The notes under the pieces: generated by a model
Databases searched by the model: none
Seen by the model: the letters and a program-made list of their open reading frames with translations, nothing else
Told to the model about the DNA's origin: nothing
Shown here: positions 1 through 64,000 of the stretch, in pieces
How the letters are laid out: every line of letters begins with the position of its first letter
How positions within the stretch are numbered: the stretch's first letter is position 1
DNA from: Bacilli bacterium
Lineage (GTDB): Bacteria; Bacillota_I; Bacilli_A; RF39; UBA660
Direction: 5' to 3'
DNA: 64,000 nt
NCBI GenBank assembly: GCA_017460745.1
Contig: JAFUAL010000029.1
Coordinates: forward strand, 3,063 to 67,062
Program-made: the position numbers and the translations under genes

Positions 1-1
1 A

Positions 2-2905
2 GCTGCTATTAAGAAAGAAGGACTAAAAGAGCAACTTGAAAAAATAGATTCTAGTTTTATTACTACGTTTGATAGTTTTGCTTTATCAATAGTCAAAAAA
101 TATCATTATTTATTAAATATAGATAGTAATGTTGCAATAGCAGATAGTTTAGTTTTAAAGTTTAAAAAAATAGAAATATTAGATAAAATATTTGATGATT
201 TATATGAAGAGGGAAATATAGAGTTTTTAAACTTAATCAGTAAATTTACAACACGTGATGACTCGAAAATAAAAAATGCTATTTTAGAAATATATGATAA
301 AGTTGATTTAATGTATGAAAGAGATTCTTATTTAGAAAATTATATGAATTACTACTACAATGATAATTATATTACTGAACAAATAGATAGATATATTAAA
401 AACTTAAGAATTAAAATAAATAAAATCAAAGATGAATTAAGTATTCTTGAAATGCAAGTTGATGGAGATTATTATTATGAGTTTGTAAGTGCATTAAATA
501 ATTTATTAAATAGTACTAACTATGATGAAATAAAAAAGAATTTAGAAATCAAACTTCCTCGTTTAAAAAAGGGAATGGGGGATGAAGTAAAAGAAACAAA
601 AGAAAAAATAAGTAAAACACTTGATGAAATAAAAAAAATATGTATATATGAAGATTATACTGAAATAAAAACTGGAATACTTGAAACAGGGGAATATGTA
701 AATATTTTAATTAAAATATTAAAAAGATTAATTCAAGAATTTGAACAGTTTAAAAGCGAAAATAGGTTATATGACTTTTTAGATATAGCTAAACTTTCTA
801 TTAAAATAGTAAGTGAATTTGAAAGTGCAAGAAGCGAACTTAAAAATTCTTTTTCTGAAATAATGGTTGATGAATATCAAGATACATCAGATTTACAAGA
901 ATTATTTATAAGTAAAATTAGTAATAATAATGTTTATATGGTAGGAGATATTAAACAATCAATCTATAGATTTCGAAATGCCAATCCTAATTTATTTAAA
1001 GAAAAATATGTAAATTATGAACAAAACATTGGAGGATTTAAAATAGATTTAGTTAAGAATTTTAGATCACGCTTGGAAGTACTTGATAATATTAATTATG
1101 TATTTGATTATATTATGGATTTAGAGTTAGGTGGAGCAGATTATAAAAAAAGTCATAGGATGGTATTTGGTAATACTATTTATAATGAGTTAAAAGAAAA
1201 TACTCAAGATTATAACTTTGAAATATATAATTATGATAATAAAACTGAAGTCTATTCTAATGATGAAATAGAAGCATTTACTACATTAAAAGATATTAAA
1301 GACAAAGTTAATAGTAAGTATCAAGTATATGATAAAAATAGTAATAAGTTAAGAGATGCAACATATGATGATTTTGTTATTTTGATAGATAAATCTACTA
1401 ATTTTTCTTTATATAAACAAATATTTGAAAACAATGGAGTATCTTTAACAATTATAAAAGATGAAAATATATCAGGTAGCAATGATTTGTTGATAATAAA
1501 AAATATTTTAATTTTAATTAAGAAAATGAAAGAAAAGCATTTTGATACAGAGTTTTGGTATTCATATTTATCAATAGGTAGAAGTTATTTATTTAATTTA
1601 GATGATAATTATTTATATCTAAAAATAAAAAGTGGGAATATTGAAAATGATCCTATAATAGAACTTATTAATGAATTAACAACAAATATAGATATAATTC
1701 CTGTTAATAAATTAATAAGTAGTATATTATCAAATTTTTCTTTTTATGAAAAATTAATAAGTGTCGGTAATATAAATGAATCAATTATTAGACTAGAATA
1801 CTTAGAAGAATTATCTATGAATTTAAGTAATTTAGGATATACATATTTAGATTTAATAGATTATTTTAATAAAATGTTAGAGTATAATGAAAAAATAACT
1901 TACTCTAGGAATTTAGAAACAAAGAATAGTGTTAAAATCATGACTATTCATAAGAGTAAAGGATTAGAATATCCAATTTGTTATTATACAGGACTTACTA
2001 GTAAATTTAATACAATGGATATTAAAAAAAGATTCTTTTATTCCAATAAATTTGGAATAATTGTGCCATTTATTAGAAATGGTATGAAAAATACAATTTA
2101 TCATATGCTATATAAAGAAGATTTTTTAAGAGAAGATATAAGTGAAAGAATAAGACTTTTTTATGTTGCATTAACACGAGCTCGTGAAAAAATGATTATT
2201 ATTACATCACTTAGTGATAATGATAATATAAGTGATGATTTAGTAAGTGTTGATATTCGTTTAAAATATAATTCATTAGCAAGTATTTTGAATTCTATTA
2301 GAAATAACTTAACAAGTTATATCAAAGAAATAGATTTAAATAGTATAAATTTAAATAAAGATTATACTATGATTAAAAACTATGATATTAATAATTTGAT
2401 AGATAAAACAAATGATTTAATAAAAGTAGAAGAATTAAGTATAAAAAATAATTATATAGAAAATATGCATTTTTCTAAAAATAATTTAAATCTAATTGAT
2501 GATGCAACTTTTAACAAAATGGAATTTGGAACTAAATTACATGAGTGTTTAGAATATATTGATTTTTACAATATTGATTTAAATTTAATAGATAGTAAAT
2601 ATCAAGATTATATAAATAATTTATTTAATAATGATTTATTTAAAAATATAAAAAATAGTCTTAATATCTATAAAGAATATGAATTTATTTATTATAAAGA
2701 TAATAATAAATTACATGGTATTATAGATTTAATGATTGAATACTCGGATTATATTGATATCATCGATTATAAATTAAAGAATTTAAGTGATAAGGAATAT
2801 ATTAAACAGTTAAATGGTTATAAAGAATATATTAGTACAATTACAAATAAAAAAATAAATTTGTATTTATATTCTATAATAGATTCAAGATATATTACTC
2901 TTTAA
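2..2905 (+). CDS. addA: ATP-dependent helicase/nuclease subunit A (AddA/RexA type), N-terminus cut by window edge
   Basis: The frame is open from nt 2, upstream of the listed ATG (..TFDSFALSIVKKYHY..). UvrD-type motifs are present: MVDEYQDTS, GDIKQSIYRFRNANP, NFRSR, TIHKSKGLEYP, YVALTRAREKM. The C-terminus has a RecB-type nuclease motif, GIIDLM..IIDYK. Confidence 0.85.
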   Translation, partial: AAIKKEGLKEQLEKIDSSFITTFDSFALSIVKKYHYLLNIDSNVAIADSLVLKFKKIEILDKIFDDLYEEGNIEFLNLISKFTTRDDSKIKNAILEIYDKVDLMYERDSYLENYMNYYYNDNYITEQIDRYIKNLRIKINKIKDELSILEMQVDGDYYYEFVSALNNLLNSTNYDEIKKNLEIKLPRLKKGMGDEVKETKEKISKTLDEIKKICIYEDYTEIKTGILETGEYVNILIKILKRLIQEFEQFKSENRLYDFLDIAKLSIKIVSEFESARSELKNSFSEIMVDEYQDTSDLQELFISKISNNNVYMVGDIKQSIYRFRNANPNLFKEKYVNYEQNIGGFKIDLVKNFRSRLEVLDNINYVFDYIMDLELGGADYKKSHRMVFGNTIYNELKENTQDYNFEIYNYDNKTEVYSNDEIEAFTTLKDIKDKVNSKYQVYDKNSNKLRDATYDDFVILIDKSTNFSLYKQIFENNGVSLTIIKDENISGSNDLLIIKNILILIKKMKEKHFDTEFWYSYLSIGRSYLFNLDDNYLYLKIKSGNIENDPIIELINELTTNIDIIPVNKLISSILSNFSFYEKLISVGNINESIIRLEYLEELSMNLSNLGYTYLDLIDYFNKMLEYNEKITYSRNLETKNSVKIMTIHKSKGLEYPICYYTGLTSKFNTMDIKKRFFYSNKFGIIVPFIRNGMKNTIYHMLYKEDFLREDISERIRLFYVALTRAREKMIIITSLSDNDNISDDLVSVDIRLKYNSLASILNSIRNNLTSYIKEIDLNSINLNKDYTMIKNYDINNLIDKTNDLIKVEELSIKNNYIENMHFSKNNLNLIDDATFNKMEFGTKLHECLEYIDFYNIDLNLIDSKYQDYINNLFNNDLFKNIKNSLNIYKEYEFIYYKDNNKLHGIIDLMIEYSDYIDIIDYKLKNLSDKEYIKQLNGYKEYISTITNKKINLYLYSIIDSRYITL

Positions 2906-3659
2906 TTAATTCATCAAGTGATACTATATGATAGTTTAATGTTTTAATATAAGTTATTATATTAGATAAATCATTTATATTACTTTCATTTATAATATTA
3001 TAAGCTAATATTGAACCATTTTCTATATATTTATAAGTATTATAAAAATAATTATTAGTAATAAAATTTGGTTTTATAGTATACTTATTATAAATTGTAC
3101 AATAAGAGTTAAATGATAAAGAGTAACAGTAATCAATTATATCTAAATTAATTAAATTAGTATTTTCTAGTATAACAATATTATTACTTATATTCTTTAA
3201 ATCATAGTAATTTTCATTTATAAAAGATTCATTTAATATAAAATTAAGAGATTTATTATCTTTTAATTTTTTTAATATTTCTAAATCATTTAATTTAACT
3301 AAGATACTAATATTTTTATTAATAGGATTACCACTTATAATTAATTTATCATAATTGTTTTTAAGTGAAATATCTGGTAATTTATAATCAAATACATATA
3401 AAGATTCAGTATATTTATTAACCCTTTTCATTTTTTTATATGATGCTTCTATATTAACTTTTTTAGCACTTTTTCCAGGTATAATGGTATCATTATCAAT
3501 AATGGCATCTATTGCTTGTATTTCAAATTTATCTTTATTATTAATTATTTTTTGCATTATAAAATCTTGATTTTTAATATAAATAGATATTATATGTGTA
3601 TAATAAAAACTAAATATTAGAATAAAAATAGTAATGATTATATTTAATATTTTTTTCAT
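2895..3659 (-). CDS. membrane-anchored hypothetical protein (possibly a divergent polysaccharide-deacetylase-like fold)
   Basis: 254-aa ORF with an N-terminal TM helix. It is convergent with addA and overlaps it by 11 nt. There is only a weak resemblance to deacetylase termini (..GSILAYNI.., ..YHIVSLDELI) and no catalytic motifs were recognised. Confidence 0.45.
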   Translation of the reverse strand: MKKILNIIITIFILIFSFYYTHIISIYIKNQDFIMQKIINNKDKFEIQAIDAIIDNDTIIPGKSAKKVNIEASYKKMKRVNKYTESLYVFDYKLPDISLKNNYDKLIISGNPINKNISILVKLNDLEILKKLKDNKSLNFILNESFINENYYDLKNISNNIVILENTNLINLDIIDYCYSLSFNSYCTIYNKYTIKPNFITNNYFYNTYKYIENGSILAYNIINESNINDLSNIITYIKTLNYHIVSLDELIKE

Positions 3660-3784
3660 AATTTATTATATGTTTTTAAAATCTAATTTAGAGAAATAAA
3701 TATATATTTTCGTAGTAAAAAACTATCAAATCTATATTATTTTTTATTAATATTTGTTATACTTATAGAGTTGGAGGTAATTAT

Positions 3785-5176
3785 ATGTATGATGTAGTAA
3801 TTGTTGGGGCAGGACCAGCTGGTTTATTTTCTGCTTATGAACTTATAGAACAAAATAAAAATTTAAAGATTTTATTAATTGATCAAGGGAAAAAAGCTGA
3901 TACTAGAGTATGTTCAATGAATAAATATGGAACCAAATGTTTGAATTGTAATCCATGTCAAATTTTATCAGGATATGGTGGAGCAGGAACTTTTTCAGAT
4001 GGAAAGTTAAATTATGTTCCAAAGCTTGGAAAAAGTGATTTATATAAATATATGAGTAGTGATGAAGCAGAGAAACTTTTAGAAGATACAGAGAATATTT
4101 TTAATAAATTTGGAATGGATAGTGATGTTTATCCAACAAATATGGAAGAGGCTCGAAGACTTCAAAAAGAGATTGCTAAACTTGGAGCTAAATTATTAAT
4201 AATTAAACAAAAACATTTAGGAAGTGATAAATTACCTGGCTATATAAATGATTTTACTAATTATTTGAAAGATAAAGGTGTTAAAATACTTGAATCAACG
4301 GAAGTAGTTGATATAGAAGATACAAAAGATAAAATTATAGTTCACGCAAGAAAAAATAAAAGAAATGTTGATTACGAGGGAAAATACGTTATTGTTGCAC
4401 CTGGTAGGACAGGAGCAAAATGGATTCAAGAGCTTGCAGATAAATATAAAATACCATATCTATCTCAAAGTATTGAAATTGGGGTAAGAGTAGAAGTAAG
4501 ACGTGAATTATTAGAAGATTTATGCAGTGTAATCTATGATCCATCAATTTTTATTAAAACTAAAACGTATGGAGATGAAATTAGAACATTCTGTACTAAC
4601 CCAGGTGGATATGTAACTAAAGAAAATTATTACGGATATATTTGTGTAAATGGACATGCCTTAAAAGAGAAAAAATCTAATAATTCAAATTTTGCTTTTA
4701 TTAGTAAAGTTAATTTAACAGAACCTGTAACAAATACGAGAGAATATGGAGAGTCTATTGCAAGAATTGCCAATGTACTAGGGGACTCAAAACCAATTAT
4801 TCAAACCCTTGGAGATTTAAAGAAATTTAGAAGAACGAGAGAATCACGTCTTGAAAAACAATTTATTACACCAACACTTAAAGATTGTGTGCCTGGAGAT
4901 TTAGCACTTGTAATGCCTCATAGAATAATTACTAATATACTAGATGGACTAGAAGCACTTGATAAAATTATACCGGGAGTCAATAATGATGAAACTTTGT
5001 TATATGGACCAGAGATAAAATTCTTTTCTAATGAAATAGAAACGGATAATAATTTTAAAGCTAAAAGTCATAATATATATTTTATTGGAGATGGAGCAGG
5101 GAAAGCTGGTAATATTGTAATAGCAGCTGCAACCGGACTTGTTGCTAGTCGAGATATATTAAAAAAAATAAAATAA
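3785..5176 (+). CDS. FAD-dependent oxidoreductase (COG2509-like NAD(FAD)-utilizing dehydrogenase)
   Basis: N-terminal Rossmann motif YDVVIVGAGPAGLFSA. GGAGG SD upstream. C-terminal FIGDGAG motif. Confidence 0.75.
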   Translation: MYDVVIVGAGPAGLFSAYELIEQNKNLKILLIDQGKKADTRVCSMNKYGTKCLNCNPCQILSGYGGAGTFSDGKLNYVPKLGKSDLYKYMSSDEAEKLLEDTENIFNKFGMDSDVYPTNMEEARRLQKEIAKLGAKLLIIKQKHLGSDKLPGYINDFTNYLKDKGVKILESTEVVDIEDTKDKIIVHARKNKRNVDYEGKYVIVAPGRTGAKWIQELADKYKIPYLSQSIEIGVRVEVRRELLEDLCSVIYDPSIFIKTKTYGDEIRTFCTNPGGYVTKENYYGYICVNGHALKEKKSNNSNFAFISKVNLTEPVTNTREYGESIARIANVLGDSKPIIQTLGDLKKFRRTRESRLEKQFITPTLKDCVPGDLALVMPHRIITNILDGLEALDKIIPGVNNDETLLYGPEIKFFSNEIETDNNFKAKSHNIYFIGDGAGKAGNIVIAAATGLVASRDILKKIK

Positions 5177-5270
5177 ATTTCAAAAGAAAAAAAGTGCATA
5201 ATTTATTATTTTTTAATTTGCTGTATCAAATAATTTGGACAAGTTAATTTTTGTGTGATATTATGTATAT

Positions 5271-5385
5271 GTCGAATGGGTTTGACGTAAAATAAAAAAG
5301 GAACACTTAATTTCGCATGTTGAGTGTTGCCAATAAAAATTGGATAATCACCTAACGAGTTGCATTGTTAGGTGATTTATTTCTT
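5271..5385 (+). ncRNA. candidate antitoxin sRNA, copy 1 (ends predicted)
   Basis: No SD-led ORF. 5' hairpin GGAACACT 5300-5307 / AGTGTTGCC 5323-5331. Intrinsic terminator AATCACCTAAC 5346-5356 / GTTAGGTGATT 5367-5377 followed by a T-rich tail. Confidence 0.55.
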
Positions 5386-5466
5386 ATATCAAAACTTTAT
5401 AAAGTAATAATTTTAAGAGAATGATAATAATTACTTGAGATAAGATTAAAAATCTTTCTTGTTCAT
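5384..5466 (-). pseudogene. small hydrophobic toxin-like peptide gene, frameshifted
   Basis: GGGAGG SD, then ATG at 5466 reads MNKKDF and stops. The conserved hydrophobic part (FLILSQVIIIILLKLLLYKVLI*) continues in another frame. The shift maps to a T5 run that is C+T5 in copy 2. Confidence 0.55.
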
Positions 5467-5600
5467 ATATGTATCGCCTCCCTTCGATTTAAATCTAGGT
5501 TTGGCAAATCACCCAACTGATTAAGTGTTTACACATATGGTATCATAAATGATAAGATTAATCAATGCGTTTTGTAATATATTTGTAATTTTATTTAGTT

Positions 5601-5650
5601 AGAAAATAAAAGAACTATTAATATATTAAAATTTATTAATAGTTTTTTAT
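5601..5650 (-). terminator. intrinsic (bidirectional-looking) terminator downstream of pyrG
   Basis: Stem AACTATTAATA 5613-5623 / TATTAATAGTT 5634-5644. T-runs follow the stem on both strands. Confidence 0.6.
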
Positions 5651-5652
5651 TA

Positions 5653-7254
5653 TTACTTCTTTATTGCTTCATGAACAAAGGAATCAAATAATGGATGAGG
5701 ACGAGTAGGACGAGATTTAAATTCTGGATGAAATTGACATGCAATAAAATGTTTATGTTTTGGTAATTCAATGATTTCAACTAGATTACTTTCTTCATTT
5801 ATTCCAGAGAATACCATTCCTTTTTCCTTTAATAAATCCATGTATTTATTATTAAATTCATATCTATGACGATGACGTTCTTTAATATTGTCCTGTTTAT
5901 AATCTTTATAAGCAAGAGTATTTTTTTCTAGTTTACAATTATAATTTCCTAGTCGAAGCGTTCCACCCATATTAATAACAGATTTTTGATCACTCATTAA
6001 ATCAATTATTGGTTCACTTGTTGTTGGTTCAAATTCAGTTGAGTTGGCATCATCAATTCCACATACATTTCTTGCAAATTCAATAACAGCAAGTTGCATA
6101 CCAAGACAAATTCCAAGAAAAGGAATATTATTTTCTCTTGCATATTTAATGGCTTTGATTTTACCATCAATTCCACGATTACCAAATCCTCCAGGAACTA
6201 GTATTCCACGTGAATTTTTAAATATTTCTTTTAAATTAACATTATCTTTTTCAAGAGATTCTGAATTGATATAATTAATATTAACTTTTGTTTTATATTT
6301 AAAACCAGCATGTCTTAAAGATTCAGCTACTGAAATATACGCATCATGTAATTCAACATATTTTCCTACTAGAGCAATTTCAACTTCATTGTTTAAGTTG
6401 TTCATAGTATGAATTAAGTTTTCCCATTCAGCAAGATTTGCTTTATTTTCTTTTAAATTAAATTGTTTTAATACAAGTTCATCAATTCTTTGTCTATGCA
6501 TATTAAGTGGTATTTCATAAATATTATTGGTATCAACACAGTCAATTATGTTTTCTTTTGGTAAATTACAGAATAAACTCAACTTTTCTTTAATAGAGTC
6601 TCCAGTTGCATAAGGTGTTCTGCATACTAAGAAGTTTGGCCTAATACCCATATTTTGTAAATCTTTAACACTGTTTTGAGTAGGTTTAGTTTTAAGTTCA
6701 TTTGAACCAAAAATATAAGGAATTAAAGTTGTGTGAACAAAACATGTATTTTCACTTCCTTTTTCGTATTGAATTTGTCTAAGAGTTTCAATAAATGCTT
6801 GAGATTCAATGTCACCAACAGTTCCACCAATTTCTGTTATTACAATATCCGCTTTAGATGTAATTCCAGCCTCATATACTTTATTTTTTATTTCATTAGT
6901 AATATGAGGAACTAATTGAACAGTTGCACCTAAATAATCTCCATGTCTTTCTTTTTCAATAACAGATTTATAAATTTTACCACTTGTAATATTTGATGTA
7001 TAGTTTAATTCTTCATCAATAAATCTTTCATAATGTCCGAGGTCAAGATCTGTTTCACATCCGTCGTAGGTTACAAATACTTCACCATGTTGAATCGGAT
7101 TCATAGTTCCAGGATCAACATTAAAATAAGGATCAAATTTTTGCATGAAAACTTTATAACCACGTGCTTTTAAAAGCAAAGCTAAACTTGATGCCGTAAT
7201 ACCTTTACCAAGTCCTGAAACAACTCCTCCTGTTACAAATACATATTTCGTCAT
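5653..7254 (-). CDS. pyrG: CTP synthase
   Basis: MTKYVFVTGGVVSGLGKGI N-terminus preceded by GGAGG (start moved to the internal ATG at 7254). Glutamine amidotransferase motifs GICLGMQ and HRHRYEFN. Confidence 0.95.
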   Translation of the reverse strand: MTKYVFVTGGVVSGLGKGITASSLALLLKARGYKVFMQKFDPYFNVDPGTMNPIQHGEVFVTYDGCETDLDLGHYERFIDEELNYTSNITSGKIYKSVIEKERHGDYLGATVQLVPHITNEIKNKVYEAGITSKADIVITEIGGTVGDIESQAFIETLRQIQYEKGSENTCFVHTTLIPYIFGSNELKTKPTQNSVKDLQNMGIRPNFLVCRTPYATGDSIKEKLSLFCNLPKENIIDCVDTNNIYEIPLNMHRQRIDELVLKQFNLKENKANLAEWENLIHTMNNLNNEVEIALVGKYVELHDAYISVAESLRHAGFKYKTKVNINYINSESLEKDNVNLKEIFKNSRGILVPGGFGNRGIDGKIKAIKYARENNIPFLGICLGMQLAVIEFARNVCGIDDANSTEFEPTTSEPIIDLMSDQKSVINMGGTLRLGNYNCKLEKNTLAYKDYKQDNIKERHRHRYEFNNKYMDLLKEKGMVFSGINEESNLVEIIELPKHKHFIACQFHPEFKSRPTRPHPLFDSFVHEAIKK

Positions 7255-7303
7255 AACTACCTCCATAACTATTAATAATGATATCATATATTATAAAAAA
7301 AAA

Positions 7304-7858
7304 CTAGAAAATATTAAAATGTTCTAGTAAAAATTTTAAACTCATAACAATTAAAATTACTCCTCCAAATACTTCTGCTATTTTTTCATATTTATTTCCA
7401 ATTTTTTTACCAATTAAAACTCCGATAAGTGATAATATGAAAGTAATAATACCAATTAAACTTAAAGCAATAAATAAATTTACTTTAAATAAAGAGAATG
7501 TAAGACCAACAGAAAATGCATCAATATTAGTAGCAAATCCTAAACTAAGTAACTCTATAAAATCTAAATTGGTTTTTAAATTAGAATCCATTAGAGATTC
7601 TTTTATCATATTAAATCCTATTATAAAAAGCAGACCAAAAGCAATTAATTTATTGTATCTAATAAAATATTGATTTAAATTTGTTCCTAAATAGAAACCT
7701 AAAATAGGCATTAATACTTGAAATAAACTAAATGATAAAGAAATGATAATTGCACTTTTTATAATATTATTTTTTATTTTTAATCCTTTGCAAATACTAA
7801 CAGAAAAAGCATCCATTGCTAAACTAAAACTAATTATTATGAGTTCATATATTTTCAT
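7304..7858 (-). CDS. mntP: manganese efflux pump MntP family (DUF204)
   Basis: Six-TM protein with duplicated DAFSV(S/G) motifs (LAMDAFSVSI and NIDAFSVGL). Confidence 0.8.
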   Translation of the reverse strand: MKIYELIIISFSLAMDAFSVSICKGLKIKNNIIKSAIIISLSFSLFQVLMPILGFYLGTNLNQYFIRYNKLIAFGLLFIIGFNMIKESLMDSNLKTNLDFIELLSLGFATNIDAFSVGLTFSLFKVNLFIALSLIGIITFILSLIGVLIGKKIGNKYEKIAEVFGGVILIVMSLKFLLEHFNIF

Positions 7859-7920
7859 ATTAAATTATATAGATAATTTTATTTTTTTATGATAGAATTA
7901 TTAATGTATAAGAGGTGGTT

Positions 7921-9792
7921 ATGAAGACAATTTATAAAATCATTTTATTTTTATTAGTTATTAGTATAGTAATTGTCGGTGGAATAATTGTTTTTAGAAA
8001 TAATGATGATAAAGAGATAGAAAAACAAGATGTTTATAATTTAGTATTATTTGGTAGTAATAATATAACATTGAAACAAGGTCAAGAGTATGATGAACCA
8101 GGTTTTTATGCTATTTTAAATAGTGAAATTGTTACAAATGATGTAACCATTATAAATAATGTAAAAGATGAACCAGGAACTTATACAATTGCTTATATAT
8201 ATAAAGATTTAAAAAAAGAAAGAACTATTACAGTAGAAGAAAATGAAATTGCAAGTGTTGAAAATGCAATAAATTTATCATTAATTGGAGAAAGTACAGT
8301 TACGGTAAAACAGGGTAGTGAATATAAAGAATTAAATGCTAAAGCAACTTATGGTAAAACAGATATTAGTAATTTAATCAGTATTTCAGGTACAGTTGAT
8401 GTAAAAACTCCAGGAAAATACACTTTAACTTATACAGTGGAATATAACGGAGAAAGTAAGAGTATTGAAAGAGTAGTTGAAGTAATTTCAATAGAAACTT
8501 TAACCCTTGATATAACTTATAATAAAAATTTTACTAATCAAAATGTATTGCTTGGATTAACTGCGACGGGAACAGACTTTTTATATATAAAACTTCCTAA
8601 TAATATAGTAACAACTAATAAACAAGAAATATATGAGGTAAAAGAAAATGGTAAATACACCTTTACGGTTTATGATAAAAATAATCAAAGTGTAACTAAG
8701 GAAGTAAATATTACAAATATTGATAAAGCAAAACCAACAGGTAGTTGTAATTTAACTGCTGGAAGTGGTAAAACAACAATTACGGTAAGTGCAAGTGATA
8801 ACCTAGGTATAGATCACTTCGTATATAATTCTAAATATACTAGTACAAGTAAAACATATACAATAAATGAAACATTAACATCAGCAACTGTTGATATATA
8901 TGATAAAGCAGGTAATACAACTAAAATAACTTGTGGTAGTGGAAGTGGTTCTGCACCTGTTAAAAATAGTAATATTGAAATGCATTTTATAGTTTCAACA
9001 AGTGATGATGATGCAATTTTAATAAGAACTGATAGTGCTACTATTATGATAGATGGTGGAAGATATGATAAAAATCATAAAGTAATATCTTATCTTAATA
9101 AAATAGGTGTAAAGAAAATAGATTTATTAATAGGTTCACATATTCAATATAATCACGTTCAAGAACAAGGACCAATAATTGATACATTCTCAGTTTCTAA
9201 AGCTATTTATTCAATAGATATTAAGAATTGTAAAAAGAATAGTCTTTGCGATTCTAATGATATCAAATATGTACTTGATAGTATTAATAAAAAGAATGTA
9301 CCAGTTGAAGTTAAATATCCAGGTGATGTAATGCAAGTTGGAGATATGAAGTTATATTTCCTAGGACCACTTTTACCTAATAAAAAACATAATAAAAATT
9401 CATTTATCTTTATTTTAGAACAAAATGGAAAAAAATATATGTTTACAGGTGATTGGGAAACTGATGATAAAAAATTATCTGATAATAGTAAATTTCAGGA
9501 ATATGCAAATAAAATGGGAATAAGTCTTGATGTTGATTTCTTTAAATGGCCACATCACGGAATAAATAAAGTTACAGATGCATTCTTTAGTTTAACTAAA
9601 CCAGAGTATGCCTTAGTACCAAACTTTCATGGTTGTAGTAATTTGAAAAAGAGAAGTGGTGGAGACTCTCAAATGAAAAAATTAGGAATAACTTATTATG
9701 AATTATGTGATGGAGTAAATGTAGTACTTGAAAGTGATGGTAAAACTATTTCCATGAAAAAAGTAAGTGATCCAAGCAGTTATTATAGATAG
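7921..9792 (+). CDS. secreted/membrane-anchored protein with Ig-like repeats and a C-terminal ComEC-type metallo-beta-lactamase-fold domain
   Basis: N-terminal TM/signal anchor. Repeated ~70-aa modules (..TLKQGQEYDEPG.., ..TVKQGSEYKELNA.., PGKYTLTYTV). The C-terminal part has an MBL-like HxxxxH region (GSHIQYNH) and FKWPHHG. ATG at 7921 follows AGAGGTGG. Confidence 0.6.
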   Translation: MKTIYKIILFLLVISIVIVGGIIVFRNNDDKEIEKQDVYNLVLFGSNNITLKQGQEYDEPGFYAILNSEIVTNDVTIINNVKDEPGTYTIAYIYKDLKKERTITVEENEIASVENAINLSLIGESTVTVKQGSEYKELNAKATYGKTDISNLISISGTVDVKTPGKYTLTYTVEYNGESKSIERVVEVISIETLTLDITYNKNFTNQNVLLGLTATGTDFLYIKLPNNIVTTNKQEIYEVKENGKYTFTVYDKNNQSVTKEVNITNIDKAKPTGSCNLTAGSGKTTITVSASDNLGIDHFVYNSKYTSTSKTYTINETLTSATVDIYDKAGNTTKITCGSGSGSAPVKNSNIEMHFIVSTSDDDAILIRTDSATIMIDGGRYDKNHKVISYLNKIGVKKIDLLIGSHIQYNHVQEQGPIIDTFSVSKAIYSIDIKNCKKNSLCDSNDIKYVLDSINKKNVPVEVKYPGDVMQVGDMKLYFLGPLLPNKKHNKNSFIFILEQNGKKYMFTGDWETDDKKLSDNSKFQEYANKMGISLDVDFFKWPHHGINKVTDAFFSLTKPEYALVPNFHGCSNLKKRSGGDSQMKKLGITYYELCDGVNVVLESDGKTISMKKVSDPSSYYR

Positions 9793-9797
9793 AGGTA

Positions 9798-10379
9798 ATG
9801 ATGAAAATTATTTTAGCTTCAAAAAGTAAGAGAAGAAAAGATTTATTAAATATGATGCACATAAATTATGAAGTGGTTGAAAGCGATAAAGAAGAGTTTT
9901 TAGATATTAATTTATCTCCTTTAGAGAATTGTATCAACATTAGTCTACAAAAGGCTATTGATGTTAAAAATAAAACTACAGGCAATAGAATTATTATTGC
10001 CTGCGATACAATTGTTTGTAAAGATAATAAAATATATGGTAAGCCTAAAGATTATAAAGATGCCTTTGAGATGTTAAAAATATTAAGTAATGGAAGCCAT
10101 GAAGTAATTTCTTGTTTAACAGTAATTAAAGTCATTGATAATAAGGAAGATATTTATCAGGAGAATAGCACTTGTAAAGTTTATATTGACTTGATGACTG
10201 ATAAAGAAATAAATGATTGGATATTAAATTCCAATCCATATGATAAAGCAGGTGCCTATGCAATTCAAGAAGAATTTGGTAAATATATTACAAAAGTTGA
10301 AGGGGATTATTATACAATAGTTGGCCTTCCAATCAATAAATTATATAGAATATTACACACTATAAAAAATGATGAATAA
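9798..10379 (+). CDS. maf: Maf-like nucleoside triphosphate pyrophosphatase / septum formation protein
   Basis: IILASKSKRRKDLL N-terminus, ..ACDTIV.., GAYAIQE and the TIVGLP motif typical of Maf. Confidence 0.85.
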   Translation: MMKIILASKSKRRKDLLNMMHINYEVVESDKEEFLDINLSPLENCINISLQKAIDVKNKTTGNRIIIACDTIVCKDNKIYGKPKDYKDAFEMLKILSNGSHEVISCLTVIKVIDNKEDIYQENSTCKVYIDLMTDKEINDWILNSNPYDKAGAYAIQEEFGKYITKVEGDYYTIVGLPINKLYRILHTIKNDE

Positions 10380-10402
10380 TTAAAGTATTCATCATTTTAA
10401 AT

Positions 10403-11404
10403 TTATTTTTCTTTGATAATTTCTTTAATTTCATTAATAGGAATATTAGTATATTCATGAATTAATGAAATATCTAATTTTTTATTTAACATATTTAAAA
10501 CCATTTCTTTTTTGTTTTGTTGTATGCCTTCATTTAATCCTGTTTTCAATCCTTCTTTTATTCCTTCTTCTTTTCCTTCTTTAAGTCCTTCACGTCTAGC
10601 TTTCTTTTTTTCATCTCTTATTATGGCTTCATTTAGTTTTTTATTTTCTTCTAAGAAGTCTACATATCTTACCTTTAAAATCTCATTTTCATTCATTCTT
10701 GTAGATACCTCCTCCATTATTTTTTTAACTTTTTTATTCGTTTCTAACTCTGCTATTATCTTATTAAATTTTTTAATTTCTTTTGTATACATAGCTGCAC
10801 CAAGTAATATTAACTCTCTTTCATACATTTTTCTTGGTGCTTTATATGTACCATTATACCATGTGGAATAGCATTCTACAATATTTATATTTAATATTTT
10901 TTGATTTTCAGTTAGTATATGTCCTTCTTCATTTCTAAAATAATACTCATCAAATATTTTCTTATGTATATTATCTACATAAAAAGTATTAAAATTTACA
11001 AGTAAAGTTGGTATTATATCGTCATAACTATCACTTTCTTTTAATCCTTTACTTGCTACTTCAGATAAATAATTTAAGTTACGATTTATTACTGTTTCAT
11101 AAAAGTTCTTTTTAACATTTACTTCTAATATTATTTTTCCTTGTTTCTCTTCTTTTAAGGTTACTAGAATACCCCTTTCCATTTTCTTTTCACCAATTGT
11201 ATCGTTTGGAAGTCTAAGTGGTGATAAAGCAATTTTTCCTTCTATTTCATTATAACCAACTTCTAATATATTAGATATCAAAAATGTTAATGGTTCTAGG
11301 TGTTTTTCATTTCCAAACATTATTTTAAAGCATTCATCAAAACAAAGTGGTACTTTTTCCCCTGGTTTTAGTCGTTCTTTTAATTTTAATGCATGACTCG
11401 TCAT
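10403..11404 (-). CDS. Rpn-family recombination-promoting nuclease / putative transposase (PD-(D/E)XK, YhgA-like)
   Basis: N-terminal nuclease-like region. Characteristic C-terminal tail of KEG/EGI repeats (REGLKEGKEEGIKEGLKTGLNEGIQQNKKEMVLNMLNKKLDISLI) as in the TIGR01784-type family. Confidence 0.65.
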   Translation of the reverse strand: MTSHALKLKERLKPGEKVPLCFDECFKIMFGNEKHLEPLTFLISNILEVGYNEIEGKIALSPLRLPNDTIGEKKMERGILVTLKEEKQGKIILEVNVKKNFYETVINRNLNYLSEVASKGLKESDSYDDIIPTLLVNFNTFYVDNIHKKIFDEYYFRNEEGHILTENQKILNINIVECYSTWYNGTYKAPRKMYERELILLGAAMYTKEIKKFNKIIAELETNKKVKKIMEEVSTRMNENEILKVRYVDFLEENKKLNEAIIRDEKKKARREGLKEGKEEGIKEGLKTGLNEGIQQNKKEMVLNMLNKKLDISLIHEYTNIPINEIKEIIKEK

Positions 11405-11596
11405 ATATTATCATCTCCTTCAATATAATATACGCGAAAAAAGTATGATTCTCTGAACTAGATTTATTTTTTTGATTTCTTTATTTTATATGTACTTTGA
11501 TATGAAAAAGAGGTGAAAAAATTTCACCTGTTAAAAAAATCTTGTTATTTATGACATTTAATTATATAATATGAATATAAAAAAGGAGTGATGAGA

Positions 11597-13315
11597 ATGT
11601 CTTTTATTAAGGAAAAAGAGTTAATACTTCAAGATATATTAAAAGAATTAAATTATGATACAGAAGTTAGAGTATTACCAAGTTCTAAAAAGGAACTTGG
11701 AGATTTTCAAATAAATATAGCAATGAATTTAGCAAAAAAATATCATAAAAATCCGATGGTTATTGCTTCTGAAATTACTAATAAAATGCAAGATTATTTT
11801 GCAAATGTTAATATTGCTGCTCCTGGTTTTATCAATTTTAGTTTTAAGGAAGAGGAACTATTAGATTTTTTTAACAATGGAATAAATGATTTTGAAAAAT
11901 TATACGATAAACATCTTGAAAAAACAATTTTTTTAGATTATGGTGGTGCCAATGCAGCTAAAGCACTTCATGTTGGACATATGAGATCAGCAAACATTGG
12001 TGAAGCTTTAAGAAGACTTTGTAAAAGACTTGGTTATAAAACAATAAGTGATGTACATTTAGGTGATTTGGGTCGTCAAGCCGGAATGCTTATCTCTGAA
12101 ATAAAAAAGAGAGAACCCAACCTTGCTTTTTTTGATGAAAATTATAAAGGAGAATACCCTAAAGTACATTATACCGCAAGCGACCTAGGAGAAATGTATG
12201 TTAAAGCTAATATTGCAGCCAGTGAGTCTGACGAAAGAATGGAAGAAATTAGAAATATTACGGCTTTAATTGATAAGGGTGACGAGAAATTACTTGCTTT
12301 ATGGAAACAACTTGTAGAGATATCTAGTGTGGAAATAAAAAAAGTCTATGATGAATTAAATTGCCATTTTGATTTATGGGAAGGGGAACTTAATAGCTTT
12401 AATGATATACCTAGTATGTTAGAATATATGAAACCATTTCTATACGAATCAAATGGTGCAATGGTTATGGATGTAAAACTTGAAACAGATACAAAAGAAA
12501 TGCCACCTTTAATTGTAATAAAAAAAGATGGAGCAACTATATATGCAACTCGTGATTTAGCTAGTATCTATTCTCGTGTAGAGAGATTTAATCCTGATGA
12601 AATATGGTATGTTGTTGATTCACGTCAATCACTTTATTTTGAACAAGTATTTAGGGCTAGTCAGATTGCAGGATTAGTTAAAGATAATAAACTTTTACAT
12701 TTAGGATTTGGTACAATTAATGGACGTGATGGTAAACCATATAAAACAAGAGATGGTGGAGTGATGTATTTATCAAATCTCATTGATATAATAAAATCGG
12801 AAATAGAACCTAAAATAAAAAATGATATTAAAGATGAAAAAAGAGATGAAATTAAAGAAAAACTTACTATTGCAACTCTTAAATACTCTGATTTAATGTC
12901 AAATAGAACAACTGATTATATATTCGATGAAGTTAAATTTTCATCATTCGATGGTAAGACAGGACCATATATTTTATATACAGATGTTCGTTTAAAATCA
13001 ATTCTAAAAAAAGCAGGAGATAAAGACTTTAAACTAGAAGTAATTAATAACGATGACTTAAAAAATATTTTACTTAAAGTGTTAGAACTTCCTAGTACTC
13101 TAAATCACTCATTTAATGATAAAAGTTTAAACTATATTACAGATTATTTATTTGATATTTCAAGTTTATTTAATAAATTTTATAATACTTATCATATTTT
13201 AACTGAAAGTGATTCTAAAATAAAGAATACATATCTTGCCACTTGTAAATTAATTTTAAACATAATTGAAAACTTGTTAAATATTTTAGCAATTGATACA
13301 GTTGATAGAATGTAA
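11597..13315 (+). CDS. argS: arginine--tRNA ligase
   Basis: Class I HIGH-type motif ALHVGHMRS, anticodon-binding C-terminal domain, terminal ..DRM. AAAGGAG SD favours the ATG at 11597. A TTGTTA-17-TATAAT promoter lies upstream. Confidence 0.9.
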   Translation: MSFIKEKELILQDILKELNYDTEVRVLPSSKKELGDFQINIAMNLAKKYHKNPMVIASEITNKMQDYFANVNIAAPGFINFSFKEEELLDFFNNGINDFEKLYDKHLEKTIFLDYGGANAAKALHVGHMRSANIGEALRRLCKRLGYKTISDVHLGDLGRQAGMLISEIKKREPNLAFFDENYKGEYPKVHYTASDLGEMYVKANIAASESDERMEEIRNITALIDKGDEKLLALWKQLVEISSVEIKKVYDELNCHFDLWEGELNSFNDIPSMLEYMKPFLYESNGAMVMDVKLETDTKEMPPLIVIKKDGATIYATRDLASIYSRVERFNPDEIWYVVDSRQSLYFEQVFRASQIAGLVKDNKLLHLGFGTINGRDGKPYKTRDGGVMYLSNLIDIIKSEIEPKIKNDIKDEKRDEIKEKLTIATLKYSDLMSNRTTDYIFDEVKFSSFDGKTGPYILYTDVRLKSILKKAGDKDFKLEVINNDDLKNILLKVLELPSTLNHSFNDKSLNYITDYLFDISSLFNKFYNTYHILTESDSKIKNTYLATCKLILNIIENLLNILAIDTVDRM

Positions 13316-13363
13316 TTCGATAAATTATGACAAATATATTTTATAAAATACTAATGTGATTTT

Positions 13364-14551
13364 ATGAAAAAGATATTTGTTATTTTTTTAATTATAATTT
13401 TATTTTTTGCTGGTAATGCATATGTTTTAAGTAAAAAGAATAATATAAGAACTATGGATATTAATTATTCTATTAAAGGAGTTTATATTTCTTACATTGA
13501 ATATCTTGATAATTTTCAAAATAATTCTGTTTCTTTAAATAAAGCTTATATATTAAAAATGCTTGATAATATCGAAAATTTGGGTTTTAATTCCATATTT
13601 TTACATGTTTCTCCTTTTAGTGATGCAATTTATAATTCAAGTATTATGCCATCAAGTTATACTATAACAGGAGTAGAAGGTAAAAATTTAGGAATGGATT
13701 ATTTAGATTACTTTATAGAAGAAGCACATAAAAGAAATATTAGAATTCATGCTTGGATCAATCCATATCGTGTAAGTTCCGTTGCTGATACAGAAAAGTT
13801 ATCAAATAATAATCCAGCACTTATTTTTTTAAATGAAAGTGAAAATGCTGTTAAAATAACTAAAACGGGAATCTATTATAATCCAGCAAATCCTAAAGTA
13901 CTTGATTTATTACTTAGACAAGTACATGAACTATTAATAAATTATGATATTGATGGAATCCACCTAGATGATTATTTTTATCCTGATTCGGAAATTGATT
14001 TAGAAGAATATAATAAATATTTCTTGGATAATAATGTAACTTTAAGTGATTATAGATTAAATATAATTAATACTACTATCAAAAGTATTTATAAATTAAT
14101 CAAAGATTATAATTCAAATATTATTTTTAGTATTTCACCAGATGGTAATATTGAAAATAATTATGAAATGTATTATGCCGATGTTAAAACCTGGCTTTCA
14201 AGTGATGGTTATATCGATGTAATAATGCCTCAAGTATATTATGGATTTGATAATAATTTAAAACCATTTGATAAAACAATTGATGAATGGAATAATTTAA
14301 TAACTAATGATGTACACCTTGTACCTGTTCTTGCATTCTATAAAGTTGGTCTTATTGATAACTATGCAGGAAGTGGTAAATATGAATGGATAAATAATAG
14401 TAATATAATTACAAGACAAATAAATTATTCTAAAACTTTATCACATTATAATGGATTTACTTTGTTTAGATATGATTATTTATTTAATAAAAATTTAATA
14501 AATAATAACACTAAAAGTGAAATAGAAAATTTAAAAATAAATTTAAATTAA
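13364..14551 (+). CDS. glycoside-hydrolase-like family 10 protein (GHL10/DUF187, YngK-like), secreted
   Basis: Signal peptide. IHAWINPYR and DGIHLDDYFYP motifs typical of GHL10. Confidence 0.65.
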   Translation: MKKIFVIFLIIILFFAGNAYVLSKKNNIRTMDINYSIKGVYISYIEYLDNFQNNSVSLNKAYILKMLDNIENLGFNSIFLHVSPFSDAIYNSSIMPSSYTITGVEGKNLGMDYLDYFIEEAHKRNIRIHAWINPYRVSSVADTEKLSNNNPALIFLNESENAVKITKTGIYYNPANPKVLDLLLRQVHELLINYDIDGIHLDDYFYPDSEIDLEEYNKYFLDNNVTLSDYRLNIINTTIKSIYKLIKDYNSNIIFSISPDGNIENNYEMYYADVKTWLSSDGYIDVIMPQVYYGFDNNLKPFDKTIDEWNNLITNDVHLVPVLAFYKVGLIDNYAGSGKYEWINNSNIITRQINYSKTLSHYNGFTLFRYDYLFNKNLINNNTKSEIENLKINLN

Positions 14552-15391
14552 ACTAAATAGAAATACTAGAATAGAAATAATCGATAATGTAATATTTAAT
14601 TGTTTAGATTTTAGTTTATTCTTTAAAATATAATATATTTGATAATAAATAAGTAATAATAAAAAATAAAATATAAATAAATTATTCATTGAAAATATAA
14701 TTTCTATTCTATCAATAAAACCTATTAAATTTACTTTTTTAAATATTGCTATATAAGGATATTTAACATAATTTGTTATAATACTTAAAACTGAATTAAT
14801 TAGTAAAATATAAAAAATATTAAAAGAACTTGATATTATTAAATCTTTGTTTTTAAACTTAGTATTTGTTGTACTATAAATTAAAAAATAAGAATATATT
14901 AAATAAAAAATATAAGTTACTGAACTATTAAATAAATTATTATTATTTAAAATAGATAAATTAATATTTTGAATATTTATATATGGAATTAAAATAAATA
15001 ATCCTATAAGTGTTATAAAAAATATAAAATAGCAATTTATAATAATAACTTTTATAATTGTATGATAACCTTTATTACCTAAAATAAAAATTGATAAAAG
15101 TAGAGTAAATGCTATGACTAAACCTGAATAATCTCTTAAGATATTATCACTTATAAAATAAGTTACTTTATTTAAATAAAAAGATAGTAGTGGACAAGAT
15201 ATTATTAATAAAATAATACGAGTTAATTTATATTTATATATATTAATTTTTTCAAATAATTTAATAGTAGGAATAGTTATAATTGATGCAAATATGATAG
15301 AAAAAATATTAATACTATGATAATTTAATAAAAATAAACTGAATATAAGTAAAAAGTAAGTTATTCTATTTTCTAATTTAATTGTTTTCAT
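14543..15391 (-). CDS. polytopic membrane protein in the GerAB (permease) position of a germinant-receptor operon
   Basis: 282 aa with about 8 TM segments. It overlaps the stop of the GerAC-like gene. It is shorter than typical GerAB proteins. Confidence 0.45.
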   Translation of the reverse strand: MKTIKLENRITYFLLIFSLFLLNYHSINIFSIIFASIITIPTIKLFEKINIYKYKLTRIILLIISCPLLSFYLNKVTYFISDNILRDYSGLVIAFTLLLSIFILGNKGYHTIIKVIIINCYFIFFITLIGLFILIPYINIQNINLSILNNNNLFNSSVTYIFYLIYSYFLIYSTTNTKFKNKDLIISSSFNIFYILLINSVLSIITNYVKYPYIAIFKKVNLIGFIDRIEIIFSMNNLFIFYFLLLLIYYQIYYILKNKLKSKQLNITLSIISILVFLFSLI

Positions 15392-16274
15392 AGTAACTCC
15401 TAATTGTATTTCTTATAATTATTTCTTTATTAGTAAATTTCTTTAAATTATTTTTTAAATTATTATTAAATAAAGTAGTTATTTTTTTATTATCTAAATT
15501 ACAATCATTTCTAATTATTTTAAGTTCATTTGTTATTAAAATTTGGTTATTTATGGTGTTTGTATTTGAATCTTGTATTTCTATATATAAGTATTTATTA
15601 TCATCACATTCTATATTGGTTTTAAATGTATCTATATTATTTAATAAATAATTTATATAAATAGTATCTTGATTACTTATAAATTCTATTTTATTGTTGT
15701 ATATTTTTTTTAGACCATTTAACTTAATATTATTTTCTATATATTCTATATTAGATATATATATTGGTTTATTTAAATAATAATTATTTATCACATCAAA
15801 CATAGTGGTATAAACAGAATTACTTGATATCTTATTATTGATATTAATTAATTCATTTATTTCTTTAAATTTAGAGTTTTCAAGTATTGTTTTTATATTA
15901 TTAGTTGAAACAATTAAAGTATCAGATCTTGTTTCATTGTTATTTAAGAAAAAATCTACTAATTCTTTTACTTCAAATGTTTTTATAGAATCATCTACTA
16001 CTAATAAATTTAAATGTGATAGATAAATTTTTTTATTTAAACTATAAGATAAATTATTTATTAAATCTAAAATATTGTCTCCTTCAACAACAATAGTTTT
16101 TTCTTCTATATTAAAATCATCATCTATACTTTTTATAACATTTGCATACATTTTATATTTATCATCTTTTTCAATTCCAATTTCTGAAATTACTCCTAAA
16201 TCATTTAATTCAACATAAGAATTACATCCTGTAAGAATTAAGATAATTGGAATTAATAATAATAATTTTTTCAT
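15378..16274 (-). CDS. Ger(x)C-family spore germination lipoprotein
   Basis: Lipobox LILTGC at the N-terminus. Positioned directly after the GerAA-like gene (start/stop overlap at 16274). Confidence 0.65.
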   Translation of the reverse strand: MKKLLLLIPIILILTGCNSYVELNDLGVISEIGIEKDDKYKMYANVIKSIDDDFNIEEKTIVVEGDNILDLINNLSYSLNKKIYLSHLNLLVVDDSIKTFEVKELVDFFLNNNETRSDTLIVSTNNIKTILENSKFKEINELININNKISSNSVYTTMFDVINNYYLNKPIYISNIEYIENNIKLNGLKKIYNNKIEFISNQDTIYINYLLNNIDTFKTNIECDDNKYLYIEIQDSNTNTINNQILITNELKIIRNDCNLDNKKITTLFNNNLKNNLKKFTNKEIIIRNTIRSYYENN

Positions 16275-17707
16275 TAATAACCTCTTTTCTTATTATTTGA
16301 AAGGATGGGATTTCTTTTTTTTAGATTAGTATTTAGTTTTAAAAAAGCATCTTTTTGTTCTTCAAAATCAATAGGAGAGAAGGGATATAAATAATCTTTA
16401 TCTAAACTTTTGGTACTTGATAGGGTTGTAAGTATTAAAATTATTCCTAAAAATATTCCGTAGAATCCTAAAAAACTAGAAAGAATAATTAAAAGAAAAC
16501 GATAAAATCTAACCGAATTAATTGCATCTATTCCAGAGATTAGCATGCCACTTACAGCACTTAAAGAAGTGACGATGATCATAATAGGTGATACAATCCC
16601 AGCATCAACAGCTGCACTTCCTAAAACTAGTCCTCCAAGTATTGAAATAGAACTTCCCATGCTTGATGGAACTCTTACATCTGTTTCTCTTAATATTTCA
16701 AAAGTAGTCATCATTAAAATAGCTTCAATAAAGGCGGGAAACGGAACATTTTGTCTTTGACTTTGAAATGATAGTAATAAGTTAATAGGCATATTATCGG
16801 GATTATGAGTTGTTAAAGAAATATAGATAGCTGGTAGAAATATTGCTATTAAAAAAGCAATAAGTCTTATAAATCTAATAAAAGTGACATTAAATCTTTT
16901 TTGATAATAATCATCACTCATATGAAAAAAATCAATAAAAAGAGTAGGTAGTATTAAAACTTCAGGACTATTATCAACAAGTATCAACGCTTTACCCTCA
17001 AGTAAACTTGTACATGCTATATCTGGTCTTTCTGTTTCTTTAATTGTTGGAAATAAACTTTTACTTGTATTTAAATATTTTTTTAAATAATTAGAATCTA
17101 TTATTCCATCTATATTAATGCAAGAGAGTTTTTTATCTATTTCTTTGATAATATTTTTTTTAGTAACATTATTAATATATATTAAACCAACTTTTGTTTT
17201 AGTTAAATTACCTAGTTCATATGTTTTAATATGTAAATTTTTAGATTTAATTCTTCTTCTAATAAGTCCTAAATTAGTATTATAATGTTCTATAAATGCA
17301 TCCTTTGGACCTATAATTGTTTTCTCATATTCAATACTGCTTACACCACGGTTTAAATTACTTCTAGTTTCACAGGCAATTATTTTATCTTTTATAAAAA
17401 TAAGTGTAAAACCATTAAAAAGTCTATTTTCAATATCAGTTTTATTTATTAAGGAGGTATTAATAACTGGTATAAAATTTAATAAATAATTAATTAAATT
17501 ATTATCATCAAGGTTTTCAAGTAAAATCATTTTATTTAAAATAAAAGCATTTATATCCATTGAACTTGTAATTGTTTCTATATTTATGACATATAAACTA
17601 TTATTTTTTAATTTTATTTCTTTAATAATTAAATCGTCTATTTTATTTTTTAAATTATATAAGTAATTCATAGTAATAGTATTTTCAATTAAAAAAAAAT
17701 CATGCAT
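16274..17707 (-). CDS. spore germination protein, GerAA/KA family
   Basis: Conserved GerA core (..ERPDIACTSLLEGKALILVDNSPEVLILPTLFIDFF..) and a C-terminal 5-TM region. The start is uncertain: ATG at 17707 overlaps the upstream stop, and 17671 is an alternative. Confidence 0.85.
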   Translation of the reverse strand: MHDFFLIENTITMNYLYNLKNKIDDLIIKEIKLKNNSLYVINIETITSSMDINAFILNKMILLENLDDNNLINYLLNFIPVINTSLINKTDIENRLFNGFTLIFIKDKIIACETRSNLNRGVSSIEYEKTIIGPKDAFIEHYNTNLGLIRRRIKSKNLHIKTYELGNLTKTKVGLIYINNVTKKNIIKEIDKKLSCINIDGIIDSNYLKKYLNTSKSLFPTIKETERPDIACTSLLEGKALILVDNSPEVLILPTLFIDFFHMSDDYYQKRFNVTFIRFIRLIAFLIAIFLPAIYISLTTHNPDNMPINLLLSFQSQRQNVPFPAFIEAILMMTTFEILRETDVRVPSSMGSSISILGGLVLGSAAVDAGIVSPIMIIVTSLSAVSGMLISGIDAINSVRFYRFLLIILSSFLGFYGIFLGIILILTTLSSTKSLDKDYLYPFSPIDFEEQKDAFLKLNTNLKKRNPILSNNKKRGY

Positions 17708-18059
17708 GATGATTTTTATTAATTCCAAGAACAGCACCTAAAGTTGTAGTTATTATAATTATTAAATAATAAATTATTTGAGTGTAATTTAATTTATTTG
17801 TAATTATACTTATAATAAAGAAAATAAGAGAAATTATTGTTCCTAATATTATACCTTTTAAATATCCTTTAGTATTGGATAATTTTCCTATTTTGAATCC
17901 ACCTAAAAAAGTTGAAAAAATAACAATTATTATTTTTAAATATTTCATAGTATTATTACTTATAATATCAAAGTAATAAAAAATTGTAACAATTAACAAT
18001 AGAGTAATTAAAGGAATAAAAAAATAAAGATAGGATTTTAAATAATTAATTAATTTCAT
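17700..18059 (-). CDS. small 4-TM membrane protein
   Basis: 119-aa ORF, almost entirely hydrophobic, translationally overlapped with the gerAA-like gene. Confidence 0.5.
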   Translation of the reverse strand: MKLINYLKSYLYFFIPLITLLLIVTIFYYFDIISNNTMKYLKIIIVIFSTFLGGFKIGKLSNTKGYLKGIILGTIISLIFFIISIITNKLNYTQIIYYLIIIITTTLGAVLGINKNHHA

Positions 18060-18101
18060 ATATCACCTAATAAATAGTATGTATTAAAAGAAAAAAAATG
18101 C

Positions 18102-20039
18102 TTAACGCATTTTTGAATGAGAATTTTTTCTAATAACATCAATTATAAACATATCAATTGCACTGTGTTTATTTAATTCTAATCTATCTTCAACATAAGG
18201 TAAAAATCTTTCTAATGTATACTGTGAAAGTTTAGATAGAGAATGTTGAATATATCTAATATCATTTAAATTAATTAACTCTTTATAGATATCATCAGGT
18301 TCTTTTTCTTCTAAATTTCTAATGAACTCTTGAGCATTATTAATGTAATTTAATTGAGCATCAAGTATTTTCTTTCTTAAATCATTTATATCAATTTCTT
18401 TATGTTGCTCTGGTTCTTCTAGATAAGGAGTAGGATTAATAGTTTGATCACTTTCGGTGTAATTATAATTATAGGTCATAGGTTCATTATTTATTTGAGA
18501 ATCTTGTTGATATGTATCAAAATTACTATTATTTAATTCAGTCTGTTGTTCATAATAATTATCAGTAGTAATATCAGGTGTAAATGTTGTAATTGGTGGT
18601 TCAGGTTGATAATTTTCTAAGTTGTTATTATCTACTTGGTAAGTAACGCTTTCCTCAGTAGGTACTTCAACTGAAGTCTCTTCGTAAGCATTTGGCATAG
18701 TATTTGGTTCAAACGTACTTGATGCACTTTCAGGAACTTGGTAATTTTCTAAATTATTATTATTTTCCCCATTAGGTATTTCTATTTGATTTCCTTCATA
18801 ATTATCAGGAACATTTGACTCAAATGTACTTAAATCAGTCTCAGGAAGTTGATAATTATTTTGACTATCTTCAGGAGAAGTTACATTAGATTCAATAGGG
18901 TATTCAATAGGTGTATCTTCGGATGTAGAGTTAGCTTCAAGTGGAGCCTCTAAAGGTGTATCTTGAACTATATTTGGTTCGAATGTGCTAAGTTGTATTT
19001 CAGGAGTTTGATAATTGTTTAACTCATTTTGAATATTTTCTTGATAATTAACATCTGGTGCTTGTTCTTCAATTGATGTTTCTTCTATTTCTGGTTCAAA
19101 GGTGTTAGGTTGTGTTTCCATAATTTGATTGTTTTGAATATTTTCTTGATATGTATTTGTCTCCATTTGTGATTGCTCTTCATAAATTGGACTAGTTTCA
19201 ATTGGTATTTCATTGCTGTTTAATTCTATCTCAGGTATTTGATAATTTTCTATATTGTTTGCATTATCTATTATATTTACATCATTAGAAATATTGGTTG
19301 GTACTTCTTCATAACTTGTCGTATTCTCAATTTGAACTTCTTTGTTTTCAGTATTATTATCAATACTTTGTTCAATATTGCTTAAATCGGTTATAGGTAC
19401 TTGATAATCTTCTAAAGCGTTTAAAGTTTCTTCTTTATAATTTATATTATTTTCATCTATTATAGTATCAGTAGGTGATTTTAGTATTTCACTATTATCA
19501 TTAACTGTTTCAACATTAGAATTATTATCATTTATTTCTGGGGTACGTGTTTCTAATTTAGAAAAATCAGATGGAAATTCATCTATAACATCAACGATAG
19601 AATTACTTTGTTCATCAAGTGGAATAGATACATCATCTAAACTTATTTCATCATAAAACTCATGATTAATTGTTTCTATCTTTGGTTCTGGAATATTTGC
19701 TTTTATTTTTTCTAAAACATCCGTTTTAACATTTAATGGTTTAGAACTTACTAATAAATTATTACTTGTTTTTAAAACTATTGATTGATAACTATCTTTA
19801 ATTAAATTAATAAAAGATTCATCTAGTAAACTACTATCAACAAGTTTTTTTATAAAATCTTTTATTTCTTTTCTATAACTTAATTCTTGATAGTGACTTT
19901 TAATAAATTCATTTAAACTATCTGTTTTTCCATTTATTAATTCATTAGTTATTGTATTAATTTCAGTAGGATAGTCTTTTCTTAGTGGGTTTAAAATACT
20001 TATTATGTTATCGATTATTTGATTTCTTAAAGTATCCAT
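18102..20039 (-). CDS. acidic, low-complexity repeat protein with helical N- and C-terminal domains
   Basis: 645 aa. The central region has about 7 degenerate repeats of (N/E)NYQ[VLTI]PE..(L/S)STFEPN. Rich in E/D/N/Q/T/P. No TM segment or signal peptide. Confidence 0.7.
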   Translation of the reverse strand: MDTLRNQIIDNIISILNPLRKDYPTEINTITNELINGKTDSLNEFIKSHYQELSYRKEIKDFIKKLVDSSLLDESFINLIKDSYQSIVLKTSNNLLVSSKPLNVKTDVLEKIKANIPEPKIETINHEFYDEISLDDVSIPLDEQSNSIVDVIDEFPSDFSKLETRTPEINDNNSNVETVNDNSEILKSPTDTIIDENNINYKEETLNALEDYQVPITDLSNIEQSIDNNTENKEVQIENTTSYEEVPTNISNDVNIIDNANNIENYQIPEIELNSNEIPIETSPIYEEQSQMETNTYQENIQNNQIMETQPNTFEPEIEETSIEEQAPDVNYQENIQNELNNYQTPEIQLSTFEPNIVQDTPLEAPLEANSTSEDTPIEYPIESNVTSPEDSQNNYQLPETDLSTFESNVPDNYEGNQIEIPNGENNNNLENYQVPESASSTFEPNTMPNAYEETSVEVPTEESVTYQVDNNNLENYQPEPPITTFTPDITTDNYYEQQTELNNSNFDTYQQDSQINNEPMTYNYNYTESDQTINPTPYLEEPEQHKEIDINDLRKKILDAQLNYINNAQEFIRNLEEKEPDDIYKELINLNDIRYIQHSLSKLSQYTLERFLPYVEDRLELNKHSAIDMFIIDVIRKNSHSKMR

Positions 20040-20167
20040 TAAATCACCTCAACTTCATTATTTTTATTAAGACCTTCTATTTTTATATTATTTAAAACAT
20101 CAAGTAAAAGCGTAAGTTCTTTTAAATTAAGATTTTCTAAATTAAAATCATTAAACATATTGTCCAT
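20039..20167 (-). CDS. 42-aa micro-protein translationally coupled to the acidic repeat protein
   Basis: AGAGGGA SD, then ATG at 20167. MDNMFNDFNLENLNLKELTLLLDVLNNIKIEGLNKNNEVEVI. Its TAA shares an A with the downstream ATG (TAATG). Confidence 0.45.
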   Translation of the reverse strand: MDNMFNDFNLENLNLKELTLLLDVLNNIKIEGLNKNNEVEVI

Positions 20168-20237
20168 AAAATCCCTCTATTCTAAATAAGTATATCAAAA
20201 AAAACATAAAATGTAAATTAAATTTATATATTTTAGT

Positions 20238-20888
20238 ATGAAAAAAAGTATAGCAAAATTATTTATTATTTTTATACTAATTGTTATAGTGTCTATTATG
20301 TTAATTGTTTTATTGAATAAAAAAGTAATACCAATATATATGGAATATTCAGAAATAGAAATGAAAAGAGTAGTTACAACAGTTATTAATAAAAGTATTA
20401 ATGAGATAGAATTAAGTGATAATCTATTTATTTTAAAAAATGATGATGATATAAAGATAATTGATTATGATCCTAAAGTATTAAATAGCATATTATCAAA
20501 TATATCAAATAATGTTTATGATAATTTAAAGTTAGTAGAAAAAATGGATAATAATATTTTGAATAGATTTAATATTAGTAAAAGTATATTTTATATACCA
20601 TCTTTTATTATCTTTAATTCTGTAATGTTAAATAATTTAGGTCCAAAGATTCCGATTAAATTAGAACTAATAGAATCAGTGAATTCTAATGTTGAAACCA
20701 AAGTGACAGAATATGGAATAAATAATAGTTTAATAGAAGTAAGTGTTAAAGTAAACACTAGCGTAAAGATGATTTTACCTCTTTCTAGTAAAGATGTTGA
20801 TGTAAGTGTAGTAGTTCCTTTAACTATTAAAATAATTCAAGGAAGCATTCCTGAATATTATTTTGGAGATTTAAAAAGAAGTAGTTAA
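20238..20888 (+). CDS. yunB: sporulation protein YunB-like
   Basis: N-terminal TM anchor. The length and the pattern after the TM (..IPIYMEYSEIEMKRVVTTVINKSI.., ..IIDYDPKVLN.., C-terminal beta-rich region) resemble the YunB family. No obvious SD. Confidence 0.5.
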   Translation: MKKSIAKLFIIFILIVIVSIMLIVLLNKKVIPIYMEYSEIEMKRVVTTVINKSINEIELSDNLFILKNDDDIKIIDYDPKVLNSILSNISNNVYDNLKLVEKMDNNILNRFNISKSIFYIPSFIIFNSVMLNNLGPKIPIKLELIESVNSNVETKVTEYGINNSLIEVSVKVNTSVKMILPLSSKDVDVSVVVPLTIKIIQGSIPEYYFGDLKRSS

Positions 20889-22234
20889 ATTATATCTGTA
20901 TCAACTACTTCTCCATTATAATTATCTATTATTTCAAAATCATTAAAATTAGAATTAGAATCACTTGAACCACTTATAACTTCAGGTTCACTATCGATTA
21001 CTTCAGCATAATTCATATCATCAGCATATTTTTCATCAAGCTCATTATCAATTGCAACATTTTTATAAATTTCTTCAAATGTTGTAATACCTTCTAGAAC
21101 TTTATTTAAACCATCTTGTAAAAGGGTACTTACATCGCCTCTATAAACTAACTCTCTAAGTTTATCTCTTGGTAAACTACTATCATTAATAGCTTCTTTA
21201 ATTTCATCATTTATAAGTAATACTTCTTGAATAGCAATTCGTCCATAGTAACCATTTCGACAGTTATCACAGTGTTTATCAGGATCAACATCAACGATTG
21301 TTTCTATATCTTTATTTAGAATTTCTTTAAATACGGCCTTTTCATAATCAGTAGTAGGGCGTTCTAAACGACAGTTTTTACATAAACGTCTAGCAAGTTT
21401 TTGAGATACTATACCAGTAAGAGCACTTGAAAGTAGATATCTCTCAACGTCCATATCCAAAAGTCTTTCAATGGTTGATAGGGAATTGTTGGTGTGGATA
21501 GTTGAAAAAACAAGGTGTCCTGTAATTGATGCACGAACGGCAATTTGAGCAGTTTCTGTATCACGAATTTCTCCGATTAGTATAATATTAGGGTCTTGTC
21601 TTAAGATACTACGAAGAACACGACCAAATGTTAATCCAATTTCAGAGTTTACTTGAACTTGGTTTATTCCTTCAATGTTCATTTCTATTGGGTCCTCAAC
21701 GGTTATAATATTAGTTTCTTCATTGTTTAGATGTTGAAGCATAGTATAGCAAGTTGTACTTTTACCAGTACCAGTAGCACCGGTTATTAGGATAATTCCG
21801 TTTGGAACTTCGATCATTTTCTTTATTTTAACAAGATTTTCGGGAGTAAATCCAAGAGATTCAAGTCCTTCAGCACTTTTTGAATAATCAAGAATACGAA
21901 TAACTATTTTTTCACCTAGATTGGTATTAAGTGCAGAAACACGCATATCTAAATCAATTCCGTTTATGGAATCTTTAATTGAACCATCTTGTGGAAGACG
22001 AGATTCAGTTATATTCATATTAGAAATTAATTTAATTCTTGTAGTTAAGTTTTTTTGATATAAAGGTGGAACTAATGTGTGATCTTGTAATACACCATCT
22101 ATTCTAAGGCGCACTTTTAATCCGGCTTCAACTGGGTCAAAGTGAATATCGCTGGCTCTTTTACTGGCAGCATATACAATGATATTGTTGCAGATATTTG
22201 CTATTTCGTCGTTCTTAAAATCGTATTCTACCAT
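20885..22234 (-). CDS. type II/IV secretion-system ATPase (GspE/PilB family), orphan
   Basis: Walker A GATGTGKST, Walker B ILIGEIRD, His box GHLVFSTIHTN, tetracysteine CKNC..CDNC motif. Acidic C-terminal tail. No pilin or platform genes nearby. Confidence 0.85.
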   Translation of the reverse strand: MVEYDFKNDEIANICNNIIVYAASKRASDIHFDPVEAGLKVRLRIDGVLQDHTLVPPLYQKNLTTRIKLISNMNITESRLPQDGSIKDSINGIDLDMRVSALNTNLGEKIVIRILDYSKSAEGLESLGFTPENLVKIKKMIEVPNGIILITGATGTGKSTTCYTMLQHLNNEETNIITVEDPIEMNIEGINQVQVNSEIGLTFGRVLRSILRQDPNIILIGEIRDTETAQIAVRASITGHLVFSTIHTNNSLSTIERLLDMDVERYLLSSALTGIVSQKLARRLCKNCRLERPTTDYEKAVFKEILNKDIETIVDVDPDKHCDNCRNGYYGRIAIQEVLLINDEIKEAINDSSLPRDKLRELVYRGDVSTLLQDGLNKVLEGITTFEEIYKNVAIDNELDEKYADDMNYAEVIDSEPEVISGSSDSNSNFNDFEIIDNYNGEVVDTDII

Positions 22235-22409
22235 ATTCTCACCTTCTTATTCTTACTACAATAGTATATCTTAAAATTAATTTTCTATCAAGTGTTTTTT
22301 CTTTTTTCTAAAAAAAAGAAAATATTTGACAAATATGTAACTTTAGTGTATAATATGTAAGCAATTAAATGTGGGGGAGTGTATTCACATTTTTAAAGGG
22401 GGAAAAAAT

Positions 22410-23666
22410 ATGTATACTGAAGAGAATGAATTTGATTATAATGATTATTTAGATGAAGAAGATAATTCTAGTTCAAAGAAACCATTTATTGACTTTAAAT
22501 TTATTTTAAAAATAATAGTTATTATTTTACTTGTTATTTTAATTATATTTTTAGTGTTTAAAATTAAGAATAAAAATGTTGAAAATAAAAATAATAAGGA
22601 GAATACTAATAGTGTTGCCTTAATTAGTGATAATATTAATCTAATAAGAGATGCATCTCGTGCTTATTTCTTTCAAGATGAGCATTTACCAGTAGAATTA
22701 CTTGAAAGTAGAGATGTTACAGTTAAGGAGTTAATTAATCAAAAATTAATTATTAGTATTAAAGATAAAGATGGTAATGTATGTGGTTATAATACATCAG
22801 GTTCAACTATTACTAAAAATAAAAATGATTATGAACTTGACGTTAGATTAGTATGTGCTACATCATCTGATGAGAAGAAATTCTATTATGATTTAGATGG
22901 AGCTTGTTTAAATTGTAATGGAGAAAATTATACTCCAAATAATGATAATAATGAAGAAAATCAAAGTAGTAATAGTGAAAATATTAATAATAATAATTTA
23001 AATGAAGATAACAATAATAATAATTCATCAGAAAATAATGACAAAGTATGTGGAGTTTATTCTGATTGGACTACTGAAGTTAAGAATGATTCTAATTTAC
23101 AAAAAGAAACAAGAACTTTAGTAAAAGCGTATAAAAATGAAGTAGTATATGGTGAATGGGGAGAATCAACAACAACTCCAATTGAGGCTAGTGATACAGT
23201 GGATGTTAAAAGTTTTGAAGCTATTGATATTCAAAGTAAAAGAACATGTAGTGATGAATCTACAACTAAACCAGCAAGTCGTGAAAATCGTGAAATATCA
23301 TCACGTGTTGTGACTAAAAAATCAACGACTAAAGTTTGTAGTGGTGGTAAAACTTATACTAAAACTTTAACAAAATGGGATAATTCAGCAGATAGTTGTA
23401 AATCTTATGGAATTGGAAAAGTTGTTTGTACTTATACAAGTAAGAAAACTTGTACTAATAAGACAACTTCTAAAAGTGTAACATATTATACTTACTGTGA
23501 TACCGAAACAGTTGAAGTTCCAATTACTTTCTATGTATCAAGAAGTGTTAGCTATAATCCAATTTATACTGACTATATATTAGAAAGTGAGATACCAGAA
23601 GGCTATACTAAGGTTAATGGCTCTGAAATAGTACAATATAGATATCGTGAAAAGTGTGGTAAATAA
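22410..23666 (+). CDS. membrane-anchored Cys-rich hypothetical protein with an Asn-rich linker
   Basis: AAGGGGG SD before the ATG at 22410. One TM helix, an N-rich low-complexity segment and a C-terminal region with many Cys/Thr/Lys. A TTGACA-17-TATAAT promoter lies upstream. Confidence 0.65.
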   Translation: MYTEENEFDYNDYLDEEDNSSSKKPFIDFKFILKIIVIILLVILIIFLVFKIKNKNVENKNNKENTNSVALISDNINLIRDASRAYFFQDEHLPVELLESRDVTVKELINQKLIISIKDKDGNVCGYNTSGSTITKNKNDYELDVRLVCATSSDEKKFYYDLDGACLNCNGENYTPNNDNNEENQSSNSENINNNNLNEDNNNNNSSENNDKVCGVYSDWTTEVKNDSNLQKETRTLVKAYKNEVVYGEWGESTTTPIEASDTVDVKSFEAIDIQSKRTCSDESTTKPASRENREISSRVVTKKSTTKVCSGGKTYTKTLTKWDNSADSCKSYGIGKVVCTYTSKKTCTNKTTSKSVTYYTYCDTETVEVPITFYVSRSVSYNPIYTDYILESEIPEGYTKVNGSEIVQYRYREKCGK

Positions 23667-23702
23667 ACTTTATCATGCTTTTTTTTATGATATAATATAT
23701 TC

Positions 23703-24353
23703 GTGATGGACATGAAGGTAGTTATAGATGATAAAGAATTAGAAGTAGTAATTAAAAGGAGAAAAGGAAATAAAAGAACATATTTAAGAGTGGATTCTAA
23801 TATGAATATTTCTATTTCAACAAATAATGGAACAAGTACTAAAGATATTTTAAAAATGATTGAAGATAATAAAAACTTTATAATTAAAAATTTAAAATTA
23901 AGAGAAAAAGAGAAAGAATTTAATGAAAAATTTTATTATTTAGGAAAAAGTTATGATATAGTATATTTAAATAATAAGGATGTAATATTAGGTGAAGATG
24001 CTGTTTTTTTTAGTCGAGATACTGATATTGATAAATGGTTAAAAAGAAAGGCTTCTATTATATTTAAAGAAGAATTAGATAAGATTTATAATATTTTTCC
24101 AGTACCAATTCCATATCCAACTTTAACCATTCGTTTGATGAAAACGCGTCATGGGGTATGTAATGTTAAAACTAAAAGAGTAACGTTAAATCTTAATTTA
24201 ATAAAAAGAGATATTAAATATTTAGATTATGTTATTGTTCATGAGTTATCACATTTAGTACATCCAAATCATTCTAAATCATTTTGGAATTTAGTAAGTA
24301 AATTGGTACCAGATTATAAAAAATTGAGAAAGGAACTTAATAGTTATGAATAA
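23703..24353 (+). CDS. M48/WLM-like metallohydrolase (DUF45, YgjP family)
   Basis: C-terminal HELSHLVHPNHS zinc motif and size typical of YgjP-like proteins. Confidence 0.7.
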   Translation: MMDMKVVIDDKELEVVIKRRKGNKRTYLRVDSNMNISISTNNGTSTKDILKMIEDNKNFIIKNLKLREKEKEFNEKFYYLGKSYDIVYLNNKDVILGEDAVFFSRDTDIDKWLKRKASIIFKEELDKIYNIFPVPIPYPTLTIRLMKTRHGVCNVKTKRVTLNLNLIKRDIKYLDYVIVHELSHLVHPNHSKSFWNLVSKLVPDYKKLRKELNSYE

Positions 24354-25176
24354 AATAATAGATGGGAAATTAGTTCGTGATGCACGAGCAAATGAATTAA
24401 TGGAGAAAGTAAAAAATATTAAAGATGAACTAACTTTAGTTGTAATAAGTGTTGGAAATGATGAAGCAAGTCGAGTTTATGTTGGTCAAAAAGAGAAAAT
24501 GGCTAATAAAATAGGATATAGTTTTTTGAATTTGCATTATGATGAAATTGAAGAGGAAGAATTAATTCATAAAATTGAAGAGTTAAATAATGATCAAAAA
24601 ATAACAGGTATAATTGTTCAATTACCACTTCCTGCGTATTTAAATAAAGAAAAAATTATAAATGCAATTTCACCTTTAAAAGATGTTGATGGATTAACAA
24701 ATTACAACTTAATTAAATTAATAAAAAAAGAAGAATGTCTTATTCCTTGTACTCCGCTTGGAATCATGAATTTACTTGATTACTATAAAATTAATTTAGA
24801 AACAAATATCGTAATTGTTGGAAGAAGTGAGTTAGTTGGATTACCATTATTTCATTTATTAGAAAATAGAAATGCAACAGTTACTTTGTGTCATTCGAAA
24901 ACTAAAAATTTAGGTGACATTACTAAAAATGCTGATATATTAATAGTATGTGTTGGTAAAAAAGAATTAATAACTAAAGACATGGTAAAAGATGGAGGAA
25001 TTATAATAGATGTTGGTATAAATAGAGAAGATGATAAGTTATATGGCGATGTATCTTCTCTTGCAATGGAAAAGGCTCAACTTATGACGCCAGTTCCTGG
25101 GGGAGTTGGACCAATGACAGTTATATCTTTAATGGAAAATGTCTATAAAGCATATTGTTTTCAAAATAAAAAATAA
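24346..25176 (+). CDS. folD: bifunctional methylenetetrahydrofolate dehydrogenase/cyclohydrolase
   Basis: ..SRVYVGQKEK.., GIIVQLPLP, PCTPLGIM, VVGRSELVG, PVPGGVGPMT motifs. Confidence 0.93.
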   Translation: MNKIIDGKLVRDARANELMEKVKNIKDELTLVVISVGNDEASRVYVGQKEKMANKIGYSFLNLHYDEIEEEELIHKIEELNNDQKITGIIVQLPLPAYLNKEKIINAISPLKDVDGLTNYNLIKLIKKEECLIPCTPLGIMNLLDYYKINLETNIVIVGRSELVGLPLFHLLENRNATVTLCHSKTKNLGDITKNADILIVCVGKKELITKDMVKDGGIIIDVGINREDDKLYGDVSSLAMEKAQLMTPVPGGVGPMTVISLMENVYKAYCFQNKK

Positions 25177-25256
25177 GAAAAATAAAAATGTTCTTAATCG
25201 TTGCATTTAAGTCATTTTTATTTTATAATACTATTTGTTAGTTGGTAGGTGATTTG

Positions 25257-26714
25257 ATGGAGAGTATTACGTATAGTGATTTAGAAAAACGAGTTTTATC
25301 ATATACTCCACTTGATGTTATGAAACTACGTCGTGCATATGATTATGCTAAAAAATATCATGAAAATCAATTTAGAGCAAGTGGTGAACCTTATATTATT
25401 CATCCACTTAATGTTGCATATATTTTATCATTTATGCATGCTGATATGGATACAATTATTGCGTCTTTATTACATGATGTTGTTGAAGATACAGAATCAA
25501 CACTTGATGAAATCGAAAAGAACTTTAATAAAACAGTCAGAGAATTAGTAGATGGTGTTACTAAGATGACTAAACTTGATCTAAACAATAAAAAAGAACT
25601 ATCAGCTGTTAACATTAGAAGACTAATTGTAAGTTTAGCACGTGATCCAAGAATCATTATTATAAAACTAGTAGATAGACTTCATAATATGAGAACACTT
25701 GAATATAAAAGTGAAAAAAAGCAACTTGAAAAAGCTCTTGAAACTCTTGAAATATATGTACCACTTTCTTATTATATTGGAGCTAATAAAATAAGAGATG
25801 AACTTGAAAATTTAAGTTTTAAATATTTAAAACCAAGTATATATGGAGATATAAAAAAACAAAGAGAAGATTTAAAAAGAGAAACAAAATCATTAGTTGA
25901 AGAAGAAGTAAAAAAATTAACAAATTTATTTAAAAAGAATGGTATTAAAGTTAGTTTTGAAATACGTTATAAAGATAATTATAGTATATATAAGAAATTA
26001 ATTACAAAAGAAACATTTGATATGATACATGATATGATTTCAGTTAAGGTATTAGTTAAAAATGTTCGTGATTGTTATATGGCTTTGATGTTGATACATG
26101 AGGCGTATACTCCAATTAATGATAGGTTTAAAGATTATATTGCTAAACCTAAAACAAATATGTATAAATCAATTCATACAACTGTTTTTGGACCAGATAA
26201 TAGATTTTTGCAATTTCAAATCAGAACTCACGAAATGGAACAAGTTGCCATTTTTGGACTTACTTCTTATTGGTTTAAATATAAAAATAATGCAAGAATA
26301 CATATGCAGAAGGATTTAGAAAATAATTTTCAATTTTTTAAAGAAATTAAAGAACTTGATAGTACAATTCTTGATAATACGGAATTCTTATCTCAAGTAA
26401 AAAAGGAATTATTTGGGAGTAATATCTATGTTTATACAACCGGTGGAGATGTAATTGAGTTACCAAGTGGTGCAACTGTTATTGATTTTGCTTATAAAAT
26501 TCATACGGATATTGGTAATAATATGGTTGCAGCAATTGTAAATTCTGAAGCAGTACCATTTGATTATGTTTTAAGTAATCAAGATAAGGTAAGAATAATT
26601 ACGGATGATAAGGCTTATATTCCAAAGTTTGATTGGCTAGATAAAGTTGTAACTACAAGTGCTAGAAATAAAATAATGGATTATATAAAAGAACATGAAG
26701 AAAAAGAAGAATAG
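25257..26714 (+). CDS. RelA/SpoT-family (p)ppGpp synthetase/hydrolase, short form (HD + synthetase + TGS, no C-terminal ACT region)
   Basis: HD motif HPLNVA..LLHDVVEDT. Synthetase core DYIAKPKTNMYKSIHTTV. TGS-like VYTTGGDVIELPSGATVIDFAYKIH. The protein ends about 60 aa after the TGS domain. Confidence 0.8.
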   Translation: MESITYSDLEKRVLSYTPLDVMKLRRAYDYAKKYHENQFRASGEPYIIHPLNVAYILSFMHADMDTIIASLLHDVVEDTESTLDEIEKNFNKTVRELVDGVTKMTKLDLNNKKELSAVNIRRLIVSLARDPRIIIIKLVDRLHNMRTLEYKSEKKQLEKALETLEIYVPLSYYIGANKIRDELENLSFKYLKPSIYGDIKKQREDLKRETKSLVEEEVKKLTNLFKKNGIKVSFEIRYKDNYSIYKKLITKETFDMIHDMISVKVLVKNVRDCYMALMLIHEAYTPINDRFKDYIAKPKTNMYKSIHTTVFGPDNRFLQFQIRTHEMEQVAIFGLTSYWFKYKNNARIHMQKDLENNFQFFKEIKELDSTILDNTEFLSQVKKELFGSNIYVYTTGGDVIELPSGATVIDFAYKIHTDIGNNMVAAIVNSEAVPFDYVLSNQDKVRIITDDKAYIPKFDWLDKVVTTSARNKIMDYIKEHEEKEE

Positions 26715-26797
26715 AAGTAAATATTTATTTACAAAAACGATATTAAATGATACAATACTAAGACATTGAAAACTTATTAAAGAAAAAGGAGAATATT

Positions 26798-28459
26798 ATG
26801 AACGATAAATTAAAAGAACTTGCAGATTTGATGTTTCCAAATGTTACTAAAACAGTAAGTGACTATGAAAAAATGTATCCAGAAAGAAAACTTGAAGATG
26901 GTGCTCGTGTAACACGTTTTGCACCTAGTCCAACAGGATTTGTTCATATGGGAAGTTTACTTTCAGCTTTAGAAGATTATAAAGCTGCGCGTGATACGAA
27001 CGGAATATTTTATTTAAGAATTGAGGATACAGATCAAAAAAGAAGTGTTGAAAATGGTATTACAGGAATCCTTAATGATTTAAAAAACTTTGATATTACA
27101 CCAGATGAAGGAATGATAAATGAAACAGATGCAATAGGTGAGTATGGACCTTATATTCAAAGTAAGCGACAAGAAATATATCATACTTTTGCGAAAGACT
27201 TAGTTTTAAGAGGACTTGCTTATCCTTGTTTTTGTACTTCAGTTGAACTTGATGAAATAAGAGAGATTCAAGAACTTAATAAAGAGCGAATTGGTTATTA
27301 TGGCTCATTTGCTAAATGTCGTAGTTTGAGTATAGATGAGGCTATTAATAAAATAAAGGCTGGATGCGAATTTACAGTTCGTCTTAAATCACCAGGTGAT
27401 TTTGATAAAAAGATTACGTTACATGATGAAGCCAGAGGTGACATTGAATTTCCTGAAAATGATTTGGATGTTGTTATAATTAAATCAACTGATAAACTTC
27501 CAACTTATCATTTTGCTCATTTAGTAGATGATCATTTAATGCATACAACTCATGTAATGCGAGGTGAGGAGTGGATTGCATCATTTCCAATTCATGCTCA
27601 ATTATTTGAGGTATTTGGTTTTGAATTGCCAAAATATGTTCATCTTGGAGTTGTTATGAAAATAGATGAAGAGGGAGTTCGTAGAAAATTATCTAAAAGA
27701 AAAGATAAAGAAGCAAGTGTTGAATTTTATCATAAAGAAGGAATTCCAAAAGATGCAGTTAAATTATATTTGATGACAATTGCAAATTCTAATTTTGAAG
27801 AATGGCTTAATAATAATCCAGATAAGGATTTATCAGAGTTTAAATTTGATTTTAAAAAGATTAGTACAAGTGGTAGTTTATTTGATGTTGAAAAATTATT
27901 TAATATTTCTAAAAATTATTTAAGTAAATTAAGTGCTACTGAAATATATGATAATTTACTTATTTGGACTAAGGAATTTGATCCTGAGTTTTATAACATT
28001 TTAGAAAATAATAAAGATTATGCTATAAGTGTATTTAATATAGAACGTGGTGGAGAAAAGCCAAGAAAAGATTACACAAGCTATTCAAGTATTAGAAATT
28101 TTGTTTTCTATATGTTTGATGAATTATTTGAAAATCCAGATTATGAATGGAATAAAATAACTGATAAGGAAGAAATTGCTACTATTTTGAATACATACTA
28201 TGAAAAATACATGGTATTAGATAATAAAGATGAATGGTTTCCTAAAGTAAAAGAAATGTGTGATGAACTAGGCTATGCATCAAATATTAAAGAATATAAG
28301 AAAAATCCAGATATGTATAAAGGAAATGTTGCTGATGTATCTGGGGTTATCAGAGTTGCTTTAACAAGTAAAACTAATACACCAGACTTATACGAAATCA
28401 TGAAATTACTTGGAAAGGATAGAATAAAAGAAAGATTTGATAGAGTATTAAAAAAGTAA
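26798..28459 (+). CDS. gltX: glutamate--tRNA ligase (long form)
   Basis: PSPTGFVHMGSL (HIGH-type) and KLSKRK (KMSKS-type) motifs. Confidence 0.85.
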   Translation: MNDKLKELADLMFPNVTKTVSDYEKMYPERKLEDGARVTRFAPSPTGFVHMGSLLSALEDYKAARDTNGIFYLRIEDTDQKRSVENGITGILNDLKNFDITPDEGMINETDAIGEYGPYIQSKRQEIYHTFAKDLVLRGLAYPCFCTSVELDEIREIQELNKERIGYYGSFAKCRSLSIDEAINKIKAGCEFTVRLKSPGDFDKKITLHDEARGDIEFPENDLDVVIIKSTDKLPTYHFAHLVDDHLMHTTHVMRGEEWIASFPIHAQLFEVFGFELPKYVHLGVVMKIDEEGVRRKLSKRKDKEASVEFYHKEGIPKDAVKLYLMTIANSNFEEWLNNNPDKDLSEFKFDFKKISTSGSLFDVEKLFNISKNYLSKLSATEIYDNLLIWTKEFDPEFYNILENNKDYAISVFNIERGGEKPRKDYTSYSSIRNFVFYMFDELFENPDYEWNKITDKEEIATILNTYYEKYMVLDNKDEWFPKVKEMCDELGYASNIKEYKKNPDMYKGNVADVSGVIRVALTSKTNTPDLYEIMKLLGKDRIKERFDRVLKK

Positions 28460-28565
28460 ACTAAATAGTTTATTTTTTTTAGTAAATATAGATTATATTT
28501 TCTTGACATTACTATGCTATAAAGCATATAATGTATAAGACTTTATAAAAGAGGGAAGTGATAAT

Positions 28566-30305
28566 ATGTTTAAATTATTTAAGAATTTAGGTAAAAAACA
28601 ATTACTATTTATGTTAATATCAATAAGTCTTGTAGTTGTTCAAGTTTTACTTGATTTGAGACTACCAGATTATATGTCTAATATTACAACACTTGTCCAA
28701 ACTGAAGGAAGTTTACATGATATTTTAATGGAAGGTGCTAAAATGCTTGGATGTGCCTTTTTAAGTCTTGGAACAAGTATCATAGTTGGATATTTAGCAA
28801 CTTATTTAGCAAGTAGTTTTGGAAATATTACGAGAGGTAAAATTTATAGAAAAGTTTTAGGATTTTCAACTTCTGAAATAAAAGAATTTAGTGTTGCTAG
28901 TTTAATAACTAGAACAACTAATGACGTAGGTCAAGTTCAAATGCTTATTTCTTTTGGCCTTCAAGCTTTAATTAAAGCACCTATTATGGCAATTCTTGCA
29001 ATTATTAAAATATATGGTAAAAACTTTAGTTTTAGTTTAATTACTTTTATGGCTGTTGTTATTTTACTTATATTAATAGTAATTATTATCAGTATTGTTA
29101 TACCAAGATTTAAGATAGTTCAAAAATTAACTGATAATTTAAATAGAATAACAAGAGAAAATTTAACAGGTATCAGAGTTATTCGTGCTTTTAATGCTGA
29201 AGATTATCAAAATAATAAATTTCAAAGTGCAAATAATGATTTAACCAATACTCAACTTTTTAATCAAAGAGTTTTAGGAATTATGTCTCCTGTTATGACA
29301 ATGATAACATCAACTCTTACTTTAGCAATCTATGTAGTTGGTGCAATTTTAATTAATGAAGCAGGAATTTTGGATAAAATAACTATTTTTAGTGATATGG
29401 TAGTATTTTCAACTTATGCAATGCAAGTTATTATGTCATTTATGATGCTAGTTATGATTTTCTTGATTTATCCAAGAGCCAGCGTATCTGCAACTCGTAT
29501 TCTTGAAGTTTTAGAAAGTAATGAAAAAATTAAGGATGGAGAATTATCTCATGGAAAAGAAATAGGAACGGTTGAATTTAAAAACGTTACATTTAAATAT
29601 CCTGATGCAGATGAATGTATGATTCATGATGTATCATTTGCTATTAATAAAGGTGAAACAGTTGGTATAATTGGTGGAACTGGAAGTGGAAAAAGTACAT
29701 TAGTTAATTTAATTCCAAGATTTTATGATGCAACAAGTGGAAAAATACTAGTTGATGGAATAGATGTTCGTGATTATAAATTAGAAAATTTATATGAAAA
29801 AATTGGATATGTTAGTCAGAAAGCTGTAATATTTTCGAAAACTATTAAAGAAAATGTTAGTTATGGAAAAAAGAGGACAAGTGATGAAAAAATTCTTGAT
29901 GCAATTAAAGTAAGTGAAGCATATGAATTTGTATCAAAACTTGATAATGGAATAAATTATGAAATTGCTCGTGGTGGAACCAATATTTCTGGTGGTCAAA
30001 AGCAAAGGTTACAACTAGCTCGTGCTATTGCAAAAGATCCTGAAATCTATATTTTTGATGATTCATTTTCTGCTCTTGATAATGAAACGGATTTGCGTGT
30101 TCGAAAGAATTTAAAGAAATATACGAAGGATGCAACCAGAATTATTGTTGCTAGTCGTATTGGAACTATTATTAATGCAGATAAAATAATAGTTTTAGAA
30201 CATGGTGAGATTGTTGGTATTGGAACGCATAAAGATTTACTTAAAAATTGTCCTATATATAAAGAAATTGCCAAAAGTCAACTTAGTGAGGAGGAATTAG
30301 CATGA
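28566..30305 (+). CDS. ABC exporter, fused permease/ATPase subunit 1
   Basis: Six-TM domain plus NBD with GGTGSGKST, ISGGQKQRLQLARA, IYIFDDSFSALD. Confidence 0.9.
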   Translation: MFKLFKNLGKKQLLFMLISISLVVVQVLLDLRLPDYMSNITTLVQTEGSLHDILMEGAKMLGCAFLSLGTSIIVGYLATYLASSFGNITRGKIYRKVLGFSTSEIKEFSVASLITRTTNDVGQVQMLISFGLQALIKAPIMAILAIIKIYGKNFSFSLITFMAVVILLILIVIIISIVIPRFKIVQKLTDNLNRITRENLTGIRVIRAFNAEDYQNNKFQSANNDLTNTQLFNQRVLGIMSPVMTMITSTLTLAIYVVGAILINEAGILDKITIFSDMVVFSTYAMQVIMSFMMLVMIFLIYPRASVSATRILEVLESNEKIKDGELSHGKEIGTVEFKNVTFKYPDADECMIHDVSFAINKGETVGIIGGTGSGKSTLVNLIPRFYDATSGKILVDGIDVRDYKLENLYEKIGYVSQKAVIFSKTIKENVSYGKKRTSDEKILDAIKVSEAYEFVSKLDNGINYEIARGGTNISGGQKQRLQLARAIAKDPEIYIFDDSFSALDNETDLRVRKNLKKYTKDATRIIVASRIGTIINADKIIVLEHGEIVGIGTHKDLLKNCPIYKEIAKSQLSEEELA

Positions 30306-32092
30306 ATCATAGAAGAAAAATAGAAAAACCAAAAGATTTTAAACAAGGTGTAAAAAATATATTATTGTATTTAAAACCATTTTATAAATATTTAATAATT
30401 GCTGTTGTTCTTGCTTTTATTGGTTCAATTTCTTCAATTATTGGTCCAGATAAAATAAAAGAAATAACAAATTTAATTGTTGAAGGACTAGGTACAGGTA
30501 TTGATTTAGATAAAATTAAAAGTATTGCTATTTTTCTAATTTCTATATATATGGTAGGGGCTATATCATCTTATTTAGAACAATTTATAATGGCTACTAT
30601 TACTAATCGTTTTAGTAAAAAAGTTCGTGGTGAAATAAGTGTTAAAATTAATAAATTACCACTTAAATATTTTGATAAGACTGCTTATGGTGATGTACTT
30701 TCTCGTGTTACCAATGATGTTGATACTATGAGTGAAATGGTTAATCAAAGTATTGGAACACTTGTTAGTAGTTTAACACTTCTACTTGGAAGTTTGTTTA
30801 TGATGTTTAAAACAAATTATATTCTAGCATTTGTAACAATAGGTGCTAGTTTAATAGGATTTTTGTTCATGACAATTGTTCTTTCTAAAAGTCAAAAGTA
30901 CTTTGTAAAGTTTCAAGAAGAATTAGGAAATTTAAATGGGCATATTGAAGAAACTTATTCAGGACACAATATTGTTAAAATATATAATGGAACCGCGTCT
31001 GAAATAAAAGAATTTGATTTAATAAATAACCGTATGTTTAAAAGTGCTTTAAAAAGTCATTTCTTTTCAGGTCTTATGCATCCTTTTATGGGATTTATCG
31101 GAAATTTATCATATGTTTTAGTATGTGTTGTAGGGGCAGCTTTAGCCCTTAATGGTACAATTAGTTTTGGTGTTATTATAGCATTTACTATCTATGCAAG
31201 ATTATTTTCACAACCATTATCTCAAATTGCTCAAGTAGCAACATCACTTCAAAGTGCAAGTGCAGCCAGTGAAAGAGTATTTGACTTTTTAAGTGAAGAA
31301 GAAATGGATGATGAAAAAGAAATTGTAACTTATCTTGATAAAAAAGATGTTAAAGGTGAAATAGAATTTCGTCATGTAAAATTTGGTTATGATGAAGAAA
31401 AAACAATAATCAAAGATTTTTCAAGTATAGCACATCCTGGAGATAAGATTGCAATTGTTGGACCAACAGGTGCTGGTAAAACTACTCTTGTTAACCTACT
31501 AGAGAAATTTTATCCTATTACTAGTGGTGATATTTTAATTGATGGAGTAAGTATTAAGAATTTATCAAGAGAAAATATTCATGATTTATTTATTATGGTT
31601 CTTCAAGATACTTGGGTATTTGAAGGAAGTATAATGGATAATATTATTTATAATAAAGAAAACGTAAGTGAAGAAGAAGTAAAAGAAATTTGTAAAAAAA
31701 TTGGACTTGATCATATTATAAAGAGTTTAAACAAAGGATATGACACGATGATAGGAGACTCTGAAATACTTTCAGCTGGTGAAAAACAATTATTAACAAT
31801 TGCTCGTGGTATGGTGAAAAATTCTCCATTTTTAATACTTGATGAAGCAACTAGTAGTGTTGATACTAGAACAGAAGAATTAGTTAGTCGTGCGATGGAT
31901 TCATTATGTCAAAATAGAACATCATTTATAATTGCTCATAGATTATCAACAATTAAAAATGCAGATTTAATACTAGTTTTAGATGCTGGTAATGTTGTTG
32001 AACAAGGAACACATGAAGAATTATTACATAAAAATGGTGTCTATGCTAAATTATATAATTCTCAATTCGAGTCAAACATTGAAGTAGAATGA
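30302..32092 (+). CDS. ABC exporter, fused permease/ATPase subunit 2
   Basis: Overlaps subunit 1 by 4 nt. NBD motifs GPTGAGKTT, LSAGEKQLLTIARG, LILDEATSSVD. Confidence 0.9.
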   Translation: MNHRRKIEKPKDFKQGVKNILLYLKPFYKYLIIAVVLAFIGSISSIIGPDKIKEITNLIVEGLGTGIDLDKIKSIAIFLISIYMVGAISSYLEQFIMATITNRFSKKVRGEISVKINKLPLKYFDKTAYGDVLSRVTNDVDTMSEMVNQSIGTLVSSLTLLLGSLFMMFKTNYILAFVTIGASLIGFLFMTIVLSKSQKYFVKFQEELGNLNGHIEETYSGHNIVKIYNGTASEIKEFDLINNRMFKSALKSHFFSGLMHPFMGFIGNLSYVLVCVVGAALALNGTISFGVIIAFTIYARLFSQPLSQIAQVATSLQSASAASERVFDFLSEEEMDDEKEIVTYLDKKDVKGEIEFRHVKFGYDEEKTIIKDFSSIAHPGDKIAIVGPTGAGKTTLVNLLEKFYPITSGDILIDGVSIKNLSRENIHDLFIMVLQDTWVFEGSIMDNIIYNKENVSEEEVKEICKKIGLDHIIKSLNKGYDTMIGDSEILSAGEKQLLTIARGMVKNSPFLILDEATSSVDTRTEELVSRAMDSLCQNRTSFIIAHRLSTIKNADLILVLDAGNVVEQGTHEELLHKNGVYAKLYNSQFESNIEVE

Positions 32093-32141
32093 AAAAACGT
32101 CTACTTTTTTTGTAAAAAAGCAAATAAAAAGTAATTTTGTA

Positions 32142-32170
32142 TTGAAATAAATAAATTCGTATGTTATTAT
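32142..32170 (+). promoter_or_regulatory. predicted sigma-A-type promoter of the SH3b/WXG-like operon
   Basis: TTGAAA 32142-32147, 17-nt spacer, TGtTATTAT (-10 at 32165-32170). Confidence 0.45.
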
Positions 32171-32195
32171 TATAGTATATAATTAGGAGGACAAA

Positions 32196-33065
32196 ATGGC
32201 TTTAGTACAAGGAAGTAGAGAAGAATCTATAAAAGATGATGATGAATTAACATTAAATGCCACTTTGGCATTTGATAAAAAAAGTTCAACATATTCTGAT
32301 GAGATAGAATTAACATCTTTTATTAGTGAAAATTTTAAATCAATTGAAAATAATTTAACATCATACAATTATTTTATTAAACTTGCAAATAATTATTTAG
32401 CAACCAATAATGAGATAACAACGGCTGGTATATCAAGTATTGAGGGAGATAGTTCAGGAGATGGTCTATATGAAGCAGCTTCTGAAGACATAGGTACGAG
32501 TAGTAGTGGTAGTTCGTCAGAATATGCATCTGAGGGAACTACTGAAAGTTCTTCTCCAAGTGATCCCTATGAGGGACGAGAACCAGAGGGAGATGCACCA
32601 GATGAACCAAATGCAATTGTAATTACTCAAGGAAGTAGATTAAATATAAGAAGTGGTCCTGGTACAAATAATAAAATAATTGCTAAATTAAAGAATAATA
32701 CAAAAGTGGTTGTACTAGAAAAAGGAGATAAATGGTCATATATTGCATATAATGATTCTAACGGAAAAGAACAATACGGATATGTATCAAATGATTATTT
32801 ACAATCTTTAGTAGCTCCTGAGGATCCAACAGGTGAAACTATAGCTGCAACTCCAACTTATACTATTGGTACTGTAAATACAAATGGTGGTAGATTAAAT
32901 GTTAGAAGTGGTCCTGGAACAAGCACTAAAGTTCTTGGAAAACTTAAAAATAATGCTAAAATAAATATCGTTGAACAAGGAAAAACGTGGACTAAAATTG
33001 TTGCAACAGATAAAAATGGTAATCAAATATATGGATATGTTGCAACTAAATACATTTCGGCTTAG
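32196..33065 (+). CDS. signal-peptide-less protein: helical N-domain, Ser-rich acidic linker, two SH3b (SH3_3) domains
   Basis: Two copies of RLN(I/V)RSGPGT..K(I/V)..KLKNN.K..V.E.G..W..I......G...YGYV...Y(L/I). GGAGG SD. No N-terminal hydrophobic segment. Confidence 0.75.
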   Translation: MALVQGSREESIKDDDELTLNATLAFDKKSSTYSDEIELTSFISENFKSIENNLTSYNYFIKLANNYLATNNEITTAGISSIEGDSSGDGLYEAASEDIGTSSSGSSSEYASEGTTESSSPSDPYEGREPEGDAPDEPNAIVITQGSRLNIRSGPGTNNKIIAKLKNNTKVVVLEKGDKWSYIAYNDSNGKEQYGYVSNDYLQSLVAPEDPTGETIAATPTYTIGTVNTNGGRLNVRSGPGTSTKVLGKLKNNAKINIVEQGKTWTKIVATDKNGNQIYGYVATKYISA

Positions 33066-33082
33066 TTGAGGGAGGAATAGTC

Positions 33083-33706
33083 ATGCAAAGAATAGTTGAC
33101 CCAGTTGCTATAATAAGTTGTACTAGTGATATATATAATTATTTAGAAGAACTTACTACGGCAAAAAATAATTTAAAAAATGATATTGAAAGTATATCAA
33201 GTGTTTATAAAGGTACAGATAGTCAAACAATTATTAATAAATATTTAGAAAGAGCTATGAAAATAGAAACGATAATAAGTAATTATACAACAATTGGCAC
33301 TTATTTAAAAAAAGTGGGTGTTGCCTATAATACTAATTTGACTGAAAGTAAAAAAAATATAGCAGCTGCTTTAGGAAAATCTAGTAGTGTTGGAAGTACT
33401 GCTACAACTTCTCAAGCTGTAGTTGAGGGTTCATCTACTTCTTCTGGAAGTGGATCAAGTTCTAGTTCTGGAGAAAGTAGCAGTGACATGTCTTCTTACC
33501 AGAAAGCAGTTGTTAAAACAAGTGGTGGCAAATTAGTTGTACGTAAAAGTGCTAGTTCAAGCTCTAAAGCACTTGGTAAATTAAAAAATAATACTCAAAT
33601 TTATGTTGTAAAAAAAGGAAAAACATGGACTAAAATTGTAGGAATAGATAAAAATGGTAATAAAACGTATGGATATGTAGCAACTAAGTATATATCTATG
33701 TCATAA
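33083..33706 (+). CDS. WXG100-like helical domain (Y-K-G in place of WXG) fused through a Ser-rich linker to one SH3b domain
   Basis: About 100-aa two-helix-like N-domain (..NLKNDIESISSVYKGTDSQTIINKYLE..), poly-Ser linker, then KLVVRKSASSSSKALGKLKNNTQIYVVKKGKTWTKIVG..YGYVATKYI. No signal peptide. Confidence 0.65.
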   Translation: MQRIVDPVAIISCTSDIYNYLEELTTAKNNLKNDIESISSVYKGTDSQTIINKYLERAMKIETIISNYTTIGTYLKKVGVAYNTNLTESKKNIAAALGKSSSVGSTATTSQAVVEGSSTSSGSGSSSSSGESSSDMSSYQKAVVKTSGGKLVVRKSASSSSKALGKLKNNTQIYVVKKGKTWTKIVGIDKNGNKTYGYVATKYISMS

Positions 33707-33732
33707 TTATGTTTTAAGAAAGGAATAAGAAA

Positions 33733-34032
33733 ATGAGTAATATAAGTCTAGATAGTAGTAAATTAGAATCTTTAATAGCAAAACTTGAAACGGATAACAA
33801 GAAAATATATGACATAGTTACAAATATAAATACATCTTTAAGACAGTTGGATGGTTCATTATGGTCATCACGTGAAAAAACAAAATTTGATACAACTGTT
33901 GAATCATTTTTGAAGGAAAATGATTCAAAATTACTGGATTACTTAAATGAATGTACAGACTTGTTAAGAGCAGCAAAACAAAGTTATCAAAGTCAAGATA
34001 ATGCTTTAAAAGAAGTCGTTGAAAATAGTTAA
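33733..34032 (+). CDS. WXG100/ESAT-6-like small helical protein (non-canonical W-S-S turn)
   Basis: 99 aa, the size and helix-turn-helix pattern of the WXG100 family, with the turn at ..LDGSLWSSREKTKFD... Strong SD. Confidence 0.5.
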   Translation: MSNISLDSSKLESLIAKLETDNKKIYDIVTNINTSLRQLDGSLWSSREKTKFDTTVESFLKENDSKLLDYLNECTDLLRAAKQSYQSQDNALKEVVENS

Positions 34033-34050
34033 TAGAGGAGGAAAATAAGC

Positions 34051-35187
34051 ATGGCAAAATCAACTGATACAGTATCTGTAATACAAGATTTTTATAATAG
34101 TAATAAGCAAAAAATAAATGATGCCTATCTTTGTTCTAAAAGTAATCCTTGCTCATCTGTTATAGATGATGTTGAATCATTAATTCAAACTATGAAAAGT
34201 GATTTACAAAAAATTAGTACTTGGGATGATTCAATAAGTGATCTTGTCAAAGAGGGTATAAATACTTATGTTCAAAAGTTAGAAAGCGTAAGTTTAATTT
34301 TTTCAACTACTTGGTTACAAGCAGAAAAAATATATCAAAGTAATTATGATTTAATTATAGAATTAGGAAAATATCTTAATATATTAAATGATTCAAGTGA
34401 TTCAACTACCTTATTAAAAGCACGAGAGGTAATGGATGATATTGAGTCAAATTTTACTAAATTGAATACTTTAGTTGGTCAGACAGAAATTAGTTCACCA
34501 CCAGCACAAGTAGTGGAGGAAGAGATTGCGGTACCAGTTGATACTTATCAAGGTATAAATATAATGACTAGCAGTGAATCAGAAGCACTTGCATATCTCA
34601 AATCAGTAAAAAGTCATATTAATACTAATTCAATTGGTTACACCGTTAGATATAAACAAGCTAGCAATCATCCATGGTATAAATGGACAAGTAAAGATGG
34701 TAAATATGCCTATGCTCCAAATTGTGTCATCTATAGTTTAGCAACTGGATTAACTTCAACATTATCGGGTTATTATGGGCATCAAGTTGTTGTAAATCCA
34801 ACACAAGTAATGGATGGTTTATATGCTTATTGTCAAAAACATAATATTAAATTTAGTAAATTTATTACAAGTGGTGGAGATTATAGTGGTGACTATACTG
34901 AACTTCCAAAAGCTCTTAAAGAAATATGGGGAGTTGATTGTGTAGGACAAAAGGGTGCAGTAAGTTCTTCTCAGGCTCAACAGTTACTTAGTGGTAACAA
35001 TAATGCATCAATTGTATATAGAACATATAATTCATCTGGCAATCCAGGCCATGGAGCAGCTGCAACAGGATTAACAAGTAGTGGTAAGTTTATAGTTTCT
35101 GATACATATTACTCAAGAGAAGGATGGGTTAACGGAACAGAAAACTTTGGCAGTGTTTCAGGTTATAACTTTATACTAACTAAATAA
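34051..35187 (+). CDS. two-domain protein: LXG-like helical N-domain plus C-terminal C39-like (papain-fold) cysteine peptidase domain
   Basis: No signal peptide. Helical first ~150 aa. The C-terminal half has a candidate nucleophile in APNCVIYSLATGL (resembles the NGCE.TSLAM motif of Peptidase_C39_2/YvpB-like proteins) and a candidate His in GNPGHGAAATGL. Confidence 0.55.
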   Translation: MAKSTDTVSVIQDFYNSNKQKINDAYLCSKSNPCSSVIDDVESLIQTMKSDLQKISTWDDSISDLVKEGINTYVQKLESVSLIFSTTWLQAEKIYQSNYDLIIELGKYLNILNDSSDSTTLLKAREVMDDIESNFTKLNTLVGQTEISSPPAQVVEEEIAVPVDTYQGINIMTSSESEALAYLKSVKSHINTNSIGYTVRYKQASNHPWYKWTSKDGKYAYAPNCVIYSLATGLTSTLSGYYGHQVVVNPTQVMDGLYAYCQKHNIKFSKFITSGGDYSGDYTELPKALKEIWGVDCVGQKGAVSSSQAQQLLSGNNNASIVYRTYNSSGNPGHGAAATGLTSSGKFIVSDTYYSREGWVNGTENFGSVSGYNFILTK

Positions 35188-35198
35188 TAAAAATAATA

Positions 35199-35234
35199 AG
35201 ACGATTTATTTGTAAAATAGATAAATCGTTTTTA
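35199..35234 (+). terminator. intrinsic terminator ending the SH3b/WXG-like operon
   Basis: Stem ACGATTTAT 35201-35209 / ATAAATCGT 35221-35229 followed by TTTT. Confidence 0.65.
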
Positions 35235-35331
35235 CTAAGTAAAAAAGGATGTAAATAATAGTTACAAGGTAATACTTGTAATTTTTTCTAATTAATTGAG
35301 TTTATTTTCATATATTTATATAGGTGAATAT

Positions 35332-36396
35332 ATGAAAAAAGTAATATTGATTTTTATTATAATTATCATTAATATAAAAAATGTATATGCTACTATCGAT
35401 ACTAGTAAATCAAGTATTGTTATGGATATAGATAGTGGCAGAATATTATATCAAAAGGGTAGTAATGATGAAAGATTAATTGCCTCAACTACAAAATTAA
35501 TGACTTTTTTAACTGCTTTAAAACTTGGAGAAAACAAACTAGATGATACTGTTGAAGTTGGAGATGAAGTTTTAAAAATGTATGGAACTAATATGTATTT
35601 AAATTTAAAAGAAAAACTTACACTTCGTGATTTATTATATGGTTTAATTCTTCGAAGTGGAAATGATGCAAGTGTTGTTATTGCAACATATCTATCAGGT
35701 AGTACTTCTAATTTTGTTAATGAAATGAATAAAAACGCAAGTAAATTAGGAATGAATAATACAATATTTAAAAATCCTCATGGACTTGATGAAGAAACTA
35801 AAAATTATTCAACAGCATATGACATGGCTCTTTTAACCAGATATTTATATCAAAACTATTATGAATTTTTAAATATTGCCGGTACTAAATACTATGATTT
35901 TAAGAGTGATCTAAAATCTTATGCTTTAGTTAATCGTTGTAAAATTATATTTACTTATAAATATATAACAACTTGTAAAAATGGATATACTCCATTTGCC
36001 GGAAAGAGCTTAGTTACAACTGCTACTAAGAATAATTTAAATTTACTCATCGTAACTTTAGATGACTATGATATTTATGAAAATCATGAAAGAATGTATG
36101 AATATTATTTTAATAAATATAAAAACTTTTTAATATTAGATAAAAATAAGTTTAAGTTACAAGATACAACTTATTTTATAAAAAATAATTTTTATTATCC
36201 AATTAAAGATGATGAAATAAATTTAATAAATACAAAAATTTTAATAGATGAAAAAGAAAATATTTATGGAAAAATCAATGTAACTTTTGATAATAAGGTA
36301 ATTCATGAAGAAACGATTTATAAAGAAGAAGTTGAAAATAAAAAAGAATCAATATTAAAAAAAATAAAAAACTTAATTAAAAATATTTTTAAATAG
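35332..36396 (+). CDS. D-alanyl-D-alanine carboxypeptidase (S11, PBP5/DacB-like)
   Basis: Signal peptide. SxxK (ASTTKLMT), SxN (RSGND) and KxG (CKNGYT) motifs. AGGTGA SD before the ATG at 35332. Confidence 0.8.
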   Translation: MKKVILIFIIIIINIKNVYATIDTSKSSIVMDIDSGRILYQKGSNDERLIASTTKLMTFLTALKLGENKLDDTVEVGDEVLKMYGTNMYLNLKEKLTLRDLLYGLILRSGNDASVVIATYLSGSTSNFVNEMNKNASKLGMNNTIFKNPHGLDEETKNYSTAYDMALLTRYLYQNYYEFLNIAGTKYYDFKSDLKSYALVNRCKIIFTYKYITTCKNGYTPFAGKSLVTTATKNNLNLLIVTLDDYDIYENHERMYEYYFNKYKNFLILDKNKFKLQDTTYFIKNNFYYPIKDDEINLINTKILIDEKENIYGKINVTFDNKVIHEETIYKEEVENKKESILKKIKNLIKNIFK

Positions 36397-36455
36397 CATT
36401 TCAAATAATAAAAAATTATGATATGATTAATGTGTTTAAGAAAGTAGTTGATTAA

Positions 36456-37301
36456 ATGAATTTAGAAATAAGTGTTAATGAATATTTACTTGCTTGGTAT
36501 TTATTATATGGAACAAGTTTATCAAAAGAAATAGATAGATTTCGTAAAAATCTTTGGAATAAATATAATATGGAATATAATTTCTGTTATAAGGATAAGA
36601 ATGAAATTATTAAGTATGGAAAAGATTTTATTCCTGATAATGATATATTATATAATGAGATATTTAATAGTGAATTATATTTATCATTAAAGAAAGAAAC
36701 AAATAGACATAAGATGTATTTATCTAAAATATTTAATAGTGATGGAAAAAAGAATAAAAAGTATTTAAAAGAAATTTTAAAAATGGAATTAACTGATAAT
36801 TACAATATTTATGTGATTCATCCAAGAATGGAAATTATTGAATATTATAATAATCATTCTATACTTTGGGGAAGTGATAGAGATAAATATGATGCTTTAA
36901 GAGTATTGATGTTGACTATTATAAAAGGAATTATAAAAGAAGATAAAGAACATAAAGAAATAATTGATTCTATCATAGAACTTGCTGGTATAAATGAAAT
37001 GGGACAAAAACTAGGAGGAGTAGATTCTTATAGTGAAGGTAATCCTAGTTTGAAAGTTATAAAAAGACAGATTTATCCTTTTTGGTTAATGTATTTAGGA
37101 TATGATACAAAAGAAAGTATACTAGATAAGATGATACTTGATAAAATAGGATTTGATATTGATAATTATCCAATTGATAAGAATATGAAAAAAATGGATT
37201 TGCAGGAATTTACAGATTTTTGTATTAAGAATAGTAAACATATTTTAAAACTTGGTAATGTATTAAAATTGTCTAAAAATGAAGATATTGAAGTAATATG
37301 A
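36456..37301 (+). CDS. hypothetical protein
   Basis: 281-aa ORF immediately upstream of polC. No motif recognised. Confidence 0.55.
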   Translation: MNLEISVNEYLLAWYLLYGTSLSKEIDRFRKNLWNKYNMEYNFCYKDKNEIIKYGKDFIPDNDILYNEIFNSELYLSLKKETNRHKMYLSKIFNSDGKKNKKYLKEILKMELTDNYNIYVIHPRMEIIEYYNNHSILWGSDRDKYDALRVLMLTIIKGIIKEDKEHKEIIDSIIELAGINEMGQKLGGVDSYSEGNPSLKVIKRQIYPFWLMYLGYDTKESILDKMILDKIGFDIDNYPIDKNMKKMDLQEFTDFCIKNSKHILKLGNVLKLSKNEDIEVI

Positions 37302-37308
37302 GGTATGT

Positions 37309-40300
37309 ATGAAGGATGAGAAACTTGAAAAATTATTACAAATGATTCATATGGCGCCAGATGAGTTCTTAAGTGCTATTTTAGATAAAATAATAGTTAG
37401 TAAGCAAAATAATTTAATTAAAATATATCTTACATTAGATAGTATGATTAGATTAGATACTTATATAGAACTAAATAATAAATTAAAAGAGTATTTTAAT
37501 TCAAATATTTTAATATATATAGAAAATACTAAAGATAAGAGTTTATATTTGAGTGATTATTATGAGCATTTTTTGCCTAAATGTATAAGTTATTTTAAAG
37601 ATAGATTAAAAGTAAATGGAAATAATAACAATTATATTGTTATTTTTAATCATGGGGAAGAGAATGGTATAAAATTATATTTAGATGAAATTAATATGAA
37701 TTTAGAAAGAGTTGGATATAATAAAATTTCAGTATATTTAGATTTAGATGCTCGAAATGATGTTTTAAAACAAATTCAAGAAGAAACTAATAATATTGAT
37801 GTATCTACATTAAAGGTTCCAAATAGTAGTATTAATTATGAAAAGCCTAAATTTGAACCTAGAAGAAAGAAGATTACAACAGTAGATGATGAAAGAGCTG
37901 TTTTTGGAAATATCATAGAGGGAGAATTTATAAACCTTAAAAATATTGTTGCTGAGGATAATGATTTAAATGTTGAATGTGAAATATTTGGAGTAGATGT
38001 TTTTGAGTCTAGCAAGAGTAATTTTAAAATAATAACTTTAAAAATAACAGATTATACTGATAGTATGTATGCTAAAGTATTTTTAAATGATAGTGAAGAA
38101 TTATCTAGACTTCTTGGAATATTAAAGAATGGTAAATGGTTTAAATTTAGTGGTTATACTAAACATGACCAATATTCCAATGATGAAATAGTTTTTAATG
38201 TAAATGCTATCAATGTATCTGATCATAAAAAAGATGTAATAGAGGATACAGCCGAGGTTAAAAGAGTAGAACTTCATTCTCATACTATGATGAGTGCAAT
38301 GGACGGGGTATGTGGAGTTTCCAAACATGGAGTTGCAACTATTGAGCAAGCAATTAAATGGGGGCATAAAGCTTTAGCAATTACCGATCATGCGGGATGT
38401 CAAGCATTTCCAAATGCCTATAATATGATGCTTGATTATAATAAAGGAAAAAGCCCAGAAGAAAAATTTAAAGTAATATATGGAACAGAACTAACTTTAG
38501 TTGATGATAATGTAGAAGTGGTTAAAAGAGGAACTGATGATGTGTTACTTGACTTGGAATATGTTGTTTTTGACCTTGAAACAACTGGTTTTAATGCAGC
38601 CGGAGGAGATTCTATTATCGAAATTGGAGCCGTTAAATTAAAAAATGGAGAGATAACTGAAAAGTTTGATAGATTAATTAAACCACCTGTTCCAATCAGT
38701 GAAAGAATCACGAATGTTACGAGTATTACTAATGAGATGGTTAAAGACTGTGGTAATGAAGAAGATGCAGTTCGTGAATTTATAGAGTGGAGTCATGGAT
38801 TACCAATGGTCGCTCATAATGCAAAGTTTGATACTTCATTCATTGAAATGTGTTATAAAAAATATAATTTAGGTGAATTTAATAATACAGTTATAGATAC
38901 ACTTGCTTTATCTCGAGTACTGGATAGAGATGCAACGCGTCATGGACTTTCTAATATAACAAAAAGATATCAAGTAGAATTTGATGAAGAAAGTCACCAT
39001 CGAGGAGATTATGATGCTCTGGCAACAGGTTTAGTATTCCATAAGATGATGAAAAAACTTGAAGGATTAAGTGTTTTAAAAGTAAGTGATTTAGAAACAT
39101 TAATTGATAAAAATGATATTCATAAATTTGGACGTACCTATCATTTTAATGCTTTAGTTATTAATAAAAAAGGACTTAAGAATTTATTTAAATTAGTAAG
39201 TCTTGCCAATACTACACATTTTTATAAAACAGCAAGAGTTCTTCGAAGTGAAGTAGAGAGTTTAAGAGAAGGATTACTAATTGGTTCAGGCTGTGCAGAG
39301 TCAGAAGTATTTGTAGAAGCAAGAAGTAAAAGTGATGAAGAACTGCGAGATATTATAGGGTTCTACGATTATGTTGAAGTTCAGCCACCTGAGGTGTACA
39401 ATCATCTAATCCAAATGGGAGACTTTAAAAATAATGAAGAACTTTTAGATAACATTAAAAAAGTTATCAAAATGACTAAAGAAGCAGGTAAAATAATTGT
39501 TGCAACTGGAGACGTACATCATGTAACAAGGGAAGATAAAATATATCGAGAAATTATTATTAATCAAAAACTTCCAGGCGGAGGTCTTCATCCTTTAGCA
39601 CGTCGTGATATTACATCTATTCCTAGTCAACACTTTAGAACAACGAATGAAATGCTTGAGGATTTTAGTTTTTTAGATAAGGATTTAGCTTATGAAATTG
39701 TTGTTACTAATACCAATATGGTAGCGGATATGATTGAAGATGTAGAAGTTATCATTGATACGGGAGGAATTCCTTTTTCACCAAGAATTGAAAACTCGAG
39801 GGAAGATGTTTACAACATGGTATTTGATAAGGCACATAGTATGTATGGTGACCCACTTCCATTTAATATAGAAGAAAGAATTTCTCAAGAATTATATGGA
39901 GATAGAATATTATCTTTAGTGAAGAATTATATTAAGAAAAATAATCCTGATTTCAGCGAAGAAGAAATTGATAAAGTTTTTCATAAAGAATTACATGAAA
40001 TTGTTAAACTTGGATATGATAAAGTATTTGAATTAACACGAGACGAATTAATTGAAGGTTTAGAAGATGAGAAAAAAAAGAAAGATTTAGAGTTTTTGGA
40101 TAAAGAAACAAAGAAACAACTTGGAGGAATAATTGGTGGAGGATTTGATGTTATTTACTTAATTGCTCAAAAATTAGTTAAACATTCTAATGATGAAGGA
40201 TATTTAGTTGGTTCGCGTGGTTCAGTTGGTTCTTCATTTGTTGCAACCATGATGGGAATAACCGAAGTTAATCCACTTCCTGCCCATTACTTATGTAAAA

Positions 40301-41922
40301 AATGTCATTTAAGTTTATTTAATGATGACGATGGTACACCTTTATCGATTAATTATTCAGCATCAGGATATGACTTACCAGATAAAGTTTGTCCTAATTG
40401 TAAAGAGTCTATGTCTAAAGAGGGACAAGATATGCCATTTGCTACTTTCTTAGGTTTTAATGCGGATAAGGTTCCTGACATTGACCTTAACTTTTCAGGA
40501 GATAATCAAGCATCAGCTCATGCCTATACTAAAGTAATATTTGGTGAAGATAATGTTTATCGTGCTGGTACTATTGGTACAGTTGCTGAAAAAACGGCCT
40601 TTGGTTTTGTTCGAGGCTACTTTGAGAAAAAAGGAATAGTTGATGCTCATACTGCTGAAATTGAACGACTTGCTATAGGATGTACCGGAGTAAAAAGAAC
40701 AACAGGACAACATCCAGGAGGAATTGTTGTTATTCCGTCCTACATGGATGTCTATGATTTTACACCTTTTCAGTATCCAGCCGATGATGTAACTTCTGTT
40801 TGGCGTACGACGCACTTTGATTATCATGCAATTGATCAAGATGTTTTAAAACTTGATATACTAGGACACGATGATCCGACGATTTTAAGAATGCTCCAGG
40901 ATTTATCAGGAATTGATGTTACAACTCTTCCAATAAATGATGAGAAAGTACTTAGTTTATTATCTTCCCCTGATGCATTAGGTGTTACAAGTGAAGCAAT
41001 TAAATGTGAAATAGGTACTCTGGGACTTCCTGAAATGGGAACTAACTTTGTTATCAATATGTTAATTAAAGCAAAACCAAAGACTTTCGGTGAACTTGTA
41101 AAAATATCTGGACTTTCACATGGTACGGATGTATGGAATGGAAATGCTGAAGATTTAATAGATAATCATATATGTGAGTTTAAGGAAGTAATTGGATGTC
41201 GTGATGATATAATGGTATATTTGAAAAATCATGGTTTAAAACCAAAAGATGCTTTTAAAATCATGGAATTTGTTCGAAAAGGAAAAGCCAAGAAAGAACC
41301 TGAAGCATGGCTATCTTGGAAAAAAGTTATGGAAGAGAATAACATACCAGATTGGTATATTGAGTCTTGTCATAAAATACAATACATGTTCCCTAAAGCT
41401 CATGCCTGTGCCTATGTTATGAGTGCTATGCGTATTGCTTGGTTTAAAGTTTATCAACCACTTAATTACTATGCAACTTTCTTTTCTATTCGTGTCGTGG
41501 ACTTTGATATTGATACAATGATTAAAGGATATGATGCCATTAAACTTCGAATTGAAGATTTAGAAAATAAAGGTCGTGAAATGAGTAAAAAAGAAGGAGA
41601 TATTTTAGAATCTTTAAAAATTGCACTTGAGGCAACAGCTCGTGGAATTAAATTTTCAAACATTGATTTAAATAAATCGGATGCTATAAAGTTTACTAAA
41701 TCAGAAAAAGAGGAAAATACTTTAATTCCTCCATTTAGATCAATTGATGGACTAGGTGATACCGTTGGGAAAACAATATGTGAAGAAAGAAGTAAACGTG
41801 AATTTTTAAGTATTGAAGATTTACAAAAACGTGGTAAAGTATCTACAACTTTAATTGATAAATTAAAAGTTATGAAAGTTTTAGAAGGACTTCCTGAGTC
41901 TAATCAATTATCATTATTTTAA
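37309..41922 (+). CDS. polC: DNA polymerase III, PolC type
   Basis: 1537 aa. PHP domain (VELHSHTMMSAMDG), DEDDh exonuclease insert (VVFDLETTGF.., HNAKFDTSF, HHRGDYDA), zinc module CKKCH..CPNC and polymerase core. Confidence 0.95.
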   Translation: MKDEKLEKLLQMIHMAPDEFLSAILDKIIVSKQNNLIKIYLTLDSMIRLDTYIELNNKLKEYFNSNILIYIENTKDKSLYLSDYYEHFLPKCISYFKDRLKVNGNNNNYIVIFNHGEENGIKLYLDEINMNLERVGYNKISVYLDLDARNDVLKQIQEETNNIDVSTLKVPNSSINYEKPKFEPRRKKITTVDDERAVFGNIIEGEFINLKNIVAEDNDLNVECEIFGVDVFESSKSNFKIITLKITDYTDSMYAKVFLNDSEELSRLLGILKNGKWFKFSGYTKHDQYSNDEIVFNVNAINVSDHKKDVIEDTAEVKRVELHSHTMMSAMDGVCGVSKHGVATIEQAIKWGHKALAITDHAGCQAFPNAYNMMLDYNKGKSPEEKFKVIYGTELTLVDDNVEVVKRGTDDVLLDLEYVVFDLETTGFNAAGGDSIIEIGAVKLKNGEITEKFDRLIKPPVPISERITNVTSITNEMVKDCGNEEDAVREFIEWSHGLPMVAHNAKFDTSFIEMCYKKYNLGEFNNTVIDTLALSRVLDRDATRHGLSNITKRYQVEFDEESHHRGDYDALATGLVFHKMMKKLEGLSVLKVSDLETLIDKNDIHKFGRTYHFNALVINKKGLKNLFKLVSLANTTHFYKTARVLRSEVESLREGLLIGSGCAESEVFVEARSKSDEELRDIIGFYDYVEVQPPEVYNHLIQMGDFKNNEELLDNIKKVIKMTKEAGKIIVATGDVHHVTREDKIYREIIINQKLPGGGLHPLARRDITSIPSQHFRTTNEMLEDFSFLDKDLAYEIVVTNTNMVADMIEDVEVIIDTGGIPFSPRIENSREDVYNMVFDKAHSMYGDPLPFNIEERISQELYGDRILSLVKNYIKKNNPDFSEEEIDKVFHKELHEIVKLGYDKVFELTRDELIEGLEDEKKKKDLEFLDKETKKQLGGIIGGGFDVIYLIAQKLVKHSNDEGYLVGSRGSVGSSFVATMMGITEVNPLPAHYLCKKCHLSLFNDDDGTPLSINYSASGYDLPDKVCPNCKESMSKEGQDMPFATFLGFNADKVPDIDLNFSGDNQASAHAYTKVIFGEDNVYRAGTIGTVAEKTAFGFVRGYFEKKGIVDAHTAEIERLAIGCTGVKRTTGQHPGGIVVIPSYMDVYDFTPFQYPADDVTSVWRTTHFDYHAIDQDVLKLDILGHDDPTILRMLQDLSGIDVTTLPINDEKVLSLLSSPDALGVTSEAIKCEIGTLGLPEMGTNFVINMLIKAKPKTFGELVKISGLSHGTDVWNGNAEDLIDNHICEFKEVIGCRDDIMVYLKNHGLKPKDAFKIMEFVRKGKAKKEPEAWLSWKKVMEENNIPDWYIESCHKIQYMFPKAHACAYVMSAMRIAWFKVYQPLNYYATFFSIRVVDFDIDTMIKGYDAIKLRIEDLENKGREMSKKEGDILESLKIALEATARGIKFSNIDLNKSDAIKFTKSEKEENTLIPPFRSIDGLGDTVGKTICEERSKREFLSIEDLQKRGKVSTTLIDKLKVMKVLEGLPESNQLSLF

Positions 41923-41942
41923 AAAAAGAAAGGTGAAATTTT

Positions 41943-43055
41943 ATGAAAAAAACACGTGAAAAAGTAGTGATTAGAACAAGTATAATAAGTATATTATCAA
42001 ATATAGTACTAGCAAGTTTTAAAGCTGGTGTTGGATTTCTTGCTAATTCTATAGCAATTATATCCGATGCTGTTAATAATTTAAGTGATGCCCTATCAAG
42101 CATTATAACCATAATAGGAACAAAATTAGCAGGACGTGCACCTGATAAAAAACATCCATATGGCTATGGAAGAATAGAATACATGACGTCTTTAATCGTA
42201 TCGTCTATCGTTTTATACGCAGGTGCAACTGCGTTTATCGAATCTATTAAAAAAATAATTCATCCTGAACTTGCTGATTATAGTACTACAACATTAATAA
42301 TTTTAATAGCTGGTATTTTAATTAAATTTATTTTAGGTATTTATGTTAAGAAAAAAGGTCATGATGTTAATTCAGATGCACTTGTTGCAAGTGGAACAGA
42401 TGCCTTAAATGATGGTATTTTATCTATTTCGGTTTTAGTATCAGCAATTATTTATATATTATTTCATATAAGTTTAGAAGCCTACGTTGGAGTACTATTA
42501 TCAGTTATTATAATTAAATCAGGTATTGAATTAATAAGAGAATCAATTGATAATGTGCTTGAAAGTAGAATCGAAAGTGGTTTATCTCGAAAGATAAAAA
42601 AAGAAGTTGCGAAAGAAAAAGAGGTTCAAGGTGTATTTGATTTAGTTTTAAATAACTATGGACCAGATAAATATTTAGGATCTGTTCATATTGAAGTTGC
42701 TGATACTTTAAGTGTTTCAGATGTAGATAAGATTTCTAGAAGAATTACTAAAAATGTTTCTGAGAAGTATGGAGTTATTTTACATACTATCGGGATATAC
42801 TCTGTTAATACTAAGGATGAACATGTTAAAAAAATAAGAAATGATATAACTAAAATAGTATTCTCTCATAAATCTATATTACAATTTCATGGATTTTACT
42901 TGGATGAAGAAGATAAAAGTATCAGTTTTGATATTATAATTGATTTTAAAGAAAAGAATAGAGAAGAAGTATATAAACAAATATATGATGAAGTAAAAGA
43001 AAAATATAAGGATTATAAAATTAGTATTACTTTAGATATTGATATGAGCGATTAA
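41943..43055 (+). CDS. cation diffusion facilitator (CDF) family transporter
   Basis: Six TM segments with ..AIISDAVNNLSDA.. and HPYGYGRIEY motifs plus a C-terminal cytoplasmic domain. Confidence 0.85.
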   Translation: MKKTREKVVIRTSIISILSNIVLASFKAGVGFLANSIAIISDAVNNLSDALSSIITIIGTKLAGRAPDKKHPYGYGRIEYMTSLIVSSIVLYAGATAFIESIKKIIHPELADYSTTTLIILIAGILIKFILGIYVKKKGHDVNSDALVASGTDALNDGILSISVLVSAIIYILFHISLEAYVGVLLSVIIIKSGIELIRESIDNVLESRIESGLSRKIKKEVAKEKEVQGVFDLVLNNYGPDKYLGSVHIEVADTLSVSDVDKISRRITKNVSEKYGVILHTIGIYSVNTKDEHVKKIRNDITKIVFSHKSILQFHGFYLDEEDKSISFDIIIDFKEKNREEVYKQIYDEVKEKYKDYKISITLDIDMSD

Positions 43056-43124
43056 TTTATAATATGTTTGAAATAGATAATTTTGTTTTTTGACAAGTGA
43101 GTGCTTTTATGATATTATGTATAT

Positions 43125-43243
43125 GTCAAGAGAGATTGGCATAAGATAAAAAAGGAACACTTAATTTGCAAGGTTGAGTGTTGCCATAAAGAATGGTAAT
43201 CACCTAACACATGTTTGATTTTGTTAGGTGATACTTTTATTTG
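43125..43243 (+). ncRNA. candidate antitoxin sRNA, copy 2 (ends predicted)
   Basis: 5' hairpin GGAACACT 43154-43161 / AGTGTTGCC 43177-43185. Terminator ATCACCTAACA 43199-43209 / TGTTAGGTGAT 43222-43232 followed by ACTTTTATTT. Confidence 0.6.
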
Positions 43244-43250
43244 TTAAGAT

Positions 43251-43325
43251 TTATTTATACAATAATCCGATTAATAAAAGGATAATGATAATCAAAAATA
43301 ATACTAAAAAGTCTCTCTTTGACAT
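43251..43325 (-). CDS. 24-aa hydrophobic toxin-like peptide MSKRDFLVLFLIIIILLLIGLLYK
   Basis: GGAGGA SD 8 nt before the ATG at 43325. The SD can pair in the hairpin CCUCUUUUC-UAU-GAAAGGAGG. Against copy 3 there are 6 synonymous and 4 conservative codon differences. Confidence 0.6.
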   Translation of the reverse strand: MSKRDFLVLFLIIIILLLIGLLYK

Positions 43326-43558
43326 ACTATCAGTCCTCCTTTCATAGAAAAGAGGCAATCACCCAACTAATTAAGCGTTCCAATAACAAAGTATCATAAA
43401 TGATTAAAATAGTCAAGTTGATTTGTGATATTTTTGTTTCTTGGTAGATTAAAAATTAACAGGTGTTTCAATGAGATATACAATTAAAAAATTTATATAA
43501 CTATGAAAAAAACAACTGGTTTATGTGAATTTATTTCATTTAAAACAGTTGCTTTTTA

Positions 43559-44344
43559 TTATTTTTTTTCTAAATAATCAATTAAGTAATAAAGAATAGT
43601 TGAAATTATTCCAAGTATAAAGACACTTGTAATTACTAAATTGATATTAAATACTTCACTTCCATACATGATTAAATAACCAAGCCCTTGCTTTGATACC
43701 AAAAGTTCTCCCATTATAACACCAATTAAATTCATACTAACATTTATTTTTAGAGTACTAATAATATTTTTAATATTAGATGGAATGATTACTTTTTTGT
43801 AAATATCAAATTTAGTTGCTTTCATGCTCAAAAGAAGTGTAATATAATTTGGATTTGTATTAATGAAAAATGTATACAAATTTATAATGGTGATAAATAA
43901 AGATATCATAAGGCTCATGAATATTATAGAATTTATACTTGCACCTATCCATATAATTATTAAAGGTCCAAGTGCAACTTTAGGAAGAGAATTAAGAATG
44001 GTTAAATATGGATCAAATACTTTTCTTAGAAATTCATTTTGAAACAGAATAGTTGAAATTAAGAATCCTAAACCAAAAGAAATAAGAGTACTTATTATAA
44101 TTTCATAAATAGTTGTTAAAACGTGATGAAAGAAGTTATTAGTCGTCACAAGTGAGAAAATTGTTTTTAATATGTTTTTAGGTGATGAGAAAAGGAATAT
44201 ATTAATAATTCCTAAGCTACTTAATAATTCCCAAGTAAAAAGTAAAGAAATAATAATAAATATTTGAGTTAAATAAACTTTTGTTTTGTCTTTTTTTAAT
44301 TTTTTTAGATATAGGATATGTTCAGTGCTATATATTTTCATCAA
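43559..44344 (-). CDS. ABC transporter permease (NitT/TauT-type binding-protein-dependent family)
   Basis: Six TM segments with an EAA-like loop (..LNSLPKVALGPLIIIW..). Overlaps the 3' end of the split ATPase gene by 17 nt. Confidence 0.8.
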   Translation of the reverse strand: MMKIYSTEHILYLKKLKKDKTKVYLTQIFIIISLLFTWELLSSLGIINIFLFSSPKNILKTIFSLVTTNNFFHHVLTTIYEIIISTLISFGLGFLISTILFQNEFLRKVFDPYLTILNSLPKVALGPLIIIWIGASINSIIFMSLMISLFITIINLYTFFINTNPNYITLLLSMKATKFDIYKKVIIPSNIKNIISTLKINVSMNLIGVIMGELLVSKQGLGYLIMYGSEVFNINLVITSVFILGIISTILYYLIDYLEKK

Positions 44345-44666
44345 TATCCCTCCATATCAAGTCATAGTAATAATTAAATTTTTCGTCTTTTCTATTTTCA
44401 GTTGGAATACTTGGTTTATTAAGTTTTATATCATATATCTTTTTGATAGTTGCTGGACGACGTGAAAGAACAATTACACGCGATGATATCGAAATTGATT
44501 CTGCAATGTCATGCGTAATTAATATAGCTGTTTTTCCTTCTTCTTTGATGATATTATATAAATCATCAGATAATTTTAATCTAGTTTGATAGTCAAGTGC
44601 ACTATAAGGTTCATCAAGAAGTAAGATATCAGGATTCATTGCAAGTGTTCTAATTAATGCTACTCT
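44328..44666 (-). pseudogene. 3' fragment of a split ABC-transporter ATPase gene
   Basis: Reads RVALIRTLAMNPDILLLDEPYSALD.. (the rest of the signature/Walker B/D-loop/H-loop ..ILITHD). It has no start of its own upstream of the junction at 44666/44667. Confidence 0.85.
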
Positions 44667-44745
44667 ATGAATATAATGAAGACACTTTTCTATTTTTCTT
44701 TAATTTTTAATGTTTTTTATTTCGTTTAACTTTATTTTAACAGAG

Positions 44746-45600
44746 TTATTTATTTTCTAGTTTTTTATTATCATCTTTATATTGATAATCTAGTGCATTT
44801 TCTTTTGAAATAGCAGATGTTTTTGTTTCTTCTTCATATACATCTCTTGCGCTTTTAGCGACTCTTCCACCACGAGCAGCAACTTTCATATTTTCACTTA
44901 ATCCTTGTGGACGCTCATTTTTAGCAATATCACGAGCAGCAATTTCGCCAATGTTAGTTAAAGCAATTTCAATATCGGTCATATTATCTCTTAATGATTC
45001 TTTTCTTATGCCTTTATATGCTTTATATTCACTTGCTTTCATTCCAGACCAACCTTTGTATATCTCGTTAGTAAGCATTGCATATTCAACAGGTTTTTTA
45101 ATGCCACCATCTTTCCATATATCAGTTAGTTTAAATCTATCAACAATACCATTTAATCTTTTCTTAATCCATTCATCACTATAACCTTTATTACGATAAT
45201 AATTTACTGCACGATTAATTGCTATTTCAGGATCAAAGACTTCATCAATTCTCTCGCTACCTAAACCTGCTAACCAAACTTTAAAAGGTTCAGCTTTGGG
45301 GGAAGGAACAGATTCAATTAATCTTAATATGCCTTTAGTATCTAAAACATCTGTTAAATAATTTTTTCCATCTTTTTGAGATTTTAATTTCAGTTGTCCC
45401 AATTTTGAGGACAACTGACTTCCTTCGTTGTCTAGTTTTGTTTTTAAAGCATTCCAATATTTTCTAGGTCTAGGACTTTCTGTTAATACACTAATAACAT
45501 CAACTACACTAAAGAAATAATCTTCTTTTTCACTATCCCAAACACTTCTGATTTCTTTACCTTCAAAGAGATTAGAAATTGTTTGTAGTTTATTATTCAT
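44746..45600 (-). CDS. BRO-N domain / DinD-like DNA-damage-inducible protein homolog
   Basis: N-terminal ..FEGKEIRSVWDSEKEDYFFSVVDVISVLTES.. (Bro-N-like) and a C-terminal DinD-like region. Confidence 0.6.
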   Translation of the reverse strand: MNNKLQTISNLFEGKEIRSVWDSEKEDYFFSVVDVISVLTESPRPRKYWNALKTKLDNEGSQLSSKLGQLKLKSQKDGKNYLTDVLDTKGILRLIESVPSPKAEPFKVWLAGLGSERIDEVFDPEIAINRAVNYYRNKGYSDEWIKKRLNGIVDRFKLTDIWKDGGIKKPVEYAMLTNEIYKGWSGMKASEYKAYKGIRKESLRDNMTDIEIALTNIGEIAARDIAKNERPQGLSENMKVAARGGRVAKSARDVYEEETKTSAISKENALDYQYKDDNKKLENK

Positions 45601-45647
45601 TCATTATCACATCCTTCCTTTTTAGATTTGGTTATGTAAGTAGGGGA

Positions 45648-47261
45648 TTATTCAAAATTCCATTTAATTTGAATATCCCTACTATTTGTTTCTTCATTTA
45701 ACTTTCCTATATAGATTTTATCAATAAATTCATCTACAATAACTCTGTTTAGTTCTTTAAGTTCTTGGTATTTACTAAATATCTTTTTATTATTCTTTGA
45801 AGATTCTTCTTTCATTTTGTAGTAAGCAATTTCATTATTAATTGATTTAATTTGATTACTATATTTTTCTTCATTTTGGTTGTAATCAGTTATTAAATCT
45901 TTAAATTGTTCGGCTGTGATAACACCATTAACTTTATCTTCATATAAACTTTTTAAATAATTTCTAGTTTTGGCAACTTCTTTTTCAACATCAGCTCGTT
46001 GTTTTTCTAATGATTTAATCTTACTACTAAATCTAGTTTTTTTCTTTTTAGAATCTAAATCATTTAATTCTTCTTCATCATAGAATTTTTTGATTTTCTT
46101 GTTAATTGCCTCCAAGACTAAATCAGCTAGTAAATCATACCTAATTGACGACTTATTAATGCAATCATCATATCCATCACGATTATTAGAACATACTAGA
46201 TATTCGTGTTTAGATGAGTTCTTTTTTCTCATATAATGTTTGCATTCAAGACAAAATACTTTACCAGAGAATATATGAACAACACCTGTTGCTTTCATAG
46301 GTTTAGTTCTTTCTTTCATAGCCACCTGAACTTTATTAAAAGTTTCTTCATCAATAATTGCTTCGTGAGTATTTTCAATTTTAATCCACTCACTTTTATC
46401 TTTGTGTTTAATTTTATGGTTTTTATAACTAACAGTAGTTCTTTTACCTTGAATTAAATGTCCTAAATATAATTCGTTCGTTAAAATCGTTTTAATGGCA
46501 TTTGTAGACCATTTTATATCTTCTCTAGGTCTATTACTAATTACATTTAATTTAATCCCTTTTCGGTATTTATATAGGGAAGGACAGGGTATATTTTTAC
46601 TATTTAGATATTTTGCTATACCTGTGAATCCTAATCCTGTTAGATATAAGTCAAATATATCTTTAACAATTTCGGCAGCTACTGGATCTACTACTAATTT
46701 ATTATTGTCTTCAGTAGATACTTCATAACCAAATGAGGCAAAAGGAGAAATAAATTCTCCTTGCTTCATTTTAGCATTGAAAGCACTCCTAATATTGTTA
46801 GATACATCTTCCAAATACCACTCATTAACAAGTCCATTTATTTGTCTTGATTTTTTATTACCTTTATTTGCAGTATCAGCATTATCAGCAAGACTTATAA
46901 ATCTTACTCCCCATTCAATAAACTTATTATGAAGATATTTTTCTATGATTTCCATATCTCTTGAAAATCTTGATTGACTTTTACATAGAACAACATCTAT
47001 TTTACCATTTTCACAATCTCTAATAAGTCTTTCAAATTCAGGTCTATAAGTTCCTGCACCTGATAAATCTTCATCACAATATTCATCTACTAATATAAAT
47101 TCAGGTCTTTTTTCAATTTCAGCCATAAGAAGATGTCTTTGATTTTTGATTGATTCACTATTATCTTCTTTATTTGCTTTGTCTCTATCTTCATCAGATA
47201 ATCTTTCGTAAATACCAACTCTTAATACTTTCTTACTCTCAACACTCTCCGTTTCATTCAT
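45648..47261 (-). CDS. large serine recombinase (integrase of the element)
   Basis: GGAGG SD before the ATG at 47261. Resolvase catalytic domain (RVGIYERLSDED..SIKNQ), recombinase domain, zinc-ribbon Cys cluster (CLECKH..CSNN..C) and a coiled-coil C-terminus. It is the terminal gene next to the element junction. Confidence 0.9.
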   Translation of the reverse strand: MNETESVESKKVLRVGIYERLSDEDRDKANKEDNSESIKNQRHLLMAEIEKRPEFILVDEYCDEDLSGAGTYRPEFERLIRDCENGKIDVVLCKSQSRFSRDMEIIEKYLHNKFIEWGVRFISLADNADTANKGNKKSRQINGLVNEWYLEDVSNNIRSAFNAKMKQGEFISPFASFGYEVSTEDNNKLVVDPVAAEIVKDIFDLYLTGLGFTGIAKYLNSKNIPCPSLYKYRKGIKLNVISNRPREDIKWSTNAIKTILTNELYLGHLIQGKRTTVSYKNHKIKHKDKSEWIKIENTHEAIIDEETFNKVQVAMKERTKPMKATGVVHIFSGKVFCLECKHYMRKKNSSKHEYLVCSNNRDGYDDCINKSSIRYDLLADLVLEAINKKIKKFYDEEELNDLDSKKKKTRFSSKIKSLEKQRADVEKEVAKTRNYLKSLYEDKVNGVITAEQFKDLITDYNQNEEKYSNQIKSINNEIAYYKMKEESSKNNKKIFSKYQELKELNRVIVDEFIDKIYIGKLNEETNSRDIQIKWNFE

Positions 47262-47332
47262 AACTATTACCTCCAATACAAAGGCAATAATTAAAGTTAA
47301 AGTTAAACTTATAACCAATACTATTATAACAT

Positions 47333-47458
47333 TTATTTTGCAGTATTAACATTAAACTCCATCAATTCTATAATATTATATAGTTTTTTATTAATTATTT
47401 CTTTTAATTTAGTATCGGTTAATTTTTCATCTACAATATCAATAATATTGTATTGCAT
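47333..47458 (-). CDS. 41-aa hypothetical protein upstream of the recombinase gene
   Basis: AAAGGGG SD, then ATG at 47458. MQYNIIDIVDEKLTDTKLKEIINKKLYNIIELMEFNVNTAK. A further 18-codon ORF with a GGAGG SD lies at 47480-47536. Confidence 0.35.
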   Translation of the reverse strand: MQYNIIDIVDEKLTDTKLKEIINKKLYNIIELMEFNVNTAK

Positions 47459-47702
47459 TTAATTTACCCCTTTCGCATATTAAGTTTGAGAGATAAAAAG
47501 ACGCTTGTAATCATTAATTTGTTTATTTTTTCTCATATTATCAATCCTCCAATCACTACTTAATTTAAAATAATATTTTTTGGTACATTTTATTATAAAA
47601 AGGTTATTATAATTTTAAAGGTTAGTTTCTATCATTTATATAAATTTAATTTGTTTTTGGTTACAAAGTCTTTTTGTTAAAATATTAAGAGTTAGATACA
47701 AC

Positions 47703-49163
47703 TTACATACTTATTTCAAAATCATCTGATTTATCTTTTTCAGGTTTTTCATACTTACGATTAACCCCATTTGCATAGTATTCCATATCATCATAATTAA
47801 TTTCATCATCTTTAGAAAAGTGAATACCTATCTTATGACCTAGAGCCCTGCAAATCTTATCACAAAAGTTAAACATTTTTTCTTTAAAGTTATTAAATGT
47901 TTCTTGTATTTCATTAACTTTAGTTTCTAACTTTTCAATAATAGAATTTTTTTCTTTTATTACTTGTTTTTGTTTAGATATTGTTAGTTCTTGTTCGTAA
48001 ATTTTAGTATCTCTTTCCTTAATAGCACGACCATCTTTTAATTTTGAATTTTCAGTTTGAAGATTATCTATCTTATCAGTTAGTTCTTCAATCAAAACAT
48101 TCTTTTGTTTTATTACACTTTTACTATTTGAATTTTGTTTTTGAATTTGTTTAGAATAATCAATCAAATTATTAATATCTTCATCTTTATATCCTACAAC
48201 TTTTCTTTTTACAGGATTTAAGATTTCTTTCTCATCTATTTCAGAAAGTTCTTTTGCAGTTTGAAGTTCTATCTCATTTAATTTTTTATTTTTTTCAAAT
48301 TCAATTTTCATTTCATTAATTTGTTCGTTTAAATCTTCAATTTCTTTTTCAGCTTTAGTTTTATGATGTTTATTATCTCCAATATTCCCACGAAATAACT
48401 TGTATCCTTTTTCAGTAATATATTTGTTATAGTCATCTTGAATTTTTGCATAAGATGTTTTACCACCTAATGCTTTCCAAAACTGATCACAATTCAAAAA
48501 TTTACCTTTTTCAGTTTTAAAAATGTTTTTACCATTTTCATCTTTCTTTTGCACAGGATACATTTTTTTATTTCCTTTTTTATCTATGCCTTCACGATAG
48601 ATTATATTTCCGTTTGAATCAGTTTCAAAAATTTTTCTTTTAACTTCATTTACGATTGGCATAAAATAAAAGTGCATGTGTGGAGTATCTTCATCATAAT
48701 GAACTTCTGCATAAATTATATTATCTTTTCCAACAAGTTTTTCTAAAAAGTTATAACTATCTTTAAAAAAATCTTTGACTTTTTCAGGAATATCATCATC
48801 ACTTTTTATATCAGGAACGAGAATAGGTTTACTTTTATCTTTTCCTACTTGATGAGTTCTATCACTTTCTTTAAATTTCATTCCCAAACTTTGAAAAAAT
48901 TCTTTTCCACTTGTAACGATAGCACCATTTAACAAATTTGTATTCTTGCCATCATTATAGTATATTTTATTTTCTTTTAATTTAGAATAAACTTGTTCTT
49001 GAAGTGTAGATGTTGATAAAGGAACAAAACTATAATTAAATTGTGTTCTATCTTTATCATAATTTCCTGTTCCTTTTCTATCTTTTAGTTCTACACCAAG
49101 TCCACCTAAATCACTTGCTTTATATTTATTTTCAAATCTCAATACTTGATTTCCATCATACAT
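47703..49163 (-). CDS. MobV (Pre/Mob) family relaxase
   Basis: Signature HYDEDTPHMHFYFMPIV (HxDE..PHxH). Long coiled-coil C-terminal half. AAAGGAGGA SD. Confidence 0.85.
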   Translation of the reverse strand: MYDGNQVLRFENKYKASDLGGLGVELKDRKGTGNYDKDRTQFNYSFVPLSTSTLQEQVYSKLKENKIYYNDGKNTNLLNGAIVTSGKEFFQSLGMKFKESDRTHQVGKDKSKPILVPDIKSDDDIPEKVKDFFKDSYNFLEKLVGKDNIIYAEVHYDEDTPHMHFYFMPIVNEVKRKIFETDSNGNIIYREGIDKKGNKKMYPVQKKDENGKNIFKTEKGKFLNCDQFWKALGGKTSYAKIQDDYNKYITEKGYKLFRGNIGDNKHHKTKAEKEIEDLNEQINEMKIEFEKNKKLNEIELQTAKELSEIDEKEILNPVKRKVVGYKDEDINNLIDYSKQIQKQNSNSKSVIKQKNVLIEELTDKIDNLQTENSKLKDGRAIKERDTKIYEQELTISKQKQVIKEKNSIIEKLETKVNEIQETFNNFKEKMFNFCDKICRALGHKIGIHFSKDDEINYDDMEYYANGVNRKYEKPEKDKSDDFEISM

Positions 49164-49496
49164 TTTATTCCTCCTTTGCTGTGCTTCTTTAGTATAAAGG
49201 TCATTTATTGACCTATCTCACTAGGGCATAGCCCACGTGAGATTAGGGAGTTCCCTAATAACCCCTTGCTTGTTTTTCGTAAATGCCTAAACTTGTCGTA
49301 AAGGCATAAACTTCAAACAAGATTAAATAATAACTATCCACTGGATACTTATTATTTAATAAAAATTACTAAAGCATAACTTTAGTAATTGTAAAAATAT
49401 TCACTATCGCCACTTTCATTTTTCTTGCGAAAAACAAAACGTGCCTCGTTCATTTTTACTAACTTTTTAGAAAAAAGTTATCAAAAAATTTAATGA
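49164..49496 (-). other. putative oriT / structured region upstream of the relaxase gene
   Basis: Locally GC-richer and packed with inverted repeats: TCTCAC..GTGAGA around GGGCATAGCCC, ATTAGGGAgtTCCCTAAT, ATGCCT..AGGCAT, TTAAATAATAA..TTATTATTTAA, ATTACTAAAG..CTTTAGTAAT. Confidence 0.45.
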
Positions 49497-50456
49497 TTAT
49501 TCATCATAATCATTAATCGGTTCTTCATATTTTGCATTATAAATTCTTTCAGCGCCTGTTCTTTTTGATTCAATATGAAGACCTTCTTTTTCTAAATTAT
49601 CTAAATTATTTCTTAATAATTTTCCAAATACTGATGGAACAATTTGTAAATTTAATTTGCTCGTAATATCAGATACTGTGAATGAAAATTCTTTTTGTTT
49701 GATAGCATAATTTAGAAAAATTAATAGGTTAGGATTTAAGTCATTACTATCAGTTTCTGACTTTTCAAAGATTAAATTTTCATTTCTTTTTAGAACAAAA
49801 TCTATGCTTTCATAATCTCTACTTTCATAAGAAAATAAGATTTTATTTTTAAGATTTTGATCTAATTTTAGAGTAATAATTCCATCAACAGAGCCATCTA
49901 TTGCAGTTGATCCGAGTGATTTATTATTCTTATTTAAATGATGAATTAGTAAAATGGTAAAATTATATTTCTTACACAATTCTCTAAATTTAGGAATAAC
50001 ATATTGTCCCATATCTTGATAATTATTTAAGTCATAACCATTATTCATATCAATTCCACTAAACATATCTATAATTACAAATCTTCCATTAAGGTCATTT
50101 GCAAACTCTTGAAACTCTAATTGTAAGTCCATTAAATTTAATTTTCTTTCATTAATTTCCTGTTCTTTTAATCTAAAATTATCATCAGTAAATTCTAAAT
50201 TCATTTTATCAATTCTATCTAAAATTTGTGAAAAATTCATTTCTGTGCTAATATATAAGACAGGAGATGGACTTGTTCTAAATCCTAAAAAGTTTGTTCC
50301 TGTTGCTACTCTATTAGCAAGTTGTAGTGCGAGTAACGACTTGCCAACTTTTGGTCTAGCAACAAGACAATATAATCCATTAGATTTCATTAGATTATCA
50401 ACTATGAAATCTTTTTTTATAGAATTTTTTCTCATTTCACTTATTGTTTTCATCAA
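49497..50456 (-). CDS. RepA-like AAA_25 / RecA-fold ATPase (replication/helicase-type protein of mobile elements)
   Basis: Walker A ..LVARPKVGKSLLALQLA.., Walker B-like VIIDMF and ..ILLIHHLNK.. motifs. Confidence 0.65.
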   Translation of the reverse strand: MMKTISEMRKNSIKKDFIVDNLMKSNGLYCLVARPKVGKSLLALQLANRVATGTNFLGFRTSPSPVLYISTEMNFSQILDRIDKMNLEFTDDNFRLKEQEINERKLNLMDLQLEFQEFANDLNGRFVIIDMFSGIDMNNGYDLNNYQDMGQYVIPKFRELCKKYNFTILLIHHLNKNNKSLGSTAIDGSVDGIITLKLDQNLKNKILFSYESRDYESIDFVLKRNENLIFEKSETDSNDLNPNLLIFLNYAIKQKEFSFTVSDITSKLNLQIVPSVFGKLLRNNLDNLEKEGLHIESKRTGAERIYNAKYEEPINDYDE

Positions 50457-50685
50457 GATTCTCCTTTCTAGCTGTCAAACTTTTTAAATAATCTACATCA
50501 ATTTTTAAATATTCAACAACAACATTCATAGGTAAATCTCTTGTATGAATTTCATAGTTTAATTCTTCTTTAATCTTATTTCTAATCTTTAAAACTGAAC
50601 TTCTACTTAATCCCGTTAGTTTCATTAAATCATTAATATCACACCAAGTTTTAGATATTAGATTTAGTGTTTCTTCAGCATTCAT
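50437..50685 (-). CDS. small HTH DNA-binding protein (excisionase/regulator candidate)
   Basis: 82 aa. ..INDLMKLTGLSRSSVLKIRNKI.. helix-turn-helix. First gene of the leftward backbone operon. Confidence 0.5.
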   Translation of the reverse strand: MNAEETLNLISKTWCDINDLMKLTGLSRSSVLKIRNKIKEELNYEIHTRDLPMNVVVEYLKIDVDYLKSLTARKENLDENNK

Positions 50686-50898
50686 TTAATCTACCTCTCT
50701 TTCTTTTGTTTTTGATGGTTTTAGTGTTCCCAACAACTCCCTTTAAGGATGTATATATAGTTATTAGCCATATATGTAACGAGAATTTTAGATAATTCAC
50801 AACTCCGTGCCAATAGGATACTTGCCTTGCATTTGTTTAACGAGTCGGCATATATCGGCGATTTCCAACTCTATTTAATTTTCAAATAACTATATTTA

Positions 50899-51010
50899 GG
50901 TTGCAAAATAGATTAAATCGCAACCATTGAGTTGAGTATAGCATATAGAAAAATACTTGTCAACTATAAAGTTGCAAAAATATGCAATTTTAATCAAAAA
51001 AGTTGCAAAA
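50899..51010. promoter_or_regulatory. divergent control region with repeated GTTGC/GCAAC half-sites
   Basis: GTTGCAAAA occurs at 50900-50908, 50971-50979 and 51002-51010. Inverted partners: GGTTGC..GCAACC (15-nt spacing), TTGTCAAC..GTTGCAAA, GCAAC..GTTGA. The last repeat overlaps TTGCAA-17-TATATT, the predicted promoter of the Xre gene. Confidence 0.5.
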
Positions 51011-51056
51011 GTATTAAAAATGTGTTATATTTATATTGCGAAAGGAGTTTATTCGT

Positions 51057-51569
51057 ATGATTAATAATGAAGAAACTGTTGGGCAAATGATTGCTAGAGC
51101 AAGAGAAGAAAAAGGATTATCTAAAAGAGAATTATCAAGACTTGCTAAAATAAGTGATACAGAACTTGCTCGTATTGAATCAGGAGAAAGAGAAATACCC
51201 AACCCAAAAACTTTAAGAAAAATAAGTCAGCATATTGGAATTAATTATAATGATTTAATGTATGCTGCTGGACTTGGTTTTCAAGTCACACCTTTAAATC
51301 CATTTTTAATTAACTATTATTCAGGACTAAAAGGAGATCAAATTGTTGATGCTATACTTAATACTTCATCAGTAATTAAGAACTGGGAAGAAATGATAGA
51401 ACAATTTAAAAAGGATTTAGAAACAAAAGAATATAATGAGGCACAAATAGAACAAATAGAACAAACTATTGAAGATACTGAATATCAAATAAGAACTGCT
51501 AAAGAAATAGTTAATGTTTTAAATAGTGCTAGAAGAAAGGAGAATATAGAAAATGCAAAGAACAACTAA
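51057..51569 (+). CDS. Xre-family HTH repressor with coiled-coil C-terminal domain
   Basis: AAAGGAG SD before the ATG at 51057. ..VGQMIARAREEKGLSKRELSRLAKISDTELARIESGER.. HTH_3-type motif. Confidence 0.8.
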   Translation: MINNEETVGQMIARAREEKGLSKRELSRLAKISDTELARIESGEREIPNPKTLRKISQHIGINYNDLMYAAGLGFQVTPLNPFLINYYSGLKGDQIVDAILNTSSVIKNWEEMIEQFKKDLETKEYNEAQIEQIEQTIEDTEYQIRTAKEIVNVLNSARRKENIENAKNN

Positions 51570-52002
51570 AAAGAAATTTGATATTATTAAAATTATAATT
51601 AATATAATATTACTTGTTTTAATGATTTTAAGCATAACCAAAAAAGATAATATTTATTATGCTTGGTATTGGATTATGGTAACAATTATGCTAATATCTG
51701 AAGTCTATTATTTGTTAAAATGGAACAAAGTTGGAGAATGGAATGTTGATAAAAAAGATTCTAAAGCAATTAGATATTCCTTTGATGGTTTAACTACAGG
51801 CACTTTATTGATGATAGGTTTTATATATTTAGGAGTTTTAGGTTATGAATTTTTAGATAAAAGTATTAAGACAAATACTTATGTAATAGTTGGAGTTTAT
51901 GCTTTATTTACATTATCAATAATATTTGATTATTTAGCACTTTATAGTGCAAATAAAGATACTAAAGAACTAGCTGAAAAGACTTTTAAATATAAAAAAT
52001 AA
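51553..52002 (+). CDS. 4-TM membrane protein
   Basis: 149-aa ORF overlapping the Xre gene by 17 nt. Confidence 0.55.
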   Translation: MQRTTKKKFDIIKIIINIILLVLMILSITKKDNIYYAWYWIMVTIMLISEVYYLLKWNKVGEWNVDKKDSKAIRYSFDGLTTGTLLMIGFIYLGVLGYEFLDKSIKTNTYVIVGVYALFTLSIIFDYLALYSANKDTKELAEKTFKYKK

Positions 52003-52063
52003 TGACAGCAATGACAGGAAAAATCAGGTGATACCCACCTAAAATTTGCCGTCATGCCGTCAT
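52002..52063. repeat. iteron-like compound palindrome
   Basis: ATGACAG x2 (52002-52008 and 52011-52017) face GCCGTCAT x2 in perfect tandem (52048-52055 and 52056-52063). They surround an inner AGGTG/CACCT hairpin. No T-run follows. Confidence 0.5.
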
Positions 52064-52136
52064 CTGACATAATAAAAAGTAATATAATTTTATGATTTAT
52101 TAGATAAATAGTAATTTGTTAAGGAGTTGAAGTAAA

Positions 52137-52613
52137 ATGTCTAATGAAAATAAAAAAGATTTTAATACTATGATGAAAAACAATAAAGATATGCCTAAAA
52201 CACAAATTGTTAAAGATGAAATGACTATAAAAAAATATGGTGGAACTAAAATGTTTTTTGCACCACCACTTTATTATGATGAACTAATGAAAAAAGTTCC
52301 AAAAGGAAAACTTGTAACAGTTAGTCAAATGAGAGATTATTTAGCAAAGAAAAATAATGCTGATTTTACTGATCCTATGACAGCAGGTATATTTGTTAAT
52401 ATTGTTGCTTGGGCTAGTTATCAAAGAGATAAAGATATTACACCATATTGGAGAACATTAAAATCAGATGGTGAATTAAATGTTAAGTATCCAGAAGCAA
52501 TAGAGTTACAAAAGAGATTGCTTGAAGAAGAAGGACACACTATTATTACTAAAGGAACAAAAAATATAAAATATTATGTTAAAGATTTTGAAAATAGTTT
52601 AATAGAATTATAA
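52137..52613 (+). CDS. MGMT/ATL-like DNA-binding-domain protein (no active-site PCHR motif seen)
   Basis: ..VPKGKLVTVSQMRDYLA..DPMTAGIFVNIVAW..ITPYWRTLKSDGEL.. resembles the winged-helix DNA-binding domain of methylguanine methyltransferase-like proteins. Confidence 0.4.
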   Translation: MSNENKKDFNTMMKNNKDMPKTQIVKDEMTIKKYGGTKMFFAPPLYYDELMKKVPKGKLVTVSQMRDYLAKKNNADFTDPMTAGIFVNIVAWASYQRDKDITPYWRTLKSDGELNVKYPEAIELQKRLLEEEGHTIITKGTKNIKYYVKDFENSLIEL

Positions 52614-52660
52614 TTCAAATTACAATTTATAGATTAGTTCACAAGATTAATATATAGAGA

Positions 52661-52681
52661 ACGGATGAAAATCCGTTTTTG
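52661..52681 (+). terminator. intrinsic terminator
   Basis: ACGGAT-gaaa-ATCCGT followed by TTTTT. Confidence 0.75.
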
Positions 52682-52825
52682 TGTTTATGTGTAGATTAAC
52701 AGAATTTAGTGGTAAAATATTATTAGAAATGTGTATTGCTACGATAAGTAGCATAAATGTAATGTAATGTTGCTGTTATTAAATGAATCATCCTAGTAAA
52801 ATTAGAGTTAGAAAGAAGGGATATT

Positions 52826-53401
52826 ATGACATTAGGTCAAAAATTAAAAGAGATAAGAAAAAGATTTGGTTTATCTCAAGAAAGTCTTGCTGAAATAATG
52901 AATGTTTCAAGACAAGCAATAACTAAATGGGAATCAGATGGAGGAATACCTGATATAACTAACTTGCAAGAATTATCGAAGGTATTTGGTGTATCAATTG
53001 ATTATTTTGTTAATCAAAATTTGGAATTACCGATACTTACTATGAGAAAAGAAATAAATAAAGAAGATTATTCTAGTAAGCTAAAGTCTTATGATGAAGT
53101 TATAGGTCAATATTTTTCAGAATCATGGAAAGTATATAGTCTAACTAAGTCAGAGAAAGAGAATAAACTAGAAGTAGCACTAGATATATTAACAGGTGGA
53201 CTAACCTATGGAACGATAAAAGATTTAAGTGATTTGTCTGTATATGCTTTAGCTGTAAAAGATAATATCAAATTGCTTGTGAATATTAAGAATTGGATTC
53301 TAACTATAAAAGAATTACCAAGTGATATAGATGAAAATAAATTTACAGTAGATAACAAAGTGTTCAGAAAATGTGCTTTAATTAAATTAAAGAGTAAATA
53401 A
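52826..53401 (+). CDS. Xre-family HTH protein with an uncharacterised C-terminal domain
   Basis: MTLGQKLKEIRKRFGLSQESLAEIMNVSRQAITKWESDGGIPD HTH_3 motif. Confidence 0.75.
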   Translation: MTLGQKLKEIRKRFGLSQESLAEIMNVSRQAITKWESDGGIPDITNLQELSKVFGVSIDYFVNQNLELPILTMRKEINKEDYSSKLKSYDEVIGQYFSESWKVYSLTKSEKENKLEVALDILTGGLTYGTIKDLSDLSVYALAVKDNIKLLVNIKNWILTIKELPSDIDENKFTVDNKVFRKCALIKLKSK

Positions 53402-53413
53402 TTAAACGATAAA

Positions 53414-53447
53414 AGTTACCCCACATTTTGTTAGGGTACTTTTTTTA
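53414..53447 (+). terminator. intrinsic terminator
   Basis: TACCC / GGGTA stem with a 12-nt loop followed by T7. Confidence 0.6.
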
Positions 53448-53485
53448 TTATTTGTATTATAATTACTGCTGAAAGGAGCTAGATT

Positions 53486-54085
53486 ATGGATCAAGAGCGT
53501 ATTGGTAAATTTATTCAAAAACTTCGTAAAGAAAAAAACTTAACTCAAAAAGAATTAGCCGATAAATTGTTAGTAACTGAAAATGCAATAGGTAATTGGG
53601 AAAATGGTAGAAGGATGCCAGACTATTCAATATTAAAGGAGCTATGCGAAATATTAGGCACAAATGTAAATGAGTTATTAAGTGGTGAAAGAATTCAAAA
53701 CTATAAAGAAAAGGCAGAAGAAAATTTAATAAAATCAAGAGAGCAAGAAGAGGCATATAACAAAAGACTTCTAGCTTTAGATAATATTATTAAGATTATT
53801 ACATCTATTTCTTATTTAGCACTTTTATATGCAAATATTATATCTGAAAATAATATTAATAAGTATTTGTTTATGATTCTTTCAATTGTCATTATATTTA
53901 TAGGTCTTACAGCAGTTATACGAATTGAAACAGATGCTGGATATTATGAGTGTAGTAGTTGTAAACATAGATACATACCAAGTTTTAAAGCAGTTTATTT
54001 GTCCTTAAATAAGGGAAAAACAAGATATTTAAAATGCCCAAAGTGTAATAATAAAAGTTGGAATAAGAAAGTATTATATAAATAA
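53486..54085 (+). CDS. membrane-tethered Xre-family regulator with C-terminal CxxC..CxxC zinc ribbon (paralog 1)
   Basis: HTH_3 N-domain, coiled coil, two TM helices, then YYECSSCKHRY..LKCPKCNNKSW. Confidence 0.75.
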   Translation: MDQERIGKFIQKLRKEKNLTQKELADKLLVTENAIGNWENGRRMPDYSILKELCEILGTNVNELLSGERIQNYKEKAEENLIKSREQEEAYNKRLLALDNIIKIITSISYLALLYANIISENNINKYLFMILSIVIIFIGLTAVIRIETDAGYYECSSCKHRYIPSFKAVYLSLNKGKTRYLKCPKCNNKSWNKKVLYK

Positions 54086-54119
54086 TATAAAATTAAATTT
54101 TTAAGGGTGGTGAAATATT

Positions 54120-54203
54120 ATGAATTCAGAAAAGAAAGAAAAAATAGGATGGATTATTGTATTAATAGGTATTGTAGTGGCAGTAGTTAGTACAATCTGG
54201 TAA
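54120..54203 (+). CDS. 27-aa single-TM mini-protein
   Basis: GGGTGGTGA SD-like sequence before the ATG at 54120. MNSEKKEKIGWIIVLIGIVVAVVSTIW. Confidence 0.35.
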   Translation: MNSEKKEKIGWIIVLIGIVVAVVSTIW

Positions 54204-54485
54204 GAATTTAATCCATTAATTGAAAATGTATCCAATATAGTGAAATATATTAAACGAAATAGCAAGTCTTGATTAAGAGATTTGTTTTTTTAGTATAATT
54301 ATAATAAAAAAATAGTAATTTGTTGAATATCAAGATGCTCGTAAAATAGTAATATTCAGAACAACTCAATGAAAAAATATGCTATTTTTATGGTAAAATA
54401 TAGGGATAAAGTAAAACTCAACTTCTGGTTCGTGTTAATACTTAATGATTTAGAGTATATTTGAGTCATGAAAGGAGAAAACTAT

Positions 54486-55094
54486 ATGGATCAAATTAAA
54501 ATAGGAAAATTTATTCAAGAAAAAAGAAAAGAACAAAAACTTACTCAAAGTGATTTAGCAGAAAGATTAAATATAACAGATAGAGCTATATCAAAATGGG
54601 AAAATGGTAATTGCTTACCAGATGCTGGAACGATGCCAGAGCTTTGCAAGATATTAAATGTTTCTATCAATGATCTATTTAGTGGTGAAATAGTAGATAT
54701 GAAAGATAACGAAAAGAAATTAGAAGAAAATTTACTTGAGATAGCAAAACTAAAAGAAGAAAAGGATAGGCAATTGTTAGCACTTGAATATGTAATTGGA
54801 TTTACTGCAAGTATAACATTTCTAATATTAATATTTGTAGCATCATATGTAGAAATGGAAACTTGGTTAAGAATATTACTTATAGTTGCAGGAAGCATAA
54901 TATTTGCATTTGGTGTAGGTAATGCTATAAAGATTGAACAAACTGCAGGATACTATGAATGTTCAGAGTGTAATCATAAATATGTTCCAACATATCAAAG
55001 TGTATTTTGGGCACAACATATGGGAAGAACAAGAAAAATGAAATGCCCTAAATGTGGCAAAAAATCTTGGCATAAGAAAGTTTTGACAAAATAA
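54486..55094 (+). CDS. membrane-tethered Xre-family regulator with C-terminal zinc ribbon (paralog 2)
   Basis: AAAGGAG SD before the ATG at 54486. Same domain order as 53486-54085. Identical blocks: GKFIQ, LTQ, WENG, AGYYECS.C.H.Y.P, KCPKC..KSW.KKVL.K. Confidence 0.75.
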   Translation: MDQIKIGKFIQEKRKEQKLTQSDLAERLNITDRAISKWENGNCLPDAGTMPELCKILNVSINDLFSGEIVDMKDNEKKLEENLLEIAKLKEEKDRQLLALEYVIGFTASITFLILIFVASYVEMETWLRILLIVAGSIIFAFGVGNAIKIEQTAGYYECSECNHKYVPTYQSVFWAQHMGRTRKMKCPKCGKKSWHKKVLTK

Positions 55095-55110
55095 AGGAGG
55101 AAAAAATAAT

Positions 55111-55329
55111 ATGAAAGAATGTATAAGATGTAATTCAGTAATGGTTGAGAATTTACAAATTGGAAGTAATGGAACAAAAATTGTTAAGGATAATATATTA
55201 AAAAATCCAATTGGAGAAATAAAATGTGCTGTATGTCCAGAATGTGGATATGCTGAAACATATGTTGAAAATTTAGAAATAATAAAAGAGTTAGTCAGTA
55301 AAGAAAATAAGTTAATTAAAAGAAAATAA
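55111..55329 (+). CDS. 72-aa zinc-ribbon protein
   Basis: CIRC..(41 aa)..CAVCPEC. AAGGAGG SD. Starts 16 nt after paralog 2. Confidence 0.55.
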   Translation: MKECIRCNSVMVENLQIGSNGTKIVKDNILKNPIGEIKCAVCPECGYAETYVENLEIIKELVSKENKLIKRK

Positions 55330-55372
55330 AAGAGGTCGTAATATTTTGGTATTCCGAACTACATAAAAAAAT

Positions 55373-55409
55373 AACCCTAATAGTCAATTTAGACTACTAG
55401 GGTTTTCGT
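55373..55409. terminator. bidirectional intrinsic terminator
   Basis: AACCCTAATAGTC / GACTACTAGGGTT stem with an A-run before and a T-rich run after. It lies between convergent genes. Confidence 0.65.
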
Positions 55410-55805
55410 TTACTTATTCATTAATGAATAACAATAATCATATACATATAAGTGATTATTAATCTCTCTATTTATGACTTTGTCTTTAAAATCAGTTTCA
55501 TAAATATTAAATAACATTTCAATAGTAAATTTTTTCTTTTCAATATCAGTAAGTTCTAAATACTTGGCTGAAAGAAATAATAAATGCTTATATTTAGCAA
55601 AATTAACAATAGTTTTGCTATAACTTGGATCTAATTTATTTAATATTTCTTTTAATAGTATAATTATATCTTTTACATTAAAATTAATATCAAAGTTCTT
55701 ATTTTCTAGTAAGTATATAGCAAGTCTTATTTTATCAATATTCTTTAAATCATCAAACATACTAATTAATTCAATTACTTTCTTTGTATGACTATCTAAT
55801 AACAT
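55410..55805 (-). CDS. hypothetical protein (last gene inside the element)
   Basis: 131-aa ORF with a TGAGGT SD. No motif recognised. Confidence 0.5.
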   Translation of the reverse strand: MLLDSHTKKVIELISMFDDLKNIDKIRLAIYLLENKNFDINFNVKDIIILLKEILNKLDPSYSKTIVNFAKYKHLLFLSAKYLELTDIEKKKFTIEMLFNIYETDFKDKVINREINNHLYVYDYCYSLMNK

Positions 55806-55946
55806 AATTTACCTCAATCTTTCTTTTATTTTAGTTATAAGTTTACTACTTAATTATTGCCTAGTGTCTATACCGTATCCGACCACAGGTATGAATACAG
55901 TGAAGACATTAATTTATATTTGTGTCTTCATAGCATACAGACAACC

Positions 55947-56356
55947 CTTTGACGCATACCACCTGATAAATTATCAGGATATTTATAAATAAAATCTTTT
56001 AAACCATATTTTTCAAGAAGTTTTTTAACATTGTTGATGTTTTGATCAGTTAATTCATTATTAAGTTCTAAGCCAATTAAACAATTATCGAGAATTGTTC
56101 TCCATGGGAATAAGGAATCAGTTTGGAGCATATAGCCAATTTTAATATTATTATTCATTATGATATTTCCATTACTTTTATTAGTTAGTCCAGCCATAAT
56201 TGAAAGAAGAGTAGATTTACCACAACCACTTGGTCCAACAATTGATATGATTTCATGTTCTTTAACATCAAAGCTTATATTATCAATTGCAAGTGTTTCA
56301 TCGTATTTATCATGATATATTTTAGATAAATTTTTAATTTGTAAGATATTTTTCAT
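55947..56356 (-). pseudogene. 5' fragment of the split ABC-transporter ATPase gene
   Basis: GGAGG SD before the ATG at 56356. Walker A GPSGCGKST, Q-loop, signature LSGGMRQR. The frame then runs into element DNA (VVCML, stop at 55928). Confidence 0.85.
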
Positions 56357-56547
56357 AAAATATTCCTCCAACTAATGTAGTTTATGAAAAATAAAAAAAT
56401 GTTGTAAAGACAAATAACTGCATAGGATTAAGTTTTTATCTAAATAAAGAAGTAATGTATTTTAAATTTGTATCTTTTTATTATTAACATTAATTGATTC
56501 ACAATATAATATTGTAGATATTTTATAAATAATAATTAGGAGGTTTT

Positions 56548-57273
56548 ATGAATCAATTAATTTATTCGACAATTGATAAAAATAAAGAAAGATGTAATAA
56601 TGAATTTGATATAAATGATAATGTTAAAAATAAATGTCATGATATCAATTGTAATCCATGCTATAGAAATTGTTATATAATGGGTATAACAGGCCCCCAA
56701 GGAATACAAGGTGCAACAGGACCAACAGGCCCCCAAGGAATACGGGGTGAAATAGGTCCAACAGGCCCACAAGGAATACAAGGTGAAATAGGTCCAACAG
56801 GCCCACAAGGAATACAAGGTGCAACAGGACCAACTGGTCCAATGGGAGGAATAATTAATTATGCAGATTTTTATGCTTTAATGCCACCAGATAATGCTGC
56901 AACAGTTGCACCTGGAACAGATGTAAGTTTTCCGCAGGATGGGCCTAATAGTGGAGTAACTATAACTAGAACAGGAGCTAGTTCATTTAATTTATCAGAA
57001 ATAGGAACATATCAAATATATTTTAATGTCCCAGTTTCTGAGGCAGGTCAATTAGAATTAACTCTAAATGGAGCGCCTTTATCTTATACAGTTGTAGGTA
57101 GAGCAACGGGAACCAGTAATATTTCAGGTTTATTTCTTGTTGAAACCACAACAATTAATTCAATATTAACTGTTAGAAATCCTTCAGGAAATGCGGCTGC
57201 TTTAACTATAACTCCTTTAGCGGGTGGAACTAATTCTGTTTCTGCACATCTTGTCATAATTCAAATTGCATAA
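56548..57273 (+). CDS. collagen-like repeat protein with BclA-type C-terminal domain (exosporium glycoprotein-like)
   Basis: Cys-rich N-terminal ~45 aa, 18 GXY triplets, then a ~140-aa beta-rich C-terminal domain (..[11 protein letters not shown].., ..[10 protein letters not shown]) as in BclA-family proteins. Confidence 0.75.
56683..56844 (+). repeat. GXY-coding tandem repeat (18 triplets; units [10 protein letters not shown](A/E)(T/I))
   Basis: Near-identical 27-36-nt units, e.g. ggtccaacaggcccacaaggaatacaaggtgaaata repeated. Confidence 0.9.
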
Positions 57274-57276
57274 ATG

Positions 57277-57317
57277 TATAGAAAAAGAATATTAATCAAA
57301 GATATTCTTTTTCTATA
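57277..57317. terminator. long perfect hairpin terminator after the collagen-like gene
   Basis: TATAGAAAAAGAATAT 57277-57292 / ATATTCTTTTTCTATA 57302-57317. Confidence 0.6.
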
Positions 57318-57413
57318 CTAGGGTATTCACATGTAAATATTTTTGTAAATATATTGATTTTAAATAAATAATAGTTGTACTATATAGTGCGTTGAGTTAA
57401 GGAGAATTTAAAA

Positions 57414-57887
57414 ATGGAAAAAATAAATATGGAAATTATAATTTCATCATTATTGTTAAGTGGATTTGATAAAGTTGATTCTGTCTTATTTACTTTGGTC
57501 TTAGGAAAGATTGTTCTTGATAATGTAAACTCTCAAAAATTTAAGTATGAGGATGAAAAGAATTCAAAAGTGTACAATGACTATATTAATCATGATGGAG
57601 TAATTTTTAATTTAAAAGAGGGAATAACTTTAGATATGAATGTTAGTCCACTAGATAATCATGTATTTCCTCTAAGAAAAGCACTTCATACAAGTAAAGA
57701 GTTATTAGAATATTTTGCTGAACTAGATTTTAATGATATTGTATCAAGAAAGATTGAAAGCTTTGGAGGGTATGAAAATATATCTCCAGAAAAATTAGAT
57801 TATTTCTTTAGCAATAAGGAAAAAGAAATAATTGAAAATATAAATAGTTTAAAAATAAATAATCAAAAAAAATTGATTAAAAAATAA
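57414..57887 (+). CDS. hypothetical protein
   Basis: 157-aa ORF with an AAGGAG SD. Confidence 0.55.
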   Translation: MEKINMEIIISSLLLSGFDKVDSVLFTLVLGKIVLDNVNSQKFKYEDEKNSKVYNDYINHDGVIFNLKEGITLDMNVSPLDNHVFPLRKALHTSKELLEYFAELDFNDIVSRKIESFGGYENISPEKLDYFFSNKEKEIIENINSLKINNQKKLIKK

Positions 57888-57970
57888 AAAGTTAACAGTA
57901 AATATGTTAATTTTTTTTAAATATTTAGATAAATTACTGGTATAATTAATATTATTGAATAGGAGATAAT

Positions 57971-58612
57971 ATGAGTAAAATAAGTATTCCTAAATATAGT
58001 TTAGGAGAAGAATTAGTTAATTCTATTAGTCATGGTATTGGAGCACTTTTAAGTATTGTGGCTTTGGTATTCCTTGTTTTAAAAGCAAATACTGTAAATG
58101 GAATAGTAAGTGTATGTTTATATGCAGCATTTATGATTATTTTATATACTATTTCTTGCATTTATCATGCTTTAAGTCCTAGAGTAGTTGGTAAAAAAGT
58201 TTTAAGAGTAATTGATCATTGTAATGTTTTATTGATGGTAGCTGGAACTTATATGCCAATTTGTTTATCTTTATTATATGGAAGTATTGGTTGGATAACT
58301 TTTGCTATAGTTTGGATTATAACTATAATTGGAATAGTTTTAAACGGGGTTAATGTTGATAAATATAGTAAGATATCAGTTATATGTAATTTAATACTTG
58401 GATGGGGTGTTCTTGTATTAATTACACCAATAAGGTCTTTAGTTCATGATAATGGAATATTATATTTAATACTTGGTGGAGTATTTTATACAATAGGTTC
58501 AATTTTATATGGATTAGGTAAAAAAATAAAATATATGCATTCTGTATTTCATTTCTTTGTTTTGTTTGGAAGCATTTTTCAATTTATCTTTATTTATAAT
58601 TATTGTATTTGA
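57971..58612 (+). CDS. hemolysin III / PAQR family membrane protein
   Basis: Seven TM segments. ..NSISHGIGALLSI.., ..CIYHALS.., ..HSVFHFFVLFGS.. motifs. Confidence 0.85.
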   Translation: MSKISIPKYSLGEELVNSISHGIGALLSIVALVFLVLKANTVNGIVSVCLYAAFMIILYTISCIYHALSPRVVGKKVLRVIDHCNVLLMVAGTYMPICLSLLYGSIGWITFAIVWIITIIGIVLNGVNVDKYSKISVICNLILGWGVLVLITPIRSLVHDNGILYLILGGVFYTIGSILYGLGKKIKYMHSVFHFFVLFGSIFQFIFIYNYCI

Positions 58613-58669
58613 CATTTAATACTAGAATTTATTAATGAGAAATGATATGATTACATTGAGGAGAAAATA

Positions 58670-58888
58670 ATGAGTGATACTGAAAAAATATTAAAATTAA
58701 TTGAAGAATTAGATATCGAAGAATTAAAGTTATTAAAAGATAAGATAGATAAAAAATTACATAAAATCTATCAGTATATACCGTCAAATGATTCAGAGGT
58801 AATTGCAGGCTATGCAAGAAATTTTCACTACAGTGAAGAAAGACGTGAAGAAGTATTAAAGAAAATAAAAAGTTTAGGAGAGAAATAA
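58670..58888 (+). CDS. small hypothetical protein
   Basis: 72-aa helical ORF with a GAGGAG SD. Confidence 0.5.
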   Translation: MSDTEKILKLIEELDIEELKLLKDKIDKKLHKIYQYIPSNDSEVIAGYARNFHYSEERREEVLKKIKSLGEK

Positions 58889-58924
58889 AAAAATAAATTA
58901 AAACATATACTTAATTGGTGGTAT

Positions 58925-59617
58925 ATGTTTTTTAGTATTATTAATTTTATAAAAAATTTATTTTTCTTTACTGGTAGTTATTCAAATAATTTATTTTTAG
59001 AACCATTATCAAATGAAGAAGAGGAACATTATTTAGAATTACTTGAAAAAGGAGATGTTGATGCTCGCAATAAATTAATTGAACATAATTTAAGATTAGT
59101 TGCTCATATTGTAAAAAAATTTCATGATGATTCAAATATTCAAGATGATTTAATTAGTATAGGTACAATTGGACTTATTAAAGGAATAGATACTTATAAA
59201 AGAAATAGAAATATAAGACTTACTACATATTGTTCAAGATGTATTCAAAACGAAATTTTAATGTATTATAGAAGTAACAATAAATATAATAAAAATATTT
59301 CCATAAATGAAGGAATAGGATATGATAAAGATGGAAATGAAATAACAATTCTGGATATCTTAAAATCTGATTCACCAGATTATGCTCTTGATTTGTATGA
59401 GAAAGAAAATATAAATTTATTAACAGATTATTTTAAAGTATTAAAAGAACAAGAAAAAGAAATATTAACTTATAGATATGGACTTAATAACCAAGATGAA
59501 TTGACTCAAAAGGAAATAGCTAAAAAATTAAATATTTCTAGAAGTTATGTTTCTCGTATTGAAAAAAGAGCTTTAACTAAGTTATTAAAAGAATTTATCA
59601 TTAATAAAAAAGATTAA
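58925..59617 (+). CDS. sigK: sporulation sigma factor SigK (uninterrupted, with pro-sequence)
   Basis: LIEHNLRLVAHIVKKF, DLISIGTIGLIKGI, CIQNEILMYYR and ISRSYVSRIEKRAL match SigK blocks. An N-terminal hydrophobic pro-peptide is present. Confidence 0.85.
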   Translation: MFFSIINFIKNLFFFTGSYSNNLFLEPLSNEEEEHYLELLEKGDVDARNKLIEHNLRLVAHIVKKFHDDSNIQDDLISIGTIGLIKGIDTYKRNRNIRLTTYCSRCIQNEILMYYRSNNKYNKNISINEGIGYDKDGNEITILDILKSDSPDYALDLYEKENINLLTDYFKVLKEQEKEILTYRYGLNNQDELTQKEIAKKLNISRSYVSRIEKRALTKLLKEFIINKKD

Positions 59618-59708
59618 AAATTATGTTGTATATTTGTACCAAAAATATTTTTTCAAAAATTGTTAGTATTTCTTGACTGTAATTTATATTTCATTATATA
59701 ATCAAATC

Positions 59709-59848
59709 AGTTGAGATACTTATTGTATTTTTACTAGTTGAATTTATTCCGCAGACTTATGTTTTAATAAAACATATTTATAAGGGCGTACCTCTTGGTA
59801 ATGTATTTAAATACATTATTAGTTCGCAAAAAGAGGAACGCCCTTTTT
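59709..59848 (+). ncRNA. candidate ~140-nt sRNA or cis-leader (ends predicted)
   Basis: Promoter TTGACT 59673-59678, 18 nt, TATAAT 59697-59702. No ORF. Long composite terminator GGGCGTACCTCTT 59784-59796 / AAGAGGAACGCCC 59831-59843 plus T5, enclosing the palindrome TAATGTATTTAAATACATTA. Confidence 0.4.
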
Positions 59849-59874
59849 CTATTCTATTTATAGGGAGGTTATAA

Positions 59875-60795
59875 ATGAATGAATTTGAAGAACATATTTA
59901 TGGAAAAATAAAATATGAATTAATACAAAGTGTTATTGATAAAAAAGTTGATACTTATTTTGTGAGCAGAAATGAACTTAATCATTATTATAATGTTGGT
60001 AAGATGATAGTTGATGCACAAGGTGGAGAAGAAAGAGCTAAATATGGTGATGGACTTATTCGAAAATTTTCAAAAAGACTAACACAAGAATTAAATAAAG
60101 GATATAGTTATCGTTCATTAAACTTAATGAGAAAGTTTTATTTATTTCAAAAAGTGCATGCAGTGCATGCACAATTATCATGGATGCATTATAGAGAGTT
60201 ATTATCTCTTAGTGATGATAATGAAATTAATTATTATATTGATATATCTTTAAAGGAAAAACTAGGATATAGACAGTTACACAAAAAAATAAAAGATAGA
60301 GAGTATCAAAGGTTGGATAATAAAACGAAAAATAAACTAATTAATAAAGAAAAATTAGATGTTTATGATAATATTAAAAATCCTATTTACATCAATACTT
60401 ACGATAATAATTTAGATAAAGAAATAATATCAGAAAAAATATTAAAATTGTTTATATTAAGAGACATGGATAATTTTTTAAAACAATTAGGTGATGGATT
60501 TGCATATATGGCCAGTGAATATAAAATAATGGTAGGTAACAAACATAATTACATTGATATGCTACTCTTTAATGCTATCTATAATTGTTATGTAGTTGTT
60601 GAACTTAAAGTAACAGAATCAAAAAAAGACCACTTTGGGCAAGTTATGATTTATAAAAATTTTATTGATAAACATTTAAAAAATATTAATCAAGATAATA
60701 CTATTGGTATCATTGTTTGCAAAAAAGATGATAAATATTTAATAGAATATTCATCAGATGAAAGAATTAGAGTTACAACATATGAATTAATTTAA
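59875..60795 (+). CDS. PDDEXK nuclease-domain protein (DUF1016, YhcG family)
   Basis: C-terminal ..YIDMLLFNAIYNCYVVVELKV.. (D..ExK) and an N-terminal DUF1016-like helical region. GGGAGG SD. Confidence 0.7.
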   Translation: MNEFEEHIYGKIKYELIQSVIDKKVDTYFVSRNELNHYYNVGKMIVDAQGGEERAKYGDGLIRKFSKRLTQELNKGYSYRSLNLMRKFYLFQKVHAVHAQLSWMHYRELLSLSDDNEINYYIDISLKEKLGYRQLHKKIKDREYQRLDNKTKNKLINKEKLDVYDNIKNPIYINTYDNNLDKEIISEKILKLFILRDMDNFLKQLGDGFAYMASEYKIMVGNKHNYIDMLLFNAIYNCYVVVELKVTESKKDHFGQVMIYKNFIDKHLKNINQDNTIGIIVCKKDDKYLIEYSSDERIRVTTYELI

Positions 60796-60899
60796 TTTTA
60801 GAATTTATTGTAATGGATTATACTTATATGATTTAACTATTATATATTTTGTATCAAGTAATCTTTGACATTTTACTATTTTTATGGTAATATGTATTT

Positions 60900-61015
60900 G
60901 TCAAGGAAACTTGCATATAATAAAAAAGGAACACTTAATTCGCAATGTTGAGTGTTGCCATTATAAATTTAGCATATCACCTAACTAGCAAGTAAAGTTA
61001 GGTGATTTTGATTTT
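60900..61015 (+). ncRNA. candidate antitoxin sRNA, copy 3 (ends predicted)
   Basis: 5' hairpin GGAACACT 60928-60935 / AGTGTTGCC 60951-60959. Terminator ATCACCTAAC 60976-60985 / GTTAGGTGAT 60997-61006 followed by TTTGATTTT. Confidence 0.55.
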
Positions 61016-61039
61016 GTAAGGAGAATATTAAATTTTCAA

Positions 61040-61120
61040 TTATCTATATAATAATCCTATTAATAAAAGGATAATTACAATCAAAAAGAAAACTAGATAA
61101 TCTCTTTTAGAGATAATCAT
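61040..61120 (-). CDS. 26-aa hydrophobic toxin-like peptide MIISKRDYLVFFLIVIILLLIGLLYR
   Basis: ORF collinear with copy 2. The SD-like GGGTGGTG abuts the ATG and can pair with the upstream CCUCCAC. The codon aligned with the copy-2 ATG is ATC. Confidence 0.5.
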   Translation of the reverse strand: MIISKRDYLVFFLIVIILLLIGLLYR

Positions 61121-61363
61121 CACCACCCGTGGAGGCATCACCCAACTAATTAAGTGTTCACAAATATAGTATCATAAATGCAAATAATAATCAAACAAAT
61201 GTGTAGCATTTTTGTGAATTTGTTTTAAAAATTTTCTATCTTTCTTATTTTAATTATTTTACAGTTATATACTTTATAAGTAATGTTAAAAATAATTAAT
61301 AATCATAAAATTAAGTTGCGTATGCAGTGTCTCGTATGATATTATTAAGGGGAGGGATTTTTT

Positions 61364-62089
61364 ATGTTAATTACGAGTTTAGATAATAATAAAATAAAAA
61401 AATATATCAAATTAAAAGATAAAAAATATAGAGATATAGATAAGTTATTTTTAGTTGAAGGAGAACATTTAGTATTTGAAGCACTTAAGAGTAATCGGTT
61501 AGTAGATTTATTAGTAATAGAAGATTATGATTTTAAGATAGATTTTCCATATACATTTGTAACTCTCAATATTATGAAAAAATTAAGTAATATGGAATCA
61601 ACTCCGAAAGTAATTGGAGTAGTTAAGATGAATGATTCAAATTCTATTATAGGAAATCGAGTTGTAATGCTTGATGATGTAAGAGATCCAGGAAATTTAG
61701 GTACAATTATACGTAGTAGTGTTGCATTTAATGTAACAGATATTGTATTAAGTCGAGAAAGTGTCGATTTATATAATGAAAAAGTAATACGTGCAACTCA
61801 AGGTATGATTTTTAAAATAAATATTATAAGAAAAGATATTGTAGATATTATAAAAGAATTAAAAGAAAAAAATTATTTAATACTTGGTACAAATGTAAAA
61901 AATGGGACAGATGTATCATTTATAAATACTAATAAATATGCACTTATTATGGGAAATGAAGGAAGTGGAGTAAAACCTGAAATACTTAATATGTGTGATA
62001 AAAATATTTATATAGAAATGTCCCCAGAATGTGAATCTTTAAATGTAGGTGTTGCAACTAGTATTATATTGTATGAATTAAATAAATAA
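61364..62089 (+). CDS. TrmH/SpoU-family RNA 2'-O-methyltransferase (RlmB/YsgA-like)
   Basis: ..VRDPGNLGTIIRS.., ..ALIMGNEGSGV.., ..LNVGVATSIILYE.. SpoU motifs. Confidence 0.8.
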   Translation: MLITSLDNNKIKKYIKLKDKKYRDIDKLFLVEGEHLVFEALKSNRLVDLLVIEDYDFKIDFPYTFVTLNIMKKLSNMESTPKVIGVVKMNDSNSIIGNRVVMLDDVRDPGNLGTIIRSSVAFNVTDIVLSRESVDLYNEKVIRATQGMIFKINIIRKDIVDIIKELKEKNYLILGTNVKNGTDVSFINTNKYALIMGNEGSGVKPEILNMCDKNIYIEMSPECESLNVGVATSIILYELNK

Positions 62090-62099
62090 AGGAATTGTT

Positions 62100-62567
62100 A
62101 TGAAAATATTAATTGGAAATTACGTAACTACTCATGGAATAAAAGGTGAAATAAGAATAAAATCAAATTTTAAATATAAAGATAAAGTGTTTATGGTTGG
62201 AAATAAAATATACTTAGATAATCAAGAATTTATAATTAATTCATATCGAGTACATAAGGAATATGATATGGTAACTCTTGATGGAATAAATAATATAAAT
62301 GATATTTTACCTTTAAAGGGTAGTTTAGTTTATGTAGAAGAATCTGATTTAAACTTAAAAAGTGATGAATATTTAGATACAGATTTAATAGGATGTTTAG
62401 TTTATATAGAAGATGCTTTAAAAGGAGAAGTTACAGATATAGAATATTTAAATAAAAATAAAATGTTGTTAAAAGTAAATAATACTTTAGTACCTTTTGA
62501 ATTAGTTAAAAAAATAGATTTAGAAAAACGAGAAATTATTTTAGAGAAAGTAGATGGTTTATTATGA
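62100..62567 (+). CDS. rimM: 16S rRNA processing protein RimM
   Basis: ..THGIKGEIRIKS.. N-terminal barrel motif, size, and position directly upstream of trmD. Confidence 0.8.
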   Translation: MKILIGNYVTTHGIKGEIRIKSNFKYKDKVFMVGNKIYLDNQEFIINSYRVHKEYDMVTLDGINNINDILPLKGSLVYVEESDLNLKSDEYLDTDLIGCLVYIEDALKGEVTDIEYLNKNKMLLKVNNTLVPFELVKKIDLEKREIILEKVDGLL

Positions 62568-63238
62568 AGATAGATGTTTTAACACTTTTTCCTGATATGT
62601 TTGATGGAGTTTTAAATGAATCAATTATTAAAAGAGCAAGAGAAAAAGGTATTGTTGAAATTAATATTCATAATTTTAGAGATTATAGTTTAGATCCTCA
62701 TAAGAAAGTAGATGATACACCATATGGTGGTGGAGCTGGAATGGTACTTGCTTGTGAACCAATATTTTTGGCTATTGAAGATTTAAAAAGAGATGATAGT
62801 TTAGTTATCATGTTAACGCCATCTGGCAAAACTTATAATCAGAAATTGGCTATTGATTTATCTAAATATAAACATCTCATTCTTTTATGTGGTCATTATG
62901 AAGGCTTTGATGAAAGAATAAAATCAATATGTGATTTGTTTATAAGTGTTGGAGATTATGTATTAACAGGTGGTGAAATACCTAGTATGATTATAATTGA
63001 TAGTATTACAAGATTACTAGATGGAGCAATTACTAAGGATAGTTTAGAGTCTGAATCATTTAATGATAACTTACTAGATTACCCAACCTACACTAAACCA
63101 CGAAGTTTTAGAGGTATGGAAGTACCAGAGGTATTAATATCAGGAGACCATAAAAAAATTAGGGAGTGGAGACTTGCTGAACAAATAAAAAAAACAAGAA
63201 GTCTTAGACCAGATTTATTGGAGGATCGTGATGAATGA
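62564..63238 (+). CDS. trmD: tRNA (guanine37-N1)-methyltransferase
   Basis: MKIDVLTLFPDMF, ..DDTPYGGGAGMVL.., ..LLCGHYEGFDERI.., ..SVGDYVLTGGE.., ..SGDHKKIREWR.. motifs. Confidence 0.93.
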   Translation: MKIDVLTLFPDMFDGVLNESIIKRAREKGIVEINIHNFRDYSLDPHKKVDDTPYGGGAGMVLACEPIFLAIEDLKRDDSLVIMLTPSGKTYNQKLAIDLSKYKHLILLCGHYEGFDERIKSICDLFISVGDYVLTGGEIPSMIIIDSITRLLDGAITKDSLESESFNDNLLDYPTYTKPRSFRGMEVPEVLISGDHKKIREWRLAEQIKKTRSLRPDLLEDRDE

Positions 63239-63701
63239 TGTACGTTATTTAATTATTAAAGAAAAAAATAAAAAAGAAGTAATGTACTTTGAATATGATA
63301 AATTAAATGGTTTTAACATGACATCTAAAAATAAAAATATTAAATTAAAAGATGCTATAAATGTAAATAAGATGGTTATAATTAATCCTAGTTTTATTGA
63401 GAAATTAATTAATAAAAAAATTAATAGTAAAATTAAAAAATTAGTTGATTTGATTGGAACAATATATGAAAGTGATGATGACGATCCAGCTGGAAGTTTG
63501 ATGCAAGCCCTAAACGAAGTAGAAAAATTTAAAAGAGAAATGATTAACAAATATTTAAATTATATGACCAAAGAACAAATTAATTTATTAGAAAAGAAAA
63601 TAGGCATACTTGAAACAGAAGTCATGACACATGCCTATAAATTAAATGAACAAAGTAGCTATTACCAGGAAAGTTATGAAGAAAATCGAAAATCAAGATA
63701 A
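63228..63701 (+). CDS. hypothetical coiled-coil protein
   Basis: 157-aa ORF overlapping trmD by 11 nt. Confidence 0.5.
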   Translation: MMNDVRYLIIKEKNKKEVMYFEYDKLNGFNMTSKNKNIKLKDAINVNKMVIINPSFIEKLINKKINSKIKKLVDLIGTIYESDDDDPAGSLMQALNEVEKFKREMINKYLNYMTKEQINLLEKKIGILETEVMTHAYKLNEQSSYYQESYEENRKSR

Positions 63702-64000
63702 ATTAAAAAAAATAATAAGTACCATTTTATTAATAAGTTGGTGTTTATTAATTTTTTACTTTTCAAGTCAAATAGGAGAGAAATCAAATTTAAGTAGTAG
63801 TCATGTTATTGACTTTATTAATAAATTATTAAATGTTAATTTGTATAATTTTGAATATTCTGTGTTAATTGTTCGAAAACTTGCTCATATGTTTTTATAT
63901 TTTGTTTTAAATTTATTAAGTATTAATTTTTTTAAGAGTTATAAGTTAAATAATTACTATAAATATGCATTTTTATTTTGTTTAATATATGCAATAAGTG
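63676..64000 (+). CDS. VanZ-like membrane protein, 3'-truncated by window edge
   Basis: ATG at 63676. ..LLIFYFSSQIGEKSNLSS..IVRKLAHMFLYFVLNLL.. matches the VanZ-family pattern. The frame is open to the end of the window. Confidence 0.6.
   Translation, partial: MKKIENQDKLKKIISTILLISWCLLIFYFSSQIGEKSNLSSSHVIDFINKLLNVNLYNFEYSVLIVRKLAHMFLYFVLNLLSINFFKSYKLNNYYKYAFLFCLIYAIS

Follow-up and report, generated by a model that had tools for sequence, protein, structure and literature searches.

The T1TAdb paper reports that the Gram-positive type I toxin-antitoxin families have their antisense RNA at the 3' side (PMC8594479), and the layout of the module described here agrees with this. In TxpA/RatA, BsrG/SR4, BsrE/SR5 and YonT, the toxin ORF is overlapped in its 3' part by the antisense RNA (PMC8594479), and modules of the CD2517.1/RCd8 type have been described in C. 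difficile (PMC6563280). In hok/Sok and aapA1/IsoA1, pairing between the 5' and 3' ends, together with a sequestered SD, leaves the primary transcript inert until it is processed at the 3' end (PMC5416894).

The module studied here lies in a 64,000-nucleotide stretch of DNA from a Bacilli bacterium (the window, to which all positions refer), inside the 503-bp gap between the end of a CDF gene (43055) and the end of a permease gene (43559). It is a unit of ~350 bp in which a ~120-nt small RNA gene converges with a gene for a membrane peptide of 24-27 residues. We consider it, with a probability of about 75%, to be a type I toxin-antitoxin module that is chromosomal and belongs to a hitherto undescribed family. 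An initial annotation had proposed a candidate type I system of an unrecognised family with a txpA/bsrG/par-style layout, and this reading held up in every computational test. It is a well-supported prediction, in which toxicity, transcription and neutralisation are predicted features. Class features of type I systems are present, namely a hydrophobic peptide of <60 aa for which one membrane helix is predicted and, as judged from the DNA, an RNA gene complementary to the toxin mRNA.

Organisation of the locus

The promoters, sRNA, SD and ORF proposed in the initial annotation were all found where it had placed them. The features are as follows (hp, hairpin):

43090-43118, plus strand: sRNA promoter, with -35 TTGACA (43090-95), 17-nt spacer, TG (43110-11) and -10 TATTAT (43113-18)
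43125-43243, plus strand: predicted antitoxin sRNA, ~119 nt, with putative ends; hp1 (43125-43140), A-rich linker (43141-43153), hp2 (43154-43185), hp3 (~43183-43197), hp4 (43199-43232, ATCACCTAACA/TGTTAGGTGAT) and U tract (43233-43243, ACUUUUAUUU)
43388-43416, minus strand: toxin promoter, with -35 TTGACT (43416-43411), 17-nt spacer, TG and -10 TACTTT (43393-43388)
43147-43382, minus strand: predicted full-length toxin mRNA, ~236 nt, starting at GGAAC and ending after CCUUUUUU, with a putative 3' end
43358-43381, minus strand: 5' leader boxes (box A and box B) at the extreme 5' end of the toxin mRNA
43381-43369, minus strand: box A, GGAACGCUUAAUU, which reads in the sense of the sRNA hp2 5' arm
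43367-43358, minus strand: box B, GUUGGGUGAU, same sense as the 3' arm of sRNA hp4
43355-43335, minus strand: anti-SD hairpin, CCUCUUUUC-UAU-GAAAGGAGG, seen in minimum-free-energy folds
43339-43334, minus strand: SD, GGAGGA, within the anti-SD hairpin
43251-43325, minus strand: candidate toxin ORF of 24 codons plus stop, MSKRDFLVLFLIIIILLLIGLLYK, with ATG at 43325 and stop at 43253-51

Both strands had been credited with a TG-extended promoter with a 17-nt spacer. The one on the plus strand scored 11/12, with TG, and was the top site of a 1.5-kb scan; its minus-strand counterpart could be read from the sequence as proposed. Family-wide, a -35/-10 match was found in 110/122 sRNA genes, 97 of the 110 being TG-extended, and the -10 mostly ends 34-35 nt 5' of hairpin 2. 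Toxin promoters matched in 88/111 distinct upstream regions. In 80 of these 88, a distance of 6-8 nt separates the end of the -10 from the first G in box A, and the toxin transcript should therefore start at box A. Both predicted promoters are conserved at fixed distances across the family.

The sRNA is predicted to fold into four hairpins (-33.8 kcal/mol, z = -5.0), and the earlier proposal of a ~120-nt plus-strand sRNA with a terminal hairpin and U tract is borne out in sequence and predicted fold. No terminator was called at the locus by a simple scan with a hairpin loop limit of 8 nt, which missed it because the hp4 loop has 12 nt. Across 93 sequences, pairing reached 97.6% in hp2 and 91.8% in hp4, and 13 pairs of the modelled helices hp1, hp2 and hp4 had changed on both sides, with 0/500 shuffles as good. 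This covariation supports the prediction of a structured RNA. The covariance model scored 84-126 bits on family members.

The window had been said to hold three copies of the module, and the covariance model matched exactly three:

5234-5575: copy 1 of the module, with an intact sRNA gene at 5264-5386 (plus strand), 90.6 bits
5466-5384, minus strand: toxin ORF of copy 1, where one T is lost from a T6 run, giving MNKKDF*
43118-43242, plus strand: sRNA of copy 2 (the locus detailed above), covariance-model match with 84 bits and E = 4e-15
60866-61200: copy 3 of the module, with an intact sRNA gene at 60896-61016 (plus strand), 87.7 bits

The toxin ORF of copy 3 keeps its frame (..ISKRDYLVFFLIVIILLLIGLLYR), with ATC in place of the canonical ATG, and its sole in-frame ATG abuts an SD-like GGTGGTG. 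Copy 2 is the only copy in the window with an intact canonical ORF, and so the only one predicted to be able to make the peptide from a canonical start. Six synonymous and four conservative codon changes had been claimed between the ORFs of copies 2 and 3; the four conservative changes stand, while the synonymous ones were recounted as seven. The ATG to ATC change in copy 3 and the frameshift in copy 1 had been overlooked. The window copies sit in chromosomal intergenic gaps amid housekeeping genes.

Distribution and conservation of the family

More than 180 family loci were collected from gut MAGs and metagenomes of uncultured Bacilli, 61 of them from genomes and >120 from metagenomes. The convergent pair of sRNA and peptide genes is preserved as one unit over these loci. 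The genome loci were found with an sRNA-only DNA pattern, which gave 67 matches, and a convergent ORF occupies the same place at 46 of these. A leader-plus-ORF pattern recovered the >120 metagenome loci, all of which have the sRNA element downstream. Since both searches used exact DNA patterns, the sampled diversity is biased to close relatives. The gut bacteria that bear the module are uncultured Bacilli known only from metagenomes, and come from humans, ruminants, rabbits and chickens.

The module is multicopy within genomes, occurs also in tandem arrays, and varies in genomic position. Around one quarter of the sRNA genes adjoin truncated or broken toxin ORFs, and 17 real sRNA loci, copy 1 included, keep the antisense gene beside an inactivated ORF. 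Such frequent decay of the ORF with retention of the sRNA gene is an indirect hint that the peptide is toxic. Multiple copies, tandem arrays and broken ORFs beside sRNA genes amount to toxin-antitoxin-like population behaviour, which supports the preferred reading.

The SD-led 24-aa ORF that had been annotated on the minus strand (GGAGGA at 43339-34, ATG at 43325) belongs to a set of >100 distinct peptides, nearly all of exactly 27 aa. They share the pattern M-x-K-K-D-[FL]-L-I followed by ~19 hydrophobic residues. The hydrophobic run after M-x-K-K/R-D covers ~19-22 consecutive residues and is predicted to form one membrane helix in these 24-27 aa peptides. A charged C-terminal tail, common among type I toxins, is absent from most of them. 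The closest relative of the window peptide is MSKRDLLIFFLIIIILLLIGLLYK, at locus L012.

Coding potential was assessed on 105 distinct 27-codon ORF sequences of the family. The ORF frame had a dN/dS ratio of 0.21, the two alternative frames had ratios of 0.44 and 1.88, and entropy was highest at the third codon position, followed by the first and then the second. The frame and length of the predicted ORF are conserved and under purifying selection, as had been suggested from the window copies; retention of ORF frame and promoters in homologous loci is likewise seen across the family, in the dN/dS of 0.21 and the fixed promoter distances.

Database and literature searches

The whole window gave 0 matches to Rfam 15 at the gathering threshold, and at E <= 10 the region 43000-43500 gave chance-level matches only, none of them to an antitoxin family. 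Five family peptides, searched against Pfam, NCBIfam, PHROGs and PADLOC, gave no match that exceeded noise; HokA (E = 0.12; 12.4 bits against a cutoff of 89) and MacP (E = 0.4) ranked highest. None of these family members had a Pfam match at E <= 10, and an Fst-type model was absent among the NCBIfam matches. A profile search of PDB with the peptide gave no related match. The initial annotation had assigned the peptide to no named toxin family, in agreement with all five collections.

Plasmid and phage collections gave no match to the module by blastn. Viral contigs gave 0 matches to the hp2 pattern and 3 to the leader pattern, which are due to chance since all lie within one tape-measure-like coding sequence. 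A full-text literature search with four peptide substrings found no occurrence, and Mollicutes and Erysipelotrichia are not mentioned by Fozo (2010).

Predicted pairing between the ends of the toxin mRNA

The 3' end of the toxin mRNA would be formed by the minus-strand version of hp2 (hp2', 43185-43154) and a U6 run at 43153-43148, and the CCUUUUUUAUUUUAUG run 3' of hp2' is conserved on the toxin strand. As an intrinsic terminator, the toxin-sense hairpin 2 is weak (-4.4 kcal/mol). The conservation of U6 and the covariation of the hp2' 3' arm with the mRNA 5' end indicate an overlap of ~97 nt between mRNA and sRNA, which would probably run past the shared hairpin, from about 43147 to 43243. 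The initial annotation had the two RNAs overlap at their 3' ends through the shared hairpin; an overlap of at least hairpin 4 stands, its limitation to that hairpin is improbable, and ~97 nt is likelier. The 8 nt that it counted between the ORF stop and the predicted sRNA 3' end were confirmed (43251-53 versus ~43243), and the same spacing is found family-wide.

Boxes A and B, which together form the initial ~22 nt of the mRNA and lie ~25-55 nt 5' of the SD, copy two sRNA hairpin arms and are predicted to pair with the mRNA's own 3' UTR. In the predicted fold of the copy 2 mRNA (-70.7 kcal/mol, z = -7.0), the outermost helix links the 5' and 3' ends, and RNAalifold independently predicted the same helix. 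Among 93 mRNAs, 98.4% of cells were paired between the boxes and their own 3' UTR, compared with 35-49% in slid controls and only 90% in the local toxin-sense hairpins. In the 5'-3' helix, compensatory change was counted at 9 pairs and in 48 cells, and none of 500 shuffles was as good. Box A was paired with the hp2' 3' arm in the minimum-free-energy fold of 93/93 mRNAs. For box B, the folds of 88/93 favoured the hp2' 5' arm; its ninth position covaries with a second candidate partner, the hp4' 5' arm. Hairpin 2 reaches -11.3 kcal/mol in the sRNA, where it has G.U pairs, and -4.4 in the mRNA, where the same positions are C.A mismatches. With box A, the hp2' 3' arm forms a more stable pairing (-13.3 kcal/mol) than in this local mRNA hairpin.

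The proposal that the SD can be locked in the hairpin shown above agrees with the predicted minimum-free-energy folds. Family-wide, the median unpaired probability of the SD was 0.13 in the full-length mRNA, 0.14 in the 3'-truncated mRNA, and 0.28 with the 3' UTR blocked as a mimic of the sRNA-bound state. So small a change lends no support to control of translation by either the panhandle or the sRNA. In the leader alone it was 0.34, compared with 0.53 when the upstream part was shuffled, and the SD was less accessible than in the shuffled control in 71/93 loci. A role of the 5'-3' helix as a switch for SD exposure was considered and rejected, as the predicted accessibility of the SD is about the same with and without the helix.

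Alternative explanations

The same toxin-antitoxin module may instead use its boxes in trans, in the style of par/Fst-RNAII and SprA1/SprA1AS, with the sRNA binding the 5' region of the mRNA and blocking translation. In that case box A would bind the 3' arm of sRNA hp2, and box B the hp4 5' arm, outside the overlap, and no cis panhandle would compete. The boxes are indeed direct repeats (plus strand) of two sRNA-gene segments, following the par DRa/DRb principle. A duplex of box A and the sRNA arm is possible at -9.2 kcal/mol, the sRNA hp4 5' arm accounts for the covariation at position 9 of box B as well as the mRNA's own arm does for Watson-Crick stems, and T1TAdb places the interaction of Fst and SprA1 outside the overlap (PMC8594479). 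The cis partner was, however, the better one at 90/93 loci (-13.3 versus -9.2 kcal/mol), and hairpin 2 within the sRNA is more stable than the trans duplex (-11.3 versus -9.2 kcal/mol), so that nothing would be gained from opening that hairpin. Furthermore, the order of the repeats is swapped, which makes simultaneous trans pairing crossed and cis pairing nested, and the boxes lie upstream of the SD at the distance given above, not over it. Action in trans is considered unlikely. It is more improbable still that the peptide is a housekeeping or regulatory small membrane protein rather than a toxin, with the convergent sRNA as its ordinary cis-antisense regulator. The toxicity of the peptide is a prediction; it is shorter than most Gram-positive type I toxins, usually without the charged C-terminal tail, and its copies are located among housekeeping genes. 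Such a role sits poorly with a module that is multicopy, arranged in tandem arrays and variable in position, with an ORF that is often inactivated while the antisense gene is kept (the 17 loci including copy 1; the ATG of copy 3 is lost too), and with an SD predicted to be sequestered in an elaborately locked mRNA. Multiple copies, ORF decay, SD sequestration and an mRNA lock are typical of type I toxins and not of useful small proteins.

Two further readings dispense with the toxin gene. The conservation of the sRNA gene, which is the best-conserved part of the module and is kept where the ORF is truncated or missing, might point to a stand-alone structured sRNA with trans targets and an incidental or passenger ORF. 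This is very improbable, given that purifying selection on the ORF is specific to its frame, that ORF length is fixed at 27 codons, that promoter, leader and SD of the ORF are kept with constant spacing, and that the leader covaries with the sRNA-gene region. Hardly credible is a non-coding MITE-like repeat, whose inverted repeats (box A and the hp2 arm, box B and the hp4 arm) would serve as signals in transposition and not in RNA pairing. The size of ~350 bp, the multiple copies at unrelated intergenic sites and the spacing of ~215 bp between the inverted repeats all suit such an element. These repeats are internal, however, and conservation runs past them on both sides, over hp1 and both promoters. 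They tolerate C/U changes opposite G and show a strand asymmetry of G.U versus C.A, which indicates selection at the RNA and not the DNA level. The ORF is under purifying selection, and the plasmid and phage collections are without a match. The inverted repeats were rejected as MITE termini on the extent of conservation beyond them and the RNA-like variation within them.

Proposed mechanism

In the preferred toxin-antitoxin reading, the minus strand would be transcribed into an mRNA of ~236 nt that encodes a peptide of 24 aa, or of 27 aa in most family members. The peptide begins with a short charged segment (x-K-K/R-D) and has one hydrophobic stretch that is predicted to span the membrane. 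To judge from other type I toxins, an excess of this peptide would damage the membrane. The local anti-SD hairpin is predicted to keep translation low. The plus strand would yield, from a strong TG-extended promoter, a ~120-nt four-hairpin sRNA perfectly complementary to the toxin mRNA 3' UTR over ~97 nt, beginning just past the stop codon. The two RNAs would form a long duplex open to RNase III-type decay, in the manner of txpA/RatA and bsrG/SR4.

Boxes A and B would pair in cis and close the mRNA as a 5'-3' panhandle; complementarity and covariation are observed, and the role is what we propose. Because the boxes are same-sense copies of sRNA arms, they would engage in cis the same 3'-UTR segments that the sRNA targets. 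The panhandle may shield both mRNA ends and limit access. The sRNA and the 5' leader would then compete for the 3' UTR, and opening of the panhandle would commit the mRNA to decay. Pairing of box A just 5' of the U6 run may even aid termination of the transcript. It is proposed, tentatively and at rather less than even odds, that the module represents a widespread and previously undescribed type I family with strand competition, in which a mimic of the antitoxin at the mRNA 5' end locks the 3' UTR and the antitoxin displaces this lock, leading to decay. Its hosts would be uncultured gut Bacilli with small genomes.

Real covariation is rare for type I systems. This family is large enough to provide it, and the proposed lock architecture can therefore be tested directly. 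The family adds >100 peptide variants and a new structured sRNA in poorly known gut bacteria, and the covariance model and peptide motif are ready for use in annotating these genes, which are unannotated in MAGs.

Comparison with known type I systems

In their tiny, almost wholly hydrophobic peptides and repeated copies, Ibs/Sib and ShoB/OhsC (19-26 aa) resemble the module (24-27 aa). Both are enterobacterial; Sib covers the entire ibs ORF, and OhsC is divergent. The sRNA gene of the module, in contrast to Sib, lies wholly downstream of the ORF with a convergent 3' overlap, and there is no sequence match to either system.

In par, as in the module, the 5' region of the mRNA is connected with the antisense gene by short repeats, and the SD is placed in a 5' stem-loop. 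The par locus of pAD1 (Fst/RNA II) and SprA1/SprA1AS are, like the module, convergent, and their antisense RNA is positioned 3' and leaves the ORF uncovered (PMC8594479). The module shares with par/Fst a junction hairpin common to both RNAs and a small single-helix membrane peptide. It differs in that the peptide has no Fst match in Pfam or NCBIfam and the RNA no antitoxin match in Rfam, and in a predicted overlap of ~97 nt where that of par is the terminator only. The repeats exist in swapped order, with energetics that favour cis 5'-3' pairing in 90/93 loci, and are found upstream of the SD, whereas those of par lie over the start codon.

The systems txpA/RatA, bsrG/SR4 and bsrE/SR5 of Bacillus subtilis and modules of the CD2517.1/RCd8 type of C. 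difficile are, like the module, convergent and from Bacillota. They have in common a long 3' overlap (~75-125 nt), hydrophobic toxins, multiple copies, and an expected action by duplex formation and RNase III-type decay. Toxins of the txpA/RatA type have 28-59 aa and charged C-termini, whereas the module peptide has 24-27 aa and mostly no charged tail, and no sequence similarity exists between them. Unlike in TxpA/RatA, BsrG/SR4, BsrE/SR5 and YonT, the sRNA stops short of the ORF, 8 nt beyond the stop codon. The txpA/RatA-type systems are found in prophages, the module in chromosomal intergenic gaps between housekeeping genes with no phage or plasmid match.

With hok/Sok and aapA1/IsoA1 the module shares, as a prediction, a full-length mRNA whose outermost 5' and 3' ends pair and so close it, with the SD sequestered. 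Those systems belong to Proteobacteria and Campylobacterota, and their antisense RNA targets the 5' region or the translation start, whereas the sRNA of the module is complementary to the 3' UTR only, the strand used by the lock. A mok-like leader ORF, known from hok, is absent, and predicted SD exposure is unchanged on 3' truncation. To our knowledge, the combination of a hok/AapA-type end-to-end lock with the Gram-positive 3'-overlap layout has been described for no family. The module stands apart from the Hok/Gef sequence family (HokA, 12.4 bits against a cutoff of 89), and its 5'-3' closure shows a working likeness to Hok/Sok and AapA/IsoA rather than membership of them.

Organisation of the reference copy

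The reference copy of the module (copy 2) is located within a 503-bp intergenic gap between 43055, where the CDF-transporter gene ends, and 43559, the end of the minus-strand ABC permease gene. It consists of a putative sRNA gene and a convergent gene for a small membrane peptide, here termed the toxin.

Predicted features of copy 2
43090-95 and 43110-18, plus strand: sRNA promoter, TTGACA, 17-nt spacer, TG-n-TATTAT, score 11/12
from ~43125, plus strand: sRNA with four hairpins, the last being ATCACCUAACA/UGUUAGGUGAU (43199-43232), then a U-rich tract
43416-11 and 43396-88, minus strand: toxin promoter, TTGACT, 17 nt, TG-n-TACTTT, upstream of a ~57-nt leader
43339-34, minus strand: toxin SD, GGAGGA
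43325 (ATG) to 43253-51 (stop), minus strand: toxin ORF MSKRDFLVLFLIIIILLLIGLLYK

Both of the convergent, TG-extended promoters with 17-nt spacers described in the initial annotation were located, that of the sRNA being the top promoter-like site in a 1.5-kb scan (11/12). The plus-strand sRNA ending in a strong hairpin and U tract was recovered as a four-hairpin fold of -33.8 kcal/mol (z = -5.0), the SD-led ORF was found on the minus strand, and the hairpin said to lock the SD appears in minimum-free-energy folds of that strand. With a probability of about 0.75, the module is a toxin-antitoxin system of type I, its features being predicted from sequence.

Copies and neighbouring genes in the window

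A covariance-model search of the window returned exactly three module copies and no others, with sRNA genes scoring 84-91 bits.

Module copies in the window
Copy 1, ~5234-5575, between an FAD-dependent protein gene and pyrG: sRNA gene intact, toxin ORF broken
Copy 2, 43088-43437, between the CDF transporter and ABC permease genes: sRNA gene intact, toxin ORF intact
Copy 3, ~60866-61200, between a YhcG-like nuclease gene and a SpoU methylase gene: sRNA gene intact

A single T missing from GAUUUUUUAAU reduces the copy 1 ORF to MNKKDF*, and copy 3 preserves the reading frame with ATC at the family's ATG position. A decayed toxin ORF beside a retained antitoxin gene was observed at 17 real sRNA-anchored loci, copy 1 included, a pattern that fits chromosomal type I systems.

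Copy 2 sits just outside an ~11.3-kb integrative mobilisable element (44640-55927) that interrupts an ABC-transporter ATPase gene, of which the C-terminal half (Walker B, H-loop) lies at 44328-44639 and the N-terminal half (Walker A GPSGCGKST, LSGGMRQR) at 55928-56371, both on the minus strand. Encoded within the element are a Bro-N protein, a serine recombinase of the large type (45648-47318), a relaxase of the Mob_Pre family (47703-49163) and an AAA_25/DnaB-like protein (49497-50456), with further ORFs after them. The element's genes also include two for paralogous proteins of ~200 aa (53486-54085 and 54468-55094, plus strand), which on visual inspection seem to combine a helix-turn-helix-like stretch at the N-terminus with a hydrophobic segment and, at the C-terminus, a zinc-ribbon-like CxxC...CxxC motif; these may be membrane-anchored regulators. 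Elsewhere, a 241-aa protein (56548-57273, plus strand) has collagen-like GPxG/GxY triplet repeats (56679-56858, four copies of a 36-nt period) and, after them, a globular C-terminal region; it recalls exosporium or surface proteins of the BclA type. At 32618-33696 a 186-nt unit occurs three times (65-77% identity) over two neighbouring ORFs, 32196-33065 and 33083-33706, which points either to a protein domain present in several copies or to an internal duplication of recent date.

Family range and coding evidence

The family was sampled by exact patterns. When one genome per GTDB species was searched for the sRNA hairpin-2 pattern alone (hairpins are numbered 5' to 3' along the sRNA), 61 loci were obtained, all in gut MAGs labelled in their records as uncultured Bacilli, Tenericutes, Mollicutes or Erysipelotrichaceae, Mycoplasma sp. 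CAG:877 or Candidatus Ventrenecus, from animal hosts including human, goat, sheep, roe deer, rabbit and chicken. A convergent SD-led ORF, absent from the search pattern, stands at the equivalent site in 46 of 67 genome-scan matches. Conversely, a metagenome scan for leader, SD, ATG and KKD, with the sRNA element left out of the pattern, gave at least 120 stretches, and the sRNA element was found downstream at these loci. Among the matches listed from both scans, distinct peptides number more than 100 and almost all have exactly 27 aa, with the pattern M-x-K-K-D-[FL]-L-I-x-x-L before a hydrophobic run; one locus (L012) carries a close relative of copy 2's 24-aa peptide.

Over 105 distinct 27-codon sequences among the matches listed, the ORF frame has a summed dN/dS of 0.21 against 0.44 and 1.88 in the shifted frames, and column entropy falls from codon position 3 through 1 to 2. 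K3, K4 and D5 were partly fixed in advance through the pattern used on the metagenomes; the sRNA-anchored set shows the same degree of conservation at these residues. These substitution patterns mark the toxin ORF as coding. The initial annotation had made its reading depend on relatives keeping the ORF frame and promoter elements, and both are kept, the promoters at fixed distances.

Head-to-tail tandem arrays are frequent (L123, L009, L021, L040, L042, L047, L057, L103, L129 and L147), L123 having three copies spaced ~340 bp apart (3160-4092), and adjacent copies have diverged in sequence. At locus L019 (~451-860), a genuine sRNA copy scoring 93 bits lies opposite a different 30-aa peptide, MKKREYNIKLLRYISLILLLLTLLVLVIKK; its hairpin 4 differs in sequence, box B (defined below) cannot be recognised, and the locus may represent a second toxin type on the same sRNA scaffold. 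At L052 (~1290-1335), ...GGTTCGAATCCC...CCA directly upstream of the sRNA replaces the usual promoter and resembles a tRNA gene 3' end, which the module seems to abut.

Predicted transcript ends

A -35/-10 pair precedes the toxin gene in 88 of the 111 distinct upstream sequences. In 80 of these 88, the -10 ends 6-8 nt ahead of the first G of box A, a segment conserved as GGAACAYUUAAU, so the toxin mRNA should start at box A. The sRNA genes have a promoter match in 110 of 122 cases, TG-extended in 97 of the 110, and the -10 mostly ends 34-35 nt 5' of hairpin 2. Hairpin 1 is apparently absent from L084, L148, L156, L162, L164 and L179, where the AT-rich sequence upstream of hairpin 2 may hold a promoter; these loci also have the most divergent box A/hairpin 2 pairs (e.g., GAAACACGUGAU with AUCGCGUGUUCC in L162).

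On the toxin strand CCUUUUUUAUUUUAUG is conserved after hairpin 2 and the U tract after hairpin 4 is poor, which together place the probable 3' end of the copy 2 toxin mRNA near 43147. This mRNA would be ~236 nt long and would overlap the sRNA by ~97 nt. The convergent 3' overlap proposed initially is supported, but it probably extends beyond the shared hairpin.

Predicted pairing of the toxin mRNA ends

Pairing in the sRNA and in the toxin mRNA was each judged on 93 non-redundant sequences. In the sRNA, hairpin 2 is 97.6% and hairpin 4 91.8% paired, with both-side changes at 13 pairs over the three modelled helices (0/500 shuffles equal the observed values). The hairpin 1 loop is usually GGAAAC/GAAA, and many loci have in common the hairpin 4 apex UCAUUGCUGA, whose toxin-strand reading is a GCAA tetraloop of the GNRA type.

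Box A, at the predicted 5' terminus of the toxin mRNA, shows complementarity to hairpin 2's 3' arm, as does a further segment, box B (GUUGGGUG-N), to hairpin 4's 5' arm. The mRNA's own 3' UTR could form local hairpins or pair with the boxes. The local hairpins are only 90% paired in the toxin sense, with many C.A cells, whereas the box A/B helix has 98.4% of cells paired, against 35-49% in slid controls, and shows compensatory change at 9 pairs (48 cells; 0/500 shuffles as good). RNAalifold recovers this long-range helix from the alignment alone, box A pairs with the 3' arm in single-sequence folds of 93/93 mRNAs, and the copy 2 mRNA folds at -70.7 kcal/mol (z = -7.0). For box B, minimum-free-energy folds prefer the 5' arm of hairpin 2 (88/93 mRNAs), but its ninth position covaries with hairpin 4 instead (GC 35, AU 20, CG 6, UA 3).

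Box A could also pair in trans with the sRNA arm, at a mean of -9.2 kcal/mol; its cis partner gives -13.3 kcal/mol and is the stronger in 90/93 loci. Topology also favours cis pairing, the partners being nested in the mRNA and crossed in the trans complex. Hairpin 2 itself averages -11.3 kcal/mol in the sRNA sense and -4.4 kcal/mol in the toxin sense, the former being stronger in 92/93 loci. The predicted 5'-3' lock, its pairing backed by covariation, and the antitoxin would have the same target.

The SD is mostly paired in prediction, its unpaired probability being 0.13-0.18 in full-length and 3'-truncated mRNA alike, and ~0.27 with the 3' UTR blocked to mimic sRNA binding; in the leader alone accessibility is 0.34 against 0.53 in shuffled controls (lower in 71/93 loci). 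The folding models thus modestly support the anti-SD hairpin as a constitutive brake. The panhandle would act mainly on mRNA stability and sRNA access, and the sRNA through a long duplex in the toxin mRNA 3' UTR.

Comparison with known systems

The initial annotation did not recognise the family, and the searches agree: no Rfam family matched at the gathering threshold in the window or beyond chance level at E <= 10 in 43000-43500, five family peptides found no family in Pfam, NCBIfam, PHROG or PADLOC, and a PDB profile search found no relative. No match to the module DNA was obtained by blastn in plasmid and phage collections, nor were four peptide substrings found by full-text literature search.

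The module resembles the Gram-positive type I layout in the 3' placement of its antisense RNA, and Fst/RNAII and SprA1 in leaving the ORF uncovered by it (PMC8594479), although its repeats, unlike those of the latter two, favour a cis lock. A cis lock, here predicted, recalls hok and aapA1, of which the full-length mRNAs are inert until 3' processing (PMC5416894), but there the antisense RNA works at the 5' end. The modules of C. difficile are likewise convergent with long overlaps (predicted in the present module), but their toxins are of 34-59 aa with charged tails (PMC6563280). Given this likeness of layout, the cis lock and the lack of a database match, the candidate module is assigned to no named family but to a new one of its own inside the class of type I systems.

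Follow-up and report, generated by a model that had tools for sequence, protein, structure and literature searches.

A two-gene locus in three copies

Within the window, that is, the whole stretch of 64,000 nucleotides analysed here, a compact two-gene unit occurs three times, and its anatomy is described on copy 2. The plus strand carries the gene of a small RNA (sRNA), whose promoter (43090..43118; TTGACA, a 17-nt spacer and TATTAT with an upstream TG, 11/12 matches) has the same layout in 13/13 loci of the genome and would set the start of the RNA at ~43124-43126. At its 5' end lies a hairpin, H0 (43124..43141, plus strand; UGUCAA-gagaga-UUGGCA), which reads CAAG-GAAA-CUUG in most relatives, with covariation CG/GU, AU/GC and GC/AU, and which falls outside the overlap between the sRNA and the toxin mRNA. 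A run of six A (43148..43153) abuts the left hairpin and, on the minus strand, supplies the U6 of the proposed toxin-mRNA terminator. The left inverted-repeat arm itself (43154..43185; GGAACACTTAATTTGCAAGGTTGAGTGTTGCC) folds on the plus strand into the sRNA hairpin H_L (-11.5 kcal/mol) and on the minus strand into a weak hairpin, H_L' (-4.7 kcal/mol), predicted to be both the 3' strand of the fold-back and a terminator stem. Between H_L and the sRNA terminator, the minimum-free-energy fold of the sRNA contains a small spacer hairpin (43183..43197, plus strand; GCCAU-aaaga-AUGGU) whose GCCA..UGGU pattern is also present in relatives. The intrinsic terminator T of the sRNA, the central hairpin of the locus, occupies 43199..43242 of the plus strand, pairing 43199-43209 with 43222-43232 ahead of a U-tract at 43235-43242; it is unidirectional, its minus-strand tail being UACCAUUC.

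The toxin gene runs towards the sRNA gene on the minus strand. Its promoter, as read from the sequence (43388..43416; TTGACT, a 17-nt spacer and TACTTT with an upstream TG), would start the mRNA at ~43381; relatives have a TATAAT box 5-7 nt before GGAA, and 101/108 loci match it at 5-6 of the 6 positions. The right inverted-repeat arm (43354..43381, minus strand; genomic GGCAATCACCCAACTAATTAAGCGTTCC) would make up the first 28 nt of the toxin mRNA, GGAACGCUUAAUUAGUUGGGUGAUUGCC. This arm is the 5' strand of the fold-back; on its own it forms a weak hairpin (mean -4.0 kcal/mol), and the second complementary site discussed below would pair with the arm's 3' half, GUUGGGUGAUUGCC. Downstream, the Shine-Dalgarno sequence (SD) GGAGG is held in a sequestering hairpin (43335..43355, minus strand; CCUCUUUUC-uau-GAAAGGAGG), an anti-SD element seen in all toxin families with a predicted opening cost of 8-10 kcal/mol. 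The toxin open reading frame (ORF; 43251..43325, minus strand) encodes 24 aa, MSKRDFLVLFLIIIILLLIGLLYK. The unit of copy 1 spans 5294..5530 (A6 at 5294-5299, H_L at 5300-5331, right arm at 5503-5530) and its toxin ORF is frameshifted after MNKKDF; that of copy 3 spans 60922..61159 (A6 at 60922-60927, H_L at 60928-60959, right arm at 61134-61159), with a toxin ORF of 26 aa at 61040-61120 on the minus strand. Repeat and folding analysis places the terminator arms at 5346-5356 and 5367-5377 in copy 1 and at 60976-60986 and 60996-61006 in copy 3.

At the family level, the locus is a member of an undescribed type I toxin-antitoxin superfamily. It combines a small hydrophobic peptide gene with a cis-encoded convergent antisense sRNA, as is general for type I systems; the predicted peptides have 24-34 aa, with a charged N-terminus and one hydrophobic helix, and the convergent sRNA has its own promoter and terminator, with three helices that covary. 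The peptide is, on sequence grounds, a putative toxin that the sRNA would neutralise. Thirteen such loci are found in its own 1.47-Mb genome, and the family is present in 111/201 sampled genomes from one family of uncultured gut Bacilli, spread over more than 100 genera and reaching up to 17 copies per genome (in a genome of ~1.2 Mb). The loci are multi-copy, arranged in tandem and adjoin tRNA genes. Neither at the gathering threshold nor at E up to 10 did Rfam return a relevant match, and at E up to 10 the toxin peptide hit no family of Pfam or NCBIfam; these searches also gave no homology to BsrG or SR4. The genome contains the RNase III gene rnc (222.8 bits). Neither Hfq nor Rho was found in it, and on those grounds the A-run as an Hfq site and a Rho-dependent end of the toxin mRNA were both rejected.

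At the expression level, the window's own locus appears in none of the RNA runs searched. Two homologues (L182 and L219) are represented in mouse gut metatranscriptome runs by unstranded contigs, in which transcription is seen, with a depth of zero at the sRNA promoter in four runs. At the repeated 5' region of the sRNA these contigs are interrupted, some of them run across promoters, and they do not show the toxin 3' end.

The inverted-repeat ends and the probable 3' end of the toxin mRNA

The original prediction held that the ends of the unit are inverted repeats in all three copies, and this was borne out, with 24-27 bp and -29 to -34 kcal/mol in 3/3 copies. In copy 2 a repeat search returned arms at 43154-43166 and 43369-43381 (13 nt, 92%), with equivalent arms in copies 1 and 3. 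When the toxin 5' UTR was matched with RNAduplex to the reverse complement of the left end, the anticipated pairing of about 26 bp in copy 2 was recovered as two blocks of 13 with 2 G-U (-33.6 kcal/mol), and the corresponding duplexes comprised 27 bp in copy 1 (-28.9 kcal/mol) and 24 bp in copy 3 (-29.8 kcal/mol). Chance is an insufficient explanation, as over 100 homologous loci belonging to other genera keep the pattern and show covariation in it.

In 3/3 copies, UUUUUUAU comes after the left hairpin when the minus strand is read, and this hairpin had been proposed as a second, stronger terminator of the toxin mRNA. The U6 part of this claim stands but the strength does not: on the toxin strand the hairpin has -4.7 kcal/mol, against -12.8 to -13.7 kcal/mol for the central one. 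The companion notion of the central hairpin as a terminator shared by both genes fails on its tail, as the 8 nt that follow it contain on average 2.0 U on the toxin strand versus 6.5 on the sRNA strand over 137 loci; the 8 nt after the H_L complement contain 6.6 U on the toxin strand in the same 137 loci. Within the window, the toxin-strand tail of the left hairpin has 7/8 U versus 2-3/8 after the central hairpin. Since the latter has no toxin-strand U-tract, the left site is the only canonical terminator there and not a second one.

A terminator scan of our own, run without bias downstream of the toxin stop codon and calibrated on 587 long ORFs of the genome, gave the same picture. The first terminator-like signal past the stop was the H_L complement with its U-tract in 73/108 loci and the central hairpin in 3/108, and the mean energy of the former (-8.3 kcal/mol) equals that of the genome's median gene terminator (-8.4 kcal/mol). 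A simpler scan did not call the left toxin-strand hairpin and, among the sRNA terminators, called only that of copy 1, because its rules exclude bulged stems and long loops. In the toxin family of the window, the toxin-strand terminator hairpin is weak (-4.7 kcal/mol) and has a bulge near its base. Judging from these terminator signals, the toxin mRNA probably ends at the left hairpin and its U6, inside the antitoxin gene. The overlap of the toxin mRNA with almost the whole sRNA, as originally put forward, is retained as an overlap and reduced in extent to ~80% of the sRNA, taking the predicted 3' end.

The predicted closing helix, the second complementary site and their alternatives

Given the predicted 3' end, a helix between the 5' and 3' ends is part of the minimum-free-energy fold of the long toxin mRNA in 108/108 loci, with a mean of 25 bp and a gain of -15.6 +/- 3.9 kcal/mol, and the fold-back is also predicted by RNAalifold from 83 sequences. 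The end-to-end duplex is stronger for cognate than for non-cognate partners (-33.0 vs -22.6 kcal/mol). The search for compensatory changes called for by the original prediction came out in favour of the helix: counting alignment cells, which are not phylogenetically independent, 94.8% are paired vs 83.7% in shuffles and 284 are compensatory vs 94 +/- 12, and controls slid along the sequence reach 32-47% paired. Read on the toxin strand, the non-Watson-Crick cells of the fold-back are 201 G-U vs 16 A-C, which points to RNA-level selection on that strand.

This mismatch bias bears directly on the proposal that the end-to-end repeat has no RNA function of its own, the three hairpins being homologous copies of one palindromic module that are alike by descent, through template switching at quasi-palindromes or as DNA terminal repeats of a mobile unit, and the toxin mRNA ending at the central hairpin. 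A core motif common to all three hairpins, promoters that are also alike at both ends and the tandem, multi-copy placement beside tRNA genes would all agree with such an origin. However, the repeat does not lie at the ends of the conserved unit and the promoters are outside it, classes of differing sequence each keep their own complementarity, and the plus strand is the more stable one for H_L in 112/137 loci and for T in 110/137. An mRNA end at the central hairpin would also have to do without a toxin-strand U-tract in a genome without Rho. We regard this origin as very unlikely, and its variant with DNA-level terminal repeats of a mobile unit was rejected on the strand-specific excess of G-U over A-C. 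The likeness of the two ends could partly reflect the homology of all three hairpins and the constraint that a common partner puts on them.

The fold-back had also been likened to the inhibition of hok-type mRNAs, and here the expectation was not sustained. The SD sits in its own local anti-SD hairpin, and its predicted opening cost is lower in the long form that folds back (8.2 kcal/mol) than in a form ending at the central hairpin (10.5 kcal/mol), with 8.9 kcal/mol for a 5' fragment. The fold-back does not tighten the sequestration of the SD, so that hok is the wrong analogue. Local hairpins form first in transcription, and the thermodynamic fold-back may thus go unreached. When the sRNA is cofolded with the toxin mRNA, the overlap becomes a perfect duplex (gain ~-80 kcal/mol), and with the overlap blocked the predicted cost of opening the SD is 1.3 kcal/mol higher in 83/108 loci, a small effect.

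A second stretch complementary to the toxin 5' UTR had been noticed in the sRNA, at the 5' arm of its terminator. The site, GGUAAUCACCUAAC (43195..43208, plus strand), consists of this arm and 4 nt upstream of it, and the pairing was reproduced in the three copies: in copy 2, GUAAUCACCUAAC matches GUUGGGUGAUUGC over 13 bp with 2 G-U (-19.9 kcal/mol), or 14 bp with an extra G-C, and the contiguous matches amount to 11 bp in copy 1 and 12 bp in copy 3. The complementarity and its covariation are firm, whereas a role in trans is just one of two possible interpretations, as equally good pairing is available in cis, with the toxin mRNA's own internal hairpin. In the trans version, the sRNA terminator arm would reach the toxin 5' UTR in its 3' half, immediately ahead of the anti-SD, and control translation or decay through this second contact. 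The window copies reach 11-13 contiguous bp at -18.9 to -22.8 kcal/mol, cognate pairs are stronger than non-cognate ones (mean -14.9 vs -10.2 kcal/mol), and pairing in the core helix of 7 bp reaches 93%, with compensatory cells numbering 188 vs 69.5 +/- 9.6 in shuffles. Furthermore, the UTR arm (G/A) covaries with both terminator arms (C/U, G/A) in every locus readable at all three positions, and this three-way covariation appears inside two toxin families, while the H_L arm stays A. The trans pairing is slightly better than the cis one, by -1.2 kcal/mol. Nevertheless, the sRNA site is buried in a terminator stem of -13 kcal/mol and its target in the fold-back, full pairing of the sRNA with the 3' overlap would already occupy the arm, and the terminator arm is the best sRNA site for the UTR in only 47/106 loci. 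The target, in addition, lies upstream of the anti-SD and not on the SD or the start codon. A contact of this kind is a possible but doubtful component of the system.

In the cis version, the 3' half of the toxin 5' UTR would alternate between the 5' arm of the mRNA's internal hairpin and the 3'-terminal strand, in a refolding of the hok or AapA1 kind that could be co-transcriptional or follow processing, with a change of state after 3' trimming to the internal hairpin. The same covariation speaks for it, and at the terminator wobbles, 75 cases vs 3 have a UTR base that forms a Watson-Crick pair with the internal arm of the mRNA but just a G-U pair with the sRNA arm. This last figure counts against the trans contact, but it does not discriminate in favour of the switch, since the fold-back partner demands the same Watson-Crick bias. 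If the mRNA ended at the internal hairpin, its long-range helix (-13.7 kcal/mol) would be about isoenergetic with the local hairpins (-10.6 and -4.0 kcal/mol), and the toxin-strand hairpins have C-A mismatches where the sRNA hairpins have G-U. Against such a switch, the internal hairpin stays closed in the minimum-free-energy folds and the processing of the toxin mRNA is an assumed step; we consider it unlikely. Neither energies nor wobble positions discriminate between trans and cis pairing at the second site. The spacer GG as an extension of the trans helix was likewise discarded, the small hairpin inside the sRNA explaining it better. Finally, the antiterminator-like alternative within the sRNA, originally offered as a weaker observation, was not supported: the pairing is weak (-9.2 to -11.4 kcal/mol) and of low specificity, and no covariation links the hairpin arm, which stays A, to the terminator arm, which switches C/U.

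A proposed mechanism: a closed toxin mRNA opened by its antitoxin

From anatomy, conservation, covariation and folding energies we infer the transcript ends, the fold in vivo and the effects on decay and translation as follows. The plus strand would give an sRNA of ~115 nt composed of H0, an A-rich linker, H_L and the unidirectional terminator T. The toxin mRNA would begin at the right inverted-repeat arm, pass the central hairpin, where that strand lacks a U-tract, and stop at the H_L complement and its U6, giving an RNA of ~235 nt whose final ~95 nt are antisense to the sRNA. Its first ~30 nt could then pair with its last ~40 nt in a panhandle of ~25 bp that would close the molecule, abut the local anti-SD/SD hairpin and shield both ends, making the toxin mRNA stable and compact. 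By pairing with the 3' overlap, the sRNA would form a perfect duplex of ~90 bp, a would-be substrate of RNase III, and displace the 5' strand, whose GCC end would become free to lengthen the anti-SD helix. To this whole explanation, a type I toxin-antitoxin family whose toxin mRNA ends at the H_L complement, closes into a 5'-3' panhandle and is opened by the sRNA, we assign a probability of about 0.6. An extension that we hold to be quite unlikely treats the G/U-rich 5' strand of the toxin mRNA as a multi-partner element, able to pair with the 3'-terminal strand, the internal hairpin arm and the sRNA terminator arm; in families with a weak local 3' hairpin, it would be the long-range 5'-3' helix that halts the polymerase at U6. 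If so, the end of transcription and the locking of the mRNA into an inert panhandle would be one event, and to unlock it, the sRNA would invade a helix in which the partner strand imitates the arm of the sRNA's own terminator.

By analogy, the closest precedent for the fold-back is helix P1 of bsrG/SR4. In the bsrG mRNA, structure probing has defined P1 as nt 1-35 paired with 232-262, and its opening by SR4 extends the SD helix from 4 to 8 bp (PMC3834814). Both systems have convergent loci, an antitoxin complementary to the toxin mRNA in its 3' part and a long 5'-3' helix that closes this mRNA, here predicted in the 108 loci. The freeing of the 5' strand by the antitoxin, which lengthens the SD helix of bsrG, may have its counterpart here in the predicted rise of the SD-opening cost in 83/108 loci, and the RNase III dependence of duplex decay in that system in the presence of an RNase III gene in the genome. 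In bsrG, P1 is followed by a distinct terminator stem-loop, whereas here the panhandle's 3' strand would itself serve as terminator stem and is also complementary to an sRNA hairpin. Three quasi-palindromic hairpins sharing a core are found only here, the toxins and RNAs show no sequence relation, and the present system is predicted from sequence. The architecture itself has already been probed in Bacillus subtilis with bsrG/SR4, and what is new is a very widespread family.

Other type I systems have partial parallels. With hok/Sok and AapA1/IsoA1 the family shares 5'-3' pairing of the full-length toxin mRNA through conserved covarying helices, here in silico. In hok and AapA1, however, the fold-back governs access to the ribosome-binding site, 3' trimming activates the mRNA and the antisense RNA binds the 5' region, whereas here the SD lies in a local hairpin and the sRNA covers the 3' end together with the fold-back strand; there is no relation between the toxins, and Pfam gave no match to Hok/Gef. 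Convergent RNAs, an intergenic hairpin, an SD in a 5' stem-loop and possibly more than one complementary region recall the par locus of pAD1 (fst RNA I / RNA II) from Enterococcus faecalis. The par-like geometry that had been suggested is nevertheless absent. In par, direct repeats make the 5' ends complementary and a truly shared bidirectional terminator is used; here the ends are inverted repeats, so that the two 5' regions are alike and not complementary, the central terminator works on one strand only, as its U-counts above indicate, and the overlap would amount to ~95 nt. The toxin UTR is barely cognate-specific for the sRNA H_L in trans (-16.9 vs -15.1 kcal/mol), and the peptide has no Fst-family match. 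SprA1/SprA1AS of Staphylococcus aureus also has a cis-encoded antitoxin with a 3' overlap and a non-overlapping region that might contact the toxin 5' UTR; SprA1AS places its 5' domain on the SD and start codon, whereas here the candidate is the terminator arm and its target lies upstream of the anti-SD.

These loci offer a concrete RNA architecture for a type I toxin-antitoxin superfamily that is undescribed and very abundant. It suggests that a 5'-3' closing helix opened by a 3'-overlapping antitoxin, a notion that has so far rested mainly on bsrG/SR4, may recur in Firmicutes. The more than 100 natural variants with compensatory changes constitute a mutational series on the antisense invasion of folded targets, and the conserved G-U pairs that become C-A on the opposite strand illustrate how one palindrome can have different roles on two overlapping transcripts.

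Organization of the putative toxin-antitoxin unit

The inverted repeat at 43148-43385 lies within a compact putative type I toxin-antitoxin unit that occupies both strands between 43090 and 43416, and the same layout is found in two further copies within the window (about 5230-5560 and about 60860-61200). On the plus strand, a strong promoter (TTGACA-17-TATTAT with an upstream TG) drives a presumed antitoxin sRNA of about 115 nt that consists, from 5' to 3', of a small hairpin (H0), an A-rich linker closed by an A6 run (43148-43153), the hairpin H_L of the left repeat arm (43154-43185) and the terminator T, or central hairpin, whose stem (43199-43232) is followed by a U-tract. A small hairpin GCCA(n)UGGU, present also in relatives, is located between H_L and the terminator (43183-43197) and takes the last GCC of H_L, therefore competing with its base. 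On the minus strand, the toxin promoter (43388-43416) precedes an mRNA that starts at about 43381 with GGAACGCUUAAUUAGUUGGGUGAUUGCC, the right repeat arm. Its SD is held by a local hairpin, CCUCUUUUC-uau-GAAAGGAGG, and it encodes a 24-aa peptide, MSKRDFLVLFLIIIILLLIGLLYK (43325-43251). In copy 1 the toxin ORF (5444-5472) ends after MNKKDF, within a T5 run, and an ATA codon 6 nt past the SD GGGAGG opens a family-like frame, YEQERFLILSQVIIIILLKLLLYKVLI; ATA also replaces ATG in another copy of this genome (G000:C19:46179). These two copies are either decaying or equipped with weak non-ATG starts.

The probable 3' end of the toxin mRNA and its predicted pairing with the 5' end

For comparison, 129 loci were taken from relatives and 137 sRNA genes were parsed, 108 of these loci having a well-defined toxin ORF and 5' UTR. 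The original prediction considered the central hairpin a terminator shared by both transcripts and the left hairpin a second, stronger one for the toxin mRNA. Instead, the central hairpin is a terminator of the sRNA only: across the 137 loci, the 8 nt that follow it contain 6.5 U on the sRNA strand versus 2.0 on the toxin strand, whose usual tails are UAACCAAA. In the window copies, 2-3 of these 8 nt are U on the toxin strand compared with 7/8 after the left hairpin, which is directly followed on the minus strand by UUUUUUAU, and the H_L complement is followed by 6.6/8 U in the 137 loci. The superiority attributed to the left hairpin is thus confined to its U-tract, its stem reaching -4.7 kcal/mol on the toxin strand versus about -13 for the central hairpin. 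Both H_L and T are stabler on the plus strand (112/137 and 110/137 loci, respectively), and the conserved G-U pairs of the sRNA hairpins become C-A on the opposite strand. In a custom terminator scan calibrated on 587 long ORFs of the genome (median terminator -8.4 kcal/mol), the first terminator-like signal past the toxin stop was the H_L complement with its U-tract in 73 of the 108 loci (mean -8.3 kcal/mol) and the central hairpin in 3. No Rho or Hfq homologues were found in the 93%-complete assembly, so that intrinsic termination is the only known option and a role of the A-run as an Hfq site was discarded; RNase III is encoded (G000 C54:33912-34547). Judging from the sequence, the most likely 3' end of the toxin mRNA is the U-tract adjoining H_L, in which case the mRNA would overlap around 95 nt of the sRNA, itself roughly 118 nt long.

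Both the end-to-end repeat and the second complementary site of the sRNA were confirmed, far above chance. The repeat is found in all three copies and, as minus-strand RNA, pairs over 27, 26 and 24 bp in copies 1, 2 and 3 (-28.9, -33.6 and -29.8 kcal/mol), in copy 2 as the two 13-bp blocks anticipated. Assuming the predicted 3' end beside H_L (mean mRNA length about 231 nt), the minimum-free-energy fold includes the 5'-3' helix in 108/108 loci, with a mean of 25 bp and a gain of -15.6 +/- 3.9 kcal/mol relative to the two parts folded separately. By itself the 5' arm is a poor hairpin (-4.0 kcal/mol; 3' arm, -8.7) and, consequently, looks more like one half of a long-range duplex than an independent stem-loop. 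Cognate ends form duplexes of -33.0 kcal/mol versus -22.6 for ends mixed across loci. When 83 distinct sequences were aligned with their first 38 nt fused to the 3' end, RNAalifold predicted the fold-back, 94.8% of the cells being paired (83.7% after shuffling), and sliding the partner by 1-3 columns lowered pairing to 32-47%. Compensatory cells numbered 284 versus 94 +/- 12 in shuffled alignments, a count of cells that are not independent events; moreover, the three hairpins are homologous. Non-Watson-Crick cells comprised 201 G-U versus 16 A-C, G-U cells being mismatches if the other strand were the one folding. Together with the fold-back data, this strand bias argues that the repeat is shaped for a toxin-strand RNA holding both ends. 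A terminator located within the sRNA gene combined with a 5'-3' panhandle is the best reading, with a probability of roughly 0.6.

The second site and the proposed control of translation

Complementarity between the 3' half of the toxin 5' UTR and the 5' arm of the sRNA terminator exists in every toxin family, via differing sequences; in the window copies, the pairing initially described extends over 11-13 contiguous bp (-18.9 to -22.8 kcal/mol). Across loci, the mean energy of the complementarity is -14.9 kcal/mol for cognate versus -10.2 for non-cognate pairs, and its 7-bp core helix is 93% paired, with 188 compensatory cells versus 69.5 +/- 9.6 after shuffling. The cleanest covariation links G/A changes of the UTR arm with C/U and G/A of the two terminator arms in all readable loci; this three-position switch occurs within two different toxin families with the equivalent H_L base remaining A, which indicates that the complementarity is selected and follows the terminator, not H_L. 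Because the terminator is palindromic, the 5' arm of the toxin mRNA's internal hairpin is an equally good partner for the UTR arm (cis -13.7 versus trans -14.9 kcal/mol; trans better in 58 loci, cis in 44). Where the terminator has wobble pairs, the base of the UTR forms a Watson-Crick pair with the cis partner but only G-U with the sRNA (75 versus 3), a bias that is not decisive since the fold-back partner requires the same base. What had been proposed as a trans site stands as a conserved, covarying complementarity whose partner may be either the sRNA arm or the mRNA's own internal hairpin, neither energies nor wobble positions distinguishing the two. The analogy with par was not supported, and an antiterminator-like pairing inside the sRNA (H_L 3' arm with terminator 5' arm) was rejected as weak and devoid of covariation.

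The hok-like inhibition ascribed to the fold-back was likewise not supported. The predicted cost of making the SD core and the start codon accessible is 8.9 kcal/mol in a 5' fragment, 10.5 in an mRNA that stops at the central hairpin and 8.2 once the mRNA is folded back, the last value being no higher because the GCC ending the 5' arm is common to the panhandle and the anti-SD helix. The SD hairpin lies 0-1 nt after the panhandle in 70/108 loci. In cofolding with the sRNA, the entire overlap forms a perfect duplex that gains about -80 kcal/mol; once the overlap is occupied, the 5' strand is predicted to be freed and the SD-opening cost to change by +1.3 kcal/mol (83/108 loci). In bsrG mRNA, helix P1 joins nt 1-35 with nt 232-262, and structure probing demonstrated that SR4 binding leaves nt 1-33 single-stranded and extends the SD helix from 4 to 8 bp, the duplex being degraded by RNase III (PMC3834814). 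A 5' strand freed by the antitoxin and an SD held tighter, as probed in B. subtilis, are predicted for the present family; bsrG/SR4 is therefore taken as the closest mechanistic precedent. A difference is that here the 3' strand of the predicted panhandle doubles as terminator stem and as complement of an sRNA hairpin.

Distribution and expression of the family

A search with nhmmer and a covariance model made from the genome's own copies identified 13 loci in this 1.47-Mb assembly, in which at least five unrelated-looking toxin peptides stand behind one common sRNA 5' module. Within the GTDB family of this genome, 111 of 201 genomes (110 of 200 genera) contain matches to the model, and single genomes carry as many as 17 copies; the 16 genomes with matches in a class-wide sample of 301 all belong to that family (16/16). 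Rfam, Pfam and NCBIfam gave no match for the locus. In public records the hosts appear as uncultured gut Bacilli, 'Tenericutes' or Mollicutes MAGs of rabbit, mouse, chicken and goat origin, among them Candidatus Ventrenecus. Some sRNA-bearing contigs (among L166, L202, L206 and L234) are labelled Muribaculaceae, Roseburia or Bacteroidaceae, probably reflecting mis-binning or wrong labels and not true hosts. Across more than 100 genera, conservation within the locus is highest in the sRNA 5' hairpin CAAG-GAAA-CUUG plus CAUAAAAUAAAAAA (43124-43153); this hairpin lies outside the predicted toxin mRNA overlap. Tandem loci of different toxin families occur at G000:C19:46041-46771, G000:C57:8201-8943 and G000:C7:67320-67570, two of them directly following tRNA genes, and orphan or truncated copies lack the toxin 5' end (C12:105457) or the toxin ORF (C5:19396).

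None of the RNA runs searched contained the window's own sequence. Homologous loci are transcribed, as they appear in mouse gut metatranscriptomes as unstranded contigs, which are broken at the repeated sRNA 5' region and do not locate the toxin 3' end. At a locus from a mouse gut MAG (L219), coverage halts at the sRNA start, the depth over the sRNA promoter (7488-7521) being zero in four runs, and is maximal across the conserved sRNA 5' region. This suggests abundant expression of the family's sRNAs in the mouse gut. The locus represents a toxin-antitoxin family that is new and very widespread, and its predicted regulation would be a variation of an already known type.

Follow-up and report, generated by a model that had tools for sequence, protein, structure and literature searches.

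In the 64,000-nucleotide stretch of Bacilli bacterium DNA analysed here (the window), the two halves of one ABC ATPase gene lie more than 11 kb apart, which raises the question of what the intervening DNA is, how it came to be there, and whether it can move. We conclude that it is probably an integrative mobilizable element (IME), inserted by its own large serine recombinase (LSR) and dependent on a helper for transfer; the family to which it belongs is widespread in uncultured gut Bacilli. A preliminary description, made from the sequence alone, had proposed a helper-dependent IME that encodes a serine recombinase, a relaxase of the MobV type and a RepA-like ATPase, and this proposal fits all the evidence, i.e., the empty sites, the use of one site across the family, a second copy in the same genome, and the lack of a T4SS of its own. 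The insertion site is defined by four features:

44328..44663, minus strand: C-terminal half of the ABC ATPase, Val codon onward, VALIRTLAMNPDILLLDEP... (alignment to intact orthologues; ORF 44328-44639)
44662..44685, minus strand: left junction, core at 44662-63, then attP P arm at 44664-44685, GTGTCTTCATTATATTCATAGA in gene orientation (P arm recurs at 58 listed C-side junctions)
55922..55945, minus strand: right junction, attP P' arm at 55922-55943, TGTCTGTATGCTATGAAGACAC in gene orientation, then core at 55944-45 (junction comparison)
55944..56371, minus strand: N-terminal half of the ABC ATPase, Walker A to LSGGMRQRV (Pfam ABC_tran 1e-22)

The gene is broken at the Val codon of LSGGMRQR-V-ALIRT, and the core dinucleotide (AC on the plus strand at 44662-63 and again at 55944-45, GT in gene orientation) forms the first two bases of this codon. 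The ORF of the N-terminal half (55928-56371, minus strand) reads four codons into the element and stops at 55928, and the C-terminal half aligns with residues 141-253 of orthologues that are intact in 12 relatives. In these 12 genomes of the same genus or family the gene is uninterrupted, and attB reads ATGAGACAAAGA GT TGCTTTAATTAGAACA. The interrupted gene belongs to a two-gene NitT/TauT-type transporter, whose ATPase was inactivated by the insertion. The preliminary description had recognized the gene halves that bound the block and the imperfect inverted repeats at its ends (located at 44667-44685 and 55922-55940), and had advised a search for the uninterrupted gene in related genomes, all of which is borne out; its limits of 44667-55946, by contrast, hold to within 3 bp and are corrected to 44664-55943, which with a single copy of the core dinucleotide gives 11,282 bp.

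To place the insertion in context, 80 related loci with about 100 junctions, both insertion orientations included, were compared. In 69 of the 80 a junction falls at the same codon of the orthologous ABC ATPase gene, and among these loci the arms of the window element recur at 42 N-side and 59 C-side junctions. The inverted repeats are therefore no chance feature and, as judged from the junctions, form the arm pair of a conserved attP. Across the family, attP is an imperfect palindrome of roughly 46 bp, GTGTCTTCACTACATTCAAAGA-GT-TGGATGAATATAGTATAGACAC, in which, as expected for an LSR site, imperfect dyad arms surround a non-palindromic 2-bp crossover (GT in the junction alignment). The host side shows synonymous wobble at the N-junctions (Arg AGA/AGG/CGA before GT) as well as at the C-junctions (Val GTN after GT), while the element side is without host-type codon wobble and the switch falls exactly at GT. 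Since the host-type wobble ends at GT on both sides, the crossover is confined to this dinucleotide. The complete family elements (n=31) range from 3.1 to 13.2 kb and only 8 of them carry a relaxase of the window element's type, so that mobilisation is no constant family feature. Sequence comparison thus establishes the site with its arms and core, the uninterrupted gene of relatives, and the shared use of the site, and it likewise portrays the family as widespread in uncultured gut Bacilli and predominantly site-specific.

The same genome holds a second family member, E2 (14.5 kb), whose insertion point in a separate ABC ATPase gene is at homologous codons. The E2 recombinase has 99% amino-acid identity to one in the primary site of another genome, the E2 backbone has 93–95% nucleotide identity to elements in the primary site of other genomes, and 7 genomes of the same genus have an uninterrupted copy of the gene that E2 splits. 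Being near-identical to primary-site elements elsewhere, E2 provides direct comparative evidence of family movement. With the primary site occupied by the window element, E2 would have inserted at the closest look-alike, which lies at the same codons in the other ABC ATPase gene; a genome search found no further attB-like site left. A second search advised in the preliminary description, for the same element elsewhere, accordingly has a double answer, with the family at the same site in other species and the sister E2 at a different one.

Between its arms, the element contains the following features:

44746..45600, minus strand: BRO-N protein (Bro-N 4e-9; phrog_15286 6e-102; PADLOC PDC-S13 3.5e-111)
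45648..47261, minus strand: LSR, 537 aa from ATG (Pfam Resolvase + Recombinase + Zn_ribbon_recom + DUF4368)
47333..47458, minus strand: 41-codon gene upstream of the recombinase gene (tblastn conservation)
47480..47536, minus strand: putative 18-codon ORF, MRKNKQINDYKRLFISQT (sequence only)
47703..49163, minus strand: MobV-type relaxase, 486 aa (Pfam Mob_Pre, NCBIfam MobV, structure model)
49164..49496, minus strand: candidate oriT with conserved nested hairpins (family alignment, fold prediction)
49497..50456, minus strand: RepA-like/DnaB-C-like P-loop ATPase, AAA_25 (Pfam AAA_25 2.7e-25)
50437..50685, minus strand: small HTH protein, first gene of the leftward operon (weak DUF5886 match)
50686..51035, no strand assigned: divergent control region (promoter consensus matches only)
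51036..52002, plus strand: Xre-family regulator (177 aa) and 4-TM protein (149 aa), the conserved start of the rightward arm (Pfam, conservation)
52137..55329, plus strand: copy-specific cargo, five proteins (Pfam, PADLOC, family comparison)
55410..55805, minus strand: conserved 131-aa end gene adjoining the P' arm (present in 16 loci, 62–90% identity)

The BRO-N, LSR, relaxase, AAA_25, small HTH and Xre genes of the preliminary description are all confirmed (Pfam, NCBIfam, PHROGs, PADLOC), and its large serine recombinase has the expected Pfam domains at full length. The catalytic YxRxS (YERLS) and SRFSRD motifs are present and invariant across the family, and the enzyme is intact, keeping every invariant column common to five relatives; an upstream TTG at 47318 is a possible alternative start. 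Among plasmid LSRs, including those annotated as TndX, the best matches have 31–37% identity. The enzyme is of the TnpX/TndX-like DUF4368 type yet site-specific, a departure from its textbook relatives. With an intact LSR, defined arms, a 2-bp core and an empty attB, the element has the integration/excision module and att sites of an IME. The 41-codon gene was found by tblastn in 64 of the 80 loci, including loci without a relaxase, and 35 of the 40 unique versions listed have 41 codons, the rest 40–47. Its product is a candidate recombination accessory factor or directionality factor.

The relaxase scores 64.4 bits against Pfam Mob_Pre (cut-off 25.5) and 96.9 bits against NCBIfam MobV, just below the cut-off of 100. 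Its AF2 model (pLDDT 83) matches MobM only (E 1e-10, TM 0.73–0.77 normalised to target), and the protein is accordingly modelled with a MobM fold. The MOBV1 motifs are HxxR, NY(D/E)L and HxDExxPHUH (PMC5090054). Motif III, HYDEDTPHMH at residues 155-164, fits this list, and together with the Mob_Pre match and the model it supports the MobV relaxase of the preliminary description. In the motif II region, FNYSF, the Asn and Tyr are kept and the residues that follow differ from NY(D/E)L. Motif I, in a second departure from textbook relatives, is GVELKDR, not HxxR, the motif that in MobM supplies the nucleophile His22 (PMC5863519). Family relaxases have GVE(L/M)xxRKG with the Glu aligned with this catalytic His22, in a segment (residues 21-30) where the mean pLDDT of the model is only 56, and canonical HNKR/HNER motifs are seen in unrelated Mob proteins of two family loci (L071 and L108). 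The conserved Glu in place of His (IGxExxR) also occurs in 15 sampled representatives, drawn from the 150 best matches (E <= 5e-12) in a library of 50%-identity clusters. Tentatively, and with the odds against it, the relaxase may belong to a large uncharacterised Mob_Pre/MobV branch with a nicking chemistry unlike that of MobM; if so, the branch would cleave either with another nucleophile, e.g., the tyrosine of motif II, or through a mechanism that forms no covalent histidine adduct.

The predicted oriT, a conserved hairpin region, adjoins the gene for this Mob_Pre/MobM-fold protein, and the element thus has the relaxase and candidate oriT of an IME. The block GGGCTATGCCCTAGTGAGATAGGTCAATAA is invariant in the family alignment, 12 of the 68 predicted pairs show compensatory changes, and the single-stranded DNA fold has z = -4.0. 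The structured putative oriT of the preliminary description is hence supported by conserved hairpins with compensatory changes at 49164-49496.

As for the remaining backbone, the AAA_25 ATPase has PHROG matches to primase/helicase ATPase domains, and the small HTH protein is conserved in 19 family loci. Divergent promoter-like sites, identified as consensus matches, are found leftward at 50963-50935 (TTGACA-17-TATACT, extended -10) and rightward at 51003-51031 (TTGCAA-17-TATATT). The Xre regulator that follows is conserved in 21 loci and the 4-TM protein in 19. No family match was obtained for the 131-aa end gene in Pfam, NCBIfam or PHROGs. The cargo consists of a 158-aa MGMT-fold DNA-binding protein with no match above threshold, an Xre protein of 191 aa, a 72-aa zinc-ribbon protein, and two membrane-tethered Xre/zinc-ribbon proteins of 199 and 208 aa. 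It is absent from the other 80 family loci, save for the two membrane-tethered Xre proteins (35–43%, three loci). The P-arm side of the recombinase gene is a second variable slot; here it holds the BRO-N protein, a full-length match to the PADLOC candidate defence family PDC-S13, and in other family members a RhuM/Fic-DOC-like gene. The rightward arm does start with an Xre repressor gene on the plus strand, as first described, but the accompanying claim of a separate terminator for each cargo gene has weak support, since a scan of the element gave 6 terminator-like sites (2.1 expected), of which just one lies directly downstream of a plus-strand cargo gene.

Conjugation-pore, capsid and tail genes had been reported as missing, and indeed no pore/T4SS, capsid or tail family was detected in the Pfam-scanned ORFs of the element, nor any structural-protein or T4SS family in the 10 ORFs scanned with PHROGs. 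An ICE-like T4SS cluster with genes for a T4SS coupling protein, a VirB4-like ATPase, a MobL relaxase and an M23 peptidase is present on contig C39 of the same genome, and by virtue of this co-residence could be the helper. In the mechanism that we propose, the LSR joined the ~46-bp attP to attB inside the ABC ATPase gene, cutting at GT, and, possibly with the 41-aa protein, would excise the element as a circle with the gene restored. The MobM-fold relaxase would nick the structured oriT that lies between its own gene and the AAA_25 gene, and the single strand would exit via the T4SS of a co-resident conjugative element, e.g., that on C39. The AAA_25 ATPase may aid processing or replication of the excised DNA, and the back-to-back Xre/HTH promoters may act as a switch. 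In four metagenomes holding the strain, no excised circle or empty-site joint was found among the assembled contigs, from which assembly drops rare forms, and both junctions are at host depth.

This lack of excision products in contig-level data would also be consistent with a stranded remnant, integrated as described and since deprived of excision and transfer, which would now do no more than disrupt the transporter gene as an immobile island. The P' arm of the window copy differs from the closest relatives at 6 of 24 positions in the base-by-base junction comparison (18/24 match in the close relative L038). The nearest database relatives have only 85–86% nucleotide identity across the backbone, so that no very recent transfer of the window copy is visible, and loss of the relaxase module is frequent in the family. 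A remnant is nevertheless improbable, considering that all backbone ORFs are intact and full length, the LSR retains all family-invariant residues, the candidate oriT block is conserved, and the sister E2 made a lineage-specific insertion in the same genome.

Far less probable is a switch in analogy to skin in sigK, in which excision timed by sporulation or a nutrient signal would rebuild the ABC ATPase gene in some cells. The insertion does lie inside a coding sequence in a frame-restoring position with both gene halves intact, minimal 3–4 kb versions with the recombinase and without the relaxase occur in many species, and the proteins encoded in the window include a BclA-like collagen protein. 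The target, a NitT/TauT-type transporter ATPase, is however no known sporulation gene and is uninterrupted in the closest relatives by ATPase identity, the window copy has a relaxase and a candidate oriT, other sites are also used by family members, and nothing links excision to a signal. Least credible is a phage satellite or defective prophage that would use the Xre switch, BRO-N protein and primase/helicase-like ATPase for induction and replication and travel in hijacked capsids, because, PHROG matches of the BRO-N protein, Xre regulators and AAA_25 ATPase notwithstanding, Pfam and PHROGs revealed no capsid, terminase, portal, tail or packaging gene, no feature resembling cos or pac was found, a MobM-fold relaxase adjoining a conserved structured region is a signature of conjugative mobilisation, and the four matches of a viral-contig pattern search included no family element, the two checked for attP arms being chance-like.

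The IME reading can be compared with known systems. Streptococcal IMEs in rumA are site-specific serine-recombinase IMEs inside genes (PMC5704250). In common with such Firmicutes elements, the window element has a single LSR, a disrupted dispensable coding sequence, very short junction repeats, its own relaxase and (here predicted) oriT, no T4SS, and variable cargo. Unlike these, it targets an ABC ATPase gene just past the signature motif, a target of which no description was found in the literature searched, and its family has a DUF4368 recombinase and uncultured small-genome gut Bacilli as hosts. Tn4451/Tn4453 of Clostridium perfringens and Clostridioides difficile (TnpX, TnpZ MobV, RS_A oriT) share the combination of LSR, MobV and upstream structured oriT (a candidate in the window element), a backbone NTPase gene, and a target site resembling the circular joint. 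With the att site as reference, the gene order of the window element is a circular permutation of that of these transposons, and its recombinase is not close to TnpX/TndX, as judged from plasmid-borne TndX-type proteins, to which it is at most about 33–37% identical. The Tn4451 core is GA. The Tn4451/Tn4453 recombinase integrates and excises without a directionality factor, and the target specificity of Tn4451 is low (PMC5704250), whereas in the window family 69 of the 80 loci have a junction in a single gene.

An Enterococcus faecalis plasmid (LR962508.1) carries a RepA(AAA_25)-MobV-ParB-LSR module by tet(O) with the same order of AAA_25, MobV and LSR on one strand, but identities are only 22–32%, and the module is plasmid-borne, with an HNER motif I in its relaxase and an extra ParB-like gene. 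The DUF4368 domain is present in 63% of the multi-targeting LSR clade and in 0.73% of site-specific LSRs (Durrant et al. 2022, PMC10083194). The window family resembles this clade in its DUF4368 domain architecture and in the occasional look-alike secondary site, and differs in being predominantly site-specific.

The window element is a further serine-recombinase/MobV IME, well supported and of an ordinary kind, and the current understanding of IMEs is unchanged by these results. What it adds is an attP/attB pair that is cleanly defined, together with a rich natural LSR data set of about 100 junctions, covering both orientations as well as a primary and a look-alike secondary site within one genome. 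For recombinase engineering, a highly site-specific DUF4368-type enzyme contrasts usefully with its multi-targeting relatives. To our knowledge, almost no mobile elements have been described from uncultured gut Bacilli with genomes of 1.2–1.5 Mb; the family indicates that these small genomes exchange IMEs with defence-like and regulatory cargo, at the cost of transporter genes.

E1, the integrative mobilizable element (IME) in the window, lies in DNA of about 25% G+C, and the metagenome-assembled genome (MAG) that carries it comprises 1.47 Mb in 65 contigs. The element extends over 44664–55943 plus one copy of the core, a total of 11,282 bp, and splits an ABC ATPase gene. All of the genes listed below sit between the two gene halves, which confirms the preliminary description on this point.

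Features of E1 and of the ABC ATPase gene that it splits (window coordinates)
44328–44639, with homology back to 44663, minus strand: C-half of the ABC ATPase gene, reads VALIRTLAMNPDILLLDEP...
44662–63 and 55944–45: core, AC on the plus strand
44667–44685 and 55922–55940: inverted repeats, found at the ends as the preliminary description had quoted them
44746–45600: BRO-N protein
Between the ATPase halves: large serine recombinase (LSR), 537 aa, Resolvase, Recombinase, Zn_ribbon_recom and DUF4368
Between the ATPase halves: two small ORFs of 41 and 18 codons
47703–49163: Mob_Pre relaxase, motif HYDEDTPHMH
49164–49496: structured spacer of 333 bp, candidate oriT
Between the ATPase halves: AAA_25 ATPase and small HTH protein
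Strand opposite to the recombinase, relaxase, ATPase and HTH genes: Xre regulator, then cargo genes
52137–55329: E1 cargo
55928–56371, minus strand: N-half of the ABC ATPase gene, ABC_tran 1e-22, reads to ...LSGGMRQRV, then four foreign codons and a stop

As also stated previously, pore, capsid and tail genes are missing: the E1 ORFs scanned with Pfam gave no match to such families, and no structural-protein families were seen among 10 E1 ORFs scanned with PHROGs. Promoter-like sites are placed back to back in the 350-bp gap between the HTH and Xre genes. The BRO-N protein has a full-length match to PDC-S13, a candidate defence family in PADLOC (3.5e-111, 369 bits), and also matches phrog_15286. 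For the cargo protein encoded at 52137–52613, the match to the MGMT DNA-binding domain is below threshold (23.4 bits against a cut-off of 27), and PYWRT replaces the alkyltransferase motif PCHRV, so that the product would be alkyltransferase-like without the catalytic Cys. The GAAGACA...TGTCTTC palindrome described inside the right end is indeed present, at 55896–55931, just inside the P′ arm (P and P′ being the two halves of attP). Comparable GACAC...GTGTC repeats occur in three related loci (L057, L096 and L099) but are absent from most relatives, and the repeat is thus not a constant part of the site.

The uninterrupted ATPase gene, which the preliminary description had proposed to look for in relatives, was found in 12 genomes of the same genus or family, and intact genes read ATG AGA CAA AGA GTT GCT TTA ATT AGA ACA across the break point. 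At least four further species of the genus have the gene split at the same codon; in one of them the insert is a minimal element of 3.7 kb that consists only of an Xre gene, a recombinase gene, a RhuM/Fic-like gene and what is left of a BRO gene. Relatives of the recombinase were searched in one genome per species, and the analysis was carried out on the best 80 (72–93% identity) of the 190 that were found. All of these 80 belong to uncultured gut Bacilli or ‘Tenericutes’ MAGs, with humans, rabbits, ruminants and chickens as hosts, and 69 of the 80 loci have at least one junction in an orthologue of this ATPase gene. Two of the loci, L044 and L029, were first taken for insertions in paralogous ABC genes because of low ATPase identity, but the orthologous permease gene downstream identifies them as primary-site insertions. 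Relative to the target gene, the recombinase gene is co-oriented in 59 loci and inverted in 10, and in the inverted class the entire interior is flipped relative to the core. Full-text literature searches returned no description of an attB in the ABC ATPase signature region, an absence that is weak evidence. A second insertion hot spot is seen in the same gene at about residue 197, in the LITHD/H-loop region (L088, L086, L091 and L099). The 5.7-kb insert at L088:4423–10157 has a different, short serine recombinase (364 aa) together with genes for a sortase-like protein and a 646-aa surface protein, and in L091 both hot spots are filled, leaving the ATPase gene in three pieces.

The point of exchange can be read from the junctions with the N- and C-halves of the target gene, which align as ATGAGACAAAGA-GT-TGGATGAATATAGTATAGACAC and GTGTCTTCACTACATTCAAAGA-GT-TGCTTTAATTAGAACA, respectively, and from which attP is reconstructed as an imperfect palindrome that spans about 46 bp and has GT at its centre. 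Before GT in the N-junctions, variation follows Gln and Arg codons (CAA/CAG; AGA/AGG/CGA), as for host DNA, and the base after GT is nearly always T, which points to element DNA. In the C-junctions, variation before GT ignores codons (CATAGA, CGTAGA, CAAGCA), and these bases are thus assigned to the element; after GT all four bases occur, as at the wobble position of Val, which indicates host DNA. Since the switch between host and element variation takes place at GT, exchange occurs in GT itself, and on the strength of these alignments the crossover dinucleotide is GT in gene orientation (AC on the plus strand). A CT dinucleotide as the crossover for E1 is incompatible with this pattern and was rejected. 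A base comparison of junction sequences shows 6 differences in 24 positions between the P′ arm of E1 and the P′ arms of close relatives. In L061, which has the inverted orientation, the N-junction reads CAACGT-AC-TCTTTGAAT, with AC in place of the GT found in all others, and the C-junction lies beyond the contig.

The same genome harbors a second member of the family, E2, of about 14.5 kb (contig C11:14206–28745; L027:207–14746), whose recombinase is 82% identical to that of E1 and whose junctions carry the same arms. At the homologous Val codon, E2 interrupts a different ABC ATPase gene (…SFSHGMKQK-V-ALISALAHEP…), which is followed by a gene for a 548-aa membrane protein; seven genomes of the genus have this target intact, and it is split in the present genome alone. 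The elements at L055 and L060, in other genomes, have recombinases 99% identical to that of E2 and match its 7.6-kb backbone at 93–95% DNA identity. L055 occupies the primary site, and the L060 contig shows no more than a short piece of the target gene at its end. Essentially one element thus occurs in two different sites, which the preliminary description had proposed to look for, and this is evidence of movement within the family: an E2-type element resides in the primary site elsewhere and in another ABC gene here. In a fuzzy search of the whole genome only two sets of arms were detected, those of E1 and E2, and no remaining attB-like sequence. The E2 site before insertion had, by our own count, 6 mismatches to the consensus attB in 30 positions. 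Most simply, the primary site was already occupied by E1 when E2 inserted, and E2 settled in the site that resembled it best. In two other loci, L053 and L048, the P arm lies beside non-ABC DNA. The E2 cargo includes a 1571-aa protein with weak matches to Cas3/DinG-type helicases, and a RhuM/Fic-DOC-like gene is found in the slot held by BRO-N in E1.

Excision was searched for in Logan contigs of eight runs aligned on the locus, and further runs were sought for the flank; the strain was found in one study only (four runs). Both E1 junctions are contiguous, at a depth equal to that of the flanks and host. No att-site joints were found in these assembled contigs, in which rare forms would not show, and every reported joint has one side of only 20–26 bases. 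The pattern ATTCAWAGAGTTGNWTGAAT gave 109 matches in a search of metagenome and viral contigs, and none of the matches is a free attP circle. Both arms are present in a single match, L199 (OLHG01000331.1), where a full P arm-GT-P′ arm joint at about 12972–13017 lies between two family elements in the order rec-BRO, joint, BRO2 and a second recombinase of 61% identity. This joint was rejected as an excised circle because the two elements are stacked in tandem, an arrangement that implies integration into an already occupied junction.

Across the best 80 loci, the modules of the family are unevenly distributed. A 41-codon gene upstream of the recombinase gene is present in 64 loci, BRO-N in 37, the relaxase in 36, the AAA_25 ATPase in 25, an Xre + 4-TM pair in about 20, a 131-aa end gene in 16, and a RhuM/Fic-like gene, which replaces BRO-N in the same slot, in 12. 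The 41-codon gene, which is found also in relaxase-less elements, has this exact length in 35 of 40 unique versions displayed, the rest having 40–47 codons. The E1 cargo is essentially unique, and E1 shares with its closest relatives only a 7.4-kb backbone (85–86% nucleotide identity) and the 131-aa end gene. Complete elements (n = 31) range from 3.1 to 13.2 kb, and only 8 of them, each at least 9.5 kb, have this relaxase. The family is thus built on a recombinase core, to which a mobilisation module is joined in many members but not in all.

Within this mobilisation module, the spacer at 49164–49496 is strongly conserved across the family and includes an invariant block, GGGCTATGCCCTAGTGAGATAGGTCAATAA. 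Of 68 pairs predicted by RNAalifold, 12 show compensatory changes, and folding of the proximal 137 nt as single-stranded DNA gave z = −4.0, features that make the spacer a candidate oriT. E1 has no type IV secretion system (T4SS) genes, and the genome has four strong matches to TraG/VirD4-type coupling proteins and several VirB4-like matches, so that helpers are available in cis. Genes for a VirB4-like ATPase, an M23 peptidase, a MobL relaxase and a VirD4 coupling protein are grouped in an ICE-like region of about 33 kb (contig C39:101987–134540), which also has two serine recombinase genes, at 101987 and 132822; we infer that a T4SS of this type may serve E1. A second T4SS cluster is located at C6:11393–21967, where the coupling-protein gene looks split.

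In the PDB, the sole match to the N-domain of the relaxase as modelled by AlphaFold (pLDDT 83, pTM 0.80) is the relaxase domain of MobM, a MobV relaxase (E 1e-10, TM 0.73–0.77 normalised to MobM); the model has an additional beta-rich insertion of about 80 residues. With reference to the MOBV motif definitions (PMC5090054), motif III is canonical, but motif I, within residues 20–32, is not, reading GVELKDR compared with KHNER in MobM, where the nucleophile is reported to be a histidine (PMC5863519). The whole family has V-E-(L/M)-x-x-R-K-G in place of K-H22-N-E-R. Distant Mob_Pre relatives (31–40% identity) from a library of 1.8 billion proteins align with a conserved Glu at the His position (IGxExxR), and in some of them a Tyr, Asp or Glu follows two residues later. 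Unrelated Mob proteins, from L071 and from an E. faecalis plasmid, have the canonical HNKR and HNER motifs. The conservation of Glu argues for a functional variant, not a dead enzyme, with a chemistry possibly unlike that of MobM.

Gene content and family comparison support the earlier interpretation of E1 as an IME with a serine recombinase, a MobV-type relaxase and a RepA-like ATPase. The combination of a single serine recombinase with a MobV relaxase is established among IMEs, Tn4451/Tn4453 being the studied prototype, and streptococci are known to have site-specific IMEs of this kind by which dispensable genes are disrupted (PMC5704250). The comparison with Tn4451 was made through this review and TndX-annotated matches, Tn4451 not being among the matches in the plasmid collection. 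An E. faecalis plasmid has the same AAA_25-MobV-LSR order next to tet(O). E1 is thus an IME of an established type, and unsurprising to a specialist. DUF4368 is found in 63% of the multi-targeting LSR clade and in 0.73% of site-specific LSRs (Durrant et al., PMC10083194); the E1 family departs from this pattern in that its recombinases are site-specific, with look-alike sites used occasionally. The Glu-for-His relaxase branch is the sole loose thread with real potential for novelty. Beyond this, the E1 family offers a clean natural data set of att sites, and it gives an initial view of the mobilome in these uncultured Bacilli.
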